Shown here: positions 1 through 64,000 of the stretch, piece by piece
Position numbering within the stretch: position 1 is the first letter of the stretch
How the letters are laid out: the number at the start of each line of letters is the position of its first letter
Assembly: GCA_025457615.1 (NCBI GenBank)
Contig: JALOTZ010000006.1
Location: forward strand, 63,866 to 127,865
Reading direction: 5' to 3'
Length of the DNA stretch: 64,000 nt
Origin: Verrucomicrobiota bacterium
Lineage (GTDB): Bacteria > Verrucomicrobiota > Verrucomicrobiia > Limisphaerales > DSYF01
Translations under genes and position numbers: made by a program
The notes under the pieces: generated by a model
What the model was told of the DNA's origin: nothing
Seen by the model: the letters and a program-made list of their open reading frames with translations, nothing else
The model's database searches: none

Positions 1-936
1 GTACAAGCCATGGTGGAACGAGGCATTACCGAACTCACTGGAGCCCCCGATGCCACCTCGGCTTGGCGAACCCTCGCCAACTCGAACGACACGGTGGCCA
101 TCAAGGTCTATTCCTCACCGGGACCCAACACCGGCACGCGAATCCCGGTGGTCGCGGCCGTAGTCAAGGGACTGCTTTCCGCCTGCGTCCTCCGGACCAA
201 CATCCTGATCTGGGACCGCTCGGAAGCCGACCTCCGCGCCGCCGGTTATGCGCGTCTGGCCGAGTCCCTGGGCATCCGCCTGGGCGGAGCATTGCAGTCG
301 GGGTATGACGAACTGGATTCGTACGAGTTTGCTCTCGTGACGGGCTTGCGCTTCGGGGATCTGGAATTTGGACGCAAGGATGATGGAGCCGGGCGGCGAT
401 CGTTCGTGACCCGCCTGCTGGGTCCGAACGTCACGCGCATCATCAGCATCGCCCCGGCGTCCAACAAGCACAGCACCGGGGTGACAGGTCATCTCTACAG
501 CATGACGTTGGGGTCCGTGGACAACACCTGGCGGTTTGAAAGCAATCCCTCAACCCTCTCGTGGGTCCTGCCGGAAATCTACGCCATGCGCAGCGTGGGC
601 GATCGCGTGGTGCTCTGCATCACGGACGCGCTCATCTGCCAGTATGAAGGCGAAGAGGCCACCTTGCTGCACTACTCACAGGTGGCCAATGAGCTCTACT
701 TCGGGACCGACCCGGTCGCCCTGGATTTGCTCGCCATCCAACTGCTCGAACAGCAGCGCCGAAGTTCGGACACGGGCCGGCCCAAGCCGGACCTGAAGAC
801 CTACCAGAACGCCGCCTTGCTGCAATTGGGCACGGATGACCTCCGCCGTGTTCCGATCCGCCGATTCTCGATGGATTCCGGCACCGCGTTACCCGCCTCG
901 GGCGCGGCCACCGACACCCCTAGGGTTGAACCCTGA
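1..936 (+). CDS. DUF362-like domain protein, 5' end cut by window edge
   Basis: Frame 1 is open from nt 1 (track ORF 10..936). Blocks TVAIKVYSS, IISIAPASNKHSTGVTGHLYSMTLGSVDN and VVLCITDALICQYEGE resemble the conserved DUF362 blocks (IKPN.., K.H...G.T...KN..G, .DG....EG.GP). Assigned by eye only. Confidence 0.5.
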   Translation, partial: VQAMVERGITELTGAPDATSAWRTLANSNDTVAIKVYSSPGPNTGTRIPVVAAVVKGLLSACVLRTNILIWDRSEADLRAAGYARLAESLGIRLGGALQSGYDELDSYEFALVTGLRFGDLEFGRKDDGAGRRSFVTRLLGPNVTRIISIAPASNKHSTGVTGHLYSMTLGSVDNTWRFESNPSTLSWVLPEIYAMRSVGDRVVLCITDALICQYEGEEATLLHYSQVANELYFGTDPVALDLLAIQLLEQQRRSSDTGRPKPDLKTYQNAALLQLGTDDLRRVPIRRFSMDSGTALPASGAATDTPRVEP

Positions 937-3691
937 TCCGGAAGAAGCACTGGCTGGCATTCCCGACTGGGCAGGTGGCCGTGGTTGTCAGGCCCATGGA
1001 CACCACCGCCGGTTCACTCTCGCTCCAATTTCCGCCTGTCAGATCCTCGGTCCACTCAACGCGATAAGAGGTGTTGGGGAGTGAGGTCCATTGCAGACAG
1101 GCAACTCCATTGCTGACCTGGATTGAGTTTATCACCGGCTGAGCCGCGACCACCGGGGAAGCCTGGGGCGCCAAGCGGCGGGTCTGCAAGCTGAGCGACC
1201 AACCTTGAAGCAGGAATCCAGTGTCCCCGGTGGAGTCGTCCACCAGGTAGAGAGACCACACGCCATTCGGATCGACCTCATTCAACACGGACAACGTGGT
1301 CGCGTGCGGGGCGGGCACCGGCAGCGCATCACCCGTCGCACCGATATTTGTCGGACGATATTCGCCGGACACCACCGTGCCGCTGCCCGGGAACTCCGCC
1401 GCTTCATCCCTGAAGCTCAGTTCCAACGCATCCGCCACGGCGCCGCCACCGGCATCCGAAAGCAGCATCACCTGCTGCCCGCCAGGCCCCACGAGCAGAA
1501 TGTCCAGGTCGTCCAGAAACCCGTGCGTCAGGCCGTGCAGTTGCACCCTCACCTGCTCTACGGCGCCTTCGATCCCGCTCACGAAGAGCTGGGCGGGAAA
1601 GACGCTGGCGTTGCCCTTGGTTCCGGCGGCGGGAACCAACAGGGAGGCGGTGTTTGAGAAGACATGCGTCTCGGTTACCAGGACGAGCCCGGAGGACGAT
1701 CCGGGAAGCAGGGTAAAGTCAGCGTCCGTCAGGTCGAAAAAGACACTGTGGCTGGCCCGCACCTTGATCCGGGCCTTGGCGGCATAGACGGCGGGCAGGG
1801 AGACCAGCTCGGATCCATCATTGGGGGTCTCCCGCGCCAACATCACCGGGAAGTCACCCCCCCCATTCGTCGAAAGCAGAATGTCCACGAAGGCGGCCGA
1901 GACGGGCGCAAGGTCCGTTCCCGCCACAGCCCACTGTATGATCTGCTCGCCGGACAACTCGCCGGCACCATTGGGAACCAACACCACGAAGGGTCCGGCA
2001 TTCGTTGTCACCGTCACCTGCAGGTCGTCCATGCCGAAGGCACCTCCGCCAACATGATTGTCCCTGGCCGTGACCCGGAAGTTCAGCACGCGAGCCGTGG
2101 TGGGCAGTACCTCAGACGGAGACGAAACATCGTTCAGCAGATCCTCGATGCACGGAAACGTCCGCGAAGCTGTCAGCACCGGTGGAAACGAGCGAAACAA
2201 CGGGCCGCTTCCGTGATCCTGCCCGTCCAACGCGGCAGCCCCGCCCAGATCCACCTGCTCCCAACCGTAGGTCAACAGATCCCCATCCGGATCGCTGCCC
2301 GTTGCCGTCAACTCGAACGGCGTGGCCATGGGGATCGTCAGGTCGGTTCCGGCGGAAACACTCGGCGCGGTGTTTCCCGTGCTCTGCGGCACCGCGGACC
2401 CGGCCCCGATGAAGCTCGCCATCTCCAGCAGGCTGGCCGAGTGAAAATACGCATCACTGCTGTACTGCAGGTTGTCTGTCCCGCAGATCCCCGAGTAGCT
2501 CATGATGGTGGATCCGCTCCCCGGCTCGAAGGCCGACGCTGGATGACGGTTGTTCGCGCTGCAACTACCCGCGATCCCATTGAAGGTGTGATGCGCGCCA
2601 AACTGATGACCGATTTCATGCGCGAGATAATCCACGTAGAAGGAGTCCCCGACGGGGCTGGCGCGGCCGGTGACGCCCCGGGCCTTCCAGCCATCCACAC
2701 CCGCACTGTTCAGCTGGGCCAACCCTCCCCCACCCGTTGCCAGGACGTGGCCAACGTCATAGTTCTCTCTGCCGATCACGCCGTCCAGGGTGGATTGGTT
2801 CTGCGACAACATGGCCGCCGCGTCAGCATTGCTGTAGGGATCAGTAGCGGCATTGAAAAACACCAGGCGATCGTTGTTCGAGACCAGGACAAAGCGAACG
2901 CCCAGTTCCGACTCGTAGATGCCGTTCAGCCGGTTGACAGCGGTCACAATGGCGGCCAGACCGCTCTCCACCGTCCCGCCATGGAACAACGTGTATTCAC
3001 CGGTCGCTGCCACCGCCAGACGATAGACACGCAGTGCGCCGTCAGATTGAACCCCGCCGCTCTGCAGGCTGGACGGATCTGGTGCGGTGGCCGTCAGGCA
3101 TTCGAAGCTTTCCTCCTCCGATCGCAACGCGTCTGAGGCATAGTAGGCGACATACTCCGCACCTTCGGAATCAGCCGGATCGAGATAGACACGACCACGC
3201 GGGCCCAGGACCTGGGCATGGAGTCTGCCCCGGTAAACATCCAAGCGAAGCCTCTCCGCCCCCCCCCCCAAGCCGACTCCGCGGTAGGTCTTGATGGCCG
3301 GGAATCGCGACGCCAGATCACTGGCCATGACCGGCGATTCGACAATCAGAAACCGCTCGGTCCGTCCATCCGGCATGGGCAATGACCATTCGACACCCTC
3401 GACAATCCTGCCCGACTCGCTCTCCTTCGGAGCGCGGCTGAGGACCGCTTGTGGCCGCGCTGCATCCAGGCGGAATCGGGTTCCTTGGGGAACGGGACGA
3501 AGCGTAGGCGTGTTGACCGGAGCCGAGTTTCCTCCTTCGATTCGACTCCACCCGTGCCATTCCTCGGGCTTTGGGTCGGCCTGCGCGGCGAAGCCTGCAG
3601 ACAACAAACCACCAGCCAACAACAAAGCCTGCAGACCCGCGGGACCTTCCAGCAGGCTCGGTGAACTGCGCCTTGAAACTGAATACGGCAT
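920..3691 (-). CDS. Secreted zinc metalloprotease (metzincin, reprolysin/M12B-like) with proprotein-convertase P-domain-like region and C-terminal beta-sandwich
   Basis: Track ORF 920..3781. Start moved to M31 (ATG 3691, MPYSVSRR), which precedes the signal-like LLLAGGLLSAGFAAQA. Contains the zinc site HEIGHQFGAHH (HExxHxxGxxH), a P-domain-like block LHGLTHGFLDDLDILLVGPGG, and a last ~72 aa ending CFFRIRVQP. Confidence 0.85.
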   Translation of the reverse strand: MPYSVSRRSSPSLLEGPAGLQALLLAGGLLSAGFAAQADPKPEEWHGWSRIEGGNSAPVNTPTLRPVPQGTRFRLDAARPQAVLSRAPKESESGRIVEGVEWSLPMPDGRTERFLIVESPVMASDLASRFPAIKTYRGVGLGGGAERLRLDVYRGRLHAQVLGPRGRVYLDPADSEGAEYVAYYASDALRSEEESFECLTATAPDPSSLQSGGVQSDGALRVYRLAVAATGEYTLFHGGTVESGLAAIVTAVNRLNGIYESELGVRFVLVSNNDRLVFFNAATDPYSNADAAAMLSQNQSTLDGVIGRENYDVGHVLATGGGGLAQLNSAGVDGWKARGVTGRASPVGDSFYVDYLAHEIGHQFGAHHTFNGIAGSCSANNRHPASAFEPGSGSTIMSYSGICGTDNLQYSSDAYFHSASLLEMASFIGAGSAVPQSTGNTAPSVSAGTDLTIPMATPFELTATGSDPDGDLLTYGWEQVDLGGAAALDGQDHGSGPLFRSFPPVLTASRTFPCIEDLLNDVSSPSEVLPTTARVLNFRVTARDNHVGGGAFGMDDLQVTVTTNAGPFVVLVPNGAGELSGEQIIQWAVAGTDLAPVSAAFVDILLSTNGGGDFPVMLARETPNDGSELVSLPAVYAAKARIKVRASHSVFFDLTDADFTLLPGSSSGLVLVTETHVFSNTASLLVPAAGTKGNASVFPAQLFVSGIEGAVEQVRVQLHGLTHGFLDDLDILLVGPGGQQVMLLSDAGGGAVADALELSFRDEAAEFPGSGTVVSGEYRPTNIGATGDALPVPAPHATTLSVLNEVDPNGVWSLYLVDDSTGDTGFLLQGWSLSLQTRRLAPQASPVVAAQPVINSIQVSNGVACLQWTSLPNTSYRVEWTEDLTGGNWSESEPAVVSMGLTTTATCPVGNASQCFFRIRVQP

Positions 3692-3945
3692 CTGGATACG
3701 TCGTGCCCCCCTCCTTCCGGCCCGTGCATTCTCAGATTCACTAAATCCATTGTGAACAGCCACTTCCGGAAGAAGCACCAACTGATCTGGTGTCTAAGCA
3801 ATGGACAAGCCAGTCCCAATCTTGGGAAGAGAGTATCGCACCGGGCGGGAGGTGACAGGAAGGAGGTTGCGGACAGTGCTTCCGCAGAAGCGCGGAGGAC
3901 ATATCCGGGGGGGATGGATTCAGCCCGACTGTTCCAGATGGCTCT

Positions 3946-3969
3946 CAGGCAGGACCAGCGCTAGACCAC
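3946..3969 (+). promoter_or_regulatory. Weak sigma-54-like element (GG-N10-GC) sharing the 11-mer CGCTAGACCAC with the 33497 promoter
   Basis: cAGGCAGgaccagCGCTAGACCAC: GG at 3948-3949, GC at 3960-3961. The -24 and -12 boxes are degenerate (GGCAG / GCGC). Confidence 0.2.
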
Positions 3970-4017
3970 CCTCCGCTCCAAGCCTGACAGTCGGGGCCTT
4001 TGGAATGGGCCTCACAG

Positions 4018-4230
4018 TCACTCTCATGATCGCTCGGCGCGCGGCTCCATGAGCCGCAGCACCCCCGCACCGGAGGGCCGTGTGCCATGATTCAGCGGCT
4101 TGGTGACCGGCGCGCCCCGGCTGCGGGTCACTCGTCCTGCGTAACAGGGCGCCTGCGCCCGTCCTCGGCCGTCGCCCTGCCACGGAGGATGGAGAGGATG
4201 AACAGCCCCGCGCTCCGAACTGAGCATGGC
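4018..4230. repeat. Palindromic intergenic repeat (family with core GCGCGGCTCCATGAGCCGCAGCACCCCCGC ... CTGCGGGTC ... CCGCGCTCC)
   Basis: The core GCGCGGCTCCATGAGCCGCAGCACCCCCGC is shared (one substitution in the 23.6-kb copy) with 23619-23650 and 59620-59650. The right arm CCCCGCGCTCCGAACTGAGCATGGC is analogous to 59716-59738. Confidence 0.6.
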
Positions 4231-4443
4231 AGGATCTCGGACTTTCGGAACGGCGGTTGACACTCACGAGGGGGATCGACAAGATGGCGTCTCGTTGGCG
4301 CACGCTGTTCCCCAAGGGCGATGGGGTGCCATGCCCGTTCCAAGGGGATCACGGATTCGCTGGAAGCCAAGAGGCGCTTGAGAGTTCCATCGAAGCAGGC
4401 GGGTGGGGACTTTAGGCACGCGTTGAAACTGATTGAGATCACG

Positions 4444-5790
4444 ATGAAAGGCAAAGTTCTACTGGTCGAGGACCTGGAAGATTTCCGGAGTCTCTTGAAA
4501 TCCATTTTCTCGAATGATTACGAGATCAGCGAAGCGGGCAGCGCCGCAGAGCTGAAAGGGGTGATGTCGGGGTCCCAACCCGATGTCGTGGTGCTGGACC
4601 TGGGGTTGCCCGACGCCAACGGCCTGGACCTCCTGCCCCAGATCAAGAAGCAGTGGCCGGAAACCGAGGTCATCATCCTCACCGGAAACGACTCGATCCA
4701 GGTGGCGGTCGAGGCCACCAAGCGCGGGGCTTTTCATTACTTCACCAAACCCGGGGAGACCACCGCCTTGCTCGTCACCGTGGCGCGCGCCATCGAGCAC
4801 AAGCAGCAGAACGAGGAAAACAGCAACCTGCGTCGAGCCCTCGGCACCATGAGCGGCGGAAGCTCGCCCGTCTTCAAGAGCACGGAGATCAAATCTGTCG
4901 TGCGCACCGTGGAACGCGTCGCCCCCAGCGACGTCCCCATCCTCATCACCGGCGAGAGCGGCAGCGGCAAGGAGGTCATCGCCGACCTCATCCACACCCT
5001 GAGCCCACGCAGCAAGGCCCGGATCATCAAGATCAATTGCGCCGCCCTGCCCCGCGAATTGATCGAGAGCGAGCTGTTCGGCTCGGTCAAGGGCGCCTTC
5101 ACCGGGGCGCACAGCGACCGCGAGGGCCTCTTCCGCCAGGCCGAGGGCGGCACGCTGTTTTTGGACGAGATCTCCGAGATGCCCATCGACACCCAAAGCA
5201 AGCTGTTGCGGGTGTTGCAGGATCAGGAGGTGCGCCCGGTCGGGGGCAAGACCAGCTACAAGACCAACTGCCGGCTGGTGGCGGCCACCAACCGCAAGCC
5301 GGAGGACGCCATCAAGGACGGCAAACTGCGCGAAGACCTCTTCTACCGGATCAGCGCCATCTCCGTGCACCTGCCGGCGCTGCGCGAGCGCCGGGATGAC
5401 ATCATGCCCCTGGCCACCTCGTTCCTGAACAAGTACGCCTCCCAGGCCAACCGCACCATCACCGGCTTCACGCCCACTGCCGTGGAGAAGCTCACGGCGT
5501 TCGATTGGCCCGGAAACGTGCGCCAGCTCCAGAATGAGATCCAGCGCGCCGTGCTCCTCTGCGAAGGCAGCGTGGTGGACGCCGCTGACCTTTCCGTAGC
5601 CAACGCGCGCTCCGGGGCCGGCGAGGGAGGTGGCGACACCAACTTCACGCTGCTCGAAGGCGTGGAGCGCAACGCCATCGCCCAGATGCTCAAGGAAACC
5701 GGCGGCAACAAGCTCGAAGCCGCCAAACGCCTTGGCATCGGACGCCAGACCCTCTACAACAAGATCAAGGCCTACGGGATTGAGGTGTAA
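4444..5790 (+). CDS. Sigma-54-dependent response regulator (NtrC/Fis family enhancer-binding protein), no adjacent kinase
   Basis: REC domain (DVVVLDLGLPDANG). AAA+ activator core (GESGSGKE Walker A, GAFTGA sigma-54 contact loop, ESELFGS). C-terminal Fis-type HTH (GRQTLYNKIKAYGI). ATG 4444 (MKGKVLLVEDL) preferred over the track start 4321. Confidence 0.9.
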   Translation: MKGKVLLVEDLEDFRSLLKSIFSNDYEISEAGSAAELKGVMSGSQPDVVVLDLGLPDANGLDLLPQIKKQWPETEVIILTGNDSIQVAVEATKRGAFHYFTKPGETTALLVTVARAIEHKQQNEENSNLRRALGTMSGGSSPVFKSTEIKSVVRTVERVAPSDVPILITGESGSGKEVIADLIHTLSPRSKARIIKINCAALPRELIESELFGSVKGAFTGAHSDREGLFRQAEGGTLFLDEISEMPIDTQSKLLRVLQDQEVRPVGGKTSYKTNCRLVAATNRKPEDAIKDGKLREDLFYRISAISVHLPALRERRDDIMPLATSFLNKYASQANRTITGFTPTAVEKLTAFDWPGNVRQLQNEIQRAVLLCEGSVVDAADLSVANARSGAGEGGGDTNFTLLEGVERNAIAQMLKETGGNKLEAAKRLGIGRQTLYNKIKAYGIEV

Positions 5791-5924
5791 GGAGGCGGTC
5801 CCCGCCTGCGGAACACTTCTCCAAGCCCCCTCGGCAACCCAAGGTTGTCCGGCGTTGCGGCGGCATATTGTGTCTCAAGCGGGGCTGCCCGGGACAACCA
5901 ATTCGGCTGCCGCGCCCGTCCGTC

Positions 5925-5964
5925 TTTGAGCTTTACTTCCTAATACTCCTGATTAGTTTGAGCT
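5925..5964 (+). promoter_or_regulatory. AT-rich island with direct repeat TTTGAGCT x2 (32-nt spacing); candidate activator binding sites
   Basis: TTTGAGCT occurs at 5925-5932 and 5957-5964 inside the only AT-rich stretch of the spacer, ~60-100 nt upstream of the candidate sigma-54 promoter at 6011-6028. Confidence 0.25.
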
Positions 5965-6010
5965 CCAGCCACCACGGCCCGCGCCCGCATCGCGGATGCT
6001 GTGGCGTGTG

Positions 6011-6028
6011 TTGGGTGACGTTCTTGCG
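6011..6028 (+). promoter_or_regulatory. Candidate sigma-54 promoter for the giant secreted protein gene
   Basis: ttGGgtgacgttcTTGCg: GG at 6014-6015 and GC at 6026-6027 with exact GG-N10-GC spacing. The -12 TTGC is intact and the -24 box is imperfect. It lies 55 nt upstream of ATG 6083. Confidence 0.3.
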
Positions 6029-6082
6029 ACAGAGTCCGAAAACCCGATCTCAACCGAAGTCCATGACCAGGAGATTTTGAGC

Positions 6083-9000
6083 ATGAAGACCACCGGCCTT
6101 GTTCTTGCCGCCCTCCTCGCTGGCGCGGCCTCGTCGTCCGCAACCATCCTGTCCGTCACGGGCAATGACACCCTGGTCGGCAACCACACCACGAACCTGA
6201 TTCTCAACGGCAGTTTTGAGGCAGACGGGGGCGTGGTGTCCAACGGCGCCTACTGGGCCACCGGCACCACCCTGACGCCCGCCTTCTCGCTGACCTCCTG
6301 GAGCGCCTCCGGCCAGTCCGGCAGCTACGCGCACTGGGGCAACGACGGGCTGGGCGGCATCAAGGGCAGCGCCCCGCTTCCGCACGGCACCAACGCCCTC
6401 TACTTTGGCGCGGGGATCATGCTTCTAGTCGCTCCCTTCCCCATCGAAGCCACCAACGGCCTGGTCACGTTCACCTCCACCCCCGCCATCCTGCCCAAGC
6501 CCGGGGACGGCCCGGTGACCTTGCAGCAGACCGTTTCGGGCCTGAACCCCGCCGCCACCTACCTGCTGGATTTCTGGACCAGTGGGGAGGATGTCGGGAA
6601 GCCAGAGATGGCCGTGGACGGCTTCTTCGGCCTGGACATCACCGGCGAACCGACGCTCTACTTCGCCGCCCCGAGCGGGAACGGCCTGGTGGGCGCCTCC
6701 CAGCGCTACCAAGTCTATTTCACGCCGACGGCCTCGACGGTGACGTTTCAATGGAGCAATTGGGGCCACGATGTGGATCCCAACGGGTTCGCCGACGAAC
6801 TGGTGCTGGACGACATCATCCTGAACAAGATCTCCGGCCCGGAGGACCCGTTGCTGTGCGGCTGCCTGACGAACATCACCGTCACCTGTCCCGCCGTGCT
6901 CCCAGACCTGTGCGCCCTGGCCACGAACTGCTTCACCACGAACATGCTGCCGGGGTCCTGCACACAGAACCTCCCGCCTGGAATGCCGGTGTCCGTGGGC
7001 ACCTACGTCCTCAACCTGCAGGTGCTGGATCTCCAGAGCAACGCGTTCTCGTGTCCCGTGACGTTCACGGTGGTTCCGCCATCGAATGCGCCGCCGCTGA
7101 CCGTCCTCTGTTCCACGAACAAGACTGTCGAGTGTGGAAGCGAGTGGGACTTCGATCCGCCGGTCGTCACCTCGTTCTGCTGCGGGCTGACGATCACGCC
7201 GAACGACATCGTGGTGAGCAACAGCCCCTGTTCCCAGAGCCTCACCCGCACCTGGTTGATCACCGACGGCTGCGGCAACACCACCAGTTGCAGCCAGGAG
7301 GTGACCCTGGTGGACACCACGCCGCCGGGCACGCAATGTGACGGCCAGAACCTGGTGCCGAACGGCGGCTTCGAGCGCTACACCAACTGCCCCTCCTCCA
7401 TCTCGCAGTTCGCCTTCGCCGCGCCGTGGTTCACGCCGACCGACGCCACGACGGATTACTACAACAGTTGCTCCGGCGCCGGCTCGTTCGTCACCACGCC
7501 GACCAACAGCGTGGGCGTGCAGGCGCCGTTAAGCGGACAGGCCTACGCGGGCGCGGCGCTCTACACGACGTTCGGCACCAACCCCACCAATTCCTACCGG
7601 GAGTATCTCGAAGTGCCGCTGCTCACGAGCTTGACCGCCGGACAACAATACCTCGTGTCGTTTTACGTGAGCCGGGCGGAGTATTTCGGCCAGGCCATCG
7701 CGGACATCGGGGCGAAATTCTTCCCGATGCCATTCGTCAATTACGGCCCGTTGAGCAATGCCTACACAGGCGTGCTCGTGCACCCGATTCCCCCGCAGGT
7801 CGCCAATCCGCCGAGCAACATGCTCACCGACTCGACCAACTGGACGCTCATTCAGGGCCTGTACACCGCCATCGGCTGGGAAACGCACCTGGTCCTGGGC
7901 AATTTCAAGGATGACCCCGGCACCACCGCCACGCTGGTCGGGGGCCAGGACAACAACTACGCCTACTACTACTTTGACAACGTCTCGGTGGTCGCGGTGT
8001 GCGATCCAGCGATGACGAACCAGGTCGTGCAATGCGGCACGCCTTGGGAGATTCCGCCGTTCCCGGTCTTCGACAACTGCAACGGCGGCAACATCACCGT
8101 GTCAAACTACACCGCGACGAACGGGTATTGTCCCACGGTGGTGCAGCGCGACTGGTATCTGGCCGACCCCTGCGGGAACACGAACAGGTTCACCCAGACG
8201 GTGACCATCGTGGACACGAACCCGCCGCAGCTCCTGTGCGCCGCCGGGGCCAACCTGGCGCCCAATCCGCAGTTTGAAAACTACGCCTTCTGTCCCTTCA
8301 ACTTCTCGCAGGTGTCCGCTGCCGGGCCGTGGTTCAATCCGACCGTCGCCACGCCGGACTACCTGAACACCTGCTCCTCGTTCCCCGCCGCACAGGTGCC
8401 GAACAACCTGCTGGGCAGCCAGACCCCGTTCAGCGGCAATGGCTACATGGGCGCGTACGCCTACTCCGTTTACGGGACCAACCCGGTGCCCGGCTACCGC
8501 GAGTATCTCGAGGCGCCCCTGCTTGTCCCGTTGCAGGCGGGCCAGCAGTACCAGGTTTCCTTCCGTGTCTGCCTGGCCGACACGTCCGGCTGGTCCATCA
8601 GCGATCTGGGCGCGCATTTCTCTGTCGGCCCAGTGCTGAACGGCTCGAGCGAAGGGCCCTTGAACGTCGTCCCGCAGGTTGCCAATCCGCCCGGTAACCT
8701 GCTCACCAACCAGACCGGTTGGATGCTCGTGCAGGGCGTGTTCACCGCGGCGGGCGGCGAGGACCACATCACGCTCGGCAATTTCCTCGATGACGCCTCC
8801 ACCCTGGCGGTGACCAACGCGTCCGGCACCAACCACACGTATTACTACTACGACGACATCGCGGTCGTGCCGTTGTGCGAGTTCACGAACAAATTCGTGG
8901 CCTGCGAGTCCGTGTGGGAATTTGACACGCCGCTGGCCTACGACAGTTGCAGCGGCGAATACCTCTCCACCTTCGTCACCAGCACGACGACCAGCGGCAC

Positions 9001-12000
9001 CTGCCCGAAGGTCCACACCCGGATCTGGACGATCTACGATGCCTGCAACAACTGGATCACCGCCACGCAGACGGTCACGGAGGTGGACACGGTGCCGCCC
9101 GAACTGCTGTGTTCCGGCCTGAACTTGGTGCCGAACGCAGATTTCGAGAACACGTTCCAGTGTGCCGGCGCCTTGTCGTTCCTGCCGTTCGCCCAACCCT
9201 GGTTTCAGCCCACGATCGGCAGCCCGGATCTCTACAACCCCTGCGCCACGCTCGCCTCCGGCGCTTCCGTGCCGGTGAACATGTTCGGTTCGCAAACACC
9301 CTTCGCCGGCCAGAACTACGCGGGCGGTTATGTCTATTTCCCAGGCGGGGCGGGAACGAACTCCTACCGCGAATACCTCACCGCGCCGCTGTTCGCGCCC
9401 CTCGTGGCGGGGCAATCCTACGCCGTTTCCTTCCGCGTGAGCCGCGGGGACAACTGTGCTTACGCGGCGGCGGAGATCGGCGCGCATTTCTCCGCCGGCC
9501 CGCTCACGAATTACCCCGGCAGCTACCTTGCGGCCACGCCGCAGATCGTCAACCCCCCGGCCAACGTCATCACGTCAGCCACCAACTGGACCCTGATCTC
9601 CGGTGTGCTCACCGCGGGCGGCGGCGAGGATTACATCACGATCGGCAACTTCCTCACCGATGCCAGCACCACCGCCTCGTTCCTCGGCGGGTCGATCAAC
9701 TCAGCCTATTACTACTACGACGACGTGCGGGTCATCGCGCTCTGCACCAATGTTCCGGTCAAGACCGTGGCCTGCGGCGAGCCGTGGGAATTCGATCCCG
9801 CGCCCCTGGCCGTGGATCGTTGCGCCGGCAGCAACGTGACCGTCACGCTCGCCGGCACGATCACGAACAGCCTGTGCCCGGTCAACGTGGTCCGCACCTG
9901 GACCCTCGCCGACGCGTGCGGCAACGCGACCAACTGGAGTCAGACGATCCTCGCCCTGACCAACGGCAGCGTGTTGGCGGTGAACTGCGAGTGCCTGCTG
10001 GACAACGCGCTCGCGCTGCTCACCACGAACGCGTGCCAGGCCGCCGTGCCGGACCTTTCCGGGCTCTCGAACTCGCCGTGCATCCTCAATAACTGCGGCG
10101 CGATCCAGATCACCCAGTCACCAGCGCCGGGAACGCCTGTCGGCGCGGGCAGCCACCCCATTACCGTGCGGATTTCCAATTGCGCCGGGCTCACGAACAC
10201 GTGCGTCCTGCCCTTCTACGTGAACCCGCCGCAACCGACCCTCACCTGCCCGCCGAACCTCGTCGTTTACGGTTGCAGCAACAACTCCGCGGTCGTGAAC
10301 TACGCGGCCACCGCGACCGGCCATGTCGGCCCGATCCTCTACTCGCCGCCGTCTGGAAGCCTCTTCAGTCTGGGCACCCACACCGTCACCTGCACGGCCA
10401 CGAACCTTTGCGGCGGGGCCAACACCTGCACGTTCACGGTCACCGTCCGACCACCGCACCGGAAGTGGGGTTGTCTGACCAAGATCATCGGCATCATCAG
10501 CTATCCGCCGCCGGTGGGCCGGGTGATTTACCGGCCCGACTTCCCCGGCGGCGGTCGGGGCGTGGACCTTGCCGATTTCAGCGGCACGGAAGGGGTGCGC
10601 TTCGACCTCGGCCCGGCGGAGAAGTTCACGTTCAGCACGATGCTGGACTTCGACGCGCCCACGAACGCGAGTTTTGAACTGCACCTGCCGCCCGGCGCGG
10701 GGCTGCCCACCAGCACGCCGCTGGTCCGCTTCGAGCGCAGTTGCGAGGTGCATTGCGGCTGGGACGTCAAGCTGGGCGCACAGATTGTCAGCGATCCGAC
10801 CGCCACCTTCCGGGCCGCCGCCATCAATCTGAACGGGGAACTGCTCGATTCCGTCACTGTCCCGCACGCCAGCCTCGGAACGAACGTCTTCGCCAGCCTG
10901 TCGCCCATGGATGGCTCGACCAACGGGCTGATGACCGTGACGTTCGACCTGCGCACGCGGTCGATCGCGCTGGAGTTTCCATCCGGGGATTTCATGCCGT
11001 CGGCCCGGCACAAGGGTTGGGACGGGTGCATTTACGGCAACCGCCCACCGCGCACCACCAAGACCAACCATGCCGCGCGGGTCATCATCACGCCGCAGCC
11101 CCCCCTGCCCCCGCCCCCGATCACCGAACTCAGCCTGGCGATCAGCAACCTCGCCACGCTCGCGTTCGACAATCCGGCCATCACCATGTCCGGCCGCAAA
11201 TGGAGCGACGGTCATGTGACCTTGATGAAGGCCTACGACGACGGGTCCGAGAGCGGCATGGAATTCTCCGCGCTCGGCGCCAGCGGAGGGCTGGACGCCG
11301 AACTGGGCCACGCCGCGAGCTTCTCGCTTCGCCTGACGTCGCTCGACACCAACGGCCTGCCGCTGCTGGAACAGCAGTTCGCCATCCGTGGCTGGCCGCC
11401 GGGCACCACGACAAACCGCCCTCCGCCCCCGGTCATCAACGTGCGCCTCGCCCCCGACAACAGCGGCCTGGGCGGTGTGCAACTCGGCGCGGACCTGGTG
11501 GATTGGGGCGTGTCCGAAGTCACGCTGCAACTCTGGGACGGGCCGACGCTTGTGGCCGAGACGAACCACGTTCCGGCCATGCCCGGCGGCACGCTCGCGA
11601 TGTTGGGTGGGTTCCCGGGAATTCTCGGCTGCCCCGGCGTGGGTGTGGTGAGCTTGTCCGACACCAATCCGATCATCGTCCTGAGCGGCCTGGACTGCGG
11701 CACGCTCGGCTGTGTCGGCACCGAACTGCGCATCCTCGCCGAGACGTCCACGATGTCCACCCCGCCAACGGCCTACACCGATCTCACCGCCACCATCGGC
11801 GAGGAAATGGATTACCTGATCCACGACCTGCAAAGCGCGCCCGCCTGCGTGGTGGCACCCTTGCAAGTCGCACGGGGCGCCAACAGCGTCACGTTGAGTT
11901 GGGAAGGCGACGGCTTCCACTTGCAGGGCGCGGAAAGCGTCAGCGGACCGTGGTATGACCTGGGGGTCGAATCCCCGGCCACCATCCCGGCCGGTTCCGC

Positions 12001-12031
12001 CACCCGCGTGTTCCGGCTTCGCTGCGATTAA
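6083..12031 (+). CDS. Giant secreted adhesin-like protein (1982 aa): jelly-roll/CBM-like modules alternating with Cys-rich HYR-type modules, one canonical HYR domain, unknown C-terminal region
   Basis: Track ORF 5996..12031. ATG 6083 is preceded by GGAG and followed by the signal peptide MKTTGLVLAALLAGAASSSA. Repeated motifs: NLVPNGGFE..C, YREYLE.PL...L.AGQ.Y.VSF.V, YYYYDD(I/V).V. Cys-rich units end in RTW...D.CGN.....Q.VT..DT.PP. HYR-like unit: LTCPPNLVVYGC...GTHTVTCTATNLCGGANTCTFTVTVRPP. Confidence 0.85.
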   Translation: MKTTGLVLAALLAGAASSSATILSVTGNDTLVGNHTTNLILNGSFEADGGVVSNGAYWATGTTLTPAFSLTSWSASGQSGSYAHWGNDGLGGIKGSAPLPHGTNALYFGAGIMLLVAPFPIEATNGLVTFTSTPAILPKPGDGPVTLQQTVSGLNPAATYLLDFWTSGEDVGKPEMAVDGFFGLDITGEPTLYFAAPSGNGLVGASQRYQVYFTPTASTVTFQWSNWGHDVDPNGFADELVLDDIILNKISGPEDPLLCGCLTNITVTCPAVLPDLCALATNCFTTNMLPGSCTQNLPPGMPVSVGTYVLNLQVLDLQSNAFSCPVTFTVVPPSNAPPLTVLCSTNKTVECGSEWDFDPPVVTSFCCGLTITPNDIVVSNSPCSQSLTRTWLITDGCGNTTSCSQEVTLVDTTPPGTQCDGQNLVPNGGFERYTNCPSSISQFAFAAPWFTPTDATTDYYNSCSGAGSFVTTPTNSVGVQAPLSGQAYAGAALYTTFGTNPTNSYREYLEVPLLTSLTAGQQYLVSFYVSRAEYFGQAIADIGAKFFPMPFVNYGPLSNAYTGVLVHPIPPQVANPPSNMLTDSTNWTLIQGLYTAIGWETHLVLGNFKDDPGTTATLVGGQDNNYAYYYFDNVSVVAVCDPAMTNQVVQCGTPWEIPPFPVFDNCNGGNITVSNYTATNGYCPTVVQRDWYLADPCGNTNRFTQTVTIVDTNPPQLLCAAGANLAPNPQFENYAFCPFNFSQVSAAGPWFNPTVATPDYLNTCSSFPAAQVPNNLLGSQTPFSGNGYMGAYAYSVYGTNPVPGYREYLEAPLLVPLQAGQQYQVSFRVCLADTSGWSISDLGAHFSVGPVLNGSSEGPLNVVPQVANPPGNLLTNQTGWMLVQGVFTAAGGEDHITLGNFLDDASTLAVTNASGTNHTYYYYDDIAVVPLCEFTNKFVACESVWEFDTPLAYDSCSGEYLSTFVTSTTTSGTCPKVHTRIWTIYDACNNWITATQTVTEVDTVPPELLCSGLNLVPNADFENTFQCAGALSFLPFAQPWFQPTIGSPDLYNPCATLASGASVPVNMFGSQTPFAGQNYAGGYVYFPGGAGTNSYREYLTAPLFAPLVAGQSYAVSFRVSRGDNCAYAAAEIGAHFSAGPLTNYPGSYLAATPQIVNPPANVITSATNWTLISGVLTAGGGEDYITIGNFLTDASTTASFLGGSINSAYYYYDDVRVIALCTNVPVKTVACGEPWEFDPAPLAVDRCAGSNVTVTLAGTITNSLCPVNVVRTWTLADACGNATNWSQTILALTNGSVLAVNCECLLDNALALLTTNACQAAVPDLSGLSNSPCILNNCGAIQITQSPAPGTPVGAGSHPITVRISNCAGLTNTCVLPFYVNPPQPTLTCPPNLVVYGCSNNSAVVNYAATATGHVGPILYSPPSGSLFSLGTHTVTCTATNLCGGANTCTFTVTVRPPHRKWGCLTKIIGIISYPPPVGRVIYRPDFPGGGRGVDLADFSGTEGVRFDLGPAEKFTFSTMLDFDAPTNASFELHLPPGAGLPTSTPLVRFERSCEVHCGWDVKLGAQIVSDPTATFRAAAINLNGELLDSVTVPHASLGTNVFASLSPMDGSTNGLMTVTFDLRTRSIALEFPSGDFMPSARHKGWDGCIYGNRPPRTTKTNHAARVIITPQPPLPPPPITELSLAISNLATLAFDNPAITMSGRKWSDGHVTLMKAYDDGSESGMEFSALGASGGLDAELGHAASFSLRLTSLDTNGLPLLEQQFAIRGWPPGTTTNRPPPPVINVRLAPDNSGLGGVQLGADLVDWGVSEVTLQLWDGPTLVAETNHVPAMPGGTLAMLGGFPGILGCPGVGVVSLSDTNPIIVLSGLDCGTLGCVGTELRILAETSTMSTPPTAYTDLTATIGEEMDYLIHDLQSAPACVVAPLQVARGANSVTLSWEGDGFHLQGAESVSGPWYDLGVESPATIPAGSATRVFRLRCD
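7346..9970 (+). repeat. Three tandem ~290-aa protein-coding repeat units inside the giant gene
   Basis: Units start at 7346 (QNLVPNGGFERY), 8249 (ANLAPNPQFENY) and 9119 (LNLVPNADFENT). Each is a ~200-aa jelly-roll-like module followed by a ~75-aa Cys-rich module. Confidence 0.8.
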
Positions 12032-12297
12032 CGAGGCTGGCCGAATGGATGGCGGGATCAGCCCGCGCGCAGGAACGCCTCCACCTTGACCTGGATGGTG
12101 GATTCCGAGCCGGGGACGCTCAACACGTCGCAGTCACGGCCCAGGATGGACAGGAGCAGGCGGCCTGCGACTGGGTCGTGGGCTTCGGGAGCTTTGTGGC
12201 TGCTGCGGGTCGCGGACCCGTGCTCCAGACTGAGAATGGCTGTTTTGCCGCGCTGGAAGATTGCGTCGCCACCGTCCCTCGGGCAAAACTGGGGCCC

Positions 12298-13158
12298 ATG
12301 CCGACGACACCCCATCCATCCTCGCGTTCCCAGGTCCTGCTGGTGGAATGTGATGACCGCCGTGGGCTCGTCCATGCCATCACCGGCGTCCTGCTGCGGC
12401 ACGGCGTCAACGTGGTGGGCAACCAGGAGTTTGTGGACCGCGGCTCGGGGCGCTTTTTCATGCGCACCGAGTTCGACGGCGAGGTGGATGCCGGACGGCT
12501 CGAAACCGAGGCCCGGCAGGCGTTGCCGGAGGGTGCGCGGGTGCGGCTTAGCGACCTGAAACCCAAGCGTGTGGTGGTGCTGGCCTCCAAGGAGCACCAT
12601 TGCCTGGGCGACATCCTGGTCCGGCACGCCTACGGCGAACTCAATGCCCGGGTGCTGGCGGTGCTCGCCAATCATCCCGTCCTGGAACCGCTGGTGGCCC
12701 GGTTTGATCTCCCGTTCCATTGCCTCAGCCACGAATCCCTCTCGCGCCCCGAGCACGAGGCCGCCCTGCTCGGGATCCTCGAACCGCTCCAGCCGGACTA
12801 CCTGGTCCTGGCCAAATACATGCGGGTGTTGTCCCCGGACTTCGTCGCCCGGTTCCCGGCGCGCATCCTGAACATTCACCATTCCTTCCTGCCGGCCTTT
12901 GCCGGCGCCAAGCCGTACCAGCAGGCGTTTGATCGCGGCGTCAAGGTCATCGGCGCCTCGGCGCATTTCGTCACCGACAAGCTGGACGAAGGCCCGCTGA
13001 TCGTGCAGCAGGTCATTCCGGTGGACCACACGCACACGGCGCATGACCTGTCGCAAGCCGGGCGTGATGTCGAGCAGATGGTGCTGGCCCGCGCGTTGCG
13101 CCTGGTGTTCGAGGACCGCGTGTTCCTGTGCGGCAACCGCACGGTGATTTTCGATTGA
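12298..13158 (+). CDS. purU: Formyltetrahydrofolate deformylase
   Basis: N-terminal ACT-like domain (VLLVECDDRRGLVHAITGVLLRHGVNV) plus a formyltransferase core (ILNIHHSFLPAFAGAKPYQQA, GASAHFVTDKLDEGPLI). Start at M84 of track ORF 12049..13158. Confidence 0.9.
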   Translation: MPTTPHPSSRSQVLLVECDDRRGLVHAITGVLLRHGVNVVGNQEFVDRGSGRFFMRTEFDGEVDAGRLETEARQALPEGARVRLSDLKPKRVVVLASKEHHCLGDILVRHAYGELNARVLAVLANHPVLEPLVARFDLPFHCLSHESLSRPEHEAALLGILEPLQPDYLVLAKYMRVLSPDFVARFPARILNIHHSFLPAFAGAKPYQQAFDRGVKVIGASAHFVTDKLDEGPLIVQQVIPVDHTHTAHDLSQAGRDVEQMVLARALRLVFEDRVFLCGNRTVIFD

Positions 13159-13336
13159 ATTCCCATGCATCCCCTCGCAACGCAAATGGACGCTGCGGCG
13201 GGAGGGGAAGCCGCCCACCTCGGCCACTCAACCCGGCACCGCACACCTAGTCCGAAACGGCGCAGCGCCTGGCCCGGGACAGAAGTGAGGACAATCCACT
13301 TGCCTGATGTTCGAGCGGGGTTACGTTGGCCGCCCT

Positions 13337-15448
13337 ATGGCACGTGCATGGCGCATTGAAATCCTCCTGGCAGGACTGCTCACCGCCCTTCCGGGTTCAA
13401 CCGCGCAGGCGGACTTGAAATCCCTCGAAACCTACCAAGCCGCGGCCGCCCGGTTCGGCTCCCAACTGACGGTCCCCGAGCTGGAAACGACCCCGGAACA
13501 GATCACGTCCGCCGTGGACCACGTCATTCAGACCGCGAACGCGCGCCTGGACGAGATCGGCGCGATGAAGCCTGCCGAAACCACCTTCACCAACACCGCG
13601 CTCGCCCTGGACGACCTGGCCTTTCAAGCCGGCCGGGTCGGGAATCGGCTGGGCCTGATCAAAGAGACCAGCACCAACGCTGCCTTGCGCGAGGCCGCCA
13701 CCCAAGCCATCAAACGCTTCGAGGAATGGGCGGTGGGACTGGATTACCGGGAAGATGTCTATCGCGCCGTCCAGGCCTGCGCCGACACCCCGCCCAAACT
13801 GTCGCCGGAGGATGCCAAACTCCTCGCGGAAACCCTGCGCGATTATCGCCGGGCCGGACTCGCCCTGCCCAGGGCCGAACGTGACGAGGTGGAAAGGCTG
13901 CGAAAGGAGTTGGCCCGCCTGTGCACCGACTTCGATTCCAACATCCGCGACACCCAGCAGGAGCTCACCTTCACCCGACAGGAGTTGGTCGGCGTTCCGG
14001 ACTCGTTCTTTTCGCGGCCGGGCATCAAGACCGGTGATGACGCGTACACCATCAAGGTCAACATCACCTGGCAGCGACTGATGATCCTCGAAAACGCCCG
14101 GCGGGAGGACGTCCGCCGTCGCGTGGACGAAGCGGCGTGCCGGCTGGCCATGGACAAGAACGTCGGGTTGCTCCAGCAGATCGTGGAGCTGCGGGACAAG
14201 ATCGCGCACCGGCTGGGCTACGCGTCCTGGGCGGACTACAAGACGGAGGTCAAGATGGCCCGCCACGCCGCCGCGGCGACCCAATTCCTGAACGATCTGC
14301 GGGCCGGGTTGCAGCCCAAGTTTGAAAGTGAGCTGGAAGAACTGCGCCAACTCAAGGCGGCCGACACCGCCGACACCAACGCCGTCCTCGGCACGTGGGA
14401 CTGGCGTTACTACGAGAATCAACTCAAGAAGCAGCGCTACAACGTGGATGCCGAGGCGTTGCGCGTCTATTTCCCCTATCAAGCGGTGCTGAGGGGCATG
14501 TTCGACATTTACCAGCGCATGTTCGGGCTGCGATTCGAGGAGGTGCAGCCGCCCTCCGTCTGGTCGGACGGCGTCCGGCTCTACGCCGTGCTCGACGCGC
14601 AATCCGGCGAACCCCTGGGCCTGTTCTACCTCGACATGTTCCCGCGCGAGGGCAAGTACAATCACTTTGCCCATTTCAGCATTGTAGATGGCAAACGTCT
14701 CCCCGACGGGAAATACCAGCGTCCGGTCAGCGCGTTGATCTGCAACTTCCCGCCGCCCCAGCCGGATGAACCCTCCCTGCTCTCGCACGACGAGGTGGAA
14801 ACCCTGTTTCACGAGTTCGGCCACGCCATGCATGCGACGCTCACCCGCGCGAACCACGCCCGGTTCTCCGGCACCAGTGTCCCGCGCGATTTCGTCGAAG
14901 CCCCCTCGCAGATGCTCGAGAACTGGGTCTGGGACAAGAAGGTGCTGGATGGGTTTGCCGCCGACTACCGCGATCCCTCGAAGAAGATCCCGGCGGACGT
15001 TCTCAACCAGTTGGACGCGGCCCGGAAATCCACCCTGGCCATCTTCTACCGCCGACAGATTGCCTTTGGGTTGCTGGACCTGGCCCTGCACACCCACATT
15101 CATCCGGGCGACCAGACCAACGTGGTCGAATTATCCAACCAGATCCTCAGCGATGTCTTCCTGCCCGTGCCAACCCACACGGCCTTCGTCGCCTACTTTG
15201 GTCACCTGACCGGCTATGACGCCGGATACTACGGGTATGCGTGGGCGGACGCCATTGCGGCGGACATGGCCAAGGTGTTCGAAACTGCGCCCGATGGTTA
15301 TCTGGACGTGGCCACCGGCAGCAAGTTGCGGAAGGAGATCTACGAACCAGGCGACTCGCGGGACGTATCCGTGTCCATTGAGGCCTTCCTTGGCCGGGCC
15401 CATTCGACCCAGCCCTTCCTGGAAGAGTTGGGGATTGCCACGCCGTGA
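13337..15448 (+). CDS. M3 family metallo-oligopeptidase (thimet oligopeptidase / Dcp-like), secreted
   Basis: HEFGHAMH zinc motif. The overall block order is M3-like (by eye). Signal peptide MARAWRIEILLAGLLTALPGSTAQA follows ATG 13337. Confidence 0.85.
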   Translation: MARAWRIEILLAGLLTALPGSTAQADLKSLETYQAAAARFGSQLTVPELETTPEQITSAVDHVIQTANARLDEIGAMKPAETTFTNTALALDDLAFQAGRVGNRLGLIKETSTNAALREAATQAIKRFEEWAVGLDYREDVYRAVQACADTPPKLSPEDAKLLAETLRDYRRAGLALPRAERDEVERLRKELARLCTDFDSNIRDTQQELTFTRQELVGVPDSFFSRPGIKTGDDAYTIKVNITWQRLMILENARREDVRRRVDEAACRLAMDKNVGLLQQIVELRDKIAHRLGYASWADYKTEVKMARHAAAATQFLNDLRAGLQPKFESELEELRQLKAADTADTNAVLGTWDWRYYENQLKKQRYNVDAEALRVYFPYQAVLRGMFDIYQRMFGLRFEEVQPPSVWSDGVRLYAVLDAQSGEPLGLFYLDMFPREGKYNHFAHFSIVDGKRLPDGKYQRPVSALICNFPPPQPDEPSLLSHDEVETLFHEFGHAMHATLTRANHARFSGTSVPRDFVEAPSQMLENWVWDKKVLDGFAADYRDPSKKIPADVLNQLDAARKSTLAIFYRRQIAFGLLDLALHTHIHPGDQTNVVELSNQILSDVFLPVPTHTAFVAYFGHLTGYDAGYYGYAWADAIAADMAKVFETAPDGYLDVATGSKLRKEIYEPGDSRDVSVSIEAFLGRAHSTQPFLEELGIATP

Positions 15449-15473
15449 CGGATGCGCACAGCGACGGCGGCCG

Positions 15474-15637
15474 GGGGTGCATCTGGACACTGCCCCCCGG
15501 CACGCGGCCTTCAGGCCGCTTCCACGTCCGAAGGGCACTCGATGAAACGCTTGTTCCGCGGGCTTGCGAATGCTGAAGCGGCATCAATGCCGCGCCCCGG
15601 CCGGAATTGCGTTCGAGGACAGTGTCGAGATGCACCT
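15474..15637 (+). mobile_element. MITE-like element, copy A (164 bp)
   Basis: Terminal inverted repeats GGGGTGCATCTGGACACTGCC / GGACAGTGTCGAGATGCACCT. Flanked on both sides by GGCGGCCG (15466-15473 and 15638-15645). Near-identical copies at 38585 and 44073. Confidence 0.7.
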
Positions 15638-15777
15638 GGCGGCCGCGCGACCGAAATCCAGCTTTGACAGGGGGCGGGGCGGGAGGCAAGCTGACGACAC
15701 ATTTGGACCGCGCGTTCGCGGATTTGAACAGCCGGCACGTCGCCGGCTGATTTGTTAAGGGAGCAGACAATCGAATT

Positions 15778-17061
15778 ATGTCACAACTAGTCGGAAACTT
15801 ACTGGTCGCCCAATCCGGTGGCCCCACGGCCGCCATCAATGCCAGCGTCGCCGGCGTGGTCACCGAGGCCGGACGGCACCCGGACACCATCGAGGAGATC
15901 TACGGCGGGCTCAATGGCATCTACGGCATCCTCAACGAGGAGATCATCGACATCCAGGAAGAACAGCGGGCCACCATCGATGCGTTGCGTTTCGCCCCGG
16001 CCGCCGCCTTGGGCACCTGCCGCTACAAGATCGATTTCAAAAAGAAACCCGAGAAGGCCGCCCAGGACATGGACCGCCTGTTCGAGGTCTTCAAGGCCCA
16101 CAACATCCGCTATTTCTTCTACGCCGGCGGTAACGATTCTCAGGACACCTCCCACAAGATCCACCTGGAAGCGGAGAAGCGTGGCTGGGAAATGCGCGTC
16201 ATCGGCGTGCCCAAAACCATCGACAACGACCTGCCCCACACCGACAGTTGCCCCGGCTACGGCTCGGCCATCAAATACTGCGCCACCACCGTCCGCGAGG
16301 TCGGCATGGATGTCGCCAGCATGGCCACCGACGACGGTTCCTGCTGCATCATCGAGGTAATGGGCCGCTCCGCCGGCTGGATCGCGGCCGGAACGGTGCT
16401 CGCCAAGGGCGGCAATCCCGCCAATCCGCCACACATCGTCCTCCTGCCCGAGATCCAATACGACGTGGACGAGTTTGTCGCCAAGGTGAAGGAGACCATT
16501 GCCGCTTACGGTTACTGCGTGGTCGTGGTCGGGGAAGGCATCAAGAACAAGGCGGGCGAGGAAATCGGGGCGGACAAGACCCGTCTGGACGCCTTCGGCC
16601 ACCCCGTGCTGGCCGGCGCGGCCGAGAAGCTCAAGGACTACATCCAGGAAAAGCTCAACACCAAGACCCGCACGGTCATGCTCGGATACGCCCAGCGCGC
16701 CGCCGCCCACTGGGCCAGTCTGACGGACATCAACAACGGGTTCGCTTGTGGGGAAGCCGCCGTCCGGGCCGCCGTCGGGGGCCAGAGCGGTTACATGGTG
16801 AAGATCGTTCGCAACCCCACCCCCAATGGCACCATCGAGTGGTCCACGGGCCTTCAACCGCTCGGGGATATCGCCAACGTCGAGCACTTCGTGCCCCGCG
16901 AGTGGATCGCCGAAGACGGGTTCCTGCCCAACCAAGAGTTCGTCAACTACGCCGGCCCCCTGATCGAGGGCGAGGTCCGTCCGCGCATGGTGAATGGCCT
17001 GCCCGATTACGTGCGCCTCACCAAGAACAAGGTGGAAAAGGTGCTTCCGCCCCGAGGCTGA
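15778..17061 (+). CDS. pfp: Phosphofructokinase, PfkA family, PPi-dependent type predicted
   Basis: GGPTAAINAS, GGNDS and VPKTIDNDL motifs. Asp at the GGxDS position and Lys in PKTIDND are the published signatures of PPi- rather than ATP-dependent enzymes. RBS AAGGGAG lies 15 nt upstream. Confidence 0.8.
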   Translation: MSQLVGNLLVAQSGGPTAAINASVAGVVTEAGRHPDTIEEIYGGLNGIYGILNEEIIDIQEEQRATIDALRFAPAAALGTCRYKIDFKKKPEKAAQDMDRLFEVFKAHNIRYFFYAGGNDSQDTSHKIHLEAEKRGWEMRVIGVPKTIDNDLPHTDSCPGYGSAIKYCATTVREVGMDVASMATDDGSCCIIEVMGRSAGWIAAGTVLAKGGNPANPPHIVLLPEIQYDVDEFVAKVKETIAAYGYCVVVVGEGIKNKAGEEIGADKTRLDAFGHPVLAGAAEKLKDYIQEKLNTKTRTVMLGYAQRAAAHWASLTDINNGFACGEAAVRAAVGGQSGYMVKIVRNPTPNGTIEWSTGLQPLGDIANVEHFVPREWIAEDGFLPNQEFVNYAGPLIEGEVRPRMVNGLPDYVRLTKNKVEKVLPPRG

Positions 17062-17081
17062 TTCGACCAGCGCAAACCTCC

Positions 17082-17118
17082 AAGCCCGTCCTGCAATCAC
17101 CGTGGGACGGGCTTTTTG
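17082..17118 (+). terminator. Rho-independent terminator after pfp
   Basis: AAGCCCGTCC (17082-17091) pairs with GGACGGGCTT (17105-17114) across a 13-nt loop. Followed by a T-run reading TTTTTG. Lies 20 nt after the stop codon. Confidence 0.7.
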
Positions 17119-17297
17119 CGGACAGATTTGCAAGAGGCCACCACCGGGTGACGGGAGCAGATCGAGCGGCAAGCGCCAGAAGCGCCAGCGAGAGGGTTTA
17201 TGACGCCGCCGGGCGCATGCTGGAAACCGTGCAATACCCGTTCCGTTACAAGCAGACTGGTTTGCCGCCGCCGATTCGTGTAGAAACTGCCGCGCGC

Positions 17298-19853
17298 ATG
17301 GCGGATCCAACGGATTCTCGGAACACGGCACTGGCCGGACACCCCCTGCTGGCCGGATATGAACCGGCCCCGGGACTGTTCGACGAACTGGGCAGCGCCA
17401 GTGAAGTGCAGGCTCATTACCTGGATCTTTTGTCCGTCCTCGAATCGTTGTCCGCCGATGAACTGCGGCGGCGCGTGGACACGGTGCGGCGGCTGGTCGA
17501 GGAACAGGGCATCACGTACAACGTTTACGGGGACCCGCGCGGACTGGACCGGCCGTGGGAGATTGACCCGGTGCCCTTCCTGCTGGCGCCCGAGGACTGG
17601 CGGCAACTCGAGGCGGGCGTGATCCAGCGCGCCCAATTGCTCAACTGCATCCTGGCCGACTGCTACGGGCCGCAGGAGTTGATCCGATCGGGCGGGCTGC
17701 CCCCGGCCCTGGTTTTCGCGCAGTGCGGCTTTCTGCGTCCCTGCCACGGCATCCCCGCGCCGCAAGGCATTCATCTGGGATTCTACGCGGTGGACCTGGC
17801 GCGCTCCCCGGACGGCCGGTGGATGGTGCTGTCCGACCGCACGCAGAACCCGTCGGGGGCGGGTTACGCTCTGGCCAACCGGCTGGTGGTGTCGCGGAGT
17901 CTGCCGGAGGCTTTTCGCACCGTGTATGTTCACCGATTGGCGGGATTTTTCCGGGTGCTCCAGGCCTCGCTGCGCGACCTGGCCCGGCGCCGCACCGAGA
18001 ATCCGCGCGTGGTGCTGCTGACGCCCGGCCCCCACAACGAAACCTATTTCGAACAGGCCTATCTGGCGCGTTACCTGGGCTACACGCTGGTGGAGGGACA
18101 GGACCTGACGGTGCGCGACGACCACGTGTTCCTCAAGACCCTGAGCGGACTCGAACCTGTGGACGTCATCTTCCGCCGGGTGGACGACGAGTTCTGCGAC
18201 CCGCTCGAGTTGCGCAACGATTCTTTGCTGGGCGTGCCAGGATTGCTGGGGGCGTTGCGTGCCGGCACGGTGGCCATCACGAACACCCCCGGCTCGGGTC
18301 TTCTGCAAAGCCCCGCGTTCATGCCCTTTCTGCCCGGCCTCTGCCAACATCTGCTGGGCGAGGAACTATCCATCCCCTCCCTGCCCACGTGGTGGTGTGG
18401 ACAGGCGGACGCGCGGGAGCACGTGCTGCGACACCTCGACCGCCTGGTCGTCGAGCCGGCGTTCCAACCGGGGCGGCGCGCGGACAAACCTCAGCACCCG
18501 CGCACCAGCGAGGAGCAGCAGGCGTTGGGCAAACGCATCGGTTTCCAGCCGGAACTTTACGTGGCGCAGGAATCGATCAGGCTCTCCACGTCCCCGGCAT
18601 GGTCGAAGGGAGGGCTTGCGCCGAAGCCCGTGGCGCTGCGCGTGTTTCTCTTCGCCAGCGAGGGCGGTTACGAGGTGATGCCGGGCGGGTTGGTGCGCAT
18701 CGCGGCTGAGGGGGAATGGCATTCCCTCTTGATACAGCAGGGCGCCAGCACCAAGGACGCCTGGGTGATGAGCCATGAGCCGGTGACCGAAGTGTCGCTG
18801 CTGCACTCGGCGCAACAGAATCTCGAGCTGCGCCGGACCGCCAACAACCTGCCCAGCCGGCTGGCGGATTGCTTCTTCTGGCTGGGCCGCTACTCCGAGC
18901 GCGCGGACAACACCGCCCGCCTGCTCCGCAGCGCGCTGTTGCGACTGAATCCCGGCCGCTATGGCGTGCCGCTGACGCTGCTCACGCCGTTGCTCCAGGT
19001 GCTCGAAGCCCAGGGGCAGCTTCCGGCGGGCACAGTCAGCACCGGATCGGTGGCGCAATCCGACCAGCTCGAAGCGGCGCTGCACGCGGTGATTTTCGAC
19101 CGTTCGCATCCCGGCAGTCTCCGGCGCCTCGCCGCCGAGACGCAACGTCTCGGGATGCATGTGCGGGATCGCACCTCGAACGACATGTGGCGCGCGCTGA
19201 GTCAGATTGATGACCATCTCGGCCCGGGCGAAGGCGGCGAGATCGATCCCAGGACCGATGCGGTGAGCGTGCTCAACCGGATGATCCTGCACCTGGCGGC
19301 GTTGCAGGGGTTGACGCGGGAAAACATGACGCGCGGCCAGGGTTGGCGTTTCAAGGACATCGGCCACCGGATCGAGCGCTCCATCTACATTGCCCTGCTG
19401 CTCGAACGAACGTTGCAGTTGCCGGAGGCGGACAATCCCAGTTTGCTCGAGATCCTCCTGGAGTCGGCCGACAGCAGCATCACCCACCGGTCCCGCTACA
19501 ATCTGCTGCCCACGCTGGCCGCCGTGTATGACCTGATCCTGCTGGACGAAACCAATCCGCGGTCGCTGCTCTTCCAGGTGCTGCAACTGGTCAAGCACTT
19601 CGAGCGCCTGCCCCGCGAGCGCACCAGTGTGTTGCCCGGCGAGGGGGAACGTCTGCTGATCGGATGCTGCGCCCGGTTGCGGCTGTTGGATACCCGCGAG
19701 CTGGGCCGGTTGCAGGGCGGCTGGCACGAGAGCGAAACGGCCCTCGCGCTTCAAGCCGTGCTGCGGGACCTGCCCCGGCTCTCGGACGCCATCGCGGCCA
19801 GCTACTTCGCCCATTCCGAGATTGCCCGCGCCGGAGGAGCTGCCAGCCCATGA
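17298..19853 (+). CDS. Fusion protein: circularly permuted type-2 ATP-grasp (COG2308-like) + alpha-E domain (COG2307-like)
   Basis: N-terminal part: LLAGYEPAPGLFDEL...ITYNVYGDP...RPWEIDPVPFLL. C-terminal part: the typical alpha-E start LADCFFWLGRYSERADNTARLLR (~nt 18860). The track ORF 16248..19853 runs out of frame over pfp, so ATG 17298 was chosen (alternative 17217). Confidence 0.75.
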   Translation: MADPTDSRNTALAGHPLLAGYEPAPGLFDELGSASEVQAHYLDLLSVLESLSADELRRRVDTVRRLVEEQGITYNVYGDPRGLDRPWEIDPVPFLLAPEDWRQLEAGVIQRAQLLNCILADCYGPQELIRSGGLPPALVFAQCGFLRPCHGIPAPQGIHLGFYAVDLARSPDGRWMVLSDRTQNPSGAGYALANRLVVSRSLPEAFRTVYVHRLAGFFRVLQASLRDLARRRTENPRVVLLTPGPHNETYFEQAYLARYLGYTLVEGQDLTVRDDHVFLKTLSGLEPVDVIFRRVDDEFCDPLELRNDSLLGVPGLLGALRAGTVAITNTPGSGLLQSPAFMPFLPGLCQHLLGEELSIPSLPTWWCGQADAREHVLRHLDRLVVEPAFQPGRRADKPQHPRTSEEQQALGKRIGFQPELYVAQESIRLSTSPAWSKGGLAPKPVALRVFLFASEGGYEVMPGGLVRIAAEGEWHSLLIQQGASTKDAWVMSHEPVTEVSLLHSAQQNLELRRTANNLPSRLADCFFWLGRYSERADNTARLLRSALLRLNPGRYGVPLTLLTPLLQVLEAQGQLPAGTVSTGSVAQSDQLEAALHAVIFDRSHPGSLRRLAAETQRLGMHVRDRTSNDMWRALSQIDDHLGPGEGGEIDPRTDAVSVLNRMILHLAALQGLTRENMTRGQGWRFKDIGHRIERSIYIALLLERTLQLPEADNPSLLEILLESADSSITHRSRYNLLPTLAAVYDLILLDETNPRSLLFQVLQLVKHFERLPRERTSVLPGEGERLLIGCCARLRLLDTRELGRLQGGWHESETALALQAVLRDLPRLSDAIAASYFAHSEIARAGGAASP

Positions 19854-20722
19854 ATTACCGCATCCTCCACCGCACCACCCACCACTACGGAGAGCCGGTG
19901 TCGGTGTCCCATCACGCCGCGCGGCTGGTCCCGCGTGTGATGACCTCGCAACAGTGCCAGTCCTTCGCGTTGCGCATCGAGCCCGAACCCGCGGTGCGTC
20001 AATCCCGGCGGGACTATTTCGGCAACGAGGTCTGGTTCTTCAGCATCCAGGAGGTTCACAATCGCCTGGAGGTCATCGCGGAGAGCGTCGTCTCGGTGCA
20101 GGAACCGCCCCCCAACCGGTTGAGCGCCCCGCCGGCGTGGGCGGAGGTGGCGTTGTCCCTGGCGGATCCGGCCACGCCCGAGCTGGTGGACGCCTGCCAG
20201 TTCACCTTCGATTCGCCGATGGTCGGCGCCTCCCTGGAGTTGCTGGATTACGCCAAGCCCAGCCTTGGCAAGGACCTCCCCCTGCTGGCCGGGGTGGCCG
20301 ACCTGTGCCGGCGCATCCACCAGGACTTCCAGTTCGATCCCAAAGCCACCACGGTCGCCACCCCGCTGGCCGAGGTTCTGCGGATGCGGCGCGGGGTCTG
20401 TCAGGACTTCGCGCATCTCGCCCTCGGCTGCCTGCGCTCCGCCGGCCTGGCGGCGCGCTACGTCAGCGGTTACCTCCGCACGCGTCCACCGGAAGGCCAG
20501 CCTCGGTTGGTGGGGGTGGATGCGTCACACGCCTGGATCCAGGTCTTCTGCCCCACGCGCGGCTGGGTGGATTTTGATCCGACCAATGACCTGCAACCGG
20601 GCGACGAGCACATCACCGTGGCCTATGGACGCGACTACTCGGACGTCAGCCCCTTGAGCGGCATTCTCACCGGAGGCGGCACGCACGAGGTGACGGTGGC
20701 TGTGGATGTGGAGGGATTGTGA
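19850..20722 (+). CDS. Transglutaminase-like family protein (COG1305-like)
   Basis: MNYRILHRTTHHYGEPVSVSHHAARLVPR N-terminus. Cys-His-Asp core: GVCQDFAHLALGCLRSAGLAARYVSGY, DASHAWIQVF, DFDPTN. ATGA start/stop overlap with the upstream gene. Confidence 0.85.
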   Translation: MNYRILHRTTHHYGEPVSVSHHAARLVPRVMTSQQCQSFALRIEPEPAVRQSRRDYFGNEVWFFSIQEVHNRLEVIAESVVSVQEPPPNRLSAPPAWAEVALSLADPATPELVDACQFTFDSPMVGASLELLDYAKPSLGKDLPLLAGVADLCRRIHQDFQFDPKATTVATPLAEVLRMRRGVCQDFAHLALGCLRSAGLAARYVSGYLRTRPPEGQPRLVGVDASHAWIQVFCPTRGWVDFDPTNDLQPGDEHITVAYGRDYSDVSPLSGILTGGGTHEVTVAVDVEGL

Positions 20723-20852
20723 GCGCCAGCCCCGGTTCAAACCCGCCTCTCGACCCGGCACGGCGGCACACCAGCCCGGAGGTGCAGCTTTTCAGACCCT
20801 CGGGAAACCGCCATGAAGGACCCGTTCAACCCTTCCGCCATCCGGCCGCTTC

Positions 20853-21701
20853 ATGAAACTGGAAGTCTGTCATCGCACGCGCTATACCTATGCAGCGCCG
20901 GTGAGTGAAAGCTTCAACGAGCTCCGGCTGCGTCCGGTGAGCTACGAGCAACAGCAGTGCGAGAACTTCCTGCTCAAGGTGCTGCCCACCGCCCGGCTCC
21001 GGCATTTCACCGATTTCTACGCCAACACGGTTCATTTCTTTGAATTGGCCGAACCGCACACGTCCCTGACCGTCGAAGCCCGGTCGCAGGTGATCACTTC
21101 GGCGCAAACCTTGCCCGAGGACGCGACGCCCTTTTCCCTGGCCCGGGTGGCCGAGTGTGCCCGGATGGAGCGCTGTTTCGTTTACCTGCAGGACAGCACC
21201 TATGTCGAGAAGTCGCCGGAAGCCTGGCGGCTGGCGTTGGACATCACCCAGGGCGCATCGGACCTTTGGCAGGCGGCGCTGGCGATCCAGCGCCACATTC
21301 ACCGCGAGTTCACCTACTGCCAGGCATCCACCCACGCCCACACCCACATGCGGCAGGTGCTCCAGGCCAGGCGTGGCGTCTGCCAGGATTTTGCCCATGT
21401 CATGATCGGCCTGTGCCGGAGCCTCGGGATCCCGGCGCTTTATGTGAGCGGCTACCTTTACAACGGGCCGCGCGAAACCCTCCGCGGCGCCCAGGCCAGC
21501 CACGCCTGGTGCGAGGTGTTCGTGCCCGGCGTGGGCTGGCGCGGCCTGGATCCGACCAACAACCGCCAGGCCGATGAACATCATGTGAAGGTGGCCGTGG
21601 GACGCGACTACGCGGATGTGCCGCCCATCCGGGGGCAATACCGGGGCACGCTGGACCGCCAGCTCGAGGTGGATGTGCTGGTGACGCGGTTGGACGCGTA
21701 A
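20853..21701 (+). CDS. Transglutaminase-like family protein (second copy)
   Basis: MKLEVCHRTRYTYAAPVSESFNELRLRP N-terminus. Core: GVCQDFAHVMIGLCRSLGIPALYVSGY, ASHAWCEVF, GLDPTN. Confidence 0.85.
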   Translation: MKLEVCHRTRYTYAAPVSESFNELRLRPVSYEQQQCENFLLKVLPTARLRHFTDFYANTVHFFELAEPHTSLTVEARSQVITSAQTLPEDATPFSLARVAECARMERCFVYLQDSTYVEKSPEAWRLALDITQGASDLWQAALAIQRHIHREFTYCQASTHAHTHMRQVLQARRGVCQDFAHVMIGLCRSLGIPALYVSGYLYNGPRETLRGAQASHAWCEVFVPGVGWRGLDPTNNRQADEHHVKVAVGRDYADVPPIRGQYRGTLDRQLEVDVLVTRLDA

Positions 21702-21792
21702 GAACCGCTGGACTTGCCTGGCCATTACAGCGCTTGCACGAACCGGCCTCGGGGGCGTATGGTTCGTACGAATCCAAGAGAAAGGAGCCCGT

Positions 21793-22254
21793 ATGGCTGT
21801 CAAAGCGCTCAAACAGTTCCTCGATTCCCACCGCGTCAAATACACCTGCATCGTGCATTCGCCGGCCTACACCGCGCAGGAGGTGGCCGAGTCGGCCCAT
21901 ATCAAAGGTCATTCCATGGCCAAGGTCGTGATTGTCAAACTTGACGGCGTGATGGCCATGGCGGTTCTGCCTGCCGATACCAAGGTGATCCTCCAGGAGC
22001 TCCGTGACCTGACCGGGCATGCCCGTGTCCAGTTCGCCACAGAGGACGAATTCAAAGCGCGCTTCCCGGATTGTGAACCGGGCGCCATGCCGCCCTTCGG
22101 CCATCTCTATTCCATGGACGTGTACGTGGCCGAACGGTTGACGCAGAACGACCAGATCGCGTTCAACGCAGGATCGCACATGGAGGTCATTCAGTTGGCC
22201 TACGCCGACTACGAACGCCTGGCGCACCCGAAGGTGCTGAGTTTCAGCACCTGA
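21793..22254 (+). CDS. YbaK/EbsC/ProX-type aminoacyl-tRNA deacylase domain protein
   Basis: 153 aa. Blocks KVVIVKLDG..AMAVLPADTKV and PGAMPPFGHLY are typical of YbaK-like editing domains. RBS AAAGGAG present. Confidence 0.65.
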   Translation: MAVKALKQFLDSHRVKYTCIVHSPAYTAQEVAESAHIKGHSMAKVVIVKLDGVMAMAVLPADTKVILQELRDLTGHARVQFATEDEFKARFPDCEPGAMPPFGHLYSMDVYVAERLTQNDQIAFNAGSHMEVIQLAYADYERLAHPKVLSFST

Positions 22255-22257
22255 ATG

Positions 22258-22369
22258 AGGCGGGACGGTGGAGTGTGGGGGCAATGGTGTGTTGGAGTGA
22301 TGGGGTAACTGGAGAACGGGGAGCCCTAATCTCCCCCGTCCCCAATACTCCAACACTCCATCCGCCGGG
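22258..22369. repeat. ~110-nt imperfect palindromic element between ybaK-like and folP-like genes
   Basis: GTGTTGGAGTGATGGGG (22288-22304) pairs with CCCCAATACTCCAACAC (22339-22355). Inner stem ACGGGGAG/CTCCCCGT. Outer arms GGCGGGACGGTGGAGTG / CACTCCATCCGCCGGGC. Confidence 0.6.
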
Positions 22370-22421
22370 CAGAGCGCGGATTGGCGTTGGCTCGGGCGCG
22401 GTCGGGCGGTAGGTTGGGCGC

Positions 22422-23309
22422 ATGCTGGATACGGCATATCTTTCGGATTTGCTGAACACCCACCACGCCGCCGCCGCGGCAAAGGTGCAGGAATTCTCCA
22501 TCGGCGGACACGCGTTCACCTTCAATTCGCAACCGGCGTTGATGGGGGTGGTGAACCTCTCGGCGGATTCGTGGTACCGCGAGAGCGTCTGCCTGTCCAC
22601 CGCGGCCGCCCTCCAACGAGGGCGCACGCTGGCGGCTCAGGGAGCCGCCCTTGTGGATGTCGGAGCGGAATCCACCCTCGCCCATGCCAGCCGGGTGGGT
22701 CCTGCCGCACAGAACAGCAAGCTGCTGCCGGTCGTCCGCGGATTGCGCGAATCCGGCATCCTCGTTTCCGTCGAAGCCTACCAACCGGAGGTGGCCCGGG
22801 CCTGCCTCGAGGCCGGCGCCAACGTGCTGAACCTGACCGGCACCGAATCGAGCGCCGACCTGTTTCGCATGGTCGCAGATCACGAAGCGGCCGTGATCAT
22901 TTGTCATGTCCAGGGCCGGAACGTCCGCGCAGTCGCCGATCTCGATTTCGGGTCCGATCCCATCGCGCTGCTGCAGGACTATTTCGCCCGGCAGATCGAG
23001 CTGGCGGTGCGTCAGGGGGTGCAGCGGATCTTCATCGATCCGGGCCTGGGTTTCTACTACCGCAATCTCCAGGACAGCGCGGTGCGCGTCCGGCACCAGA
23101 TGACGGTTTTCCTGAACACCTTCCGGCTGCGAACACTGGGCTGGCCCGTCTGCCACGCCCTACCCCATGCGTTCGAGTTCTTTGCCGAGGAAGTGCGCTG
23201 CGCCGAGCCGTTCTTCGCCGTCCTGGCCGCCCTGGGCCGAACCGACCTGTTCCGCACCCACGAAGTCCCGCGCGTCAAAGCCGTGCTGGACACCCTCGCG
23301 GCGTTCTGA
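22422..23309 (+). CDS. folP: Dihydropteroate synthase family (pterin-binding domain) protein
   Basis: MGVVNLSADSWYRES (compare GILNVTPDSF), GAALVDVGAEST, and IDPGLGF near the C-terminus. The DSW/YRE variant of the usual DSFSDGG is atypical. Confidence 0.7.
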   Translation: MLDTAYLSDLLNTHHAAAAAKVQEFSIGGHAFTFNSQPALMGVVNLSADSWYRESVCLSTAAALQRGRTLAAQGAALVDVGAESTLAHASRVGPAAQNSKLLPVVRGLRESGILVSVEAYQPEVARACLEAGANVLNLTGTESSADLFRMVADHEAAVIICHVQGRNVRAVADLDFGSDPIALLQDYFARQIELAVRQGVQRIFIDPGLGFYYRNLQDSAVRVRHQMTVFLNTFRLRTLGWPVCHALPHAFEFFAEEVRCAEPFFAVLAALGRTDLFRTHEVPRVKAVLDTLAAF

Positions 23310-23334
23310 AACCGGCCCGGCGGTGCGGACATTT

Positions 23335-23790
23335 TGTCGGCGCTCCACGACTCTGCTCTCGCCCGCAGCCATTCTCAGTCAGCGCCGGAGCCCGGCTCCG
23401 CGAGCCGCATCGCCGGCGCAGGTGCCGGTGGCTTGCGATCAGGTTGTAGGCGTCAGGAGAGCAGCACGGCTGCTGCGAGTCGCGGACTCGCGTTCCGTTG
23501 TGGGGGCGCGGCTCCGTGAGCCGCAGCGGCGGCGAGAGTGTAGGAGACCTTCGGATTAGAGATGGGCTTCTGGAGCAGCGTGGCTGCTGCGGGTCATGGA
23601 CCCGCGGTCCGTTGTGGGGGCGCGGCTCCGTGAGCCGCAGCACCCCCGCCACGGAAGGCCGTTCTCAATCTTCCAGTAGCCTGCTTCCAGGCGAAGCGGC
23701 TGCGGGTCGCCCGTCCTCCGTAGCAGAGCCACTGCGGAGGGTGGACGGACCCGCGCTCCCACATGAGAGTGCCGTCTCGCCCGTCCGGCC
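23335..23790. repeat. Cluster of palindromic REP-like units filling the 519-bp spacer
   Basis: Direct 60-nt units at 23468-23527 and 23582-23641 (114-nt period), each GGCTGCTGCG.GTC...GTTGTGGGGGCGCGGCTCCGTGAGCCGCAGC. Followed by a full copy of the 59602-59735-type element with an extra internal hairpin at 23708-23748. Confidence 0.75.
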
Positions 23791-23828
23791 GATTGACTTG
23801 AAAGGCTCCCGATTCCATATTCAGCGCA

Positions 23829-24590
23829 GTGAGTTTTGACATCTCCCATATTCTCGAGTCGTGGGACTACAAGCCCGGCGAGGTGATGGTGCGCCGCTTC
23901 CGGGACAAGGCGGGCGTCGAGAAGATCCAACTGCGCGTGGACCTGGGCCTGTTGCAGATGAATGCCAGCGGGCGTCCGGACGGCAAGCGCCCCTCCGGCT
24001 ACGCCTCCCTGCTCGATTGCTTTCAGGCCAAGCTCAAACAGCACACCGCCGAGAACGACGATTCCGACGCAGGCTTCCAGTTGACCGAGGAAGACTGTTC
24101 GCGGATGCAGTTGGAAGTGCTCCAGTACCACCATCGTTACCTCTGCCTGCTGCAGTTGCAGGACTTCGACGGGGCGGCGCGCGATGCGAAGCACAACCTG
24201 GCGCTGTTCGAACTGGCCGAGCGTTACGCCGAATCGGACGAGCTGGCCTGGTCGCTCAAGCAATTCCAACCGCACGTCCTGATGGTCCTGGCGCGCGCGC
24301 GGGCTTCACAGGCGCTGGCGAGCAGCAACTACGACCTGGCGATCATGCGCGTCGAAGAGGGCTTGAGCCGGTTGCGCCATTTCTATCGCAGCCACGCCCG
24401 GCCCGAGATGGAGGAGCAGAGCGGCGAAATCCGTTCCCTCGAGGTCTGGCTGGAAAAGATTCGCAGTGACCGCCCCCTGACCAGCCGCGAGTTGCTCGAG
24501 AAGGCCCTGGATGAAGCTGTCCAGCGCGAGGATTACGAGCGCGCGGCCGAGATGCGCGACGCCCTGAAAAACCTGACTTCGGAAGGCTGA
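23829..24590 (+). CDS. UVR (UvrB/UvrC) motif-containing protein of unknown function
   Basis: GTG start. The C-terminal ALDEAVQREDYERAAEMRDALKNL matches the UVR motif. The rest is alpha-helical and unassigned. Confidence 0.65.
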   Translation: MSFDISHILESWDYKPGEVMVRRFRDKAGVEKIQLRVDLGLLQMNASGRPDGKRPSGYASLLDCFQAKLKQHTAENDDSDAGFQLTEEDCSRMQLEVLQYHHRYLCLLQLQDFDGAARDAKHNLALFELAERYAESDELAWSLKQFQPHVLMVLARARASQALASSNYDLAIMRVEEGLSRLRHFYRSHARPEMEEQSGEIRSLEVWLEKIRSDRPLTSRELLEKALDEAVQREDYERAAEMRDALKNLTSEG

Positions 24591-24596
24591 CGCCGT

Positions 24597-25034
24597 TCAG
24601 CCCCCCGGCTGCTGCGGAAACACCTGATAAAGCAGCAGATAAATCACCACCCCCGTCAGAGAAACGTACATCCACAGCGGCCAGGTCCAACGTGCCAGCC
24701 GCCGGTGCCCGTCAAACCGTCCCCGCATCGCCAGGATCACGGTGGCGAGGATTAGCGGCAGGATGGCCACCGCCAGCACCGTGTGCGTGAGGAGGATACC
24801 CAGGTAGATCGGACGGAACCAGGCCGGGTCGGTGAATCGGGTGACCGTCTGCACCTTGAAATGGTAGGTGAGATAGCCGGCGAGGAACAAGGTCGAGGTG
24901 CCCAGCGCCGCCACCATGCAGTGGCGATGCACCTGCTTTTGGCCCTGACGGATGAAGAAGAACCCGAAGCTGAGGAGCACCGCGCTCAACGCGTTGAACC
25001 CGGCGTTGACGGCGGGCAGGTCCATGACGCTCAC
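24597..25034 (-). CDS. DUF420 family membrane protein
   Basis: 145 aa, four hydrophobic segments. N-terminus LPAVNAGFNALSAVLLSFGFFFIRQG...HRHCM is typical of DUF420. 4-nt overlap with the upstream SCO gene. Confidence 0.6.
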   Translation of the reverse strand: MSVMDLPAVNAGFNALSAVLLSFGFFFIRQGQKQVHRHCMVAALGTSTLFLAGYLTYHFKVQTVTRFTDPAWFRPIYLGILLTHTVLAVAILPLILATVILAMRGRFDGHRRLARWTWPLWMYVSLTGVVIYLLLYQVFPQQPGG

Positions 25035-25690
25035 GGTTCCTCCTCCAGTTGCCGCACCGCGTCCAGGATGTCCTGTCTGGCCTCCGGCCAGCGGATATGT
25101 TCCCCCACGCTCTCGAACGCCCCCCGGAGCCGGCCCTGTTTGTCCACCACCACGAAGATGGTGCTGTGCACAAAGAGATCATTGGGATCAGTCCGTTCCC
25201 CGGGCGGCTTGGCCACCGCTGTGAGCTTGAGACTGTCGATGGCTAGATTCGCCACCACCACCTTGTCGCCGGTCAGGAAACTCCAGCGACGGCCGTCGGC
25301 TGCGTAGCGCCCGGCGTAGCGCGCCAGGATCTCGGGCGTGTCAAAGTCGGCGTCCGTGGTCAGCGTCACCAACCGCGCCTGGCTGGTGGCCGGCAGGGCG
25401 TCTTGCAGGTCCTTCATCTTGCGGGTCATCTCCGGACACGGGCCCGCGCATCGCGTGAAGATGATGTCTGCCACCCACACCCGTCCTTTCAGGTCGTCCA
25501 GCGAAACCGGCTGCGCGGCTTGGTTGGTCAGGGTGAAGCCGGCCACCGGACCAATCACCGGCAACGCCGTGGAGGCCCGTGGCGTTTGTGCAGGATGCTT
25601 CAACAAAACGACCAGGCAGACCAGAATCCCCAGAACCAAGCCCAGGCCGACCAGCACCGTCCAGTGAAATGACTTCTCAGCCGAACCCAT
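25031..25690 (-). CDS. SCO1/SenC family copper chaperone (thioredoxin fold)
   Basis: N-terminal TM helix. CxxxC motif in IFTRCAGPCPEMT. Conserved distal His in FVHSTIFVVVD. Confidence 0.8.
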   Translation of the reverse strand: MGSAEKSFHWTVLVGLGLVLGILVCLVVLLKHPAQTPRASTALPVIGPVAGFTLTNQAAQPVSLDDLKGRVWVADIIFTRCAGPCPEMTRKMKDLQDALPATSQARLVTLTTDADFDTPEILARYAGRYAADGRRWSFLTGDKVVVANLAIDSLKLTAVAKPPGERTDPNDLFVHSTIFVVVDKQGRLRGAFESVGEHIRWPEARQDILDAVRQLEEEP

Positions 25691-25923
25691 GCGCCCATCG
25701 ATACACGGAAGCGCAAGCCCAGACGAGTCCCAAAAGCTGGACCTTCCGCGCGTGGCAGGGGTCTGTAACCGCCGGTTGAAGCGTGGGACACCTTCCGGGG
25801 CCAGGGGAACGGACGTTCCAAGCCTTCGTCAGGTCCTGGGTGAGGCTGCCGGGTGGAACCCGCCGGAGGGCCAGCGGCGTGCCTCCAGCTTGCGGAGGCG
25901 CGCACCGGAGGGTCAGGATTTTC

Positions 25924-26226
25924 TCAACTGACGGCCATCAAGGACACGCGCCGTCCCTGGTCGTCGCGCGTGACCCCCATCGCCTGCGGATCCAGCACCA
26001 GCTCCCCGTCCACCTGGAAGGCATAACGGTGATGTCCGTGCCGGAGCTCGATCCGGAGGGTCCACGCGCCGTCGGCTCCCTGCTGCAGAGGGTTGGCGCG
26101 CGGATTCCACTGATTGAAATCTCCGATCAGGCTCACCTGCTTGGCCTGGGGTGCGTTGCAGATGAAATTGCGCGCCTTCACATTGCTGTGAGCGCTGTAA
26201 GGGTTTCGTTGCGGCGGCCTCATCAT
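25924..26226 (-). CDS. Stand-alone CBM48/E-set (glycogen-binding-like) domain protein
   Basis: 100 aa. VSLIGDFNQWNP....GADGAWTLRIELRHGHHRYAFQVDG resembles the AMPK-beta/isoamylase N-terminal CBM48 pattern. Confidence 0.6.
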   Translation of the reverse strand: MMRPPQRNPYSAHSNVKARNFICNAPQAKQVSLIGDFNQWNPRANPLQQGADGAWTLRIELRHGHHRYAFQVDGELVLDPQAMGVTRDDQGRRVSLMAVS

Positions 26227-26253
26227 GGTGTCAGGAAAAGCGGAGGGGATCGG

Positions 26254-27261
26254 TCACAGCAGATTTTCGAGGATGGCCAGGGCCGTGCGCCGGACCTGTT
26301 CGGAATTGGACTCCAGCCGCCGATACTGCTGGCTCCAACCGGTCTTCTGGTGGTGAAGTTCGCGCCACATGGTCTTGAGCACGCGTTCCGTGCGCTCGAC
26401 CTGTTGCATGGCACTGCTCAGGGAATCCCGGCCCTCCGGCAAATCGGTGATGTGCCCCACAAAGAACCGGCTGATGCTCCGCTGATCCAGGATCGCGTGC
26501 AACAGCATCACCACGGTCTGCTCATACGCATACCAGCGGCGGCCGAGCATCGCATCCAGAAACCCGTGCCGCAGGGCAAAGAACTCGGATCGCGGGCGTT
26601 CGGTGAACTCGCGGATGGCCCGCGCCTCGGCGGGGAACCAGTTGTAAAGCAGGGCGAAGGTTCCGTAGGTGTCGATCAACTGTTTCGAGTGATTGTGGTC
26701 GGTGGCAATCTCTCCGATGCACACATCCTGCTGCAATTCATCGCAGATTTCAGGAAGGTCATGCAACCGGCTCAAGACTTCCCGGCCCACCGGGGCGCCG
26801 TAGTTGAAGTCCCCGGGAATCAGCCAGTAGGTGTCCCCGTCCCGCCCCCGCGCGAACGCCTCCCCCAAGCCGGTGTACCACATCTGACAGGTATCCACAC
26901 ACCAACCCTCCAGGATATCCGAATGCCGCGCCACCCGCTGCTCGACAAACCGGACGTGCCGGGGACTCCGGGCCATGGCCCGCCGCGTCTTGCAGTCCAT
27001 GACGGTGATCGGGCGCGCGTAGGTGGCCTTGTCCTGATCCAACCGCGCGATCAACGCGTAAAGCTCCTCGAGATCTCCGAGGTTGGCCGGATGCCGGAAG
27101 GGATAGATGACCACGGGATGAATGCGGCCGGAAGCGGGACTGGAAACGGAGCGCGATCGGGAAGGCAACGGCGAAACCTTTCTGCCGGAAGTGCGTTTCA
27201 TGCAGGGATGTTCCACGGAAGCCCCACCCCTGCCAAGTCTTTTGACTCTCAAGATCTTCAC
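26254..27261 (-). CDS. Hypothetical protein, no motif recognised
   Basis: 335-aa ORF (alternative start M21 at 27201) in the same orientation and tightly spaced with its neighbours. Ordinary amino-acid composition, unlike the Arg/Pro/Gly-rich antisense ORFs. Confidence 0.55.
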   Translation of the reverse strand: MKILRVKRLGRGGASVEHPCMKRTSGRKVSPLPSRSRSVSSPASGRIHPVVIYPFRHPANLGDLEELYALIARLDQDKATYARPITVMDCKTRRAMARSPRHVRFVEQRVARHSDILEGWCVDTCQMWYTGLGEAFARGRDGDTYWLIPGDFNYGAPVGREVLSRLHDLPEICDELQQDVCIGEIATDHNHSKQLIDTYGTFALLYNWFPAEARAIREFTERPRSEFFALRHGFLDAMLGRRWYAYEQTVVMLLHAILDQRSISRFFVGHITDLPEGRDSLSSAMQQVERTERVLKTMWRELHHQKTGWSQQYRRLESNSEQVRRTALAILENLL

Positions 27262-27333
27262 ACGCCGACGAACCGAGCCTGGCGTCCCGGCCCGGCACCG
27301 GCAGTCCGGTCCGTAACGCAGGGGCAGGTGTTT

Positions 27334-29085
27334 TCAAGCCGGGGCCGGCATGCCGACCTCGAGACTGAGCCTGTCCGCCGAGGCGGCGTCCGCCCATTTG
27401 ACCATCGCCATGAAGCTGTTAAGCGTGGGGCTGTGGGGATTCGCCTTGAACATGTTCCGCAGGCTGTTCACCACCTTGTGGTAAAAGGCGGCGTACTTCT
27501 CATGCAGCAGCCGGCCCACATACACCTGCATGACGGCGTGGGCCAGGGGGTCGATCTTTCCACTCGGCAGATACGGCAACTGGCAGAAGACCCGGATGAA
27601 GGAAACAGGGTCGGCTTCAATCAGCGCCAGCCAGCTCTCCTTCACCTCGTCCACATCATACCTGGTATGCAACCGCTCGCGGATCGCGGCCGCCACCGCA
27701 GCGGCATCCTCCCGTTTGAGGATCCGGTCCTTGATGTCCGCCCAAACCATCTGGCGTTCGGTCTCCGGAGGCACGAGGGAGGCGGCCTTGGCGGCTTCCT
27801 CGATGCCCTTCAACCCCAACTGCTGGGCCACGGCACGCCCCAGTTCCGTCAATTCATCCCGAAACCGGCGGTCGGAGGACATGATGGATCCGACCATGAG
27901 TCGCTGCATGTCCGGACCGAGCAACTTGAGCAAGGACACCAGCGCTTGGAGTTCAGGCGCTGGTTGGGGGGGGGGGGGAATCAGGTGGCGGACGAACTCG
28001 GTCAGCGCATGCTCGAGGTCCAAGACCGGTTCCGCCCGGAGCGCGAGCAGATGTTTGAGGGTCCGGGCCGCCCCCCAGCTCTTGCCGAGGTTGTTGACGA
28101 CCATGTGACGGTGCTCGGGCTTGATGATGAAGGCCAGCAACTCCTCGATGCGCGCCAGCGTGGGCTCGTCCAGATCCGTGCCGGCATTGGAGAGGGCCAT
28201 CTGTTCCACCGCCGCGGGCAGGCGCTGGGCAAACACGGCGTCGGGCGCCTCGGTGGACTGGTTCTCGTAGTATCGCAGGAGCTCGAGGATGAATGACAGG
28301 CGGGCAAACACCTGCTTTTGCTCGCGCGCCTCCGCGCTGGCCGAGCGGCTCCGCTGGACCTTGCGGTAAAGCCCCAACAACCCCTCCTTCTTCGCCGTCT
28401 CCAGTCCGGCGTCCTGCTGCACCAATCGCTCGAAGTGGTCCTTGAATCCCAACACGATCTCCTCCGGCTTGGGCCGGGGATTGAACCGCTTGTCGGTGGT
28501 CAGGTCTTCAAAAAACGCCAGGGCCGAAGCGCCAAACTCGCGCACGATGCGTTCCTGCGGCACCTGACCCTTGACGAAACAACGGTTGGCCCGGACGATA
28601 CTCGGGGTGAAGAACGACTCCGGGGCCGTGACCAAACCCTCCAGCATCGAGCGTTCGAGCGGCGTCTCGAGCCGAACCAGTTCTTCCACAGCCGGTTTGA
28701 CAGCATCCTTGAGCGCCTGCTTGCGGTCCTCGAGAGTCCGGAGAAGCGCCGGCTTGGAAGCCGCGGCCTCGACCTTGCCCTTGAGCAAACCGACACACAC
28801 CTCACACACTTCCGCGTTGTGATCCACCAGACGGGACACCAGCAACCCGACGTCGTTGATCGGCAGTTTGCTGACCAGGTCCACGAGGAAATTCACGAGG
28901 TCACCATGGGAACGCTGGCGATGCTCGATCAGGCGCTCCATCAGGAACCGCAGGGTCTTGTTCTCCGCCTCGAGGGTGCTGCGTTCCGCGGCCGCCTGCT
29001 CCACTTTCAGCTTGAGATCCCTCCACTCCTGCTGGATCTCCTCGACTGACACGGCGGGACGTTGAGCAAGCTCCGGTTCTGTCAT
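27334..29085 (-). CDS. Hypothetical, predicted all-alpha protein with N-terminal coiled coil, no motif recognised
   Basis: Track ORF 27334..29163. ATG 29085 (MTEPELAQRP) chosen. 583 aa. N-terminal heptad-like EEIQQEWRDLKLKVEQAAAERSTLEAENKTLRFLMERL. Contains the C13 tract encoding PPPP. Confidence 0.6.
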   Translation of the reverse strand: MTEPELAQRPAVSVEEIQQEWRDLKLKVEQAAAERSTLEAENKTLRFLMERLIEHRQRSHGDLVNFLVDLVSKLPINDVGLLVSRLVDHNAEVCEVCVGLLKGKVEAAASKPALLRTLEDRKQALKDAVKPAVEELVRLETPLERSMLEGLVTAPESFFTPSIVRANRCFVKGQVPQERIVREFGASALAFFEDLTTDKRFNPRPKPEEIVLGFKDHFERLVQQDAGLETAKKEGLLGLYRKVQRSRSASAEAREQKQVFARLSFILELLRYYENQSTEAPDAVFAQRLPAAVEQMALSNAGTDLDEPTLARIEELLAFIIKPEHRHMVVNNLGKSWGAARTLKHLLALRAEPVLDLEHALTEFVRHLIPPPPQPAPELQALVSLLKLLGPDMQRLMVGSIMSSDRRFRDELTELGRAVAQQLGLKGIEEAAKAASLVPPETERQMVWADIKDRILKREDAAAVAAAIRERLHTRYDVDEVKESWLALIEADPVSFIRVFCQLPYLPSGKIDPLAHAVMQVYVGRLLHEKYAAFYHKVVNSLRNMFKANPHSPTLNSFMAMVKWADAASADRLSLEVGMPAPA

Positions 29086-29193
29086 GGACCCAATCTGCCC
29101 CAATCGCCCCCACTCTTTCCAACCAATTTTGCAGGGAACCCACGCGGCTTTCCCACCAGACACTCCATGGGGAAATCCCCATCGCCGGGGAGT

Positions 29194-30219
29194 TTAGTCG
29201 AAGGCAATCCGGTAAAACCGGTTCGGGAGCGTGACGGATTGAGGGTCCACCAGGTTCACCGGTTCTGTCGAGGTGGCCACCCCCTCGCCAAGGACCTGCC
29301 AGGTCACCAGATCCGTGGACGCCTCGACCCGGTAATGTTGGCCCGTGAGAGCCGCGATGCGGAGTTGCGACCGGCTGGAGGCGTCCGCAGTGAGGAGTTG
29401 CAGTGGTCCATAACCCGGGGATGGGCCGGTGAGCGCGAGCCGATAGAAGCGTGGCACACCCGATCCTGTTTGCGTGTCCATCAGGTCCAAAGGCTGGCTC
29501 GCGGCGCTTACTCCCTCGTGGAGCGCAGCCCAGGTCTTGAGATCCGACGAAACCTGGATTTGATAGCCCTGCCCCGCCGCGACCAGGGGCCGCAGCAGGA
29601 CAGTTCCCTGCGGCAAGGGACCCCGCCTGTGGTCCATCCAGCCGGGCACCTGCGCGGTGTTCGGCAAAGCCAGCCGGTAAAAGCGCCTCGGCAGCCGGGC
29701 CGCCTCGGGATCGTTGTATTCGAGCCAGTTGGTGGACAGGCTGACGCTCTGGTGGATCGTCCGCCAGTGGACCAGATCTTCGGAGGCCTGCACCTCGTAG
29801 GGGTGCTTGGGTTTCACCCGAAACCGCACCCCGGGCGCTTGCGTTCCACTGCCGCGAACCGCGCGCATCGGCGCCTGGACCGGACTGGGCACGGTGTAAA
29901 CGACTTCCCCGGACGGAGCGCTTTCGAATCGCTCCTGATTGTAGGCCGTCACGGCAAAGAAGTAGGTTTGCTCGGGCAACAAACCTTCGACCGTGGCCTG
30001 TGTTGCTCCCCCTGAATCCACGTGCGCGCTGTAAACACGGCTGGCGGTGCCATAATACACATGGTAGCCGGTCACCGTCGGATCCGGGCTGGGATCCCAA
30101 GCCAGCGTCACCGACTCCGTCGCCGCCTCGGCCACCGCGGAAACCCAGAGCACGGAGGCCAACGACAGGGCGAACAGCCACCGCCGGGCACCGCTTCGGG
30201 CACTCGTCACGAAATGCAC
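29194..30219 (-). CDS. Secreted protein: FN3 domain + three ~75-aa beta-sandwich modules each ending RFYR(L/I)A
   Basis: No in-frame ATG near the signal peptide, so GTG 30219 (or 30210) is proposed. Signal peptide RRWLFALSLASVLWVSAVAEA. FN3: VTLAWDPSPDPTVTGYHVYYG...TYFFAVTAYN. Modules at 29665-29880, 29428-29664 and 29197-29427. Confidence 0.7.
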   Translation of the reverse strand: MHFVTSARSGARRWLFALSLASVLWVSAVAEAATESVTLAWDPSPDPTVTGYHVYYGTASRVYSAHVDSGGATQATVEGLLPEQTYFFAVTAYNQERFESAPSGEVVYTVPSPVQAPMRAVRGSGTQAPGVRFRVKPKHPYEVQASEDLVHWRTIHQSVSLSTNWLEYNDPEAARLPRRFYRLALPNTAQVPGWMDHRRGPLPQGTVLLRPLVAAGQGYQIQVSSDLKTWAALHEGVSAASQPLDLMDTQTGSGVPRFYRLALTGPSPGYGPLQLLTADASSRSQLRIAALTGQHYRVEASTDLVTWQVLGEGVATSTEPVNLVDPQSVTLPNRFYRIAFD

Positions 30220-30426
30220 TTCAATGTTGTTCACGGCGCATGCGTCCGCTGGAAAACGCGGGCTCGCGGTCGGAGGCAGACACACCCCTCCCGAGGGATC
30301 CCGATTCAGGTTCGAGTTACGGCCGGTTTTTCCGGACCGGATTTGGTTTACCGCAGGGCCGGTTGTCGCCGTGAGGCGGCCAGCGGCCTGCGATGGCCCC
30401 ACGCGAAGGCGAGCCGCCGCACCCTT

Positions 30427-30442
30427 GGCAGTTTCCGTGCCG
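30427..30442 (-). promoter_or_regulatory. Candidate sigma-54 promoter upstream of the FN3-protein operon
   Basis: The minus strand reads CGGCACGgaaaCTGCC with exact GG-N10-GC spacing, 5/6 at -24, and CTGC for TTGC at -12. It lies ~210 nt upstream of the proposed start and downstream of the activator gene. Confidence 0.35.
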
Positions 30443-30537
30443 CGACTGGGAGGTTTCCGAAACGCACTCCATCAACCACTTGCGAAATGGAGCTGCAGGA
30501 GAGGTGGCCCTGCGAAGACCCGCTGTGGAATGAATCA

Positions 30538-30559
30538 AGCCAGCGAAGGATCACTGGCT
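30538..30559 (-). terminator. Weak hairpin just after the response-regulator stop
   Basis: AGCCAG / CTGGCT 6-bp stem with a 10-nt loop. The minus-strand tail TGATTCATT is only moderately T-rich. Confidence 0.25.
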
Positions 30560-30572
30560 CAACACCAGGACA

Positions 30573-32003
<1,431 letters not shown>

Positions 32004-33496
32004 GTTCTTCCACATGCGGCAGCACGACCGTAAACGTCGCCCCACCCTCGTCGTGGTTCTGGTAACGGATCAACCCGCCGTGTTTCTCGATGATCCGCGC
32101 GGCGATGGGCAGGCCGAGCCCCGTGCCGCCTTCCTTGGTGGTGAAGAATGGATCGAACAAGCGCGTCTCCAGCTCCGGCGCAATGCCTTTGCCCGTATCG
32201 GTGACCTCCAGGGCCGCCAGACCCTGCCGATGCCGCGATGGGGCGCGTTCCTGGCGGACGCGCAGCGTGATCTCCCCGCCGTGTTTGATGCTCTCGGCGG
32301 CGTTCTGGATGAGGTTGATCATGACCTGTTTGATCTGGTGCGGGTCCGCGCGGACCCACAGCGGTTCGCTCTCCTCCAGTTTAAGCTCGATCTGGTTCTT
32401 GGCGAGCTGGGGCTTCAGCAGGGCCTGCACTTCCTGGAGGAGCCGCTGGGCCGGCACGCTCACCAACTCGGGCTCTGAGGGGCGCGCAAACCTCAGGAAA
32501 TCCTCCACAATCCGCTCCAACCGGTCCAGTTCGCCGGCAATCACCCGCACGTCCTCATCCTCCGAATCGCTCCCCGGCAAGGCCTGTTGCAGGCTGAAAA
32601 GCCGGAACCGGATGGCGGTGAGGGGATTACGGATTTCGTGCGCCACGCCGGCAGCCAGCGCTCCCAAGGACGCGAGCTTCTCCTGCCGTTCCAGCGTCCG
32701 GTGACTTTCGATGAGCTGGCGTCGCAGCGGGTCGATCATCCCGCGATACATCAACAGCAACAGCATCAAGGCCAGCACCACCACCAATCCCACGGACAGC
32801 AGAAGCACCCGTTGAAAGGTCTTCAATGTGGCGTCGGATTTTGCCAGGAAGGTGTCGAAGGAGGACCGCTGCTGCGCAATATACTCATCGCACAAGGAGA
32901 GCAGCGGCTCCGACAAGGCCTGCACTTGCTGGTAATCCTCGGGGAACATGTAGTCCTTTCCCTGAAACAATTTCGGAAAGAAGGAGGTTTGTCTGACCAG
33001 AATCTTCTTGGCTTCCCTCGCATAGTCTCCGTAAGCCACCGCGATCCGCTGGGCATAGTCCCGTTCCACCGCCGTCGCGGCATTGGTCTGAAATCCACCC
33101 AGCCATTTCTCCAGTTCCTGTGTTCCCTCGAGGAAACTGTCCCGATCCTCCTCCCTCCCATCCCTCCGATAGCGCAACAGGGTATCCTTCAGGCGCAACA
33201 CGCTGCTCTGGATGCGGACGCCCCAGTAGAAATTGTCCGCTTGCATCCCGGTGAACTCCCGCTTCAGGCCGTCCACCCGGATCCACGTGGCCCGGCTGAC
33301 GCCCAGCAGCATCAGGATGGTCACGAGGAAAATGCCCAGCACCAAACCGAACAATCCTATCCTTACTTTGGGCCCACCACGGGTGGTCGGCGGGGAACCA
33401 GCCGTGGAATAAAATGTATCACTCATCTAGGGTTCAAACCGGGTGGAGAGCTCGCCCTGCCCTCACGTTCCGTAGCGCAGGATGCCAAGCGGCCTC

Positions 33497-33513
33497 TGGC
33501 ACAGCAATCGCTA
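33497..33513 (+). promoter_or_regulatory. Near-consensus sigma-54 promoter on the plus strand
   Basis: cTGGCACagcaaTCGCt: TGGCAC is exact (33497-33502). GG at 33498-33499 and GC at 33510-11 give GG-N10-GC. One mismatch to TTGC. Confidence 0.55.
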
Positions 33514-33522
33514 GACCACGGC

Positions 33523-33635
33523 CCGTGCGGGGAGGGACACCCCCCGCACATCTCACCCAGTAACCTGCCGGGCGCAAGCCGCGTCGGGTTGTTAATCGAG
33601 CCGCCCCGCCTCCGGGGCGGCTCGATTGTTTTTCG
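33523..33635 (+). ncRNA. Candidate sigma-54-dependent small RNA (~110 nt)
   Basis: Bounded by the sigma-54 promoter at 33497 and the terminator at 33594-33633. No ORF. 5' hairpin GTGCGGGG/CCCCGCAC (33525-33549) followed by the unpaired stretch AUCUCACCCAGUAACCUG. Both flanking genes are on the opposite strand. Confidence 0.45.
33594..33635 (+). terminator. Strong plus-strand intrinsic terminator
   Basis: Perfect 15-bp stem AATCGAGCCGCCCCG / CGGGGCGGCTCGATT, loop CCTC, tail GTTTTTCG. The minus-strand reading lacks a U-tail (AACAACCC). Confidence 0.8.
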
Positions 33636-33719
33636 AACCGCCCAGGACCAACTTTTTGTCCCTCCTGAAACAAGCGGTTGCACGAAAGCGAGTCCGGGCA
33701 GCCCCCATTCCGTTGAAGG

Positions 33720-34769
33720 TTACCGGACCTTGTGCGCCGTTGCCCCGCCTTCGTCCTGACCAACCGTGATGCGAATGGTCTTGGGGTCGCCGCTGAAGTC
33801 GAACTGGGCCTGCACATCCACGGTCTTGGCAAAAAAGCGGGTTGGCGATTCGGCGAACATCACCAACTCCACCCCGCCGAAATGGACCAGGAGGTTCCCG
33901 CTGCGCCGGCTGACTTCCGCGACCCGGCGGCCCCCGCTTTCATAGACGCCGCAGTAGCTGTCCAGCCGTGCGTCCGGCAGTTGAAACTCCGGTTTGCCGG
34001 CCGCCCCCAACTCGCGCACCCAGATGTTGCGGTAGCGCACCGGATTGCCGTGGTCCTGGAGCGCGATCGGCTGCTTCTCCGGATGCGGCTTGAGCGGCGG
34101 ACGGTTTAACCAGGCCGTCTCGCCAAACAAGGGCGTGTGGTGTTGTATCAACACCCCGTTGTGAAAGGCGGTCATCCGCGGCGGCGCCAGCAATGTCCCG
34201 TCCTCGGCAAACCGGGGCGGTGTCCACAGGAGGTCATAGGTCTGCCACTCACCCGGCGGGCGGGAGGCGTTGACCAGGGGCGGATACTGATTATAGATGC
34301 TGCCGCACGAACCGTCGGCATAGGTGGTGTTCTGGAAGGAATCCAGCACCTGGATCTCGTACCGGGTGCCGCCCAGGAACACGCCGCTGTTGCCCCGGCC
34401 CTGACCCGATCCCTCCGCCGGGAGCGGCGCGGCAAACTCGAGGTGCAACTGACATTCGCCGAAGCATTGCAGTGTGCGGATGTAACCGCTGCCGGGCACA
34501 CACTCCATCGCACCATTCTTGACCACCCACTGGGTCGGCTGGCCATCCAACGCCACCCAGGGGGAAAGATCGGCCCCCTCGAACAACACGACCGCATCGG
34601 ACGGCGCCTTGCCCGCGCGCTCCGGCGTGCTGGGCCGCCCGGGATCCACCACGGGCGGCAACGGCCGGGTGCGGTCGTGACCGAGCGGCAGCGGATTCGG
34701 GATGGCGGTTTGGGCCGTAAGCAGGGCCGGACTGACGAGCCAGACCAGGATGACCAGTGGGGGCTTCAT
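33720..34769 (-). CDS. DUF1080 (3-keto-disaccharide hydrolase-like, LamG/jelly-roll) domain protein, secreted
   Basis: Track ORF 33720..35114. ATG 34769 (M116, MKPPLVILVWLVSPALLTAQT signal). Blocks W.VKNGAMEC, FGECQLHLEF, NSGVFL, YEIQVLDS, IALQDHGNPVRYRNIWVREL. Confidence 0.8.
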   Translation of the reverse strand: MKPPLVILVWLVSPALLTAQTAIPNPLPLGHDRTRPLPPVVDPGRPSTPERAGKAPSDAVVLFEGADLSPWVALDGQPTQWVVKNGAMECVPGSGYIRTLQCFGECQLHLEFAAPLPAEGSGQGRGNSGVFLGGTRYEIQVLDSFQNTTYADGSCGSIYNQYPPLVNASRPPGEWQTYDLLWTPPRFAEDGTLLAPPRMTAFHNGVLIQHHTPLFGETAWLNRPPLKPHPEKQPIALQDHGNPVRYRNIWVRELGAAGKPEFQLPDARLDSYCGVYESGGRRVAEVSRRSGNLLVHFGGVELVMFAESPTRFFAKTVDVQAQFDFSGDPKTIRITVGQDEGGATAHKVR

Positions 34770-35007
34770 GCGTGATGCGTGGGTTGAAGGTGTTCGCCAG
34801 GGGATAAAACCAGACGCGGCATGGGTTTTCAATCGCCGTTTGCGTATCGTTGGGGGACGTCGATTCTCCGATTGGCTCACGTGCGCAACCCCGTTAAGTT
34901 CAAGTCCGAACGCCACAAGCCACATGCGCCTCTCCTGCTTCAACCGATCCAAACCCGGCGATGCCGCCGCCGAAAGCGGGGCTTCGCTCCGGGACTGGAA
35001 CCAAACC

Positions 35008-36270
35008 ATGGAAAACGCCGCCGCCCGGGAGTTGTTGCGCAGCGAATTCCACCGGGCGTCGCTGCTGCTGATCACCGCGCTGCTCCTGATCCTGGCCGGC
35101 TTGACCATCTTCACGGTCGGGCGTGACGACTCGCCCCATCTGCAGGCCCGCCTGACACGCGGCGTACTGATGCTGGGAGCTTTGGCTGTCTATGAAGGCG
35201 TGGTGCTGGCCTGGCTGGTTCGGTGGCGCCGACAGCACCAGCCCTCACCCTGGAAGTTTCGCTATGGAAACACCCTGATTGAGCTCACGCTGCCCGCCGC
35301 GGCTTTGTTGCTGATCGGCAGTCAGGTCGGCCTTGCGCAGGCGCTGCTGGGTGGCGCGCCTTTCCTGCTGTTCATCCTCGTCGTGCTTTCCGCACTCTAC
35401 CTCGACTTCTGGCTCTGCGTGTTCGCGGGCTTCATCGCCGCGTCGGAATTCCTGGGTCTCTCCATCCTGGGGGTCCGCTCCGTGGAACCGGTTGCCGGCT
35501 GGGAACTCCTCACCTCCCCGGCCACCTATTGGATCAAGTCAACCATGCTGCTCATGACCGGGTTGGCCTGCGGATTTGTCGCCGTGCAAACCAAGCGCCA
35601 GATGTGGGCGGCGACGCGATCGGTCGCCGAGCGCGACCGCGCCATCAGTATGTTTGGCCAGCACGTCTCGCCGCAGGTGGCCCACCTGCTGCTCCGCCAA
35701 CCCGTCGAGTTCTGCGGCGAGCAACGCCGGGTGTGCGTGATGTTCCTGGACATCCGCGACTTCAGCCGCATGGCGGGCGAGCGCACCCCCGGCGAGGTGG
35801 TCCAATACCTCAACACCCTCTTCGGCGAACTGATCAAGGTCGTCAACCGCCACCAGGGTATCGTCAACAAGTTCCTCGGCGACGGCTTCATGGCGGTGTT
35901 CGGCGCGCCGGTGAATGATTCCGGGCAGGCGGTGCATGCGGTGGAGGCTTCCCTGGAAATGCTGCGGACCGTCGAAACACTCAATGGGGCCGAAAAGATC
36001 CCGCCCACGCGCATCGGCATCGGGCTGCACATGGGCGAGGCGGTGACCGGCAACGTGGGGTCGAGCGAGCGCAAGGAATACACCATCATCGGCGACGTGG
36101 TGAACCTGGCCTCGCGCATCGAGCAGGCCACCAAACAATTCGACGCCCGGCTGCTGGTCTCCCATGCCGTTCAACAGCAACTCGACGCCGCCCGCTATCC
36201 GGCCGAGGACCTCGGTGAGGTGACGCTGAAAGGCCAGGCCAGGCCGGCCCGACTATTCCGGCTGGCCTGA
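35008..36270 (+). CDS. Membrane-anchored class III adenylate/guanylate cyclase
   Basis: Multiple N-terminal TM segments, then a CHD domain: VMFLDIRDFS, KFLGDGFMAVFGAP, IGIGLHMGEAVTGNVGS, EYTIIGDVVNLASRIE. Start 35008 (alternative 34924). Confidence 0.85.
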   Translation: MENAAARELLRSEFHRASLLLITALLLILAGLTIFTVGRDDSPHLQARLTRGVLMLGALAVYEGVVLAWLVRWRRQHQPSPWKFRYGNTLIELTLPAAALLLIGSQVGLAQALLGGAPFLLFILVVLSALYLDFWLCVFAGFIAASEFLGLSILGVRSVEPVAGWELLTSPATYWIKSTMLLMTGLACGFVAVQTKRQMWAATRSVAERDRAISMFGQHVSPQVAHLLLRQPVEFCGEQRRVCVMFLDIRDFSRMAGERTPGEVVQYLNTLFGELIKVVNRHQGIVNKFLGDGFMAVFGAPVNDSGQAVHAVEASLEMLRTVETLNGAEKIPPTRIGIGLHMGEAVTGNVGSSERKEYTIIGDVVNLASRIEQATKQFDARLLVSHAVQQQLDAARYPAEDLGEVTLKGQARPARLFRLA

Positions 36271-36402
36271 GCCCCTTCGCAGAAGGAAAGGCCGGCGCTG
36301 AAGTGGAGGATGACGTCGGGATCGAATGGGCGCGGAGTGAGTTGCACTGCCCAGTTGTCACTCGCTTTTCAGTCCGGGCCGTCTATGCTGCCCCACCGTG
36401 AT

Positions 36403-38562
36403 ATGGCTCGAGCGGAACAACCTTTGGGACCGGAACATTTCATCAACCGCGAGTTGAGCTGGCTGGAGTTCAACCAGCGGGTGCTGGACGAGGCAATCCA
36501 CCCGGAAACCCCGCTGCTGGAGCGGCTCAAATTCTTCTGCATCACCAGCTCCAACCTGGATGAATTCTTTGAGGTCCGGGTGGCGGGCGTCAAACAGCAG
36601 ATCGAGAGTGAGGTGGTCGAGCGCAGCGTGGACGGACTGACCGCCACCGAGGCATTCCGGGCGATGGCCCGCCGGGTGCGGCAGATGGTGGACCTTCAAT
36701 ACACCCTCTGGCGGACGCAACTGGCGCCCGCACTGGCCCGCAACGGCATCCGCATTCTCAAGGTCAACCATCTCAAGGGTCCGGACCGGCAGTGGGTGGA
36801 CAACTATTACCAGTCGGAAGTGCTGCCGGTGCTGACCCCGCTGGCGATCGACCCCGCTCATCCCTTTCCCCAGCTCCTCAACAAATCGCTCAACATCATC
36901 CTGCAACTGGAGAAGAAGGAGGGCAAAAAGGTCCTGCGCTACCAGGCCGTGGTGCAGGTGCCGCGGAACCTGCCCCGATTGATCCAACTGCCCCGGGAGA
37001 ATGGACGGATGGACTTCGTGCTGCTCGGCGATTTGATCGGGTCGCGCCTCGAGGATCTGTTCGTGGGCACCACGATCCGCGGACACTGGCTGTTCCGGGT
37101 CACCCGCAACAGCGAGTTGTATGTGGACGAGGAGGATTCCGCCAACCTGCTCAAGGCGGTGGAAACCGAGCTTCACAACCGGCGCAAGGGCGAGGCGGTG
37201 CGGCTCGAGGTGGAAAAGGGCTGTCCGCACGTCGTCCTGGGCGCCCTGCGCAACACGCTGCGGCTGGCCGAGGATGATGTCTATGTCATCGACGGCCCCC
37301 TGGCTCCCCAGGGACTCATGAAGGCCTATCAGGGCGACCATTCGCCCGAGTTGCGCGACGCTCCGTTCGTGGCGCCGGTGGCCCCGGCCCTCGAGCACCG
37401 CGATGACCTGTTCGCCGCCATCCGCGAGCGGGACATCCTGCTGCATCACCCCTACGAAAGCTTCAACAGCGTCGTGGGGTTCCTCGAACAAGCCGCCGCC
37501 GACCCCCGGGTCCTGGCCATCAAGCAAACCCTCTATCGCACCGGCGGCGACCTCCGCATCATCGGCGCCCTGATGAACGCGGTGAAAAAGGGCAAGCAGG
37601 TCACGGCGGTGGTCGAGTTGCGCGCGCGGTTCGACGAGGCCAACAACATCCAGTGGGCCCGGCACCTCGAGGAGAACGGCGTGCACGTGGTCTATGGCCT
37701 GGTCGGCTACAAGATCCACGCCAAGGCCAGCCTCGTGGTCCGCCGGGACGACGACGGCATCCGCCGCTACGTCCATCTGGGCACCGGCAATTACAATCCC
37801 AGCACCGCGCGGCTCTACACCGACCTGGGCCTGCTGACCTGCAAATCCGAGTTCGGCGAGGACGTGACCAACCTGTTCAACCTGCTCACCGGCATCTGCC
37901 AGTACCAGGGATCCCACAAACTCCTGGTGGCGCCCTTCGACCTGCAGAAGCGCATCCTCGAGCACATCGAGCGGGAAATCGCCCATGCCCGGCAGGGGCT
38001 GCCGTCCCGGATCATGGCCAAGCTCAACTCCCTCGTGGACCCGGTGGTGATCGCCGCGCTCTATCGCGCCTCGCAGGCCGGAGTCCGCATCGACCTCATC
38101 GTGCGCGGGACGTGCTGCCTGCGGCCCGGATGGCCCGGGGTGAGCGAGAACATTACCGTGCGCAGCATTGTGGACCGTTTCCTGGAACACCCGCGCATCT
38201 TTTACTTCGAGAACGCCGCCCGGCCGCAGGTGTACTTGAGCAGTGCTGACTGGATGCCGCGCAACTTCTACCGCCGCATCGAGACGGCGTTCCCCATCGA
38301 GGACGGGGTCCTGCGTGAGCGCGTCATCAACGAGATCCTGGCGATCAGCTTTTCCGACAACGTCAAGGCGCGGCGCCTGAAGCCCGACGGCCTCTATCAT
38401 CTCCCGAAACCCGGTCCCGGGGAAGCAGCCCGGCGCAGCCAGTCCGAGTTCATGGCGCTGGCCTTGGAAAGAAGCGCGGACCGCAAACGGAAGGTGCCGA
38501 CCGAACCGGCCTTGAAGCGACTCCAGGTGCTGACCCAGCCGCCCCTGACGGGAGTCAAGTAA
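36403..38562 (+). CDS. ppk: Polyphosphate kinase 1
   Basis: FINRELSWLEFNQRVLDEA N-terminus. HAKASLVVRRD and the overall block order match PPK1. Alternative start 36385. Confidence 0.9.
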   Translation: MARAEQPLGPEHFINRELSWLEFNQRVLDEAIHPETPLLERLKFFCITSSNLDEFFEVRVAGVKQQIESEVVERSVDGLTATEAFRAMARRVRQMVDLQYTLWRTQLAPALARNGIRILKVNHLKGPDRQWVDNYYQSEVLPVLTPLAIDPAHPFPQLLNKSLNIILQLEKKEGKKVLRYQAVVQVPRNLPRLIQLPRENGRMDFVLLGDLIGSRLEDLFVGTTIRGHWLFRVTRNSELYVDEEDSANLLKAVETELHNRRKGEAVRLEVEKGCPHVVLGALRNTLRLAEDDVYVIDGPLAPQGLMKAYQGDHSPELRDAPFVAPVAPALEHRDDLFAAIRERDILLHHPYESFNSVVGFLEQAAADPRVLAIKQTLYRTGGDLRIIGALMNAVKKGKQVTAVVELRARFDEANNIQWARHLEENGVHVVYGLVGYKIHAKASLVVRRDDDGIRRYVHLGTGNYNPSTARLYTDLGLLTCKSEFGEDVTNLFNLLTGICQYQGSHKLLVAPFDLQKRILEHIEREIAHARQGLPSRIMAKLNSLVDPVVIAALYRASQAGVRIDLIVRGTCCLRPGWPGVSENITVRSIVDRFLEHPRIFYFENAARPQVYLSSADWMPRNFYRRIETAFPIEDGVLRERVINEILAISFSDNVKARRLKPDGLYHLPKPGPGEAARRSQSEFMALALERSADRKRKVPTEPALKRLQVLTQPPLTGVK

Positions 38563-38584
38563 CCTGACCACCCCGGGGTTCCTT

Positions 38585-38747
38585 GGGTGCATCTGGGCAC
38601 TGCCCCCGGAGCGCGGCCTTCAGGCCCGCTTCAACGTCCGAAGGGCACGCGATGAAACGCTCGTTCGGCGGGCTGGCGAATGCTGAAGCGGCATGAATGG
38701 CGCGCCCCGGCCAGAATTGCGTTCGAGGGCAGTATCAAGATGTACCC
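38585..38747 (+). mobile_element. MITE-like element, copy B (163 bp)
   Basis: Ends GGGTGCATCTGGGCACTGCC ... GGCAGTATCAAGATGTACCC. Flanked by a perfect 8-bp direct repeat GGTTCCTT (38577-38584 and 38748-38755). Lies 22 nt after the ppk stop. Confidence 0.75.
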
Positions 38748-38780
38748 GGTTCCTTCGCACCACCCCGGACCGACCATCCC

Positions 38781-39290
38781 TTACACCTTCGCCAGGCGGG
38801 TCAGCAGCCGCGGCGGCAGCAATAGTTCGAGTGAGGCGCAGCGCCCCGCCACCAGATCACCGGTTTCAAGAACGCACAGCCCCGCTTTCTTGAGCGTCAC
38901 TGCCGCGTCCGGCCGGCCGCAGACCAGCAACGATGCGAACCGGCTCAAATGCGGTTCGTGCCCGACCAGCAACACCCGCGCATCGTTCCGGCCCAGACGC
39001 TTCAACTCCTCCACCAACCGGCCCGGCTGGCTGCCGGGCGCCAACGCCTGACACAACCGCAGCTTCTGCGGGATGCCCAGCACCTCCACCACGATGTCCG
39101 CCGTCTGCTTGGCCCGCACATGCGGACTGGTGAGCACCGCGTCAAACTTGAGCTTCATCGCCGCCAAAGCCTTGGCCACCTTGCGCGTCCGCTTGAGCCC
39201 CTCGGGCGTCAGAGCACGATGACTGTCATCCCCGACCGGTTGGGCCTCGCGCTCAACCGCGATTCCGTGCCGTAGAAGGTACAGTTCCAT
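38781..39290 (-). CDS. sixA: Phosphohistidine phosphatase SixA
   Basis: MELYLLRHGIA (RHG motif), LTSPHVRAKQTA, VLLVGHEPHLS. Start is M75 of track ORF 38781..39512. Confidence 0.8.
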   Translation of the reverse strand: MELYLLRHGIAVEREAQPVGDDSHRALTPEGLKRTRKVAKALAAMKLKFDAVLTSPHVRAKQTADIVVEVLGIPQKLRLCQALAPGSQPGRLVEELKRLGRNDARVLLVGHEPHLSRFASLLVCGRPDAAVTLKKAGLCVLETGDLVAGRCASLELLLPPRLLTRLAKV

Positions 39291-39537
39291 GGGCGCAAAT
39301 TGGACCGACCCCGCCCGAACGTCCAGCCTCTGGTCCAAGACTTGCCGATTGGTTGGGAATAACGGCGGCGGCACAGCGCAGCCCTGCCGGGGACGCTGAC
39401 GCGTTGCCCGGGGTGCCCCGGGAGTTCCGACAGGTTGTGGAGTGCGGTCACGGAGCGCAGCGTAGTTACCGCTTTCAGGGCGTCCGGGGCTCCAACGCCC
39501 AGGCCACGGCACAGTGCAGCGCAGCCGCCGACGCGCG

Positions 39538-41073
39538 TCAGGCCCGGCCCTGGGCGGCGAAATGCTCCGCCAGGGCGATGGCTTGGATCATCGCCTTGGA
39601 CTTGTTGACCGTTTCCTGGAACTCGGCCTCGGGATCCGAGTCGGCCACCCAGCCGCCACCGGCCTGCACACAGGCCCGACCGTCCTTCAACAGGGCGGTG
39701 CGAATGGTGATGCAACAGTCCAGATTCCCATTGAACCCGAAGTAGCCGACGCACCCGCCATAGGGACCGCGGGCGGTCTGTTCCAGCTCCGAGATGATCT
39801 GCATGGCGCGGATCTTGGGCGCCCCGCTCAGGGTGCCGGCCGGGAACGTGGCCCGCATCAGATCGTAAGGATTGTGCTCCGCGGACAACCGCCCCTCCAC
39901 CTGGGACACGATGTGCATCACGTGGCTGTAGCGCTCGATGATCATCAGGTCCTTGACCTGCACCGTGCCAAAGTCGCACACCCGCCCGATGTCGTTCCGG
40001 GCCAGGTCCACCAACATGACGTGCTCGGCCCGTTCCTTGGGATCCGCCAACAGTTCCTGTTCCAGCGCGCGGTCCTCCGCTTCCGTGGCACCGCGCTTGC
40101 GCGTCCCGGCGATCGGACGAATCTCCACACGCCGGTTCTCGCACCGCACATGGATCTCAGGCGAGGCACCCACCAGGGAAAAGCCGTCGAGCTCGAGCAA
40201 GAACATGTAGGGCGAGGGATTGATGGTGCGGGCCGCGCGATACACGTCGAGCGCACTCGCGGTCACGGGGGCGGAGAACCGCTGGGATCCGACCACCTGG
40301 ATGATGTGCCCGGCGCCGATGTATTCCTTGGCCTTGACCACGTTGGCCAGCAGCCGTTCCTTGGGCAGGTTGGACTCGAACCGGATCGGCGGCACGACAG
40401 CCGGAACGCCGGCGGGAGCGTAGGCGGCCGGCTGCGCGAGCAAAGCCAGGATGCGCTCGACTTCCTCACACGCCTCCTCGTAGGCCTGTTCAACCGGGGT
40501 GGATCCGTCCAGAAACGCGTTCACCAACACGGTGATGGTCTGCTCGACGCGGTCGAACACCAGCACCTGGTCGGCAATGATGAAGTAGATCACGGGCGTG
40601 CCGAGGTCGTCGCCCGGCGGACGCGGCACCACCGGCTCGATATCGTGGATGAATTCATAGCCGATGAATCCGACGGCTCCTCCGGTGAAGACCGGCAGGC
40701 CCGGCAGCGAGACCGGCCGATAGCGGCTCATGACCTTCCGCACCACCTCCAACCCGTCACGCACACAGGGTTCGCACCCCGGTTCCGGCTCGCGGCAAAC
40801 CCGAAACGTCCCGGTCACCGTCCCGTCCTCGGCTACCTCGACCCGGTCCCCGGTCTGCCGGATGGTGACCCGCGGATTGCACCCGACGAAGGAGTAGCGA
40901 CCGAGGCGTTCGCCGCCCTCGACGGATTCGAGCAGGAAGGATTCGCCTTCGCCACGGATCTTGCGGTAGGCGGACAGAGGAGTTTCGAAATCAGCCAGGA
41001 TGCGGCGTGAGACCGGCACCAGGTTGCCTTGCGCGGCCAGTTTCAAGAATTCATCAAGTGATGGAGAATACAT
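39538..41073 (-). CDS. trpE: Anthranilate synthase component I
   Basis: N-terminus LVPVSRRILADFETPLSAYRK...SFLLESVEGGERLGRYSFVG. Chorismate-binding C-terminal blocks GAPKIRAMQIISELE, RGPYGGCVGYF, IRTALL. Confidence 0.9.
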   Translation of the reverse strand: MYSPSLDEFLKLAAQGNLVPVSRRILADFETPLSAYRKIRGEGESFLLESVEGGERLGRYSFVGCNPRVTIRQTGDRVEVAEDGTVTGTFRVCREPEPGCEPCVRDGLEVVRKVMSRYRPVSLPGLPVFTGGAVGFIGYEFIHDIEPVVPRPPGDDLGTPVIYFIIADQVLVFDRVEQTITVLVNAFLDGSTPVEQAYEEACEEVERILALLAQPAAYAPAGVPAVVPPIRFESNLPKERLLANVVKAKEYIGAGHIIQVVGSQRFSAPVTASALDVYRAARTINPSPYMFLLELDGFSLVGASPEIHVRCENRRVEIRPIAGTRKRGATEAEDRALEQELLADPKERAEHVMLVDLARNDIGRVCDFGTVQVKDLMIIERYSHVMHIVSQVEGRLSAEHNPYDLMRATFPAGTLSGAPKIRAMQIISELEQTARGPYGGCVGYFGFNGNLDCCITIRTALLKDGRACVQAGGGWVADSDPEAEFQETVNKSKAMIQAIALAEHFAAQGRA

Positions 41074-41156
41074 AGGGCAATCACGTCCCGTTCAGCCCGC
41101 CATCGGGCCGTGGCCAGACGTTAGAGGCGAAGGGGCGCGTGATCAATCATCCGCTT

Positions 41157-41693
41157 TCAAGCCGCCCGGATTCGCTGGACCCGCCGCAACCTCCAGGCCG
41201 AAATGGCGGAGTAAACCAACACCGCCACCGCGTAGCCCACCATGCCGAAACCGATCCCGGTGGACACCAGGCGCCCGTCGGCAAACAGCACCAACCCCAG
41301 TCCCACCGCACCCCACAAGGCCGTCTTGCTCAGCAGGCAGAAGACGTAGAGCGAGGGCCGGACGCTCAGGTGCTGGCGCGAAATCCACGCCCGATAACTG
41401 TCCTCTCCCATCGTGTGCATCAGCCAGGCGGCATCGAAATTGTGCGCCGCCACCAGCACACTGGTGGTGGCAATGATCAAGGCGGGGAGCGGAAACAGGG
41501 CGAACGTGAAACACAACGCCAGGTTCACCACCGCGCCCCATTTCCAACCCAGCTTGCGCGCGATCGGATTGCCCTCCAACACCATGTGCGGTGTCGCAAT
41601 CCATGTGCTCAGGAAATCCAGCCCGCGCGTGAACAACAGCAGCGCCAGGTACAGGAGGTAACCCTGACTCAGAAACGGAAGGGTCTCGTCCAT
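41157..41693 (-). CDS. Small multi-pass membrane protein (DUF5658-like?), function unknown
   Basis: 178 aa with 4-5 hydrophobic segments. The EGNPIARK motif resembles DUF5658. Co-oriented between hisI and trpE. Confidence 0.5.
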   Translation of the reverse strand: MDETLPFLSQGYLLYLALLLFTRGLDFLSTWIATPHMVLEGNPIARKLGWKWGAVVNLALCFTFALFPLPALIIATTSVLVAAHNFDAAWLMHTMGEDSYRAWISRQHLSVRPSLYVFCLLSKTALWGAVGLGLVLFADGRLVSTGIGFGMVGYAVAVLVYSAISAWRLRRVQRIRAA

Positions 41694-41727
41694 GAGGCGC
41701 GCGGGGGAGCGGGGCGCGGCCAGGCGC

Positions 41728-42117
41728 CTACGCCTTGCCGTAAATCTGCTCGGGAGTCTGGAGTTGAGGCTCGGTGACCTTGAAGGTCTCCCCCCGCCCT
41801 TCCATCGACCGGAAGAAGCAGCTCCGGTAACCCTCGTGACAGGCCGCGCCGACCTGCTCCACCTGGATCAACAGCGTATCCCCGTCGCAATCAAAGGCGA
41901 TGTCCTTGACCACCTGCACGTGCCCGCTGGACTCCCCCTTCATCCAGAACTTCTGACGCGACCGGCTCCAGAAATGCGTCTTGCCGGTCTCGAGGGTCTT
42001 GTCCAGCGAGGCCCGGTTCATCCAGGCCATCATCAACACCCGGCCCGTGGACTGCTCCTGCACGATGGCTGGAATCAGCCCGTCCGCCGTGAACTTGAGT
42101 TTGTCGAAAGCGCTCAT
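41728..42117 (-). CDS. hisI: Phosphoribosyl-AMP cyclohydrolase
   Basis: [58 protein letters not shown]. Confidence 0.9.
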
Positions 42118-42276
42118 CGCCCGGCGAGTCTAGGCCCAAAGCCCGGGATGGCAAGAAAGGGCATGCGGCGACAGTCAGTTCTCCCCATGAACTTGAACGA
42201 GTTCGTGGAAAGCAGGGCTGCGCGGCAACCCGCGTTGGCCGCGACTGGACAGGGCACGGCTCCAGGGCGGCGCGTG

Positions 42277-43305
42277 CTACACGCCCGCCAAAATGGAGTC
42301 GTAAAAGCCGCCGATGTCGCCCTTTTCCGGCAGCGCCTTGAACTTGATGGCGGCGCGGGGATGCTGGTTGTAAAGGCCGGTGAGCATGTAGGGGAGGTCA
42401 AATCCCCATTGCAGATCCTTGCGCATCGGCTCGATCACGTTGTCCACACACCGCAACACCGGCTGCAGCTTGTACTTGGGGTTGCGCAGGAAACCCAGGA
42501 GCAGTTCCATGGGACAGTTGCCGGCTCCCCGCCCCAGCCCCGCCAGGGTGGCATCCAGGTAGTTGGCCCCCAGGATGATGGCTTCGACGGTGTTGGCGTA
42601 GGCCAGTTGCAGGTTGTTGTGCGCGTGCATCCCCACCTCCATCCCACCGGCTTTCGCGTAGTGCAGATACTTCCTCACCAAGTGCTGGACCTGCTCGCTG
42701 TACAACGCACCGAAACTGTCCACCACGTAGATGGCGTCCGCGCCGGACTGGGTGAGCATCTCGAGCCCCTCGTTCAACTCGCGGTCGTTGACCGTGGTGA
42801 CGGCCATCAGATTGACCGTGGTCTCGTAGCCCTTGTCCCGCGCGTCCTTGACCATGTCAAGCGCGACGGGGATCTGGTTGATGTAACAGGCGACCCGGAT
42901 CAGGTCCACCACGCTGTCCTTCTTCTTCGGGATGTCCTCCTTGTAATCGCAGCGCTCCGCGTCGGCCATGATCGAGAGCTTCAGGTTGGACGGATTGTCC
43001 CCGACGATGCGCCGGATGTCCTCCTCGTGGCAGTATTTCCAGCAGCCGAACTCGCCGACCTTGATGTTCTTGCTCGAGGCGCGGTAGCCGATCTCCATGT
43101 AATCGATGCCCCCCGCCACGCAGGCGTCGTACACCGCCTTGACCACCCGGTCCTCGAAGTGATGGTTGTTCATCAATCCGCCATCGCGAATGGTGCAATC
43201 CAACACGCGGATCTCGGGGCGGTAGGAGAGCCATCGTTCGGTGGCGGACTCCTTCTCCTTGGACTTGGGATGCGCTGAAGCCGGGGCACTGCTCTTGGAT
43301 TTCAT
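42277..43305 (-). CDS. HMGL-like / pyruvate carboxyltransferase-domain aldolase family protein
   Basis: DCTIRDGG at the N-terminus, VDSFGALY, and GMHAHNNLQLAYANT (DRE-TIM metallolyase blocks). Start at M8 (43305). Confidence 0.7.
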   Translation of the reverse strand: MKSKSSAPASAHPKSKEKESATERWLSYRPEIRVLDCTIRDGGLMNNHHFEDRVVKAVYDACVAGGIDYMEIGYRASSKNIKVGEFGCWKYCHEEDIRRIVGDNPSNLKLSIMADAERCDYKEDIPKKKDSVVDLIRVACYINQIPVALDMVKDARDKGYETTVNLMAVTTVNDRELNEGLEMLTQSGADAIYVVDSFGALYSEQVQHLVRKYLHYAKAGGMEVGMHAHNNLQLAYANTVEAIILGANYLDATLAGLGRGAGNCPMELLLGFLRNPKYKLQPVLRCVDNVIEPMRKDLQWGFDLPYMLTGLYNQHPRAAIKFKALPEKGDIGGFYDSILAGV

Positions 43306-43799
43306 AGGCGGACAGCAGACCACCAAACCGCCTGCAAATCAATGCTCAAGACGAGCGCGGACGGGCCGGGCGGCAACGGGTGTGATTGAAAGTGGGTGAG
43401 GGGAATGGGTGGAAAAGAAGCAGAAGCCCCAAGGGATGGAAGTCACCCTTCCAGCCCAAGCGCTCTTGGAGTGCGGTGGGAAGGGAGGGACGATCGCCTG
43501 CCCGCCCTAGCCCTTCTGGCGACGGCGGGCCACGCCGCTTGTTCGACGGCACTGGGGGCGAGCGAACACTCCACAGCCCTTCGAAAAGCGCCGTCGCCGC
43601 TGTCCACCCTCCGCCGCAGCCCTGCTACGGAGGACGGGTGCTCTGCCGGCGCAGTCCACCAAAGCACACCACCCCCCGCCAGTGGATCTCACCCACTCTT
43701 AAGCACACCTGGCGGCAACACCGGTGCGCTCAAACACATCTCGCACCAGACCCTGTTCATCCATTACGGCGAACTCCGGCGCAGCACGGCACCCCCACA

Positions 43800-43830
43800 T
43801 AAAAAAAGCCGGACCCATGACAGGTCCGGC
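43800..43830 (-). terminator. Rho-independent terminator of the small lipoprotein gene
   Basis: GCCGGACC / GGTCCGGC 8-bp stem, 7-nt loop, followed on the minus strand by TTTTTTT (43801-43807). Lies ~40 nt after the stop at 43873. Confidence 0.8.
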
Positions 43831-43872
43831 CTGATTCAATTTCGCTCGTCTGTTCCTAAGCCCCAACAAAAA

Positions 43873-44001
43873 CTAGGGAGCCTTGGGAGCGTCCGGGGCC
43901 TCAGGGGTCGCTGGCGGTGTCGGTTCCTGCTTCTTCTCGCATCCGGTAAACAACACCACCGACGCCAGAGCCACCATGATCGTTGCAATGAATGTCTTCA
44001 T
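43873..44001 (-). CDS. Small putative lipoprotein (42 aa), absent from the ORF track
   Basis: MKTFIATIMVALASVVLFTGCEKKQEPTPPATPEAPDAPKAP: signal peptide with a lipobox-like LFTG|C, Pro-rich tail, and a dedicated terminator downstream. Confidence 0.6.
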   Translation of the reverse strand: MKTFIATIMVALASVVLFTGCEKKQEPTPPATPEAPDAPKAP

Positions 44002-44039
44002 AACGGGCTTACGCTCGCGTGAATTCGAACCGAAAGCAA

Positions 44040-44054
44040 GGTGCAATTTGCACC
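44040..44054. promoter_or_regulatory. Perfect 15-bp palindrome GGTGCAATTTGCACC in the lipoprotein/lnt divergent region
   Basis: Read directly from the sequence. Lies 39 nt upstream of the small lipoprotein start and abuts MITE copy C. Confidence 0.3.
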
Positions 44055-44072
44055 AAGGTTGCCCGGCACCCG

Positions 44073-44243
44073 GGGGTGCATCTGGACACTGCCCCGGGGC
44101 GCGGCTCTTCAGGCCGCTTCAACGTCCGAAAGGGCACGCGATGAAACGCTTGTTCCTCGGGCTTGCGAAGGCTGAAGCGGCATGAATGCCGCGCCCCCGT
44201 CAGAAGCCAGAATTGCGTTCAAGGGCAGTGTCAAGACGCACCC
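44073..44243 (+). mobile_element. MITE-like element, copy C (171 bp)
   Basis: Ends GGGGTGCATCTGGACACTGCC ... GGCAGTGTCAAGACGCACCC. Flanked by GCACCCG (44066-44072 and 44244-44250). Carries a 7-nt internal insertion relative to copies A and B. Confidence 0.7.
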
Positions 44244-44307
44244 GCACCCGTCCGCATCCACAGCCGTTCTTGCCACGGGGGCATCCCGTCGCCCAAGCTG
44301 GCGTCCC

Positions 44308-45960
44308 TTGAAGGCATGGCTTGACTCGGTCTGGAGACGCAGTCGCTACCCGCATGCGGCGGCGGCGGGCGTCCTGCTGGCGCTGGCCTTCCCCAATGCG
44401 CAGATCGCCGGCCTGGCCTGGGTGGCGCCGGCACTGATCCTGGGCCTGGCCGCAGCCACCGACCTCCGACAAGCCTTCCGCATCGGCTATGTCGCCGGAC
44501 TGGCCTACCACCTGACCTCGCTCTCCTGGCTGCTGCTCATCCCGGTGCACCTCTTCCCTATCTTGGGCTGGCTGGCGCTGAGCGCTTACCTCTCGCTGTT
44601 CACGGCGGTCTGGGTCTGGGGCGCCTGGCGGCTTTGGCCCGGAGGCACGGGTTCGACACAAGGCAACGGGCAACCGATGGAACCCCTTCCCATCGCCTGG
44701 CCAGGCTGGACCCGCCGCGCGGCCTGGATGATCGGGGTGGCGGCACTGTGGGTCGGGCTCGAAACGCTGCGCGCCCGGTTGCTTGGGGGCTTCCCTTGGA
44801 ATCCCCTGGGCGCTTCCCAGTTTGAACTGGTTCCTTTGCTGCACCTCTCGAGGCTCACCGGGGTCTATGGCCTCTCCTTCCTCGTGATCTGGTTTTCCGC
44901 GGGCCTGACCTGCGCGGGCTTGGGATTGCTGCAAGCGCGCCCGGGCCGCCGGGCCGGACTGGCGGACGTTGCCCTCCCACTGCTGGTCATTGCGACCGCG
45001 TTTGCGTGGGGACTGCATGAAATCCGGTCCGCCTCCAATCCAATCCGGCAACTCAAAGTCGCGGTGATCCAACCCAGCATCCCGCAGACCGAAATCTGGG
45101 ATCCGGCGGAGAACGAAGCGCGCTTCGCCGAGGTGATCCGGCTTTCCCAAGAAGCCTTGACGACGCAACCCGACCTGCTGCTCTGGCCGGAAGCCGCCGT
45201 GCCGACGCTGCTGCGCTGGGACGAACCCACCTACACCGCCATCACCAGCCTCGCCCGTTCCAACCAGGTCTGGATGATCATTGGCGCGGACGATGCCATT
45301 CCCGGGCCGACCCCGGACGAGGAGGTCAGCTACTTCAACAGTGCCTGGCTGATCGGGCCGGATGGCGAGATCCGCGCCACCTATCGCAAACAGCAGTTGG
45401 TGGCATTCGGCGAAGAGGTGCCGTTCCGTCGCTGGCTGCCCTTCCTGAAATGGTTCACCCCCATCACCGGCGCCTTCACGCGCGGGACGGGGTTTGTGCC
45501 CTTTGTCATGGAGAGCCTCGAAGCCGAAACCAGCATCCTCATCTGTTTTGAAGACGTCTTCCCTCACCTGGCGCGCAAGGGGGTCGGGGCCGGAACGGAC
45601 TTCCTTGTCAACCTGACCAATGACGGATGGTTCCGGGAAGGGTCGGCGCAACGTCAACAGGCCGCCAATGCAGTGTTCCGCGCCGTGGAAAACGGCGTGC
45701 CGTTGGTGCGCTGCACCAACAACGGCCAGACCTGCTGGGTGGATCCCTTCGGACGAATCGTCGAAACCTTCACCGATGACGCGGGGCACCTCTACGGCGC
45801 GGGTTGGACCCTCTTCTCGGTCTCGATCCCGGATCGGGGGCCCCAGGGCGCCACCTTCTACAACCGCCGTGGGGATGTGTTCGGCTGGATGTGCGTTGCC
45901 GTCGGAGCTGGAGCGTTGTTGCGGCTCTGGAGGCGGCGCGATCCGGCCGCGGATTCCTGA
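44308..45960 (+). CDS. lnt: Apolipoprotein N-acyltransferase
   Basis: N-terminal polytopic region (AAAGVLLALAFPN...). C-terminal CN-hydrolase domain (LLLWPEAAVP, ILICFEDVFP). The track start ATG 44182 lies inside the MITE, so in-frame TTG 44308 is proposed. Start uncertain. Confidence 0.8.
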   Translation: MKAWLDSVWRRSRYPHAAAAGVLLALAFPNAQIAGLAWVAPALILGLAAATDLRQAFRIGYVAGLAYHLTSLSWLLLIPVHLFPILGWLALSAYLSLFTAVWVWGAWRLWPGGTGSTQGNGQPMEPLPIAWPGWTRRAAWMIGVAALWVGLETLRARLLGGFPWNPLGASQFELVPLLHLSRLTGVYGLSFLVIWFSAGLTCAGLGLLQARPGRRAGLADVALPLLVIATAFAWGLHEIRSASNPIRQLKVAVIQPSIPQTEIWDPAENEARFAEVIRLSQEALTTQPDLLLWPEAAVPTLLRWDEPTYTAITSLARSNQVWMIIGADDAIPGPTPDEEVSYFNSAWLIGPDGEIRATYRKQQLVAFGEEVPFRRWLPFLKWFTPITGAFTRGTGFVPFVMESLEAETSILICFEDVFPHLARKGVGAGTDFLVNLTNDGWFREGSAQRQQAANAVFRAVENGVPLVRCTNNGQTCWVDPFGRIVETFTDDAGHLYGAGWTLFSVSIPDRGPQGATFYNRRGDVFGWMCVAVGAGALLRLWRRRDPAADS

Positions 45961-46364
45961 AACACCGCGCCCGATCCATGGACCTGCCGCCGTGGAGGTG
46001 AGTCCTCGCACTATTCGCCCCTCTGGCAATCACCGCCGACGCACATCCGGAAGCCAGCCACCTGATCCACGGCTCCCCGGGGCCTCCACCTTTTCGTGAT
46101 CGACGCGTTCGAGGCGGATGGGCTGGGTTCAGGATTGAAAGCCCCGGGCCGTTTGACACAACCCCGGACGAGACCCAGCTTGACTCAGGCAGGGCCGCTT
46201 GGGCGACAGATGAGTTGCCAGGGAGCCAGGGTTGGGAACTGGAATGGCGCGTTGAGAGCCGCCGAGGATCTGGGCAGGCGGGCCAAGGCAGGGATGAAGG
46301 CCGATGCCCTGGCAGGCCAGTGCGGCTCTGGAAAACGAAAACCAATGCAGATTGGAGGTCCGTC

Positions 46365-46871
46365 ATGAAAATGGTAAACACATCCGCCCGCGCGACCCGC
46401 GGGGCGACCGATCCGCGACGAGCGAATCTCGATTGGAAACGGATTCTCGTGCCGCTGGACTTTTCTGACAGTTCCATGCAGGCGCTCCACCATGCCATCC
46501 CGCTGGCGCGCCGATCGGGGGGCACGTTGGTGCTCCTGCATGTGGTGCAGTTCCCCATCCTGCCGACGCCGGTGGTCACGGGAGGAGCGGTCGGCCACAT
46601 GAAGGAAGCGCACAAGGCGCTGATCAAAAACGCCAGAACACAACTCGACAGAATCATCAGACAAACCTGCACGCCAGGACTGGTCACCCACAAAGTCGTA
46701 ACCGTCGGTCTGGCGTGGGATGAAATCATCAAGGCGGCCAAACGACTGAAATGCGACCTTGTCGTGGTCAGCATTCATACCCGACGTGGCCTGCCTCGCA
46801 TGCTCTCGAGCCACACCGCGGAACACGTCGTCCGCATGGCGAGCTGCCCGGTGTTGGTCGTTCAGGGCTGA
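46365..46871 (+). CDS. Universal stress protein (UspA family)
   Basis: ILVPLDFSDSS, LVLLHVV, and the C-terminal SIHTRRGLPRMLSSHTAEHVVRMASCPVLVV. RBS GGAGG at 46354-46358. Confidence 0.8.
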   Translation: MKMVNTSARATRGATDPRRANLDWKRILVPLDFSDSSMQALHHAIPLARRSGGTLVLLHVVQFPILPTPVVTGGAVGHMKEAHKALIKNARTQLDRIIRQTCTPGLVTHKVVTVGLAWDEIIKAAKRLKCDLVVVSIHTRRGLPRMLSSHTAEHVVRMASCPVLVVQG

Positions 46872-46905
46872 AACCCGCCCGCTGCCCATGTCCGGGTTGC
46901 GAGTC

Positions 46906-46939
46906 GCCGTGCGCCAAGGGTAACTGTTACCCGGGAGGG
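46906..46939 (+). promoter_or_regulatory. Conserved 34-nt motif, copy 1 (contains palindrome GGGTAAC-T-GTTACCC)
   Basis: GCCGTGCGCCAAGGGTAACTGTTACCCGGGAGGG matches 50086-50119 at 32/34 positions. Lies 79 nt upstream of the FHA gene start. Confidence 0.35.
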
Positions 46940-47018
46940 TGAGTTCAGGCAGCGAGTTTGGGTTGGACACCAGGCCCTGCGCCGCTCATGCTGCGCGCAG
47001 CTCAGGAAATCGACGCGC

Positions 47019-47627
47019 ATGGCCAGCCTGATCCGACAATCCGGGGATGATCCTGGGGATGTCATCCACCTCAAACCGGGGGTGAACCGCTTTGGCACCG
47101 GCGAGAAATGCGACTTCATCGTGGACCATTCCAGTGTCTCGAAGGCGCATTGCGACCTGATTGTGGATGAGGAGGGACTGACGGTGCGCGACCTGGATTC
47201 CGAGAATGGCACCTTTGTGGACGAAAGTCCCGTTGCCGAATCCAAGGTCCTCATCGGCCAGACCATTCGCATGGGCGAAGTGCGCCTGTTGGTGGCGGAT
47301 GACAAGCTGCAGAGCGCCAAGTCCACCCAGGAACTGCGCTCGGCCGCGGTCGAGGTTCGCTACTGTCAACAGCATCCGGACGCGGAGGTGGCCTTCCAAT
47401 GCCCCCAATGCGGCGCCGTGATGTGCATTCATTGCGTCCGCGTACTCAAGGTCCACCAAGGCCACGGCCTCTGCCTCTGCCCCCACTGCAGTCACGAATG
47501 CGAGTCCCTCATCGCCAAGGATACCCACGAACTCGAACAGGTGATTAATCAACTGGTCATGGTGCGGCGCGCCTTCGCCCCGCGCCCTCACCGCCCCGCC
47601 CCGCCCACTCCCTCGGATTCAGTTTGA
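47019..47627 (+). CDS. FHA domain protein with C-terminal Cys/His-rich zinc-ribbon (B-box-like) module
   Basis: FHA: NRFGTGEKCDFIVDHSSVSKAHCDLIVDEEGLTVRDLDSENGTFV. Then CQQHPD...CPQCG..MCIHC.......H..C.CPHCSHEC. Confidence 0.75.
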   Translation: MASLIRQSGDDPGDVIHLKPGVNRFGTGEKCDFIVDHSSVSKAHCDLIVDEEGLTVRDLDSENGTFVDESPVAESKVLIGQTIRMGEVRLLVADDKLQSAKSTQELRSAAVEVRYCQQHPDAEVAFQCPQCGAVMCIHCVRVLKVHQGHGLCLCPHCSHECESLIAKDTHELEQVINQLVMVRRAFAPRPHRPAPPTPSDSV

Positions 47628-49214
47628 CCCGCGTGAGCCCAGGAAATCCGCCCACAGGCCCCGCTCCACGTAACAGGCGCGAAACACCCCGCGGCGCAAT
47701 TGGAAGGCCCCGGCATTCACATACGCCGAATCCGTGTCCAGGTGCGGCGCCCACCTCGGGGACACGACCAGCACGGGCGCCCGGGGGGCCGGCGGAAGTT
47801 CCGACCACCACCCCACGCGCGTGAAGCGCCTCAACTCGTAAGGCAGCGGCCAGTAATCATCCTGCTCGCAAACCACCTGGATGTTCAGGTTCAGGCCGGC
47901 CGGATCTGCCGTCGTCAGTTGTTGGATCAGGGCGGTCAGATTGCGAATGTCTGGGGCGGTGTCCCCGTAGGCCCATGGATTCTGGCGCGTGGCAACCGGT
48001 GAATGTGAGAGCGTCCAGGCCTGCCAGGCGCCATGGCCAAGGAGGCAGAGCGTGAGCGCGGCCACTCCCACCCGCCGCGGCATCCGGTCAACCCCACCCC
48101 ACAAGACCGCCAAGCCCACCCCAGCCAGCAGCGTCATCACCAGCGCCACCCCCAGGATGCACCAGGGCGTCTTGTAAGGAATGGCCGAATACAGCGCGAA
48201 CAGAAGAGCCCCGTAAAGTCCCAACCACCGAACAAACGCTCCGCTGGCTTCACCCAGTCCCCGTCGGGCAAACGCCGCCCCAACCCCCACCAACGCAAGG
48301 CCCAGCAGGCCCAGTTCCGTCCAAGGCGCCCACCCTCCCGAGGAGTGCCAGAGGAGTCGTTCGACGAAAAACCACCAGGGATGAAGATGCGCCGACTCCC
48401 CACCCGCCCGGCTCAACCACGGCCCATAGGTGCGAATGGAATCCCATAGGCCGGCTGGATTGCGTCCGAAAGAACTGAACAACAACGCCCACACCCCACC
48501 CCACGCCGCCAACCCGACGAGAGCATGGACGGCGCGGGGTCGAGCCCCCGCCGTCTGCCCGGCCGCAGCGCGCAGCCCCACGGACTGAGGCGCGCTTCCG
48601 AAACCAGGGGAGCCCTCGGTAAGCCGCAGCAGTGCGTACCCAGAGCCCATCGCCACCAGGTTCAACACAAAGGTTTCCTTCGTGGCGTGCATGAGACCAA
48701 GACAGCCCCCCACCCCGACCGCCCACCCCCACCCCGGGCGACGTGCATACCGCCACACACTGGCTAGCAGCAGCAACGTGGAGGCGACCAGCAGGATCTC
48801 GTGGATGTAATCGCGGCTAAAGAACACCAGGGAGGGCGAGAGCGCGAGGCACACAGCCGCCCAGGCGGTGCCGGCCCGGCCCAGTGCGTCCCGCACCAGG
48901 ATCAGCGCCGGAATCATCCCCACACCGACCAGGACGGTCAGCCAACGGAAGCTGGCTTCGGTGGTGTCTTCAAACCGCTGCCATCCGGTCACCCTCGCCA
49001 GGAATAGGGTGGCGTAGTGCAAGGCGGGACCATGGAATTCCTCCGGATCGTATGCGTAGCGACCTCGGGTCAGCAGGTCCCGAAACTTGACCGCGTTGAC
49101 CGCCTCGTCGTTATGGAAAGGGCGCTGATCCAGATTGGGCAACCGAAGGATCAGCGCCAGGAAGACACTCAGTCCCAGCGCCAGGGCCAGCGCCAGTGTC
49201 AGCGGACGGTTCAT
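47619..49214 (-). CDS. GT-C fold glycosyltransferase, family 39 / TIGR03663-like
   Basis: Polytopic membrane protein. N-terminus RLPNLDQRPFHNDEAVNAVKF..., YDPEEFHGPALHY. Convergent 9-nt overlap with the FHA gene. Confidence 0.7.
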   Translation of the reverse strand: MNRPLTLALALALGLSVFLALILRLPNLDQRPFHNDEAVNAVKFRDLLTRGRYAYDPEEFHGPALHYATLFLARVTGWQRFEDTTEASFRWLTVLVGVGMIPALILVRDALGRAGTAWAAVCLALSPSLVFFSRDYIHEILLVASTLLLLASVWRYARRPGWGWAVGVGGCLGLMHATKETFVLNLVAMGSGYALLRLTEGSPGFGSAPQSVGLRAAAGQTAGARPRAVHALVGLAAWGGVWALLFSSFGRNPAGLWDSIRTYGPWLSRAGGESAHLHPWWFFVERLLWHSSGGWAPWTELGLLGLALVGVGAAFARRGLGEASGAFVRWLGLYGALLFALYSAIPYKTPWCILGVALVMTLLAGVGLAVLWGGVDRMPRRVGVAALTLCLLGHGAWQAWTLSHSPVATRQNPWAYGDTAPDIRNLTALIQQLTTADPAGLNLNIQVVCEQDDYWPLPYELRRFTRVGWWSELPPAPRAPVLVVSPRWAPHLDTDSAYVNAGAFQLRRGVFRACYVERGLWADFLGSRGSN

Positions 49215-49903
49215 GGGGCCGGCCGGCCGTACACTTCAATCTCCACACATTCGTTAAGCGCACTGTCCGTGCTGCCCCTGGTGTAGCTGCGCACATACCG
49301 GCCCTTGACCCCCTGGGCGTCGATCAACCGGCCCTCCGCCGTCTCGAAATACTCGCGATCCTGGCCCGCCCCCAACCCGGAACTGTTGTCGCGGTCGTTG
49401 TTGTAAAGCGTCTGAACGCCCTGCTTGAACCCCGGGTCGTCGGACACCTGCACAATCACGTCGCGATAGATCTTCACCACATCATGCGCGTGCCAGACCA
49501 CGATGGCGAAGATCTCGGACGTCGCACCCAAATCTATCTGCACCCATTGCGTGCCCTTCTTCATGAGGAAGGCGCTGGTGTCGTAGCCCTCCTTGTCGCC
49601 ATCCACAACCTGGGCGGTCGTTGCGCCCGTGGCGCCGGTGCTCGACGTCACCGCCTTGCCCTTGGCCAGGTTCAGCAGGCCCTTGGGCACCATCATCGGC
49701 GGACGCGGCGTGTCGGAGAGCGGTTCCACCTCGGGGTCCACCGCCATGTCCTTCGGCGTCCCCTTGAAGGCCGGGGCCGGCAGTTCCAGGATCAACGGCT
49801 CCAGGTCGGCGGCTGGGGCGCCGGCCAGAAACCCCAGACAGCCCCCAAACCAAAGCAAGTGCAGCAGGTTCCGATGGAAACACACGGGATAAAGTCTGGT
49901 CAT
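49211..49903 (-). CDS. Secreted discoidin (F5/8 type C, CBM32-like) domain protein
   Basis: Signal/anchor, then AQVVDGDKEGYDTSAF....GTQWVQIDLG....IFAIVVWH, GRYVR, VEIEVYG. 4-nt overlap with the downstream GT39-like gene. Confidence 0.7.
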   Translation of the reverse strand: MTRLYPVCFHRNLLHLLWFGGCLGFLAGAPAADLEPLILELPAPAFKGTPKDMAVDPEVEPLSDTPRPPMMVPKGLLNLAKGKAVTSSTGATGATTAQVVDGDKEGYDTSAFLMKKGTQWVQIDLGATSEIFAIVVWHAHDVVKIYRDVIVQVSDDPGFKQGVQTLYNNDRDNSSGLGAGQDREYFETAEGRLIDAQGVKGRYVRSYTRGSTDSALNECVEIEVYGRPAP

Positions 49904-50085
49904 GAGCTTGGCCTTTCCTGGATGTCAAAGTATGGCATCAACGCGGGATGTATTACGGGAAATTCCACGACGGCACAAGCGACACCTCCTCCCCCAGCGA
50001 CTCTTCCCATGAACCTAGGGGCAAAATGGGGCCGCGCTGCGCGCGGCCCGGCGCCAGAGCACCGGCGCCCTGCCCGGTTCATGGC

Positions 50086-50119
50086 GCCGTGCGCCAAGAG
50101 TAAGTGTTACCCGGGAGGG
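50086..50119 (+). promoter_or_regulatory. Conserved 34-nt motif, copy 2, in the galK upstream region
   Basis: GCCGTGCGCCAAGAGTAAGTGTTACCCGGGAGGG, 32/34 identical to 46906-46939. Confidence 0.35.
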
Positions 50120-50128
50120 AAGAGAATG

Positions 50129-50161
50129 ACCGGATTCATTTGACAGCCAATCCGGTTTTCT
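50129..50161 (+). terminator. Terminator-like hairpin in the galK leader (possible attenuator; loop contains TTGACA)
   Basis: ACCGGATT (50129-50136) pairs with AATCCGGT (50149-50156) across a 12-nt loop, with tail TTTCT. Lies 86 nt upstream of the galK ATG. Confidence 0.35.
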
Positions 50162-50246
50162 GCAAGAAAGCAGTCAACTCAGGGGCGGCGGGACGACTGA
50201 ATTGCCACCCCGGCCTTGTTCACCCATCAACAGCACAAGCAGCATC

Positions 50247-51422
50247 ATGACACTCGAAGCCCTCATTCAAGACGTAACGCGCGCCTTCCGCACCCGCTAT
50301 CAGCGTGATCCCCAGTGGGTGGTGGCCGCGCCCGGCCGGGTGAACCTGATCGGGGAACACACCGACTACAACGACGGATTTGTGTTCCCCATGGCCATCG
50401 AGCGCTACACCGTGATCGCCGCCGCCCGCCCGATCTCCGGCGCCAACGGCACGATCACGTGGATGGCCAACGAACTGCAGGAGGATTTCATTGTGGACGC
50501 CTCCCAACCCATTCTGAAGGGCTCACCCAAGTGGTCGAACTACGTCCGCGGCGTGCTGGCGGGCTGCCAGCAGAAGGGCATCCCCTTGGGTGGCTTTGAC
50601 GCCCTGATGGGGACAACGGTCCCGATCGGAGGCGGCCTGTCCAGCAGCGCCGCGCTCGAGGTGGCCGCCGCCACCCTGATCGAGACCATTTCCGGCAAAC
50701 AGCTCGATCCGGTCGAGAAGGCGTTGCTCTGCCAGAGGGCCGAACATGATTACGCCGGCGTGCCTTGCGGCATCATGGACCAGTTCGTCTCCGTGATGGG
50801 CAGGAAGGATCACCTGCTGCTGCTGGATTGCCGGTCCAGGACACCCGAGCTGGTGCCCATGAGCGACAACTCGGTGGCGATCCTGATCTTCAACACGAAC
50901 GTCAAACACGAATTGTCCGGAGGCGAATACGCCGAACGCCGGGCGCATTGCGAGGAAGCCGCCCGGACGCTCGGCATCCCCGCCCTGCGCGACGCCACCC
51001 TGCCCATGCTCGAGGCGTCCCGGGAGAAGCTTGGACCGGTGGCCTTCCGCCGCGCCCGGCACGTGGTGGGCGAGAATGATCGCACCACCCAGGCCGCCGC
51101 TGCCATCCGCAAGGGGGATTGGAAACAGGTGGGCTCGCTGATGTACGCCAGCCACGAGTCCCTGCGCGACGATTACGAGGTGAGTTGCGCCGAACTGGAC
51201 GTGGTCGTGAACCTGGCCCGCCAGATCGGCGTCGCCGGCGGCGTTTTCGGCTGCCGCATGACCGGCGGCGGTTTCGGCGGATGCACCGTGGCTCTGATCA
51301 AAGCCTCCGCCACCGACTCCATCAGCAAGAAACTGGTCGATGGCTACAAGCGCGAGGTCGGCATCGAACCCACCGTGTTCGTGTCCCGCCCCGCGGCCGG
51401 CGCCACCGTGATCAAGGGATGA
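50247..51422 (+). CDS. galK: Galactokinase
   Basis: [22 protein letters not shown] signature. GHMP kinase motif [23 protein letters not shown]. Confidence 0.92.
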
Positions 51423-52453
51423 ACTTCGATCCGGAGAAGCACCCGCACCGGCGCTTCAACCCGCTGAGCGGCGAATGGATCCTGGTCTCGCCGCACCGCA
51501 CCCAGCGGCCGTGGCAGGGACAGAAGGAAAGCGCCGGCGGCGGGTCCCGTCCGCCCCATGATCCCCAGTGCTACCTCTGCCCGCGCAACGAGCGGGCGGG
51601 CGGCGCGAGGAACCCGGACTACCCCGACACGTTTGTTTTCCGGAACGATTACTCCGCGATGCTGCCCGACACCCCGCTGGCGGGCGGCGCCCCGCAGGGC
51701 CTGCTTCAGTGCGAGCCGGTGCGTGGCGAGTGCCGTGTCATCTGCTTTTCGCCGCGTCACGACCTCACGCTGCCAGAGATGGAGTCCAGCCAGATCCTGA
51801 AAGTCGTCAACCTCTGGGCGGATCAGGTCAACGACCTGGGCTCACGCCATCGCTGGGTGCAGGTCTTCGAGAACAAAGGCGCCGTCATGGGCTGCTCGAA
51901 TCCGCATCCGCACGGTCAGATCTGGGCCGGCAATTTCATCCCGCGCTTTCCCGCCCAGGAGGAGGATGCGCAGCGGAATTACCTGCGCACCCATTCCACC
52001 GTGCTGCTGCTGGACTATTTGCAGGCCGAGGAGGCGGCCAGGACACGGATCGTCGAGGCCAATGCCCACTGGGTGATGCTGGTCCCTTATTGGGCCGTCT
52101 GGCCGTTTGAACTCCTGCTCCTGCCCCGTCGCCACGTGCCGCGTCTGCCCGACCTGACCCCGGACGAGCGCGCCGCACTGGCGGAGATTCTCAAACGCAG
52201 CCTGACGCGCTACGACAACCTGTTTGAAACCTCGTTCCCCTACTCCATGGGCTGGCACGGGGCGCCGACTGACGACGGCGACTTCCGCCACTGGCAGTTG
52301 CACGCGCATTTCTATCCGCCCCTGCTCCGCTCCGCCACGGTGAAGAAATTCATGGTGGGTTACGAGATGCTCGCGGAACCCCAGCGCGACATCACCGCCG
52401 AACAGGCGGCTCAACGCCTTCGCGACCTGCCAGCCCGGCATTACAACGGGTAG
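51419..52453 (+). CDS. galT: Galactose-1-phosphate uridylyltransferase
   Basis: [28 protein letters not shown], and the active-site [11 protein letters not shown] overlap with galK. Confidence 0.9.
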
Positions 52454-52667
52454 CTCTTTGTCCTCCCTTCTCCTCCTCCTGCTCCCTGTCACAACACCCC
52501 GCTCCCCGTAGCCGCCCGACATCCGTCGGCGCCCTCATTCCAAATCCTCGACACGCCCCCGCCCTCACCAGCCGCCCGCGGGAAGGACCGGCGCAGCCCC
52601 ACGTCCACCGCATCGCAGCCTCCGCACGTCGGTCGCTACGTCTTGCTTTGGAAGGGCTTGCCCTCCG

Positions 52668-52696
52668 TTGACATGACCCCGCCCAATCCATAATCT
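52668..52696 (+). promoter_or_regulatory. Sigma-70-type promoter candidate giving a near-leaderless transporter mRNA
   Basis: TTGACA (52668-52673), then N15-CATAAT (52689-52694) or N17-TAATCT. The ATG is at 52709 and no Shine-Dalgarno sequence lies between. Confidence 0.35.
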
Positions 52697-52708
52697 CGCC
52701 GCACATCT

Positions 52709-54667
52709 ATGACTAATGTTGATCTCACCTGGCTGGACTACTCCATTCTCGCGATCTATACGCTGTTCGTCATCGGCATCGGGTTCGCCTTGCGCAAGTA
52801 CATGAAGAGCTCGTCGGACTTCCTCACCTCCGGCCGCTCGATCCCCACCTGGGTCACCGGACTGGCCTTTATCTCGGCCAACCTGGGCGCGCTGGAACTG
52901 GTCGGGATGGCCGCCAGCGGCGCCAAGTACGGCATCGCCACCGCCCACTTCTACTGGGTGGGCGCGATCCCCGCCATGATCTTCCTCGCCGTGTTCATGA
53001 TGCCCTTCTACTACGGCTCGAAGGCGCGCTCGGTCCCCGAATACCTCAAGATGCGTTTCGACGAACGCGTCCGGGCGCTGAACTCGATCGCGTTCGCGGT
53101 GATGACGGTGTTCGCCTCGGGCATCTCGATGAACGCGCTGGCCAAGCTGCTCAACCAGTTGCTCGGCTGGAATTACCACGCCGCCCTGTGGGTCTGCTCG
53201 GCGGTCGTGCTGGTGTATGTGCTCAAGGGCGGCCTGACCTCCGCCATTTACACCGAGGTGCTCCAGTTCTTCATGATCGTGCTCGGATTCGCGCCGGTGG
53301 TTTACCTCGGGCTCAAGGATCTCGGCGGCTGGGGTGCGATGAACCAGGCCTTGGAAGGGGTGGCCACGAATCCCGGCGCCCTGCACCTCAAGGAAACCGG
53401 CACCACCTACGCCGCCAACGCCTGGTCCAGCGCCTGGCAACCACTGCTGGCCGGACCGGCCAACAACCCGATGGGCGTGGACATCTTCGCCATGGTCTTC
53501 GGACTCGGCTTCGTCCTCTCGTTTGGTTACTGGTGCACCAACTTCCTCGTGGTGCAGCGCGCCATGGCAGCCCGGAACATGACCGCCGCCCGCAACACTC
53601 CCATCGTGGCGGCCGTGCCCAAAATGCTCTTCCCCCTGCTGGTGATCGTCCCCGGCATGATCGCGGTCGCGTTGACCTCGATGCCGGACAAGGATTACCG
53701 CATCCCGCCTCCGATCATCAGTGACCAGGTTTACACCGCGTCGGCCGAGGTGGTGCGGGCCTCCGGCAACCTGGACACCGCCGCCGCCCTCAGCGCCGTG
53801 AGCAAGTCGATGGGCCGCAAGATGGATCAGGACAAGGTGGCCACCCTGGTCAGGGACGCTGGCTCCTTGAGCGACGAAGAGATCAAGAAGGGACTCTACA
53901 GCGCGGTGGCCGAGTACGATTACGACGGCGTGATTCTCTCGCTGGTGAAGAAGTATTGTCCGACGGGGCTGCTGGGTCTGGCGCTCACGGCGCTGCTGGC
54001 GTCGTTCATGTCCGGCATGGCGGGCAACGTCACGGCCTTCAACACCGTCTGGACCTACGACCTCTACCAGGCCTACCTCGCTCCGAACAAGAGCGACCAC
54101 CATTATTTCTGGATGGGGCAGGCGGCCACGGTGGTCGGGATTCTGGTCAGCATCGGCGCGGCGTATTTCGCGTCGCTCTACAACAACGCCATGGACATCA
54201 TCCAATTGGTGTTTGGTTTCGTGAATGCGCCGCTGTTTGCGACGTTCATCCTCGCCATGTTCTGGGTGCGCACCACGGGCACCGGCGCCTTCCTGGGTTT
54301 GTTTGGAGGCATTGGCGGTTCGGCGCTGTTCCACGCCCTGACCATCGCCCAGGGCAACCTCCCGGGCGTCAAGGGCGGTTACCTTTGGAGCCTCGGCAAC
54401 ACCGAGGTGCCCCAGACGTTGCAGTTCCCCAGCGAGATGGCTCAAAACTTCTGGCTCGCCAGCTTCGCCTTCATCGTGTGCTTCGTGCTCACGCTCGGCA
54501 TCTCGCTGGCCACCAAGCGCACCAAGACCGACGAGGAGCTCAAGGGCCTGGTCTATGCCCTCACCCCGAAGATCAAGGACGAACACGCGCCCTGGTACTC
54601 GCGTCCGGCGGTGGTGGGCACGATTCTCCTGCTCGCCTGCCTCATCCTGAACATCGTTTTCTGGTAA
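52709..54667 (+). CDS. Sodium:solute symporter family (SGLT-like) sugar transporter
   Basis: 652 aa, ~14 hydrophobic segments. SSF blocks (SGRSIPTWVTGLAFISANLGA, GGLTSAIYTEVLQ). Embedded in the gal cluster. Confidence 0.85.
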   Translation: MTNVDLTWLDYSILAIYTLFVIGIGFALRKYMKSSSDFLTSGRSIPTWVTGLAFISANLGALELVGMAASGAKYGIATAHFYWVGAIPAMIFLAVFMMPFYYGSKARSVPEYLKMRFDERVRALNSIAFAVMTVFASGISMNALAKLLNQLLGWNYHAALWVCSAVVLVYVLKGGLTSAIYTEVLQFFMIVLGFAPVVYLGLKDLGGWGAMNQALEGVATNPGALHLKETGTTYAANAWSSAWQPLLAGPANNPMGVDIFAMVFGLGFVLSFGYWCTNFLVVQRAMAARNMTAARNTPIVAAVPKMLFPLLVIVPGMIAVALTSMPDKDYRIPPPIISDQVYTASAEVVRASGNLDTAAALSAVSKSMGRKMDQDKVATLVRDAGSLSDEEIKKGLYSAVAEYDYDGVILSLVKKYCPTGLLGLALTALLASFMSGMAGNVTAFNTVWTYDLYQAYLAPNKSDHHYFWMGQAATVVGILVSIGAAYFASLYNNAMDIIQLVFGFVNAPLFATFILAMFWVRTTGTGAFLGLFGGIGGSALFHALTIAQGNLPGVKGGYLWSLGNTEVPQTLQFPSEMAQNFWLASFAFIVCFVLTLGISLATKRTKTDEELKGLVYALTPKIKDEHAPWYSRPAVVGTILLLACLILNIVFW

Positions 54668-54694
54668 ACCACCCCACTCGAAAGGATCATTGCT

Positions 54695-54910
54695 ATGGGA
54701 CTCGATATCCGCTGGCCAATCGGCCTCATGTTCACCCTGATCGGAGGATTGCTGACACTCTTCGGTCTGGTCACCCGGTCCAAGGCCGAGCTGTACGAAG
54801 GCTCCCTGGGCATCAACATCAACCTGATCTGGGGGGTCATCCTCCTGGTCTTCGGCCTGTGGATGCTCATCATGGCGGTGCGGGGTTCCCGGAAAGGCGG
54901 CGGATCCTAG
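54695..54910 (+). CDS. Small two-TM membrane protein downstream of the symporter
   Basis: 71 aa, two hydrophobic helices, 27-nt gap after the symporter, upstream AAAGGA. Confidence 0.5.
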   Translation: MGLDIRWPIGLMFTLIGGLLTLFGLVTRSKAELYEGSLGININLIWGVILLVFGLWMLIMAVRGSRKGGGS

Positions 54911-55040
54911 GACGCCTTCCGGCGCACCGAGCCGTGCGCTCGGGGACCCACACGTTGCGCCAGGCTTCCCCGAGTCTGCCGCTCCGCCGGGTCATCCCCG
55001 CCCGAAGCAGAACTCGCAACTTTTGCCGCCCCCCAACCCT

Positions 55041-59371
<4,331 letters not shown>

Positions 59372-59601
59372 CCGGACTCTGGAGTTGCGCAAGCGTTCCC
59401 AGTTCCAACCGGGGCGGTGAAGCAGCGCGGAAAACCAGCCGAGGCCGGCTGAAGCGGACCGCAAGCCCCGCGTCGGCGTAGCCGCGGTCCGCCCTTCACC
59501 TCTGTGCCTTCGGTGTCTTGGTGTCTGAACGGATCCGGCACGCGGCCAGATACCACGCCGACGCTCACCGCGCCTGGCTTCGAGGTTCAGGGGCCGCAGC
59601 A

Positions 59602-59735
59602 ATTCTCATTTTGGCCCGGAGCGCGGCTCCATGAGCCGCAGCACCCCCGCCACGGAAGGCCGTTCTCAATCTTCCAGTGGCTTTGTTCCAGGCGAAGCTG
59701 CTGCGGGTCGCGGACCCGCGCTCCAAAATGAGAAT
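59602..59735. repeat. 134-bp long-hairpin repeat element (same family as 4018 and 23335 clusters)
   Basis: Ends ATTCTCATTTTGG / CCAAAATGAGAAT are perfect inverted repeats. Internal arm pairs GAGCGCGG..TCC/GGACCCGCGCTC and CCGCAGCA/TGCTGCGG. Confidence 0.75.
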
Positions 59736-59795
59736 GGCTGCAGGGGCCATGGCCCCGTTTGACTTCGCCCCCTGTGCCGCTAGATTCGACGGGCC

Positions 59796-62700
59796 ATGTC
59801 CAGAGCAGAGTCCAATCCCGCCATCCGCCTCCGCGGTGTCCGGCAAAACAATCTCAAGGGATTCGACCTGGACCTGCCGCTGGGCAAACTGCTGGTGATC
59901 ACCGGCCTGAGCGGCTCGGGGAAAAGCTCGCTCGCCTTCGAGACGCTCTATGCCGAGGGGCAACGCCGTTACATCGAAACCTTCTCCCCCTACGCCCGCC
60001 AGTTCTTCGATCGCATGGACAAACCGCGCGTGGACAGCATCGAAGGCATCCCGCCCTCCATCGCCATCGAGCAGCGCAATACCGTCCGCAGCACCCGCTC
60101 GACCGTGGGCACCCTGACCGAGATTTGCGACCACATGAAGGTCCTTTGGCCGCACCTGGCCCAACTCCATTGCCGCCAGTGCGGGCAGCCCGTCCGTCCC
60201 GAACCCCCGCAAACCGTCTGGAAGACGATGAGGGCGCAAAGCGAAGGACCGCAGGCCGAAGTGTTGATAACCTTTGACCTGCCGCTCTCCGGGAAACTCT
60301 CTCTCGAAGAATCCCTGGCGCTCATCGCCAAACAGGGCTACCAGCGTCTGCTGCTGAACCGCGCCGTGGTCCGCATCGACCAGGCCGCCGGCCACCCGGC
60401 AATCAGCAATTTGCAATCTGCAATCACCGTGGTCCAGGACCGCCTGCGCCTCACCCCGTCCAACCGCGCCCGCTTCATCGAAGCCTGCGAACAGGCCTAC
60501 CACTTCGGCAAAGGCAGGTTGTCGATCCACCCCATGACGAACGAAGCCTCCACGACGCAACCCGCAACCCGCAACACCTCCGCCAGCGCGCCCCTGCTCT
60601 TTTCGAATCGCCTCCACTGCGCCGCCTGCGACGTGGATTACCGCGCTCCGTCTCCTGCCCTGTTCAGCTTCAACCATCCGCTGGGCGCCTGCCCCGCCTG
60701 CAAAGGCTTCGGACGCATCATCAGCATCGACTATCACCGCGCCATCCCCGACCGATGCAAGACCCTGCGCGACGGCGCCGTGAAACCCTGGCAAAGCGGC
60801 ATGAGCGCGGAATGCCAGCGCGACCTGCTCAAGTTCTGCCGCGCAACCCAGGTTCCCATCGACGTGCCCTTCCGGGATCTTTCCCAGGAACACCAGAACT
60901 GGATTCTCCTGGGCGATCCGGACTACGGGAAGGACAAGGAACACGAGTGGCCGCGGGCGTGGTACGGCGTGAAGGGCTACTTCCGCTGGCTGGAATCCAA
61001 AGCTTACAAAATGCACGTCCGCGTGCTCCTCTCCCGCTACCGCGCCTATACCCCCTGCCCCGACTGCCACGGCGCCCGGCTCAACCCCGACGCCCTGCTC
61101 CACCAGCTTGCGCAGAACGGCTCACGCCTGACGCTCGCCGACTTCTACGCTCTGCCCATCGCCGCTGCGCTCACGCTGATGGACGATCTTTCCCGCCACC
61201 CCGCGTCCAGGTCCGCGCTCGGTGTACCTGCTGCCTTGGGGAACACGTCCGGTGCGCCGGCGGAACGTTCCGCGCTCGACCACGCCCTTGCCGAAGTCCG
61301 CGCCCGACTGCGATACCTCCACGACATCGGCCTCGGCTACCTCACCCTCGACCGCGCCACGCGCACGTTATCCGGCGGCGAAACCGAACGCGTCAACCTC
61401 GCCGCCTGCCTGGGCACGCGCCTGGTGAACACGCTGTTCGTGCTGGACGAACCCAGCGTGGGCCTGCACCCGCGCGACACCGACCGGCTGGTCCGCATCC
61501 TCGAAGCCCTGCGCGACGAAGGCAACACCGTGGTGGTGGTCGAGCACGAGCGCCGGGTCATGGAAGCCGCGGACCAAATCATCGACCTCGGGCCCGGCCA
61601 TGGCGCCGCCGGCGGCGAACGGGTCTTCCAAGGCTCCTGGCAGCAGATTCTGAAATCCAAGCGCTCCCTCACCGGCCGCTACCTCGCCGGCGCCGCCGCC
61701 ATTGCAATCCCGGCTCGACGACCCGGTCCCGCCACCCAGCCGCGCCGCCTGTCCTCCAACGATCTCCCTGTGAGCCGGACGGACGCCTGCGCTGCCGTAA
61801 CCTTGTCCAACGTCAGTCGCCATAACCTCAAGAACCTGACCGTGTCCATCCCTCTCAACCGCCTGGTCTGCATCTCGGGCGTCAGCGGTTCCGGCAAATC
61901 CACCCTGGTCCGCGAAGTCCTCCTGCCCGCCTTGCAAGAGCAACTTGGCGCGAACCCGGATGCCCACAAAGCTTCCGACCGCCTCGACGAAGAAAGTGAC
62001 GCCCCCGAACCCGAGTCCACGCAACACGGTCCGCGCCTCACCGGCGCCGAACACCTCACCCAGGCGGTGCTCGTCGATCAATCCCTCCTGGGCAAAACCC
62101 CCCGCTCCAACCCCGCCGTGTACACCGGCGCCTTCGACCACATCCGGGAGCTCTTCGCCCAAAGCGAGGCGGCCCGACGCCAGGGACTCAACGCCAGCGC
62201 CTTCAGTTTCAACTCGCCCCAGGGACAATGCGAACGCTGCCACGGCGCCGGATTCGAGAAGGTCGAGATGCAGTTCCTCAGCGACGTCTTCCTCCGCTGC
62301 CCCGACTGCAAGGGCCGACGCTACCGGGAACACATTCTGGAAGTGAGCGTGCAGGGTGCAGAAGGCAGAAGTCAGGGAACAGCCGACGCAGGACGCAAGC
62401 CGGAAGGCCGCCGCAAGCCAGCGGCAACGCCCCCGGATTCAAGTTCACGCAACACGCAACACGCAACCCGTTCGTTGTCCATCGCCGACCTGCTCGAATC
62501 GACGGTGGACGAAGCGGTCGAGTTCCTGCAAACCTTCATGGACTCCAGGCCCGCCGCGCGCGCGGTGGCCAGCCTCAAGTGGTTGCAGGAGGTCGGTCTG
62601 GGTTACCTGCAACTGGGCCAGCCGATCAACACCCTGTCCGGCGGCGAAAGTCAGCGATTGAAGCTCGCGCGGCACCTGGCCGACTCCACAGCGGCGGCAG

Positions 62701-63140
62701 AGCGCTCACCGCAGACTGTCACCGCAAACGGCAGGGCCGCACTGCGCGCGGCCTCGGCGCCGACACCGCAGCGCCCGACCCGCCAAAGCAGCGCCGACGA
62801 CCAACCGCCAACGCCGGGCACGCCCCCGCAACCCACCCTCTTCATCCTCGACGAGCCCACCACCGGCCTCCATTTCGAAGATGTGCGCATCCTCCTGCAG
62901 GCCCTCCAGCGCCTTGTGGACGCCGGCCATTCGCTCCTGGTCATCGAGCATAACCTCGAGGTCCTGAAATGCGCCGATTGGATCATCGACCTCGGCCCCG
63001 AAGCCGGGGAGGCCGGCGGGCAACTCGTCGTGGCGGGAACGCCGGAGACAGTCGCCGCTTGCGCTGGAAGCCACACCGGACGGTTCCTCAAACCCTTGCT
63101 GAAGTCATCGCGCCGTCCGACACCCGGAGGTGGCTCATGA
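59796..63140 (+). CDS. UvrA-family ABC ATPase paralogue (1114 aa) with low-complexity insertions
   Basis: N-terminus [50 protein letters not shown]. Zinc modules (CAACD...[15 protein letters not shown]...CPDCKG). ABC signatures LSGGETERV and LSGGESQRL. Walker B LFVLDEPS and [12 protein letters not shown]. Confidence 0.88.
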
Positions 63141-64000
63141 ACCGTTCAACCAGCGGAACCATCCAGATCGAAGGCGCCCGCGAGCACAACCTCCGAAATC
63201 TCTCGCTCGCCATCCCCCGCTCGAAGTTCGTGGTCGTCACCGGCGTGAGCGGCTCGGGCAAAAGCACGCTGGCCTTCGACATCCTGTTCAACGAGGGACA
63301 GCGCCGCTTCCTCGACTCCATGGGCGCCTACGCGCGCCAGTTCGTCGAGCAACTGCCCAAGCCGGACGTGGACCGCATCACCGGCCTGCCTCCCACCGTC
63401 AGCATCGAGCAGAACACCAGCCGGGGCGGCGGCAAAAGCACCGTCGCCACGGTCACCGAGATCCACCACTTCATCCGTCTCCTGTATGCCAAGGCCGGCA
63501 CGCAGCATTGTCCGGCCTGCGCCCGACCCGTGCAGCCTCAGACCCGGGACGAAGTGCGGCGGCAACTGCTGGCCGAGGCCGCGCGGCGCGGCGCCCTCCG
63601 CCTCCTCGCCCCCGTGGTGCGCAACCGCAAAGGCTTCCACTCGGAGGTCGCCCGCTGGGCCGCCCAACACGGTTACACCCAGATCCGCGCCGACGGGCGC
63701 TTCCACGACACCCGCCAACCCTTCCGCCTCGGCCGCTTCCGCGAGCACGACCTCGAAATCCTGGTCGGCACCCTCCCTCCATCCCCTGCGTCCCCTAAGG
63801 CTCAGCCTTCCCATTCCCCCCTGGTGGACACCGCCCTCACCCTCGGCCAGGGCACCCTCTTTGCCCTGGACCCCCACGACCACCTCACCGTGCACTCGAC
63901 CGAGCGCGTCTGCCCCCACTGCCAGCGCGCCTTCCAACCCCTGGACCCCAAGCAGTTCAGCTACAATTCCGCCCAGGGCTGGTGCCCGAGATGCCGCGGC
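63137..64000 (+). CDS. Second UvrA-family ABC ATPase paralogue, 3' end beyond window
   Basis: Not in the ORF track (no stop inside the window). ATG 63137 overlaps the upstream stop (ATGA). [65 protein letters not shown]...CPRCRG. Confidence 0.8.

Follow-up and report, generated by a model that had tools for sequence, protein, structure and literature searches.

What kind of protein does a Verrucomicrobiota bacterium make from a gene that joins tandem jelly-roll and Cys-rich modules to a C-terminal region of some 520 aa, and what might that region be for? The gene lies in a stretch of 64,000 nucleotides that was analysed as a whole (the window). A sequence-only reading had taken its product for a secreted protein of 1982 aa with a signal peptide, and this is borne out by an open reading frame, a start and a leader that are all conserved. 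The encoded protein is real, conserved and secreted, and its host is a soil or freshwater Verrucomicrobium.

6083..12031, + strand: complete gene, 1982 aa plus stop (NCBI MCU0770800.1, 'HYR domain-containing protein')
6083..6142, + strand: Sec-type signal peptide MKTTGLVLAALLAGAASSSA, read from the sequence, without a lipobox Cys

The ATG at 6083, with a GGAG 9 nt 5' of it, leads straight into MKTTGLVLAALLAGAASSSA, then TIL. It is also the start given by NCBI for MCU0770800.1; JGI starts the gene at an upstream ATG (5996), which yields 2011 aa. Leaders equivalent to MKTTGLVLAALLAGAASSSA are present in all 20 of the 20 family members inspected and, as the leader has no lipobox, there is no N-terminal anchor.

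Jelly-roll modules on a HYR stalk

Between the leader and the C-terminal region the protein is laid out as follows.

6143..6856, + strand: N-terminal domain, ~238 aa (NGSFE ... LVLDDIILN), optional within the family
6857..7114, + strand: module B, a divergent HYR-type Cys-rich domain (hhalign; BLAST 31% to residues 1315-1404)
7115..7342, + strand: HYR_4C domain 0 (Pfam PF23237)
7343..8002, + strand: J1, predicted jelly-roll module, CBM4/16/22-like, between Cys419 and Cys640
8003..8242, + strand: HYR_4C domain 1 (Pfam; AF2 model)
8243..8875, + strand: J2, predicted jelly-roll module (the one modelled), between Cys719 and Cys932
8876..9115, + strand: HYR_4C domain 2 (Pfam; AF2 model)
9116..9745, + strand: J3, predicted jelly-roll module, between Cys1010 and Cys1221
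9746..9970, + strand: HYR_4C domain 3 (Pfam, best stretch 1228-1289)
9971..10234, + strand: module B2, a second divergent HYR-type domain (hhalign)
10235..10462, + strand: canonical HYR domain (PF02494; Pfam)

This order of modules agrees with the sequence-only reading over the whole protein, and domain searches did not place the protein as a whole in any well-characterised family. Self-BLAST recovers the three diverged units of jelly-roll plus Cys-rich module that had been described (residues 404-703, 704-994 and 995-1289, each ~290 aa), with 45-53% amino acid and about 67% DNA identity between them; the unit starts noted earlier (7346, 8249 and 9119) each fall one residue ahead of NL(V/A)PN. 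The duplication had been judged old and not an artefact, and a comparison with eight three-unit orthologues upholds this: J copies at the same position are 54-82% identical in seven of them, whereas copies at different positions are only 44-55% identical. From their sequences, the tandem units are positionally orthologous. Orthologues that differ in unit number, for which a search had been proposed, do exist; the base is constant and the number of units on it is 1, 2, 3 or 5.

The HYR affinity claimed for the Cys-rich modules of the units is supported by Pfam, which finds HYR_4C four times (at about 345-407, 645-707, 931-998 and 1227-1289; 57.6 bits, cut-off 27); the same profile is matched by 32 of the 34 family units. 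Alignment columns equivalent to the four cysteines of HYR_4C domain 2 (H2; Cys941, 956, 974 and 988) are at least 90% conserved (alignment A2). The single canonical HYR placed earlier at 10241-10456 likewise agrees with a Pfam match at residues 1385-1455 (24.6 bits, cut-off 21.7, E 3e-5). A Cys-rich module does follow the N-terminal domain, as had been read; what the reading lacked was its HYR-type nature and a second copy further on (B2, residues 1297-1384). B and B2 are divergent HYR-type domains, with hhalign probabilities of 99.9% for B against B2 and 94% for B against HYR.

The N-terminal domain, found in 24 relatives and missing from the ~1750-aa forms (about a third of the family), had been labelled DUF642 (PF04862) or CBM-like. 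For residues 21-258 this label finds no support in searches: neither the window domain nor four orthologous domains match Pfam at E<=10, the domain has no PDB sequence match, and hhalign gives a probability of 5% against J.

AlphaFold models of one repeat unit and of the C-terminal region had been suggested as checks, and both fold confidently (pLDDT 90 and 80). In the model of HYR_4C-J-HYR_4C (AF2; pLDDT 89.8, pTM 0.77), J was matched by Foldseek in the PDB, at probability 1.00 in each case, to CBM4-2 (2y6j, TMt 0.66), CBM16 (2zex, TMt 0.67), CBM22 (4xuo, TMt 0.63), the CBM4 of CelK (3p6b) and the K1-K3 cleaved-adhesin domains of Kgp (4itc, 3km5 and 3m1h, TMt 0.44-0.57). The beta-jelly-roll of J is superimposable on solved CBM4/16/22 structures (TMt 0.60-0.67, model pLDDT 90). 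On the strength of this model, J is predicted to be a ~210-aa beta-jelly-roll of the class that holds CBM4/16/22 and the gingipain 'cleaved adhesin' domains.

J shares the fold of CBM families 4, 9, 16 and 22 (galactose-binding-domain-like), beginning with N..FE and ending with YY.DD.V, but differs from them in being ~60 residues larger, in its conserved internal disulfide and REY motif, and in having no attached glycoside hydrolase; the internal Cys pair of J2 is Cys737/Cys764. Identity to solved CBMs is 12-15%, and most J copies fall under the Pfam CBM_4_9 threshold. The window protein has no CBM_4_9 (PF02018) match at E<=1; seven of 34 family units have one at that level, all sub-threshold (best 2e-4), and precomputed CBM_4_9 matches are present on orthologues. 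No Pfam model covers J. The gingipain/haemagglutinin domains of Kgp are jelly rolls of the same class, also repeated in a surface protein; the window protein differs in having no Pfam Cleaved_Adhesin match, no protease domain and no sign of processing between modules.

At least 919 proteins contain J, most of them small (~300 aa) T9SS cargo of Bacteroidota. Typical carriers join it to a T9SS C-terminal domain (PF18962 or PF13585) or are named OmpA, and one ends in a C-terminal TM/RR tail. Since J is combined with such varied anchors, it seems to be a surface-displayed head placed before assorted anchors. Fifty-two residues are invariant in all J copies and no position-specific fixed differences were found between the copies; repetition would therefore give avidity and not three specificities.

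The C-terminal tail

The remainder of the protein, from residue 1461 to its end, carries the following features.

10463..10993, + strand: predicted tail sandwich S1, residues 1461-1637 (AF2; no Pfam/PDB sequence match)
11012..11038, + strand: invariant motif KGWDGCIYG, in a loop with pLDDT <50 (AF2)
11069..11401, + strand: predicted tail sandwich S2, residues 1663-1773 (AF2), holding GRKWSDGHVTLMKAYDDG and LGHAASF
11390..11434, + strand: nearly invariant motif GWPPGTTTNRPPPPV, between S2 and S3 (alignment; AF2)
11420..11848, + strand: predicted tail sandwich S3, residues 1780-1922 (AF2, pLDDT 85-95)
11858..12028, + strand: predicted terminal 57-aa beta-sandwich, W..LQGAE..GPW.DL..SP....R.FRL.CD (AF2)

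Most of this region had been read as having no motif that could be placed. At the level of sequence searches this stands: nothing in Pfam, NCBIfam or the PDB sequences matches residues 1461-1982 (the last 522 aa), even when a profile of 25 sequences is used. It does not extend to structure or conservation: the AF2 model (pLDDT 80.4, pTM 0.82) has three beta-sandwiches ahead of the 57-aa terminal one, and there are two invariant loop motifs, KGWDGxIYG and GWPPGTTTNRPPPP. In the tail alignment (A1), which has the window protein as its first row, G185, W186, I190 and G192 of the KGWDGCIYG motif are invariant. S2 starts just ahead of the PPLPPPP linker (residues 1673-1679). AF2 also predicts the small beta-sandwich that had been proposed for the last ~57 aa (11858-12028), which lies between two nearly invariant cysteines, Cys1922 and Cys1981. 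A KGWDGCIYG-type motif occurs as a free-standing repeat in two other proteins (P0247 and P0260), and other proteins contain region 208-435 of the tail profile as a repeat.

The top structural matches of the whole tail are tandem-repeat galectins (galectin-8 and an engineered galectin-1 tandem), which share with it two consecutive beta-sandwiches (Foldseek E 4e-4, probability 0.9-0.99, TM-scores 0.17-0.35, identity 8-11%). The tail differs from them in having three sandwiches plus a terminal domain and no galectin sequence signature, and the likeness of the modelled structures is a weak one, of fold class only.

The full tail is rare: among 1.84e9 representatives, its profile (523 positions) has 373 matches at E<=1e-3 and 56 at E<=1e-30. 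The tail is found only in metagenome-assembled genomes of Verrucomicrobiota/Limisphaerales/Pedosphaera type, and all family loci with a plausible taxon label are from Verrucomicrobiota. A full-length match is C-terminal in every intact protein having one, and a HYR domain lies ahead of it in nine of the ten carriers tested; the window protein, too, has a full-length, C-terminal match with HYR ahead. It belongs to an unnamed Limisphaerales tail family, 'HYR + C1-C2-Cterm', which is defined here. What stands N-terminal of the tail's HYR varies, from J-HYR_4C pairs (1, 2, 3 or 5 of them) to plain HYR arrays and Laminin_G_3. Judged from sequence searches and the AF2 model, the tail appears to be a lineage-restricted, all-beta module matching no described family.

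Known ways of holding a protein at the cell surface find no counterpart in the tail, which has no TM segment, lipid-attachment motif or outer-membrane beta-barrel signature. Pfam reveals no C-terminal beta-barrel translocator and the Foldseek matches of the AF2 tail include no barrel. T9SS C-terminal domains of type A (PF18962) and type B (PF13585) are absent by Pfam from the whole protein and from 25 tails. As for PEP-CTERM, there is no PEP motif, TM helix or basic tail, the end (...RVFRLRCD) has no hydrophobic segment, and NCBIfam gives no match.

Possible functions

The reading that we favour, and hold to be reasonably probable, is that of a multivalent glycan-binding (lectin-like) surface protein, Sec-exported and disulfide-rich, of a Limisphaerales/Pedosphaera-type Verrucomicrobium. 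J modules alternate with the Ig-like HYR_4C domains of a stalk that B, B2 and the canonical HYR lengthen; each J, closed at its base by the flanking Cys pair, is proposed to hang off the HYR chain. The structural matches of the model suggest that the J modules bind carbohydrate, with avidity gained by repetition, although jelly rolls of this kind elsewhere bind proteins as well or have a purely structural role. The constant C-terminal module would be the proximal 'base', by which the protein is attached to a partner or the cell envelope. Its position and constancy point to such an anchoring role, as the tail sits where a T9SS C-terminal domain, an OmpA domain or a PEP-CTERM-like anchor sits in the J proteins of other phyla. 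No conserved partner gene was found beside tail-protein loci (35 loci), and release of the protein into the medium is just as conceivable. We take it for a probable glycan-binding surface protein of an ordinary kind, a HYR/CBM protein in a lineage-specific form whose novelty lies in the tail alone.

Two known systems bear comparison with it. HYR_4C and HYR domains are common to the window protein and the SprB-type or HYR-rich T9SS proteins of Bacteroidota (gliding adhesins, CHU_C, Por_Secre_tail cargo); both it and the T9SS cargo contain J and are large and repetitive with a C-terminal non-repeat module. The window protein differs from the SprB type in having no SprB repeat (PF13573) and neither PF18962 nor PF13585 (Pfam), in its Limisphaerales-restricted C-terminus and Verrucomicrobium host, and in showing no sign of coupling to motility. 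HycP of Clostridium cellulolyticum (Ccel_1491), a protein of CBM3 plus 23 HYR modules whose CBM binds cellulose (PMC3723904), is likewise large and secreted, with a CBM-type jelly roll, a HYR array and no catalytic domain found. It has one CBM3 and a long unbroken HYR array in place of three CBM4/16/22-like modules alternating 1:1 with HYR_4C, and it comes from Firmicutes and lacks the 520-aa tail of the Verrucomicrobiota protein. A HycP knockout has no adhesion or growth phenotype (PMC3723904), and therefore a CBM-plus-HYR architecture is no guarantee of an adhesin role.

An alternative that we think unlikely makes the C-terminal module, or no more than the 57-aa sandwich at its end, a dedicated secretion or sorting signal of PVC bacteria and the rest its cargo. 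The 57-aa domain is similar to T9SS C-terminal domains in size and fold class and forms the extreme C-terminus of 87 of its 103 carrier proteins, and in several of the others it ends within 10 residues of the terminus; these carriers are otherwise unrelated (NAGPA phosphodiester glycosidase, He_PIG, SBBP and NHL fragments, TIGR03803 repeat proteins), and the J-domain relatives in Bacteroidota have T9SS C-terminal domains at the equivalent position. The domain is, however, also internal and tandem, with 6-10 copies in P0203, P0205 and P0246, which is unusual for a sorting signal. That a machinery for export or attachment at the outer membrane recognises it, as T9SS recognises its C-terminal domain, is similarly doubtful, as no such machinery is known or was identified and the 35 loci share no conserved neighbour gene. 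No better are the chances that the C-terminal module is a new PVC-specific attachment or export device, comparable to the T9SS C-terminal domain, onto which a Bacteroidota-type head of J and HYR_4C was grafted; domain shuffling or horizontal transfer would have been the route.

That the protein is secreted without being anchored, as part of a scaffold or matrix (of biofilm, extracellular matrix or cell-cell cohesion), seems distinctly improbable. Proteins of the extracellular matrix and of adhesion typically have HYR arrays, Pfam and NCBIfam show no anchor motif, and distant tail relatives in two PVC proteins (P0223 and P0194) end in dockerin-like repeats that hint at complex assembly. That HYR and jelly-roll modules mediate protein-protein or self-association here and not specific glycan recognition is just as improbable, given that the nearest structures to J in Foldseek are bona fide carbohydrate-binding modules and that J is joined to cell-surface anchors in other phyla.

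The sequence-only reading had also set the gene directly behind a sigma-54 activator. An NtrC-type activator (4321..5790; REC, sigma-54 AAA+ and HTH_8) does adjoin it on the same strand, ending 292 nt upstream; the implied link finds no support, as the activator is absent at three orthologous loci. Sigma-54-dependent control of the gene by this response regulator, in a regulated adhesin cassette, is very improbable and largely refuted: the three orthologues (63-72% identity) lie in unrelated neighbourhoods without any activator, no neighbour gene is conserved in the 35 loci, 5791..6082 holds no match to TGGCAC-N5-TTGCW with up to 2 mismatches, no GG-N10-GC element is conserved upstream of orthologues, and the sole well-placed sigma-54-like element in the region faces a divergent protease gene.

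In soil and freshwater, Limisphaerales (Pedosphaera-type Verrucomicrobia) abound as degraders of polysaccharides. To our knowledge they lack T9SS, and no description exists of how their surface proteins are anchored. The family defined here isolates two modules that stand outside curated models, the J jelly roll and the constant 520-aa tail. Should the tail serve for attachment or sorting, it would provide a handle on the biogenesis of surface proteins in the PVC group; a defined glycan ligand would make J a new CBM family; and if neither holds, the protein would be another lineage-specific mosaic adhesin-like protein of a sort common in metagenomes.

Modules, tandem units and family

The protein under study is the product of the following gene:

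6083..12031, + strand: HYR protein gene, 1982 residues

Pfam recognises four HYR_4C domains and one HYR domain (residues 1385-1455) in it and nothing beyond these two models, and NCBIfam is blank. The Cys-rich modules B (259-344) and B2 (1297-1384) are homologous to each other (99.9%, hhalign); as their likeness to HYR reaches 94% and HYR_4C is itself related to HYR (98%, hhalign), the protein contains seven HYR-type Ig-like domains. The N-domain (residues 21-258) had been labelled DUF642- or CBM-like in the sequence-only reading, an identity that found no support and was dropped: five orthologous domains gave no Pfam match at E<=10, phmmer gave no PDB match, and hhalign found no profile similarity to the jelly-roll modules (J).

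As a description of the gene, that reading was accurate when set against self-comparison and the Pfam and NCBIfam results. Self-comparison recovers its three tandem units, each a J followed by a Cys-rich Ig-like domain (H), at residues 404-703, 704-994 and 995-1289, and each of the unit starts it proposed lies one residue ahead of an NL(V/A)PN motif. The units share 45-53% identity as protein and about 67% as DNA, the latter making an assembly collapse impossible. In 7 of the 8 three-unit orthologues compared, J modules are 54-82% identical to the J at the same position in the window protein, against just 44-55% for copies at other positions (mean J identity 0.60-0.67 within and 0.50-0.51 between positions). 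The triplication is therefore older than the divergence of these species, which upholds, together with the DNA identity, the earlier proposal of an old duplication and not an assembly artefact.

About 38 full-length relatives (48-75% identity) were found among 5.8 billion proteins. Module HMMs mapped onto them reveal a shared layout, [N-domain] B H (J H)n B2 HYR C1 C2 Cterm (the last three being tail parts), in which n is 1, 2, 3 or 5 and an extra B2 interrupts a few forms; orthologues with other unit numbers, for which the sequence-only reading had suggested a search, thus exist. The count of three is shared with 27 other family members, so that, with units this dissimilar as DNA, it does not call for long-read confirmation. 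Forms of about 1750 aa have no N-domain and retain their signal peptides. Among 185,579 species genomes scanned, 31 loci were located, and every locus whose taxon label is plausible belongs to Verrucomicrobiota, Limisphaerales or Pedosphaera. A few TPA MAGs titled 'uncultured Bifidobacteriaceae', 'Bifidobacterium' or 'Akkermansia' (loci L008, L012, L016, L025, L027, L028 and L029) bear this Limisphaerales-type gene with up to 72% identity, and these labels look wrong.

An AlphaFold2 model of HYR_4C-J2-HYR_4C, built from 34 family units, has high confidence (pLDDT 89.8, pTM 0.77). Foldseek against the PDB groups the J fold with CBM4-2, CBM16, CBM22 and CelK CBM4, and also with the 'cleaved adhesin' domains of Lys-gingipain (probability 1.00, target-normalised TM 0.56-0.67). 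At the sequence level, CBM_4_9 weakly matches just 7 of the 34 units, and the unit profile matches no PDB sequence. The termini of a jelly-roll adjoin each other, and a conserved Cys pair flanks each J (419/640, 719/932, 1010/1221), from which we infer a putative disulfide shutting the base of each module. Across 28 proteins, 52 J positions are invariant at all three places in the array. The notion of three specificities for J1, J2 and J3 was dropped, zero columns being fixed within one position yet different between positions.

A J-only profile reaches at least 919 proteins, most of them of about 300 aa and made of J and a T9SS sorting domain (PF18962 or PF13585), or else OmpA-family by name; one J-bearing protein ends in a TM/RR tail. 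With such varied partners, J is a populous, unmodelled surface 'head' domain ahead of assorted anchors. Its signature (NLVPNPSFE ... YREY ... YYYIDDV) is found in at least 919 clusters (e.g. proteins P0269-P0388), yet J has no Pfam or NCBIfam model, and literature searches for NLVPNPSFE found no paper.

The C-terminal tail

The C-terminal region had been called unassignable, and at the sequence level it is: an alignment of 25 sequences of residues 1461-1982 matched neither a Pfam model nor a PDB sequence. The AlphaFold2 model of this tail is all-beta and confident (pLDDT 80.4, pTM 0.82), with four sandwiches:

residues about 1461-1637, + strand: tail sandwich S1 (AlphaFold2)
residues about 1663-1773, + strand: tail sandwich S2 (AlphaFold2)
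residues about 1780-1922, + strand: tail sandwich S3 (AlphaFold2)
last 57 aa, + strand: terminal sandwich (AlphaFold2)

The only low-confidence stretches are the most conserved sequence of the tail, KGWDGCIYG (G, W, I and G invariant) and GWPPGTTTNRPPPP, and the nearly invariant Cys1922 and Cys1981 bracket the terminal domain. Internal duplication was rejected, as hhalign comparisons of S1, S2 and S3 with each other, with J and with the N-domain are insignificant (best S1-S2, 43%).

With the tail profile, HMMER exhaustively scanned 1.84 billion representatives and gave only 373 matches at E<=1e-3, 56 of them at E<=1e-30. In every intact protein with a full-length match, that match forms the C-terminal end, and a Pfam scan places HYR directly before it in 9 of 10 intact full-length carriers; the parts further N-terminal vary among these ten (HYR arrays, HYR_4C or Laminin_G_3). 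Profile region 208-435 recurs as a repeat in other PVC-like proteins, some with dockerin-like repeats at their end. Two proteins, P0223 and P0194, carry tandem distant relatives of the tail sandwiches with dockerin-type repeats at the protein end, and P0223 retains the motifs NLGSSGQDGV, KGWDGLIYG, RGHVIIMKLYDD and FTNRCPPG, which suggests that the tail unit is part of a wider, unmodelled family. Pedosphaera parvula Ellin514 (L032), a relative that can be cultivated, also has a distant homologue of the tail. RKGWDGSIKGN also occurs on its own, tandemly repeated 4 to about 10 times, in the low-complexity proteins P0247 and P0260, which share with the tail only KGWDGxI[YK]G (window 11012-11038); this repeat has no Pfam model, and a literature search for KGWDG found no paper.

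Three alternative explanations were ordered by weight: a PVC sorting signal, then a released matrix or scaffold, then a sigma-54-regulated cassette. The 57-aa domain (W..LQ..GPW.D...FRL) is the extreme C-terminus in 87 of 103 carriers of otherwise unrelated architecture, and a profile search with it matches mainly contig-end fragments; that this domain or the whole tail is a PVC sorting signal seems unlikely. Equally low is the probability of a novel device for export or surface attachment in the tail. Release of the protein as a matrix or scaffold component is somewhat less probable again.

The gene and its neighbourhood

G+C is 62-68% across the whole window. The two public annotations place the start codon differently: JGI gives 2011 aa from 5996 (P0507) and NCBI 1982 aa from 6083 (MCU0770800.1, the exact window protein, 'HYR domain-containing protein [Verrucomicrobiota bacterium]'). 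The ATG at 6083 has GGAG in front and reads straight into MKTTGLVLAALLAGAASSSA followed by TIL; a start at 5996, an ATG in the same frame, would put 29 acidic residues with no signal character in front. A comparable leader lies at the N-terminus of 20 of the 20 family members inspected. The Shine-Dalgarno sequence, the signal-peptide position and the orthologues thus favour 6083. Scanning the gene's surroundings found no sigma-70 promoter or intrinsic terminator, and none of the protein's modules recurs in another ORF of the window.

The HYR gene is followed by purU, an M3 peptidase and PFK, and two genes ahead of it bear on regulation:

920..3781, - strand: reprolysin-like M12B metalloprotease gene, divergently transcribed; likely start near 3691, MPYSVSRR... 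signal peptide
4321..5790, + strand: NtrC-type activator, a response regulator with REC, sigma-54 AAA+ and HTH_8

The sequence-only reading had noted the gene's place directly behind this activator, with a link implied. Three orthologues (63-72% identity) have unrelated surroundings that contain no activator at all, and all-against-all BLAST of flanking ORFs from 35 loci found no recurrent neighbour beyond close relatives. No sigma-54 consensus match with at most 2 mismatches lies in 5791..6082, matches across the window are at chance (33 observed, 33 expected), and no conserved GG-N10-GC element was seen upstream of orthologues. With adjacency unconserved and both promoter match and upstream element missing, the link is unsupported and a sigma-54-regulated cassette is highly improbable; the HYR gene is a stand-alone unit, its association with sigma-54 coincidental.

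A sigma-54-like -24/-12 element, TGGCTTGTCCATTGCT, with correct GG and GC spacing, lies at 3797-3812 (-), some 105 nt ahead of the ATG near 3691 where the metalloprotease probably starts. The metalloprotease gene, and not the HYR gene, may be the activator's target. Window-wide, matches at this stringency occur at the chance rate. The purU-like ORF (12049-13158, +; ACT and Formyl_trans_N) opens just 17 nt past the HYR gene stop; with its first Pfam domain starting at residue 96, it was probably annotated with too early a start, which would make the true gap larger. A cluster at 16248-20722 (+) encodes circularly permuted ATP-grasp (CP_ATPgrasp_2), Alpha-E and transglutaminase-like proteins; its 1201-aa ORF overlaps the PFK ORF and has its first domain from residue 443, so that its start is likely overcalled.

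A probable multivalent surface protein

Beyond the folds, architecture, conservation and distribution established here, the best-supported reading is that of a lectin-like surface protein, secreted, multivalent and stabilised by disulfides. Its three CBM-type heads, equivalent to one another and each with its putative disulfide staple, would be spaced on a semi-rigid HYR stalk and may bind glycans with avidity; heads and stalk would rest on a constant, lineage-specific base, probably for attachment, the tail having a putative anchoring role. Among studied proteins the nearest analogue is HycP of Clostridium cellulolyticum (CBM3 and 23 HYR), whose CBM binds cellulose and whose knockout has no adhesion phenotype (PMC3723904), a result that tempers the label 'adhesin'.

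The protein is already deposited under a generic name, and HYR/CBM mosaic surface proteins are a broad, well-known class. The novelty lies in the one-to-one J/HYR_4C array; in the view of J as an unmodelled CBM-like domain that it shares with Bacteroidota T9SS cargo and that could be entered as a new domain or CBM family; and in a tail that is rare, strictly C-terminal and restricted to Limisphaerales, with invariant loop motifs.

Follow-up and report, generated by a model that had tools for sequence, protein, structure and literature searches.

The window analysed here, a 64,000-nucleotide (64-kb) stretch of a Verrucomicrobiota contig, contains a 293-bp spacer (33427-33719) with minus-strand genes on both sides. 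On one side lies a sensor histidine kinase gene and on the other, from 33720, a gene with 3keto-disac_hyd (DUF1080) and DUF3471 domains. A preliminary description of the sequence had given this spacer size and these flanks, in agreement with our ORF and domain annotation, and had proposed that the spacer encodes a plus-strand small RNA. The kinase shares its strand with an NtrC-family activator that matches PF00158 (Sigma54_activat) at 5e-73 and carries the sigma-54 contact motif GAFTGA, as ERGAFTGAQ. It did not reach the cut-off of any named NCBIfam equivalog, scoring 357.8 bits for GlrR (cut-off 763). The genes and the parts of the putative RNA gene are as follows:

30573-32003, minus strand: NtrC-family sigma-54 activator (receiver, AAA+ and HTH; Sigma54_activat), the presumed regulator
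31972-33426, minus strand: sensor histidine kinase (HisKA and HATPase_c, Pfam), divergent from the RNA gene
33497-33511, plus strand: sigma-54-type promoter core TGGCACagcaaTCGC, with -24 box TGGCAC (33497-33502) and -12 box TCGC (33508-33511)
33512-33518, plus strand: invariant block TAGACCA, lying between promoter core and predicted start
33523-33635, plus strand: predicted primary transcript of ~113 nt, its start placed by the usual sigma-54 spacing, 12 nt after GC
33525-33549, plus strand: stem-loop 1 (SL1), 10 base pairs interrupted by one bulge, loop of 4 nt
33550-33561, plus strand: single-stranded candidate seed AUCUCACCCAGU, conserved; relatives carry AUCUCACUCAGU
33561-33591, plus strand: stem-loop 2 (SL2), variable in length and sequence
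33593-33628, plus strand: stem-loop 3 (SL3), the terminator stem in this copy, 16 pairs (11 G-C) with a 4-nt loop
33629-33635, plus strand: U-rich tail TTTTTCG, not conserved

The promoter is as originally read from the sequence: GG (33498-99) and GC (33510-11) have the exact N10 spacing, and the only mismatch is in the -12 box, which here is TCGC and not TTGC. By itself this motif is not above chance, since TGGCAC-N5-TTGC with one mismatch occurs eight times in the window against 6.4 expected, a number reached by 26 of 100 shuffles. The significance of the feature comes instead from conservation and covariation in related loci.

Kinase orthologs, at 51-100% identity, were the anchor of this comparison. 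Upstream of those at 59-100% identity the RNA element recurs in eight independent metagenomic lineages, all of uncultured organisms (the window, L001, L002, L003, L084, L104/L105, L106/L107 and L108). The recurring parts are a TGGCAC-N5-TCGC box, three hairpins and a 12-nt single strand, AUCUCACYCAGU. The GG-N10-GC box is retained in the syntenic spacers of all eight of these sRNA-type lineages, and the promoter core, GGCACAGCA(A/T)TCGCTAGACCA, is invariant among them bar the one A/T position. Furthermore, TAGACCA is identical in all nine aligned sequences, and TAGTCC stands at the same place in the more distant ORF-type loci described below. We consider it likely that 33497-33511 is a promoter of the sigma-54 type, and the RNA gene is probably sigma-54 dependent. 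The -24 box also forms a TGCCA-N9-TGGCA palindrome with a conserved TTGGCA 9 nt away on the kinase strand. A minus-strand sigma-54 promoter built on TTGGCAT was discarded, as hand inspection found the GG-N10-GC spacing in only one locus.

The 118-nt RNA folds into three hairpins (-69.3 kcal/mol; z = -6.3 against shuffles), and the proposed order of promoter, 5' hairpin, second hairpin and terminator stem holds. Two of its parts had to be redrawn. The 5' hairpin at 33525-33549 is present but, rather than 8 bp, has 10 pairs with one bulge. The unpaired, seed-like stretch also exists but is shorter than described, comprising only 12 nt (33550-33561) because the AACCUG that follows forms the 5' arm of hairpin 2. 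AUCUCACYCAGU is unpaired in every individual fold and shows a single substitution in nine sequences while the adjoining stems vary freely. SL2 lies directly 3' of CAGU in 9/9 sequences, and in the window a change from GGC to AAC in its 5' arm is matched by one from GUC to GUU in its 3' arm. RNAalifold also returned a pairing between promoter and seed, which we rejected: its columns are all invariant, 4 of its 12 pairs are broken in the window and uncompensated, and the promoter is probably not part of the transcript. On the plus strand, no ORF begins in the interval from the predicted start site to the SL3 hairpin, so that the earlier statement that none lies between promoter and terminator stands.

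This structure is supported by covariation. Changes on both sides of the pair were found at 9 of the 10 pairs of SL1 (nine sequences; 90.6% of cells paired) and at 8 of the 16 pairs of SL3 (97.2% paired). The hairpins are thus kept with compensatory changes in 17/26 base pairs, and the overall proportion of paired cells in SL1 and SL3, 94.7% compared with 26-48% in slid controls, was reached by none of 500 shuffles. A covariance model scored 132.8 bits at the window transcript (33523-33635) and still gave 106.6 bits for L108, which had been left out of model building. On the plus reading, G·U cells outnumber A·C cells by 28 to 5, which favours an RNA on the plus strand, where it had originally been placed. 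We therefore have little doubt that the spacer encodes a real structured RNA on this strand.

No family had been recognised on first reading, and a scan of the 64 kb against Rfam 15, which includes the families of the known sigma-54-dependent sRNAs, likewise yielded no hit reaching the gathering score. When 451 nt were searched at E values up to 10, only generic hairpin matches emerged, the best being mir-486 (21 bits against a cut-off of 69). Judged by these comparisons, the described RNA families do not appear to include the spacer RNA, which would represent a new family of a familiar regulator kind. No second copy was found in the window or in 35 sources. Metagenome searches with a gapped pattern gave nothing and those with a second pattern only ORF-type and chance loci, so that none of the sRNA-type loci stems from a pattern search, while a genome-contig scan with generic HisKA peptides retrieved mostly paralogs, L004-L009 being the informative loci.

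Candidate sites for the activator were found at the RNA promoter and at a second promoter beyond the activator gene:

33404-33422, no strand assigned: UAS-A, candidate activator site, imperfect 19-bp dyad GTGGAATAAAATGTATCAC over codons 2-8 of the kinase gene
30428-30442, minus strand: P2, a second conserved sigma-54-type promoter, CGGCACGGAAACTGC, downstream of the activator gene and directed towards the fn3 gene
30525-30543, minus strand: UAS-B, 19-bp dyad upstream of P2, CTGGCTTGATTCATTCCAC

P2 is kept as CGG(C/T)ACG-N4-CTGC in 6/6 loci examined, and UAS-B starts 100-101 nt upstream of it in all six. A position weight matrix for the dyad, built only from the six non-coding P2-upstream sites, gave UAS-A as the best match within 250 nt in 8/8 sRNA-type lineages (shuffle p <= 0.01 each). 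In all eight, UAS-A lies 91-93 nt from the -24 T, and its centre is at about -110 from the predicted sRNA start. Since UAS-A is within coding sequence, part of its conservation could reflect protein constraint. A candidate activator site common to the sRNA promoter and P2 supports control of both by the adjacent activator. The protein encoded at 30573-32003 had been named at the outset as the candidate regulator, and both its GAFTGA motif and the dyad shared with P2 are consistent with that role; we think it probable that it regulates the sRNA promoter.

The promoter has a history beyond the RNA. Kinase orthologs at 51-56% identity retain it in the form CTGGCACAGCAACCGC, unchanged in its distance of ~65 nt to the start of the kinase gene, and in these ORF-type loci it drives a small ORF and a CheY-like gene, both read in its direction. 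In one further locus, L085, the promoter is degraded and there is no divergent unit. No homolog of the ORF-type 116-aa protein was found in the window. Since the promoter is kept in the ORF-type orthologs with other cargo, it is older than the RNA cargo. It is tempting to speculate, although we regard this as doubtful, that the output of the two-component system was rewired in evolution from protein to RNA, leaving the pair flanked by two RNA outputs with one activator site. If so, promoter and dyad would drive the small ORF and CheY-like gene in most Verrucomicrobiota orthologs. In one clade this cargo would have given way to the sRNA with its three hairpins, which may have arisen from the former 5' leader, and P2 would yield another structured RNA or leader there. 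The occurrence of the same promoter with a protein operon in sister lineages would then amount to a natural experiment in which a protein output was swapped for RNA.

The results presented above suggest, as the best overall explanation and a reasonably likely one, that the spacer is the gene of a non-coding RNA of ~110 nt, transcribed on its own and driven by sigma-54 and the activator. On computational grounds the interpretation given in the preliminary description is borne out, each computational check suggested there having favoured it. According to this model, the membrane histidine kinase (31972-33426) would sense a signal and phosphorylate the NtrC-family activator (30573-32003), which would bind the 19-bp dyad (33404-33422, ~-110) that overlaps the opening codons of the kinase gene. 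The bound activator would then drive open complex formation by sigma-54 RNA polymerase at TGGCAC-N5-TCGC (33497-33511). Transcription is predicted to start near 33523 and to end, in this copy, at SL3 and its U-run (33593-33635), and the 12 invariant unpaired nucleotides that separate SL1 from SL2 would most likely pair with one or more mRNAs encoded elsewhere. We infer the exact 5' and 3' ends and the mode of action by base-pairing in trans, and we would give even chances to the RNA being a trans base-pairing sRNA.

The search for targets covered the 64 kb and a few neighbouring genes, and the starts of the kinase, fn3 and TM2 genes showed no conserved complementarity to the seed. At the kinase start, UGAGUGA is complementary to UCACUCA, but this match is disrupted in the window (seed U to C) and in L003 and L084 (ATGACTGA), in each case uncompensated. 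Pairing with the fn3 start, GUGAAGAU, can form only with a bulge and does not hold in the window, and the positions of the best duplex are inconsistent across loci; for the TM2 5' regions there was no consistent duplex. Window-wide, the seed complement gave three 11-mer matches against 1.2 expected, none of them at a (minus-strand) gene start. Given so narrow a search, the lack of a target counts for little. It is, however, what one would see if the RNA, though real and sigma-54 dependent, titrated an RNA-binding protein instead of pairing with mRNA, and the single strand, conserved and rich in C and A, might serve to bind a protein. GlmY acts on RapZ by protein mimicry rather than base-pairing. 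Two of the known sigma-54-dependent sRNAs linked to two-component systems act by titrating a protein, CrcZ with Hfq/Crc (PMC8871633) and GlmY (PMC3045617). However, the spacer RNA has one conserved single-stranded motif only and neither GGA nor A-rich repeats, and we regard protein sequestration as a minor possibility.

The 3' end of the RNA bears on a different alternative. The terminator was originally described as flawless, and in the window SL3 does combine a G+C-rich stem of 16 pairs with a U-tract, being followed by TTTTTCGAAC; its orientation specificity is also upheld, there being no U-run in the minus-strand tail. The U-tract is, however, absent in 6/8 lineages, and the 3' end is therefore uncertain in relatives. 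Only L084 is also U-rich (TTTCTC, weaker), the six others having (U/C)GUAC and one or two U within the first 8 nt after SL3, and the SL3 hairpins of L003, L084 and L106 were not called terminator-like. This pattern might be expected if the element were a cis-acting leader or attenuator, that is, the 5' leader of a downstream gene with SL3 as a conditional terminator of read-through. In agreement with such a role, the same promoter drives an mRNA in the more distant orthologs, and L002, L104 and L108 each have a gene in the same direction 300-360 nt further downstream (ferritin in L002, cyclase-like in L104). These three genes are unrelated to one another, however, and in the other five lineages (the window, L001, L003, L084 and L106) the downstream gene is convergent, leaving nothing to read into. 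Moreover, the folds contain no alternative anti-terminator pairing. We consider a leader function improbable.

A further possibility is that promoter and dyad are kept because a back-to-back kinase promoter is regulated by the polymerase or activator bound there, the transcript being a functionless by-product. Both the palindrome joining the -24 box to the kinase-strand TTGGCA and the greater age of the promoter would be in keeping with this. A functionless transcript would not, however, keep three hairpins, with 17 compensated pairs, and an invariant 12-nt strand, which makes this explanation very unlikely.

It is harder still to believe that SL3 simply ends the convergent gene, here DUF1080, and that the TGGCAC box is a coincidence. 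The promoter motif is at chance frequency in the window, and SL3 sits 93 nt past the DUF1080 stop and ~20-35 nt past the TM2 stop in L084 and L106, close enough in these two for a secondary bidirectional role to be possible. Yet the element is found beside the kinase whichever gene lies on its other side (DUF1080, TM2, ferritin, a cyclase-like gene or another gene), so that the hairpin is not the DUF1080 terminator, a reading that the preliminary description had itself raised. In addition, the convergent gene of L003 has a separate terminator of its own (3745-3760), the minus-strand tail is without a U-run, and promoter, SL1, seed and SL2 are all conserved. Finally, it is scarcely credible that the structure belongs to the kinase strand, as a 5' UTR of the kinase mRNA: although the reverse complement likewise gives a good fold (-67.6 kcal/mol, z = -5.1) and read-through from the co-directional DUF1080 gene is conceivable, the 28 G·U of the plus reading against 5 A·C (the G·U of the minus reading), an invariant block that matches a sigma-54 promoter driving an ORF away from the kinase in relatives, and upstream neighbours that vary in strand and identity all argue against it.

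An independently transcribed sRNA driven by the adjacent activator would make the locus a compact circuit, running from sensor kinase through sigma-54 activator to sRNA, in which promoter, seed, structure and candidate activator site are located to the nucleotide. Regulatory RNAs are almost uncharted in the Verrucomicrobiota, a major phylum of soil, freshwater and gut, and our literature search found no report of a small RNA from the phylum, sigma-54-dependent or otherwise; the sRNA comes from a little-studied group within it.

By analogy, the spacer RNA is Qrr1/Pxr/GlmY-like. In Vibrio, qrr1 lies 151 bp upstream of luxO, with activator and sigma-54 sites within a short shared region (PMC8043402). 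As there, the sRNA gene is upstream of, and divergent from, the operon of its presumed NtrC-family sigma-54 activator, and the two RNAs share a similar size (~100-110 nt), a conserved single-stranded seed and a 3' stem-loop. In contrast to qrr1/luxO, the divergent gene here is the kinase, with the activator as second gene of the operon, and the candidate activator site is inside coding sequence. The spacer RNA also differs from Qrr1 in being single copy (in the window and 35 sources), in matching no Rfam family by sequence or structure and in belonging to a different phylum. The Myxococcus sRNA Pxr has three stem-loops, a predicted sigma-54 promoter and, upstream, an enhancer region, and is syntenic and co-evolved with the NtrC-like response regulator/histidine kinase pair pxrR/pxrK (PMC5684412). 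Three stem-loops, a sigma-54-type promoter and an adjoining two-component pair are common to both, and the spacer RNA has a candidate upstream site. However, pxr is downstream of pxrR in the same locus rather than divergent from the kinase gene, there is no Rfam-level similarity, and in Pxr the functional parts under conservation comprise SL1, SL2 and 8 bp of SL3, whereas in the spacer RNA the single strand between SL1 and SL2 is conserved most.

In Enterobacteriaceae, GlmY is always found beside glrK-yfhG-glrR and is driven by GlrR through upstream sites and sigma-54 (PMC3045617). It resembles the spacer RNA in that the sRNA gene adjoins the two-component operon of its presumed sigma-54 activator, but it has three GlrR sites as well as IHF sites and often an overlapping sigma-70 promoter, and no homology between the two was detected with Rfam. 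CrcZ of the Pseudomonadaceae, a sigma-54-dependent RNA beside cbrAB, is directly activated by the response regulator, again with conserved synteny (PMC8871633). The spacer RNA likewise is encoded next to a two-component system with conserved synteny, but CrcZ is encoded on the downstream side of cbrB, is far longer and sequesters Hfq/Crc through repeated A-rich motifs, a kind of repeat that the spacer RNA does not contain. The design common to Qrr1, Pxr, GlmY and CrcZ, an sRNA beside its own sigma-54 two-component system, would thereby be extended to a new phylum.

Comparative sequence analysis indicates that the 293-bp spacer at 33427-33719, flanked on both sides by minus-strand genes, holds a real plus-strand gene for a conserved, structured non-coding RNA, which is very probably sigma-54-dependent. 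The locus is laid out as follows.

31972-33426, minus strand: histidine kinase with HisKA and HATPase_c domains (domain search)
30573-32003, minus strand, downstream of the kinase: NtrC-family activator with receiver, Sigma54_activat, AAA-lid and HTH_8 domains
33497-33511, plus strand: sigma-54-type promoter core TGGCACagcaaTCGC, GG and GC exactly 10 nt apart
33593-33628, plus strand: hairpin SL3, 16 pairs with a 4-nt loop, followed by TTTTTCG
From 33720, minus strand: 3-keto-disaccharide hydrolase (DUF1080)/DUF3471 protein (domain search)

The promoter has the exact GG-N10-GC spacing first described, the activator has an intact GAFTGA loop and, in agreement with the preliminary description, the stretch from the predicted start site to the hairpin contains no plus-strand ORF start. 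A 390-aa mechanical ORF (32587-33759, plus strand) overlaps the kinase gene in antisense and crosses the entire spacer; such ORFs are typical of high G+C DNA, and this one is probably not a real gene. The same probably holds for a called 166-aa gene without a Pfam match that overlaps the RNA in L003 (3410-3910, minus strand), one of the loci fetched around kinase homologs.

Taken alone, the promoter match has little meaning, since the window contains 8 one-mismatch matches to TGGCAC-N5-TTGC against 6.4 expected; a perfect match, TGGCACCGCGCTTGC, lies elsewhere (40086-40100, plus strand). Many full-length relatives of the kinase were found, those named being Verrucomicrobiota, and in eight distinct lineages (the window, L001, L002, L003, L084, L104/L105, L106/L107 and L108; kinase identity 59-100%) promoter and RNA structure recur on the upstream side of the kinase, directed away from it. 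Beyond the element the neighbour changes: DUF1080 for the window and L001, TM2 for L003, L084 and L106, ferritin for L002, a cyclase-like gene for L104 and a further gene for L108. The element therefore stays with the kinase. The L104 gene (177 aa; 1835-2368, minus strand), downstream of the RNA, matches N- and C-terminal parts (35152-35415 and 36052-36267, plus strand) of an adenylate/guanylate cyclase ORF at 34702-36270 in the window. Because of this match the cyclase may be an older neighbour of the RNA, from which DUF1080 separates it in the window. Unexpected taxon labels occur on some records with kinase homologs (L006, Bifidobacteriaceae; L021, Klebsiella; the protein record P0021, Nitrosotalea). 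The L021 match is confined to the generic C-terminal kinase core, and the odd labels on full-length matches possibly reflect mis-binned MAG contigs.

All of these RNA-bearing loci share an invariant promoter block, (T/C)GGCACAGCA(A/T)TCGC followed by TAGACCA (33512-33518 in the window). The latter separates the -12 box from the predicted start site, a stretch that sigma-54 promoters do not usually conserve. Most of these loci also conserve TTGGCA-N17-TGAGGG (33460-33488, minus-strand reading), which lies between the kinase start codon and the -24 box and may be the promoter of the kinase operon itself. Its TTGGCA forms with the -24 box a palindrome, TGCCA-N9-TGGCA, and the sigma-54 promoter and the putative kinase promoter may therefore compete for occupancy.

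Three hairpins make up the computed fold of the predicted RNA (33523-33640), at -69.3 kcal/mol and z = -6.3 relative to dinucleotide shuffles. The architecture common to the lineages comprises SL1 (~10 pairs, 4-nt loop), the single strand AUCUCAC(U/C)CAGU, a variable SL2 and a G+C-rich SL3 of 14-16 pairs. A covariance model built from eight sequences recovered L108, which lay outside it, at 106.6 bits. In the nine-sequence alignment 94.7% of the SL1 and SL3 cells are paired, compared with 26-48% after shifting the partners by 1-3 columns, and 17 of the 26 pairs show changes on both sides; the observed values were reached by none of 500 shuffles.

The unpaired seed stretch proposed earlier stood in part: the 12-nt single strand is conserved, but the remainder belongs to the 5' arm of SL2, which directly follows CAGU in every aligned sequence. 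The window's GGC-to-AAC deviation falls in this arm and is compensated by GUC-to-GUU in the 3' arm. Across nine sequences the 12-nt strand carries one substitution while the adjoining stems vary freely, the pattern typical of a functional single-stranded site. A pairing of promoter block and seed proposed by RNAalifold was rejected, as it involves invariant columns only and is broken in the window.

The RNA most likely acts as a trans-acting sRNA through this 12-nt candidate seed; a role as a protein sponge is less likely. Seed-complement matches across the window were at chance level with none at gene starts, complementarity at the kinase start was not conserved, and no consistent duplexes were found with fn3 or TM2 5' regions. 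No second copy of the RNA was found in the window or in the 35 sources searched. In three lineages a co-directional gene lies 300-360 nt downstream of the RNA; however, these three genes are mutually unrelated and in five lineages the neighbour is convergent, so a general cis-leader role is unlikely. The reverse complement also folds well, as it would if the conserved structure were a minus-strand leader of the kinase, but the 28 G·U pairs against 5 A·C mismatches on the plus-strand reading argue against this and favour the plus-strand RNA.

The intrinsic terminator originally proposed survives for the window copy, with its hairpin and TTTTTCG, but the U-tract is weaker in L084 and missing in the six other lineages, where GGUUG(U/C)GUAC-type tails follow SL3 and no terminator-like call was made on it. 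The (U/C)GUAC directly after SL3 in these 6 of 8 lineages (L001 ~3757-3768, L002 ~2308-2320, L003 ~3793-3804, L104, L106 and L108) could be a clade-specific processing or termination signal. That the hairpin merely terminates the DUF1080 mRNA was rejected, as the element is present with differing far-side genes; in L003 the convergent gene has its own separate terminator.

Kinase orthologs at 51-56% identity (L004, L086 and L087/88; metagenomic L091, L093-L095, L097-L099 and L101-L103) have the same box, CTGGCACAGCAACCGCTAG (TGGCACGCAACGCGCTAG in L004), equally far from the kinase start. Here the promoter points into a conserved ~116-126-aa ORF (MKTQ...AKPATR...MRPQTAL), without a Pfam match or a homolog within the window, and then a single-domain CheY-like receiver gene:

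L087, minus strand: ORF 2506-2856, CheY-like gene 2036-2470
L095, plus strand: ORF 1950-2330, CheY-like gene 2341-2793
L004, L086, L093, L094, L099 and L103: same arrangement

These ORF-type loci read TAGTCC in place of TAGACCA. In L085 (~2290-2470; 56% kinase identity) the box is degraded (CTGCAGGCGCAGCATCGCTGGTCC) with broken spacing, there is no divergent unit, and a convergent GH31 gene abuts instead. The more distant homologs L005 and L009 also have divergent sigma-54-like boxes. Because the directional cargo differs between clades, these comparisons support the box as a promoter and suggest that in one clade the RNA replaced protein-coding cargo; the promoter is, by the same comparisons, judged older than the RNA.

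A second such promoter, P2, with the box CGG(C/T)ACG-N4-CTGC, lies downstream of the activator gene in 6/6 RNA-bearing loci reaching that far.

30543->30525, minus strand: conserved 19-mer (G/C)TGGTTCGATTCATTCCAC, 100-101 nt upstream of P2
30442->30428, minus strand: P2, a second sigma-54-like box
Near 30234, minus strand: GTG start of an fn3/DUF3999-like gene, after the P2 leader
33404-33422: candidate activator site GTGGAATAAAATGTATCAC, a matrix match inside kinase codons 2-8, centred at ~-110

The predicted P2 transcript would have a structured leader of ~190-250 nt (~190 in the window) running into the fn3/DUF3999-like gene. A weight matrix was made from six non-coding P2-upstream sites only and scanned over both strands of the 250 nt that precede the sRNA promoter. 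In 8/8 lineages the best match coincided, at 91-93 nt from the -24 T (11-18 bits; shuffle p <= 0.01 each). In most ORF-type loci it fell at 92-94 nt, sometimes on the opposite strand, which shows the candidate activator site to be an imperfect dyad. An activator encoded between two sigma-54 promoters that share a dyad at enhancer distance would be expected to control both. The dyad common to the sRNA promoter and P2 thus strengthens the adjacent activator as candidate regulator, and the RNA is probably under the control of the neighbouring kinase/activator pair.

The P2 unit (window 30320-30543, minus strand; L001 ~6866-7100; L003 ~6907-7140; equivalents elsewhere) may represent either another small RNA or a leader subject to regulation. 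It has a further conserved block upstream, GCAAGTGGTTGATGG (30483->30469); within the leader, a single-stranded stretch, GAACCAAAYCC (30351->30339), is conserved and a hairpin occupies 30340->30320. By eye, the stretch immediately preceding the ORF in ORF-type loci (AACCTCAAAYCCCAGAC; e.g. L095 ~1915-1970) resembles this single strand (GAACCAAACCCAGACC; e.g. L003 ~7095-7115) and, more loosely, the seed (ATCTCACYCAGT). Such likeness may stem from shared descent or from a protein-binding or translation signal in common.

The locus is a well-defined, testable circuit, with an apparent protein-to-RNA cargo swap, in an understudied phylum; a literature search for Verrucomicrobiota small RNAs, sigma-54-linked and general, found no relevant report. 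As first noted, no known RNA family was recognised: across the entire window Rfam 15 gave 0 matches that reached gathering thresholds, and on the spacer, at E up to 10, generic hairpin matches only, far below cut-offs. The element lies outside the families of qrr1, Pxr, glmY and crcZ, since covariance models detected no similarity to them and the activator does not reach the cut-off of any named NCBIfam equivalog. It nevertheless has the same design, a sigma-54-type sRNA beside its own two-component system. The qrr1 gene is found 151 bp upstream of luxO, in the opposite direction (PMC8043402), glmY adjoins glrK-yfhG-glrR and has GlrR binding sites (PMC3045617), crcZ adjoins cbrAB (PMC8871633), and Pxr, with three stem-loops and a predicted sigma-54 promoter, adjoins the NtrC-like pxrR/pxrK (PMC5684412). 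The likeness in placement to qrr1-luxO and glmY-glrK-glrR, drawn at the outset, accords with these systems.

Follow-up and report, generated by a model that had tools for sequence, protein, structure and literature searches.

Prokaryotic Mutator-like elements have inverted repeats (IRs) of 18-39 bp, and on insertion the target is duplicated over 8 or 9 bp (Guerillot et al., 2014; PMC3942029). Insertions of the TnGBS/ISLre2 family, like those of 13 ISKra4-group members, lie a set distance upstream of sigmaA promoters, and the published spacing between the IR end and the -35 box is 14-18 bp for ISLre2/ISKra4 elements (PMC3942029). The IRs of these 13 ISKra4-group insertion sequences, which include ISAcce1, ISCasp2 and ISCasp3, are near-identical, and promoters are accordingly found on either side of the element (PMC3942029). 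The promoter-upstream targeting of TnGBS and ISLre2 elements is thought to limit damage to the host (PMC3942029). Five ISKra4-group entries of Table S1 in the same work were compared here. Their tips are GGGTGCATTTAA in ISAcce1 (start GGGTGCAT), GGGTGCAGTCG in ISBeg3 (start GGGTGCAG), GGGTGCGACTC in ISCasp2 and GGGTGCGGCTC in ISCasp3 (both starting GGGTGCG), and GGGCGTAGCC in ISAcas3; a 9-bp duplication is recorded for ISAcas3, ISAcce1, ISCasp2 and ISCasp3, and none is recorded for ISBeg3 (PMC3942029, Table S1). Bacterial MITEs, in the definition given in a report on such an element, are small, about 50-600 bp, and lack a transposase or other coding capacity (PMC6382973).

A 64,000-nucleotide stretch of DNA from a Verrucomicrobiota bacterium (the window) has three copies of a short repeat, here termed A, B and C (Table 1). 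A sequence-only reading of the window had listed three co-oriented copies; all are present, with the starts of A and C set as tabulated. Copy A is found 3′ of the M3 peptidase gene and 5′ of PFK, copy B between the convergent ppk and histidine-phosphatase genes, and copy C upstream of lnt. The distances reported earlier between stop codons and copies were reproduced, at 25-26 nt past the M3 peptidase stop and 22 nt past the ppk stop. Sequence identity is 89.6% between A and B and 86.0% between A and C as well as between B and C. At 163-170 bp the copies fall within the size range of bacterial MITEs, and none has coding capacity, the overlapping open reading frames being spurious run-throughs.

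The ends of the copies are terminal inverted repeats (TIRs), as had been proposed, with 20-nt arms that match at 16-18 of 20 positions. When the window is searched with the TIR 20-mer GGGTGCATCTGGACACTGCC, allowing up to three mismatches, the six matches obtained are exactly the six element ends, where shuffled sequence is expected to give 0.02. The left TIRs of copies A-C are nearer to the consensus of the superfamily described below (0, 1 and 0 mismatches) than are the right TIRs (3, 3 and 2). Position 11 of the right TIR shows a G-to-T or G-to-C change in all three copies; this may be chance, with only three copies, or a feature of a founding copy.

Table 1. Coordinates of the repeat copies, their flanking duplications and the neighbouring promoter-like sequences in the window
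Feature	Position	Strand	Sequence	Remarks
MITE copy A	15475-15637 (15474 with an extra G counted)	+		163 bp
Copy A left TIR	15475-15494			arms match 17/20
Copy A right TIR	15618-15637			arms match 17/20
Copy A left duplication	15466-15474		GGCGGCCGG	as a 9-mer; 8/9 against right
Copy A right duplication	15638-15646		GGCGGCCGC	first 8 bases same as left
MITE copy B	38585-38747	+		163 bp
Copy B left TIR	38585-38604			arms match 16/20
Copy B right TIR	38728-38747			arms match 16/20
Copy B left duplication	38577-38584		GGTTCCTT	identical to right
Copy B right duplication	38748-38755		GGTTCCTT	
MITE copy C	44074-44243	+		170 bp; 7-nt internal insertion
Copy C left TIR	44074-44093			arms match 18/20
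Copy C right TIR	44224-44243			arms match 18/20
Copy C left flanking repeat	44066-44072		GCACCCG	shifted by one base relative to a 9-bp duplication
Copy C right flanking repeat	44244-44250		GCACCCG	identical to left
Predicted PFK promoter, beside copy A	15664-15692	+		26 nt past right tip
PFK -35 box	15664-15669	+	TTGACA	
PFK -10-like box	15687-15692	+	CAAGCT	
Predicted lnt promoter, beside copy C	44270-44299	+		26 nt past right tip
lnt -35 box	44270-44275	+	TTGCCA	
lnt -10-like box	44294-44299	+	CAAGCT	
-35-like hexamer, beside copy B	38553-38558	-	TTGACT	26 nt past left tip; within last ppk codons

The TIR is not confined to the window. Scans with it gave 13 loci in a genome collection and 23 in metagenomes; the genome loci are mostly from Verrucomicrobiota MAGs (Limisphaerales, Verrucomicrobiia), and the metagenome contigs carry no taxon label. 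Similarity to the window element is limited to the terminal 20-35 nt, the cores are unrelated, and element sizes range from 77 to 265 bp. The TIR GGGTGCATCTGGACACTGCC defines a superfamily of elements with unrelated cores. Neither the TIR nor a core motif had a match in scans of viral contigs, and blastn of copy B against plasmids gave chance-level matches only. A search of the literature for the TIR sequence, for MITEs in Verrucomicrobia and for ISKra4-derived MITEs found nothing relevant. Two superfamily cores (L004, about 59-300; L028, about 737-960) contain GTAG-headed hairpins of the REP type (GTAGCGGCGGGCATCCTTGCCTGCCGT...), which suggests that the MITE cores pick up or nest other repeats.

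Direct repeats that differ between copies had been described at the three insertions, and these are found: 8 bp at copy A (8/9), 8 bp at copy B and 7 bp at copy C. At copy A the 8-mer GGCGGCCG flanks both sides (15466-15473 and 15638-15645). Within the superfamily, 21 non-redundant complete TIR-bearing elements could be compared. In four of these the 9-nt flanks are identical (TGGCAGTTT in L003, CTGCTGGAG in L008, GTTCCGCCG in L009 and TTTTCGCCC in L022), and three further elements match at 8/9, 7/9 and 6/9 positions. An additional 8/9 match is found in L036. As none of 420 mismatched control pairs matches at more than 6/9, the four perfect cases indicate that the typical duplication of the superfamily is 9 bp. 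The repeats in the window are either 8-bp duplications or slightly decayed 9-bp ones, and lengths of 7-8 bp fit copies that have diverged from one another by 10-14%.

The elements have a fixed relation to promoter-like sequences. Outward sequence was taken from 51 non-redundant ends of 33 elements, selected by the TIR alone. The trinucleotide TTG is present at offset 26 or 27 beyond the tip in 18 of the 51 ends, with 1.7 expected (binomial p 2.9e-14), and with the window copies left out it is still present in 14 of 45 ends (p 1.5e-10). In an unbiased scan of all trinucleotide/offset combinations, TTG at offset 27 ranks top. Both ends of the element face TTG about equally often (left 12/33, right 6/18), and at least one end is positive in 10 of 18 complete elements. 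Hexamers were scored as -10-like if at least four of six positions matched and positions 2 and 6 were A and T; one is found 16-18 nt after the TTG in 5 of the 18 cases, against a background of 1.9% after TTG generally (p 1.8e-5). All three copies in the window have a TTGACA-like hexamer exactly 26 nt past one tip.

Conservation in relatives that lack the element marks the hexamers at copies A and C as parts of real host promoters. The TTGACA and the PFK leader are kept in three relatives (L040-L042), and of these L041 and L042 are without an element at this site. Similarly, L045-L047, all of which are without the element, retain TTGCCA-N17/18-CAAGCT/CAATCT and, after it, the TTG start of lnt. 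The hexamer at copy B has no good -10 sequence after it and is not conserved in relatives, and therefore is probably a promoter look-alike; it is oriented antisense into ppk. An independent case of the 26-nt spacing is provided by L040, where a 119-bp element of a different family (12190-12308, tips GGGTGTG/GGGCGTG) lies upstream of the orthologous PFK -35 box, its end exactly 26 nt away, and thus occupies the same promoter-relative spot as copy A. This element is a relative of a 333-bp MITE that is also present in the window. In L040 about 130 further nt lie between the 119-bp element and the M3 peptidase stop, possibly an older element that was pushed upstream.

At the orthologous sites the element is absent from relatives, although the relatives compared are only about 80-87% identical in protein, and about 83% in ppk DNA. 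Four relatives are without the element at the ppk site, where the intergenic spacer measures 13 bp in both L038 and L039, 3 bp in L044 and 112 bp in L037. The M3-peptidase/PFK site is unoccupied in L041 and L042, and in alignment A3 copy A stands out as a clean block of about 170 inserted nt, with the M3 peptidase stop on one side and the strongly conserved PFK leader on the other. The site upstream of lnt lacks the element in L045 to L048. Thus the search for unoccupied orthologous sites that had been suggested earlier gave such sites for all three copies. No copies or TIRs are found in 169 kb from 12 loci of the relatives. The presence/absence pattern is that of a mobile element and not of a conserved RNA.

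The tips of the element point to a possible source of mobility. The element begins GGGTGCATCTGG, and its tip GGGTGCAT agrees base for base with ISAcce1 in Table S1 of PMC3942029; GGGTGC is the start of four of the five ISKra4-group entries compared there. The GGGTGC tips, IRs within the range of 18-39 bp that end in C, and a 9-bp repeat, the last found in the superfamily, agree with those entries as far as they were compared. A fixed distance upstream of sigmaA-type promoters, on either side of the element, is also found (18/51 ends). However, the spacing peaks at 26-27 and not at the published 14-18 bp, where TTG shows no excess (5 observed against 4.3 expected at offsets 14-18), and the similarity of the tips to ISKra4 is limited to 6-8 nt. 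The window copies, with 7-8-bp and not clean 9-bp duplications, also count against an ISKra4-driven explanation. We infer descent from an ISKra4 element (p-MULT 4). An ISKra4-type Mutator-like transposase is on balance the likelier driver, judged from tip sequence, length of the duplication, symmetry of the IRs and association with promoters.

An autonomous element or an ISKra4-like transposase was looked for in the window, in the 36 TIR-bearing loci and in the 12 loci of relatives, and none was found. In particular, tblastn with three N-terminal fragments of ISKra4-group proteins gave no match in any of these sequences. No transposase Pfam domain is present among 39 open reading frames of the window, in agreement with the earlier statement that the window lacks a transposase, and the region at about 17-19.8 kb has no Pfam match in the frames tested. 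The matches of the TIR scans include short elements and solo ends only, with no full-length insertion sequence. The open reading frames that adjoin the TIRs are those of housekeeping genes (sulfatase, radical SAM/MiaB-like, GTP cyclohydrolase, ABC transporter and others), with no transposase among them. An ATG directly after the TIR in L017 was considered as a possible transposase start, but the frame runs into REP-like hairpins and the ATG was taken to be incidental. Kinship of the TIR with IS256, ISL3, IS1595 and Tn3 was also considered; in tips, duplication length or promoter association these fit less well than ISKra4. The ends of Escherichia coli IS1 match at 12/19 positions and were dropped as a poorer fit than ISKra4.

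The copies could be read as functional structured RNA or as regulatory DNA under selection, such as a terminator, a hairpin that stabilizes RNA, a small RNA or a REP-like site for protein binding. Their folds are stable on both strands (-80 to -86 kcal/mol; z -3.9 to -4.8), stop codons are found only a short way 5′ of copies A and B, and co-transcription would be expected if the upstream genes read through. The minimum-energy fold of copy B is a single long imperfect hairpin that spans the element on both strands, and that of copy A is branched and closed by its paired termini. Two internal hairpins noted previously do exist, but GCGGCC-TTCA-GGCCGC is perfect only in copy A and GCGGCA-TSAA-TGCCGC only in copies A and C. 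Against a selected structure, compensatory changes are absent from all 61 pairs that RNAalifold predicts for the three copies, substitutions break the pairing at 12 pair positions, and covariation contributes an unfavourable term of +2.89. Rfam gives no match at the gathering score for the whole window and none at E<=1 around copy B. Neither a sigma-70-like promoter inside the copies nor a U-tract terminator in or at copies A-C was found. The only terminator-like hairpin near copy A (15729-15749) is part of the conserved PFK leader. The earlier suggestion that the copies prefer gene 3′ ends or were co-opted as terminators is thus not supported, and the positioning follows the downstream promoter instead. 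In addition, orthologous positions lack the element, superfamily cores are unrelated with the termini alone kept, and flanking duplications are not expected for such elements. The possibility that a selected RNA had been mistaken for a mobile element, which the sequence-only reading had itself raised, finds no support in compensatory changes or in occupancy of orthologous sites. A selected RNA or DNA function is thus very improbable, and the copies themselves are probably without host function.

A mobile element could have other drivers. A MITE may be moved by another family that makes 8-9-bp duplications, such as IS256, IS1, the IS903 group of IS5 or ISLre2, with promoter proximity reflecting no more than the survival of harmless intergenic insertions. 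No parent element is found in the window or in the 48 loci, duplications of 8 or 9 bp are common to all prokaryotic Mutator-like families (PMC3942029), and the spacing is unequal to the published one. On the other hand, purifying selection alone cannot place one trinucleotide at one or two exact offsets in 35% of ends, and insertions of IS256 show no promoter association (PMC3942029). The tips of ISLre2-family members in the published entries available (GAGCGTATAAAG, GAGCGT, GTCCGTG, GTTAGTG and GATCGTG, most of them reconstructed from the IR columns) and those of ISAzba1 differ from GGGTGC. Such a driver is therefore unlikely, though less so than a selected RNA. An inverted-repeat architecture is also that of a REPIN-type doublet spread by a RAYT (an IS200/IS605-type tyrosine transposase), and REP-like hairpins are abundant in the window and present inside some superfamily cores. 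REP elements are not known to make target duplications. With its GGGTGC tips and its 8-9-bp duplications, the element does not fit REPs or REPINs, as REP elements typically have GTAG/CGTC heads (see also PMC3733652), and this origin is the least credible of all.

The repeats A-C are, with little doubt, a MITE, given their size, TIRs, duplications, copy number, patchy occurrence and lack of selection for RNA structure. The earlier description of a non-autonomous MITE family is upheld by the TIRs, the duplications, the multiple copies, the non-coding sequence, the lack of covariation and the unoccupied orthologous sites. The best explanation overall, and one we consider probable, is that these are ageing MITE copies inserted at a set distance from promoters, most likely by an ISKra4-type driver. 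In the mechanism proposed, a DDE transposase supplied in trans would bind TIRs of about 20-24 bp (GGGTGCATCTGGACACTGCC[A/C]C[C/T]G) and insert the element through an 8-9-bp staggered cut, which would leave the flanking duplication. The target would be non-random: with the cut placed 17-18 bp ahead of a -35 hexamer of the sigma-70 type, TTG would begin 26-27 nt from the tip, and either end of the element could face the promoter. Copies would thereby accumulate just upstream of promoters and do little damage (PFK for copy A, lnt for copy C). The transposase would most likely be a Mutator-like enzyme of the ISKra4 group. The spacing may reflect active targeting, for example by contact with promoter-bound RNA polymerase; survival alone is insufficient because the spacing is base-exact. 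The chances are about even that this is a promoter-homing MITE family of Verrucomicrobiota served by an undescribed ISKra4-like transposase that reads the -35 region or its bound RNA polymerase and cuts 17-18 bp upstream.

The second MITE family of the window is represented at 43378-43710 by the 333-bp element, which has ISKra4-like tips, TIRs GGGTGTGATTGAAAGTGGGTGAG and AGGTGTGCTTAAGAGTGGGTGAG that match at 19/23 positions, and a perfect 9-bp duplication, GGCGGCAAC (43369-43377 and 43711-43719). It has TTGAGC 28 nt past its left tip, facing an HMGL-like gene. A 208-aa open reading frame (43396-44022) that overlaps this MITE has no Pfam hit and thus is probably spurious. The 5′ leader of PFK (about 15655-15777) has hardly changed among relatives, although their coding DNA is only about 80% identical. 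It consists, in order, of TTGACA, TTGGACCGCGCGTTCGCGG, a hairpin CAGCCGGCAcgtcGCCGGCTG, ATTTGTTAAGGGAGCAGACAATCGAATT and the ATG, and L042 has changes within the hairpin. This leader could be an attenuator or a leader RNA of a new type; it has no Rfam match. The hexamer CAAGCT is found at the -10 position of both PFK and lnt, with CATGCT and CAATCT in relatives, and may represent an unusual -10 consensus in this lineage.

The longest lnt open reading frame (592 aa) begins at an ATG inside copy C (44182-44310 region). Annotation and homologues place the lnt start at TTG 44308, which is 8 nt past the putative -10 sequence. This short gap may mean that the mRNA is leaderless or that the start lies further downstream. 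REP-like GC-rich hairpin repeats (GCTGCTGCGGGTCGCGGACCCGCG...; GGCGCGGCTCCATGAGCCGCAGCACCCCCGCC...) are present at 4036-4129, 12158-12242, 23459-23771 and 59618-59740, and this family includes a 114-nt tandem pair at 23459-23641. Within a 2011-aa open reading frame (5996-12031), the segment at 7300-9750 holds a tandem array of three units of about 870-900 bp, with 60-87% identity.

These MITEs have practical consequences for annotation. They create false open reading frames and false starts, as with the 592-aa lnt frame from copy C and the 208-aa frame over the second MITE, and copies could disrupt metagenomic assemblies. The base-exact distance to -35 boxes offers a map of promoters drawn from sequence only for Verrucomicrobiota, a phylum in which promoters have hardly been mapped. 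If the spacing rule holds, each copy is a natural tag of a promoter, and for PFK and lnt the window suggests a promoter type TTGnCn-N17/18-CAAGCT. Promoter-targeted DDE transposition, so far on record for ICEs of streptococci and a small number of IS families, would be extended to MITEs and to a new phylum. Any model of transposase docking, whether on the promoter or on RNA polymerase, has to account for the spacing shift of about 10 bp. If the proposal is true, the transposase is a candidate tool for gene-sparing, promoter-adjacent integration.

Several small bacterial repeats resemble the element in part. Correia elements of Neisseria and the ERIC/IRU sequences of enterobacteria are intergenic, about 100-160 bp and largely palindromic, as is the element here. 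They are co-transcribed with their neighbours and can form long hairpins, and Correia elements duplicate TA, unlike the element here. Neither group shares these TIRs, and neither is known to have a fixed distance from -35 boxes. Tn3-derived miniature elements (TIMEs) have IRs of about 38 bp that begin GGGG and a 5-bp duplication; the element here, with a duplication of 8-9 bp and IRs of about 20-24 nt, is not one of them. MITEAba12 of Acinetobacter (113 bp) is similar in its short imperfect TIRs, non-coding core, 9-bp duplication and presumed parent acting in trans, according to the part of its report compared (PMC6382973). It differs in its proposed parent, ISAba12, and in being AT-rich (78%), and that part of the report gives no fixed promoter spacing (PMC6382973). 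Transposition of MITEAba12 has been seen experimentally (PMC6382973), whereas the element here is known from its sequence alone.

Plant Pack-MULEs and MULE-derived MITEs are likewise non-autonomous Mutator derivatives and prefer gene 5′ ends, as discussed in PMC3942029. They are eukaryotic and much larger, however, and often carry gene fragments. Their duplications are about 9 bp, and a base-exact promoter spacing is not known for them. Among prokaryotic elements, the TnGBS ICEs and ISLre2 insertion sequences (p-MULT 3) share with the element a DDE mechanism, 8-9-bp duplications and a target upstream of -35 boxes. Their insertion is oriented, with IR-right beside the promoter, whereas the element here uses both ends. 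Their spacing is 15-16 bp compared with 26-27 here, and they are large and autonomous.

The ISKra4 group is closest. It shares GGGTGC(A/G) tips, a 9-bp repeat in four of the five entries compared and near-perfect IRs of 18-31 bp in those entries, as well as a constant position upstream of sigmaA promoters, which are found beyond either end of the element (PMC3942029). The phyla listed for p-MULT 4 do not include Verrucomicrobiota (PMC3942029). The element here differs from the ISKra4 group in lacking a transposase, in its length of only 163-170 bp and in a tip-to-(-35) distance of 26-27 nt against the published 14-18 (PMC3942029). Compared with the TnGBS, ISLre2 and ISKra4 elements described so far, the element here lies about 10 bp, or one turn of the helix, farther upstream of the -35 box.
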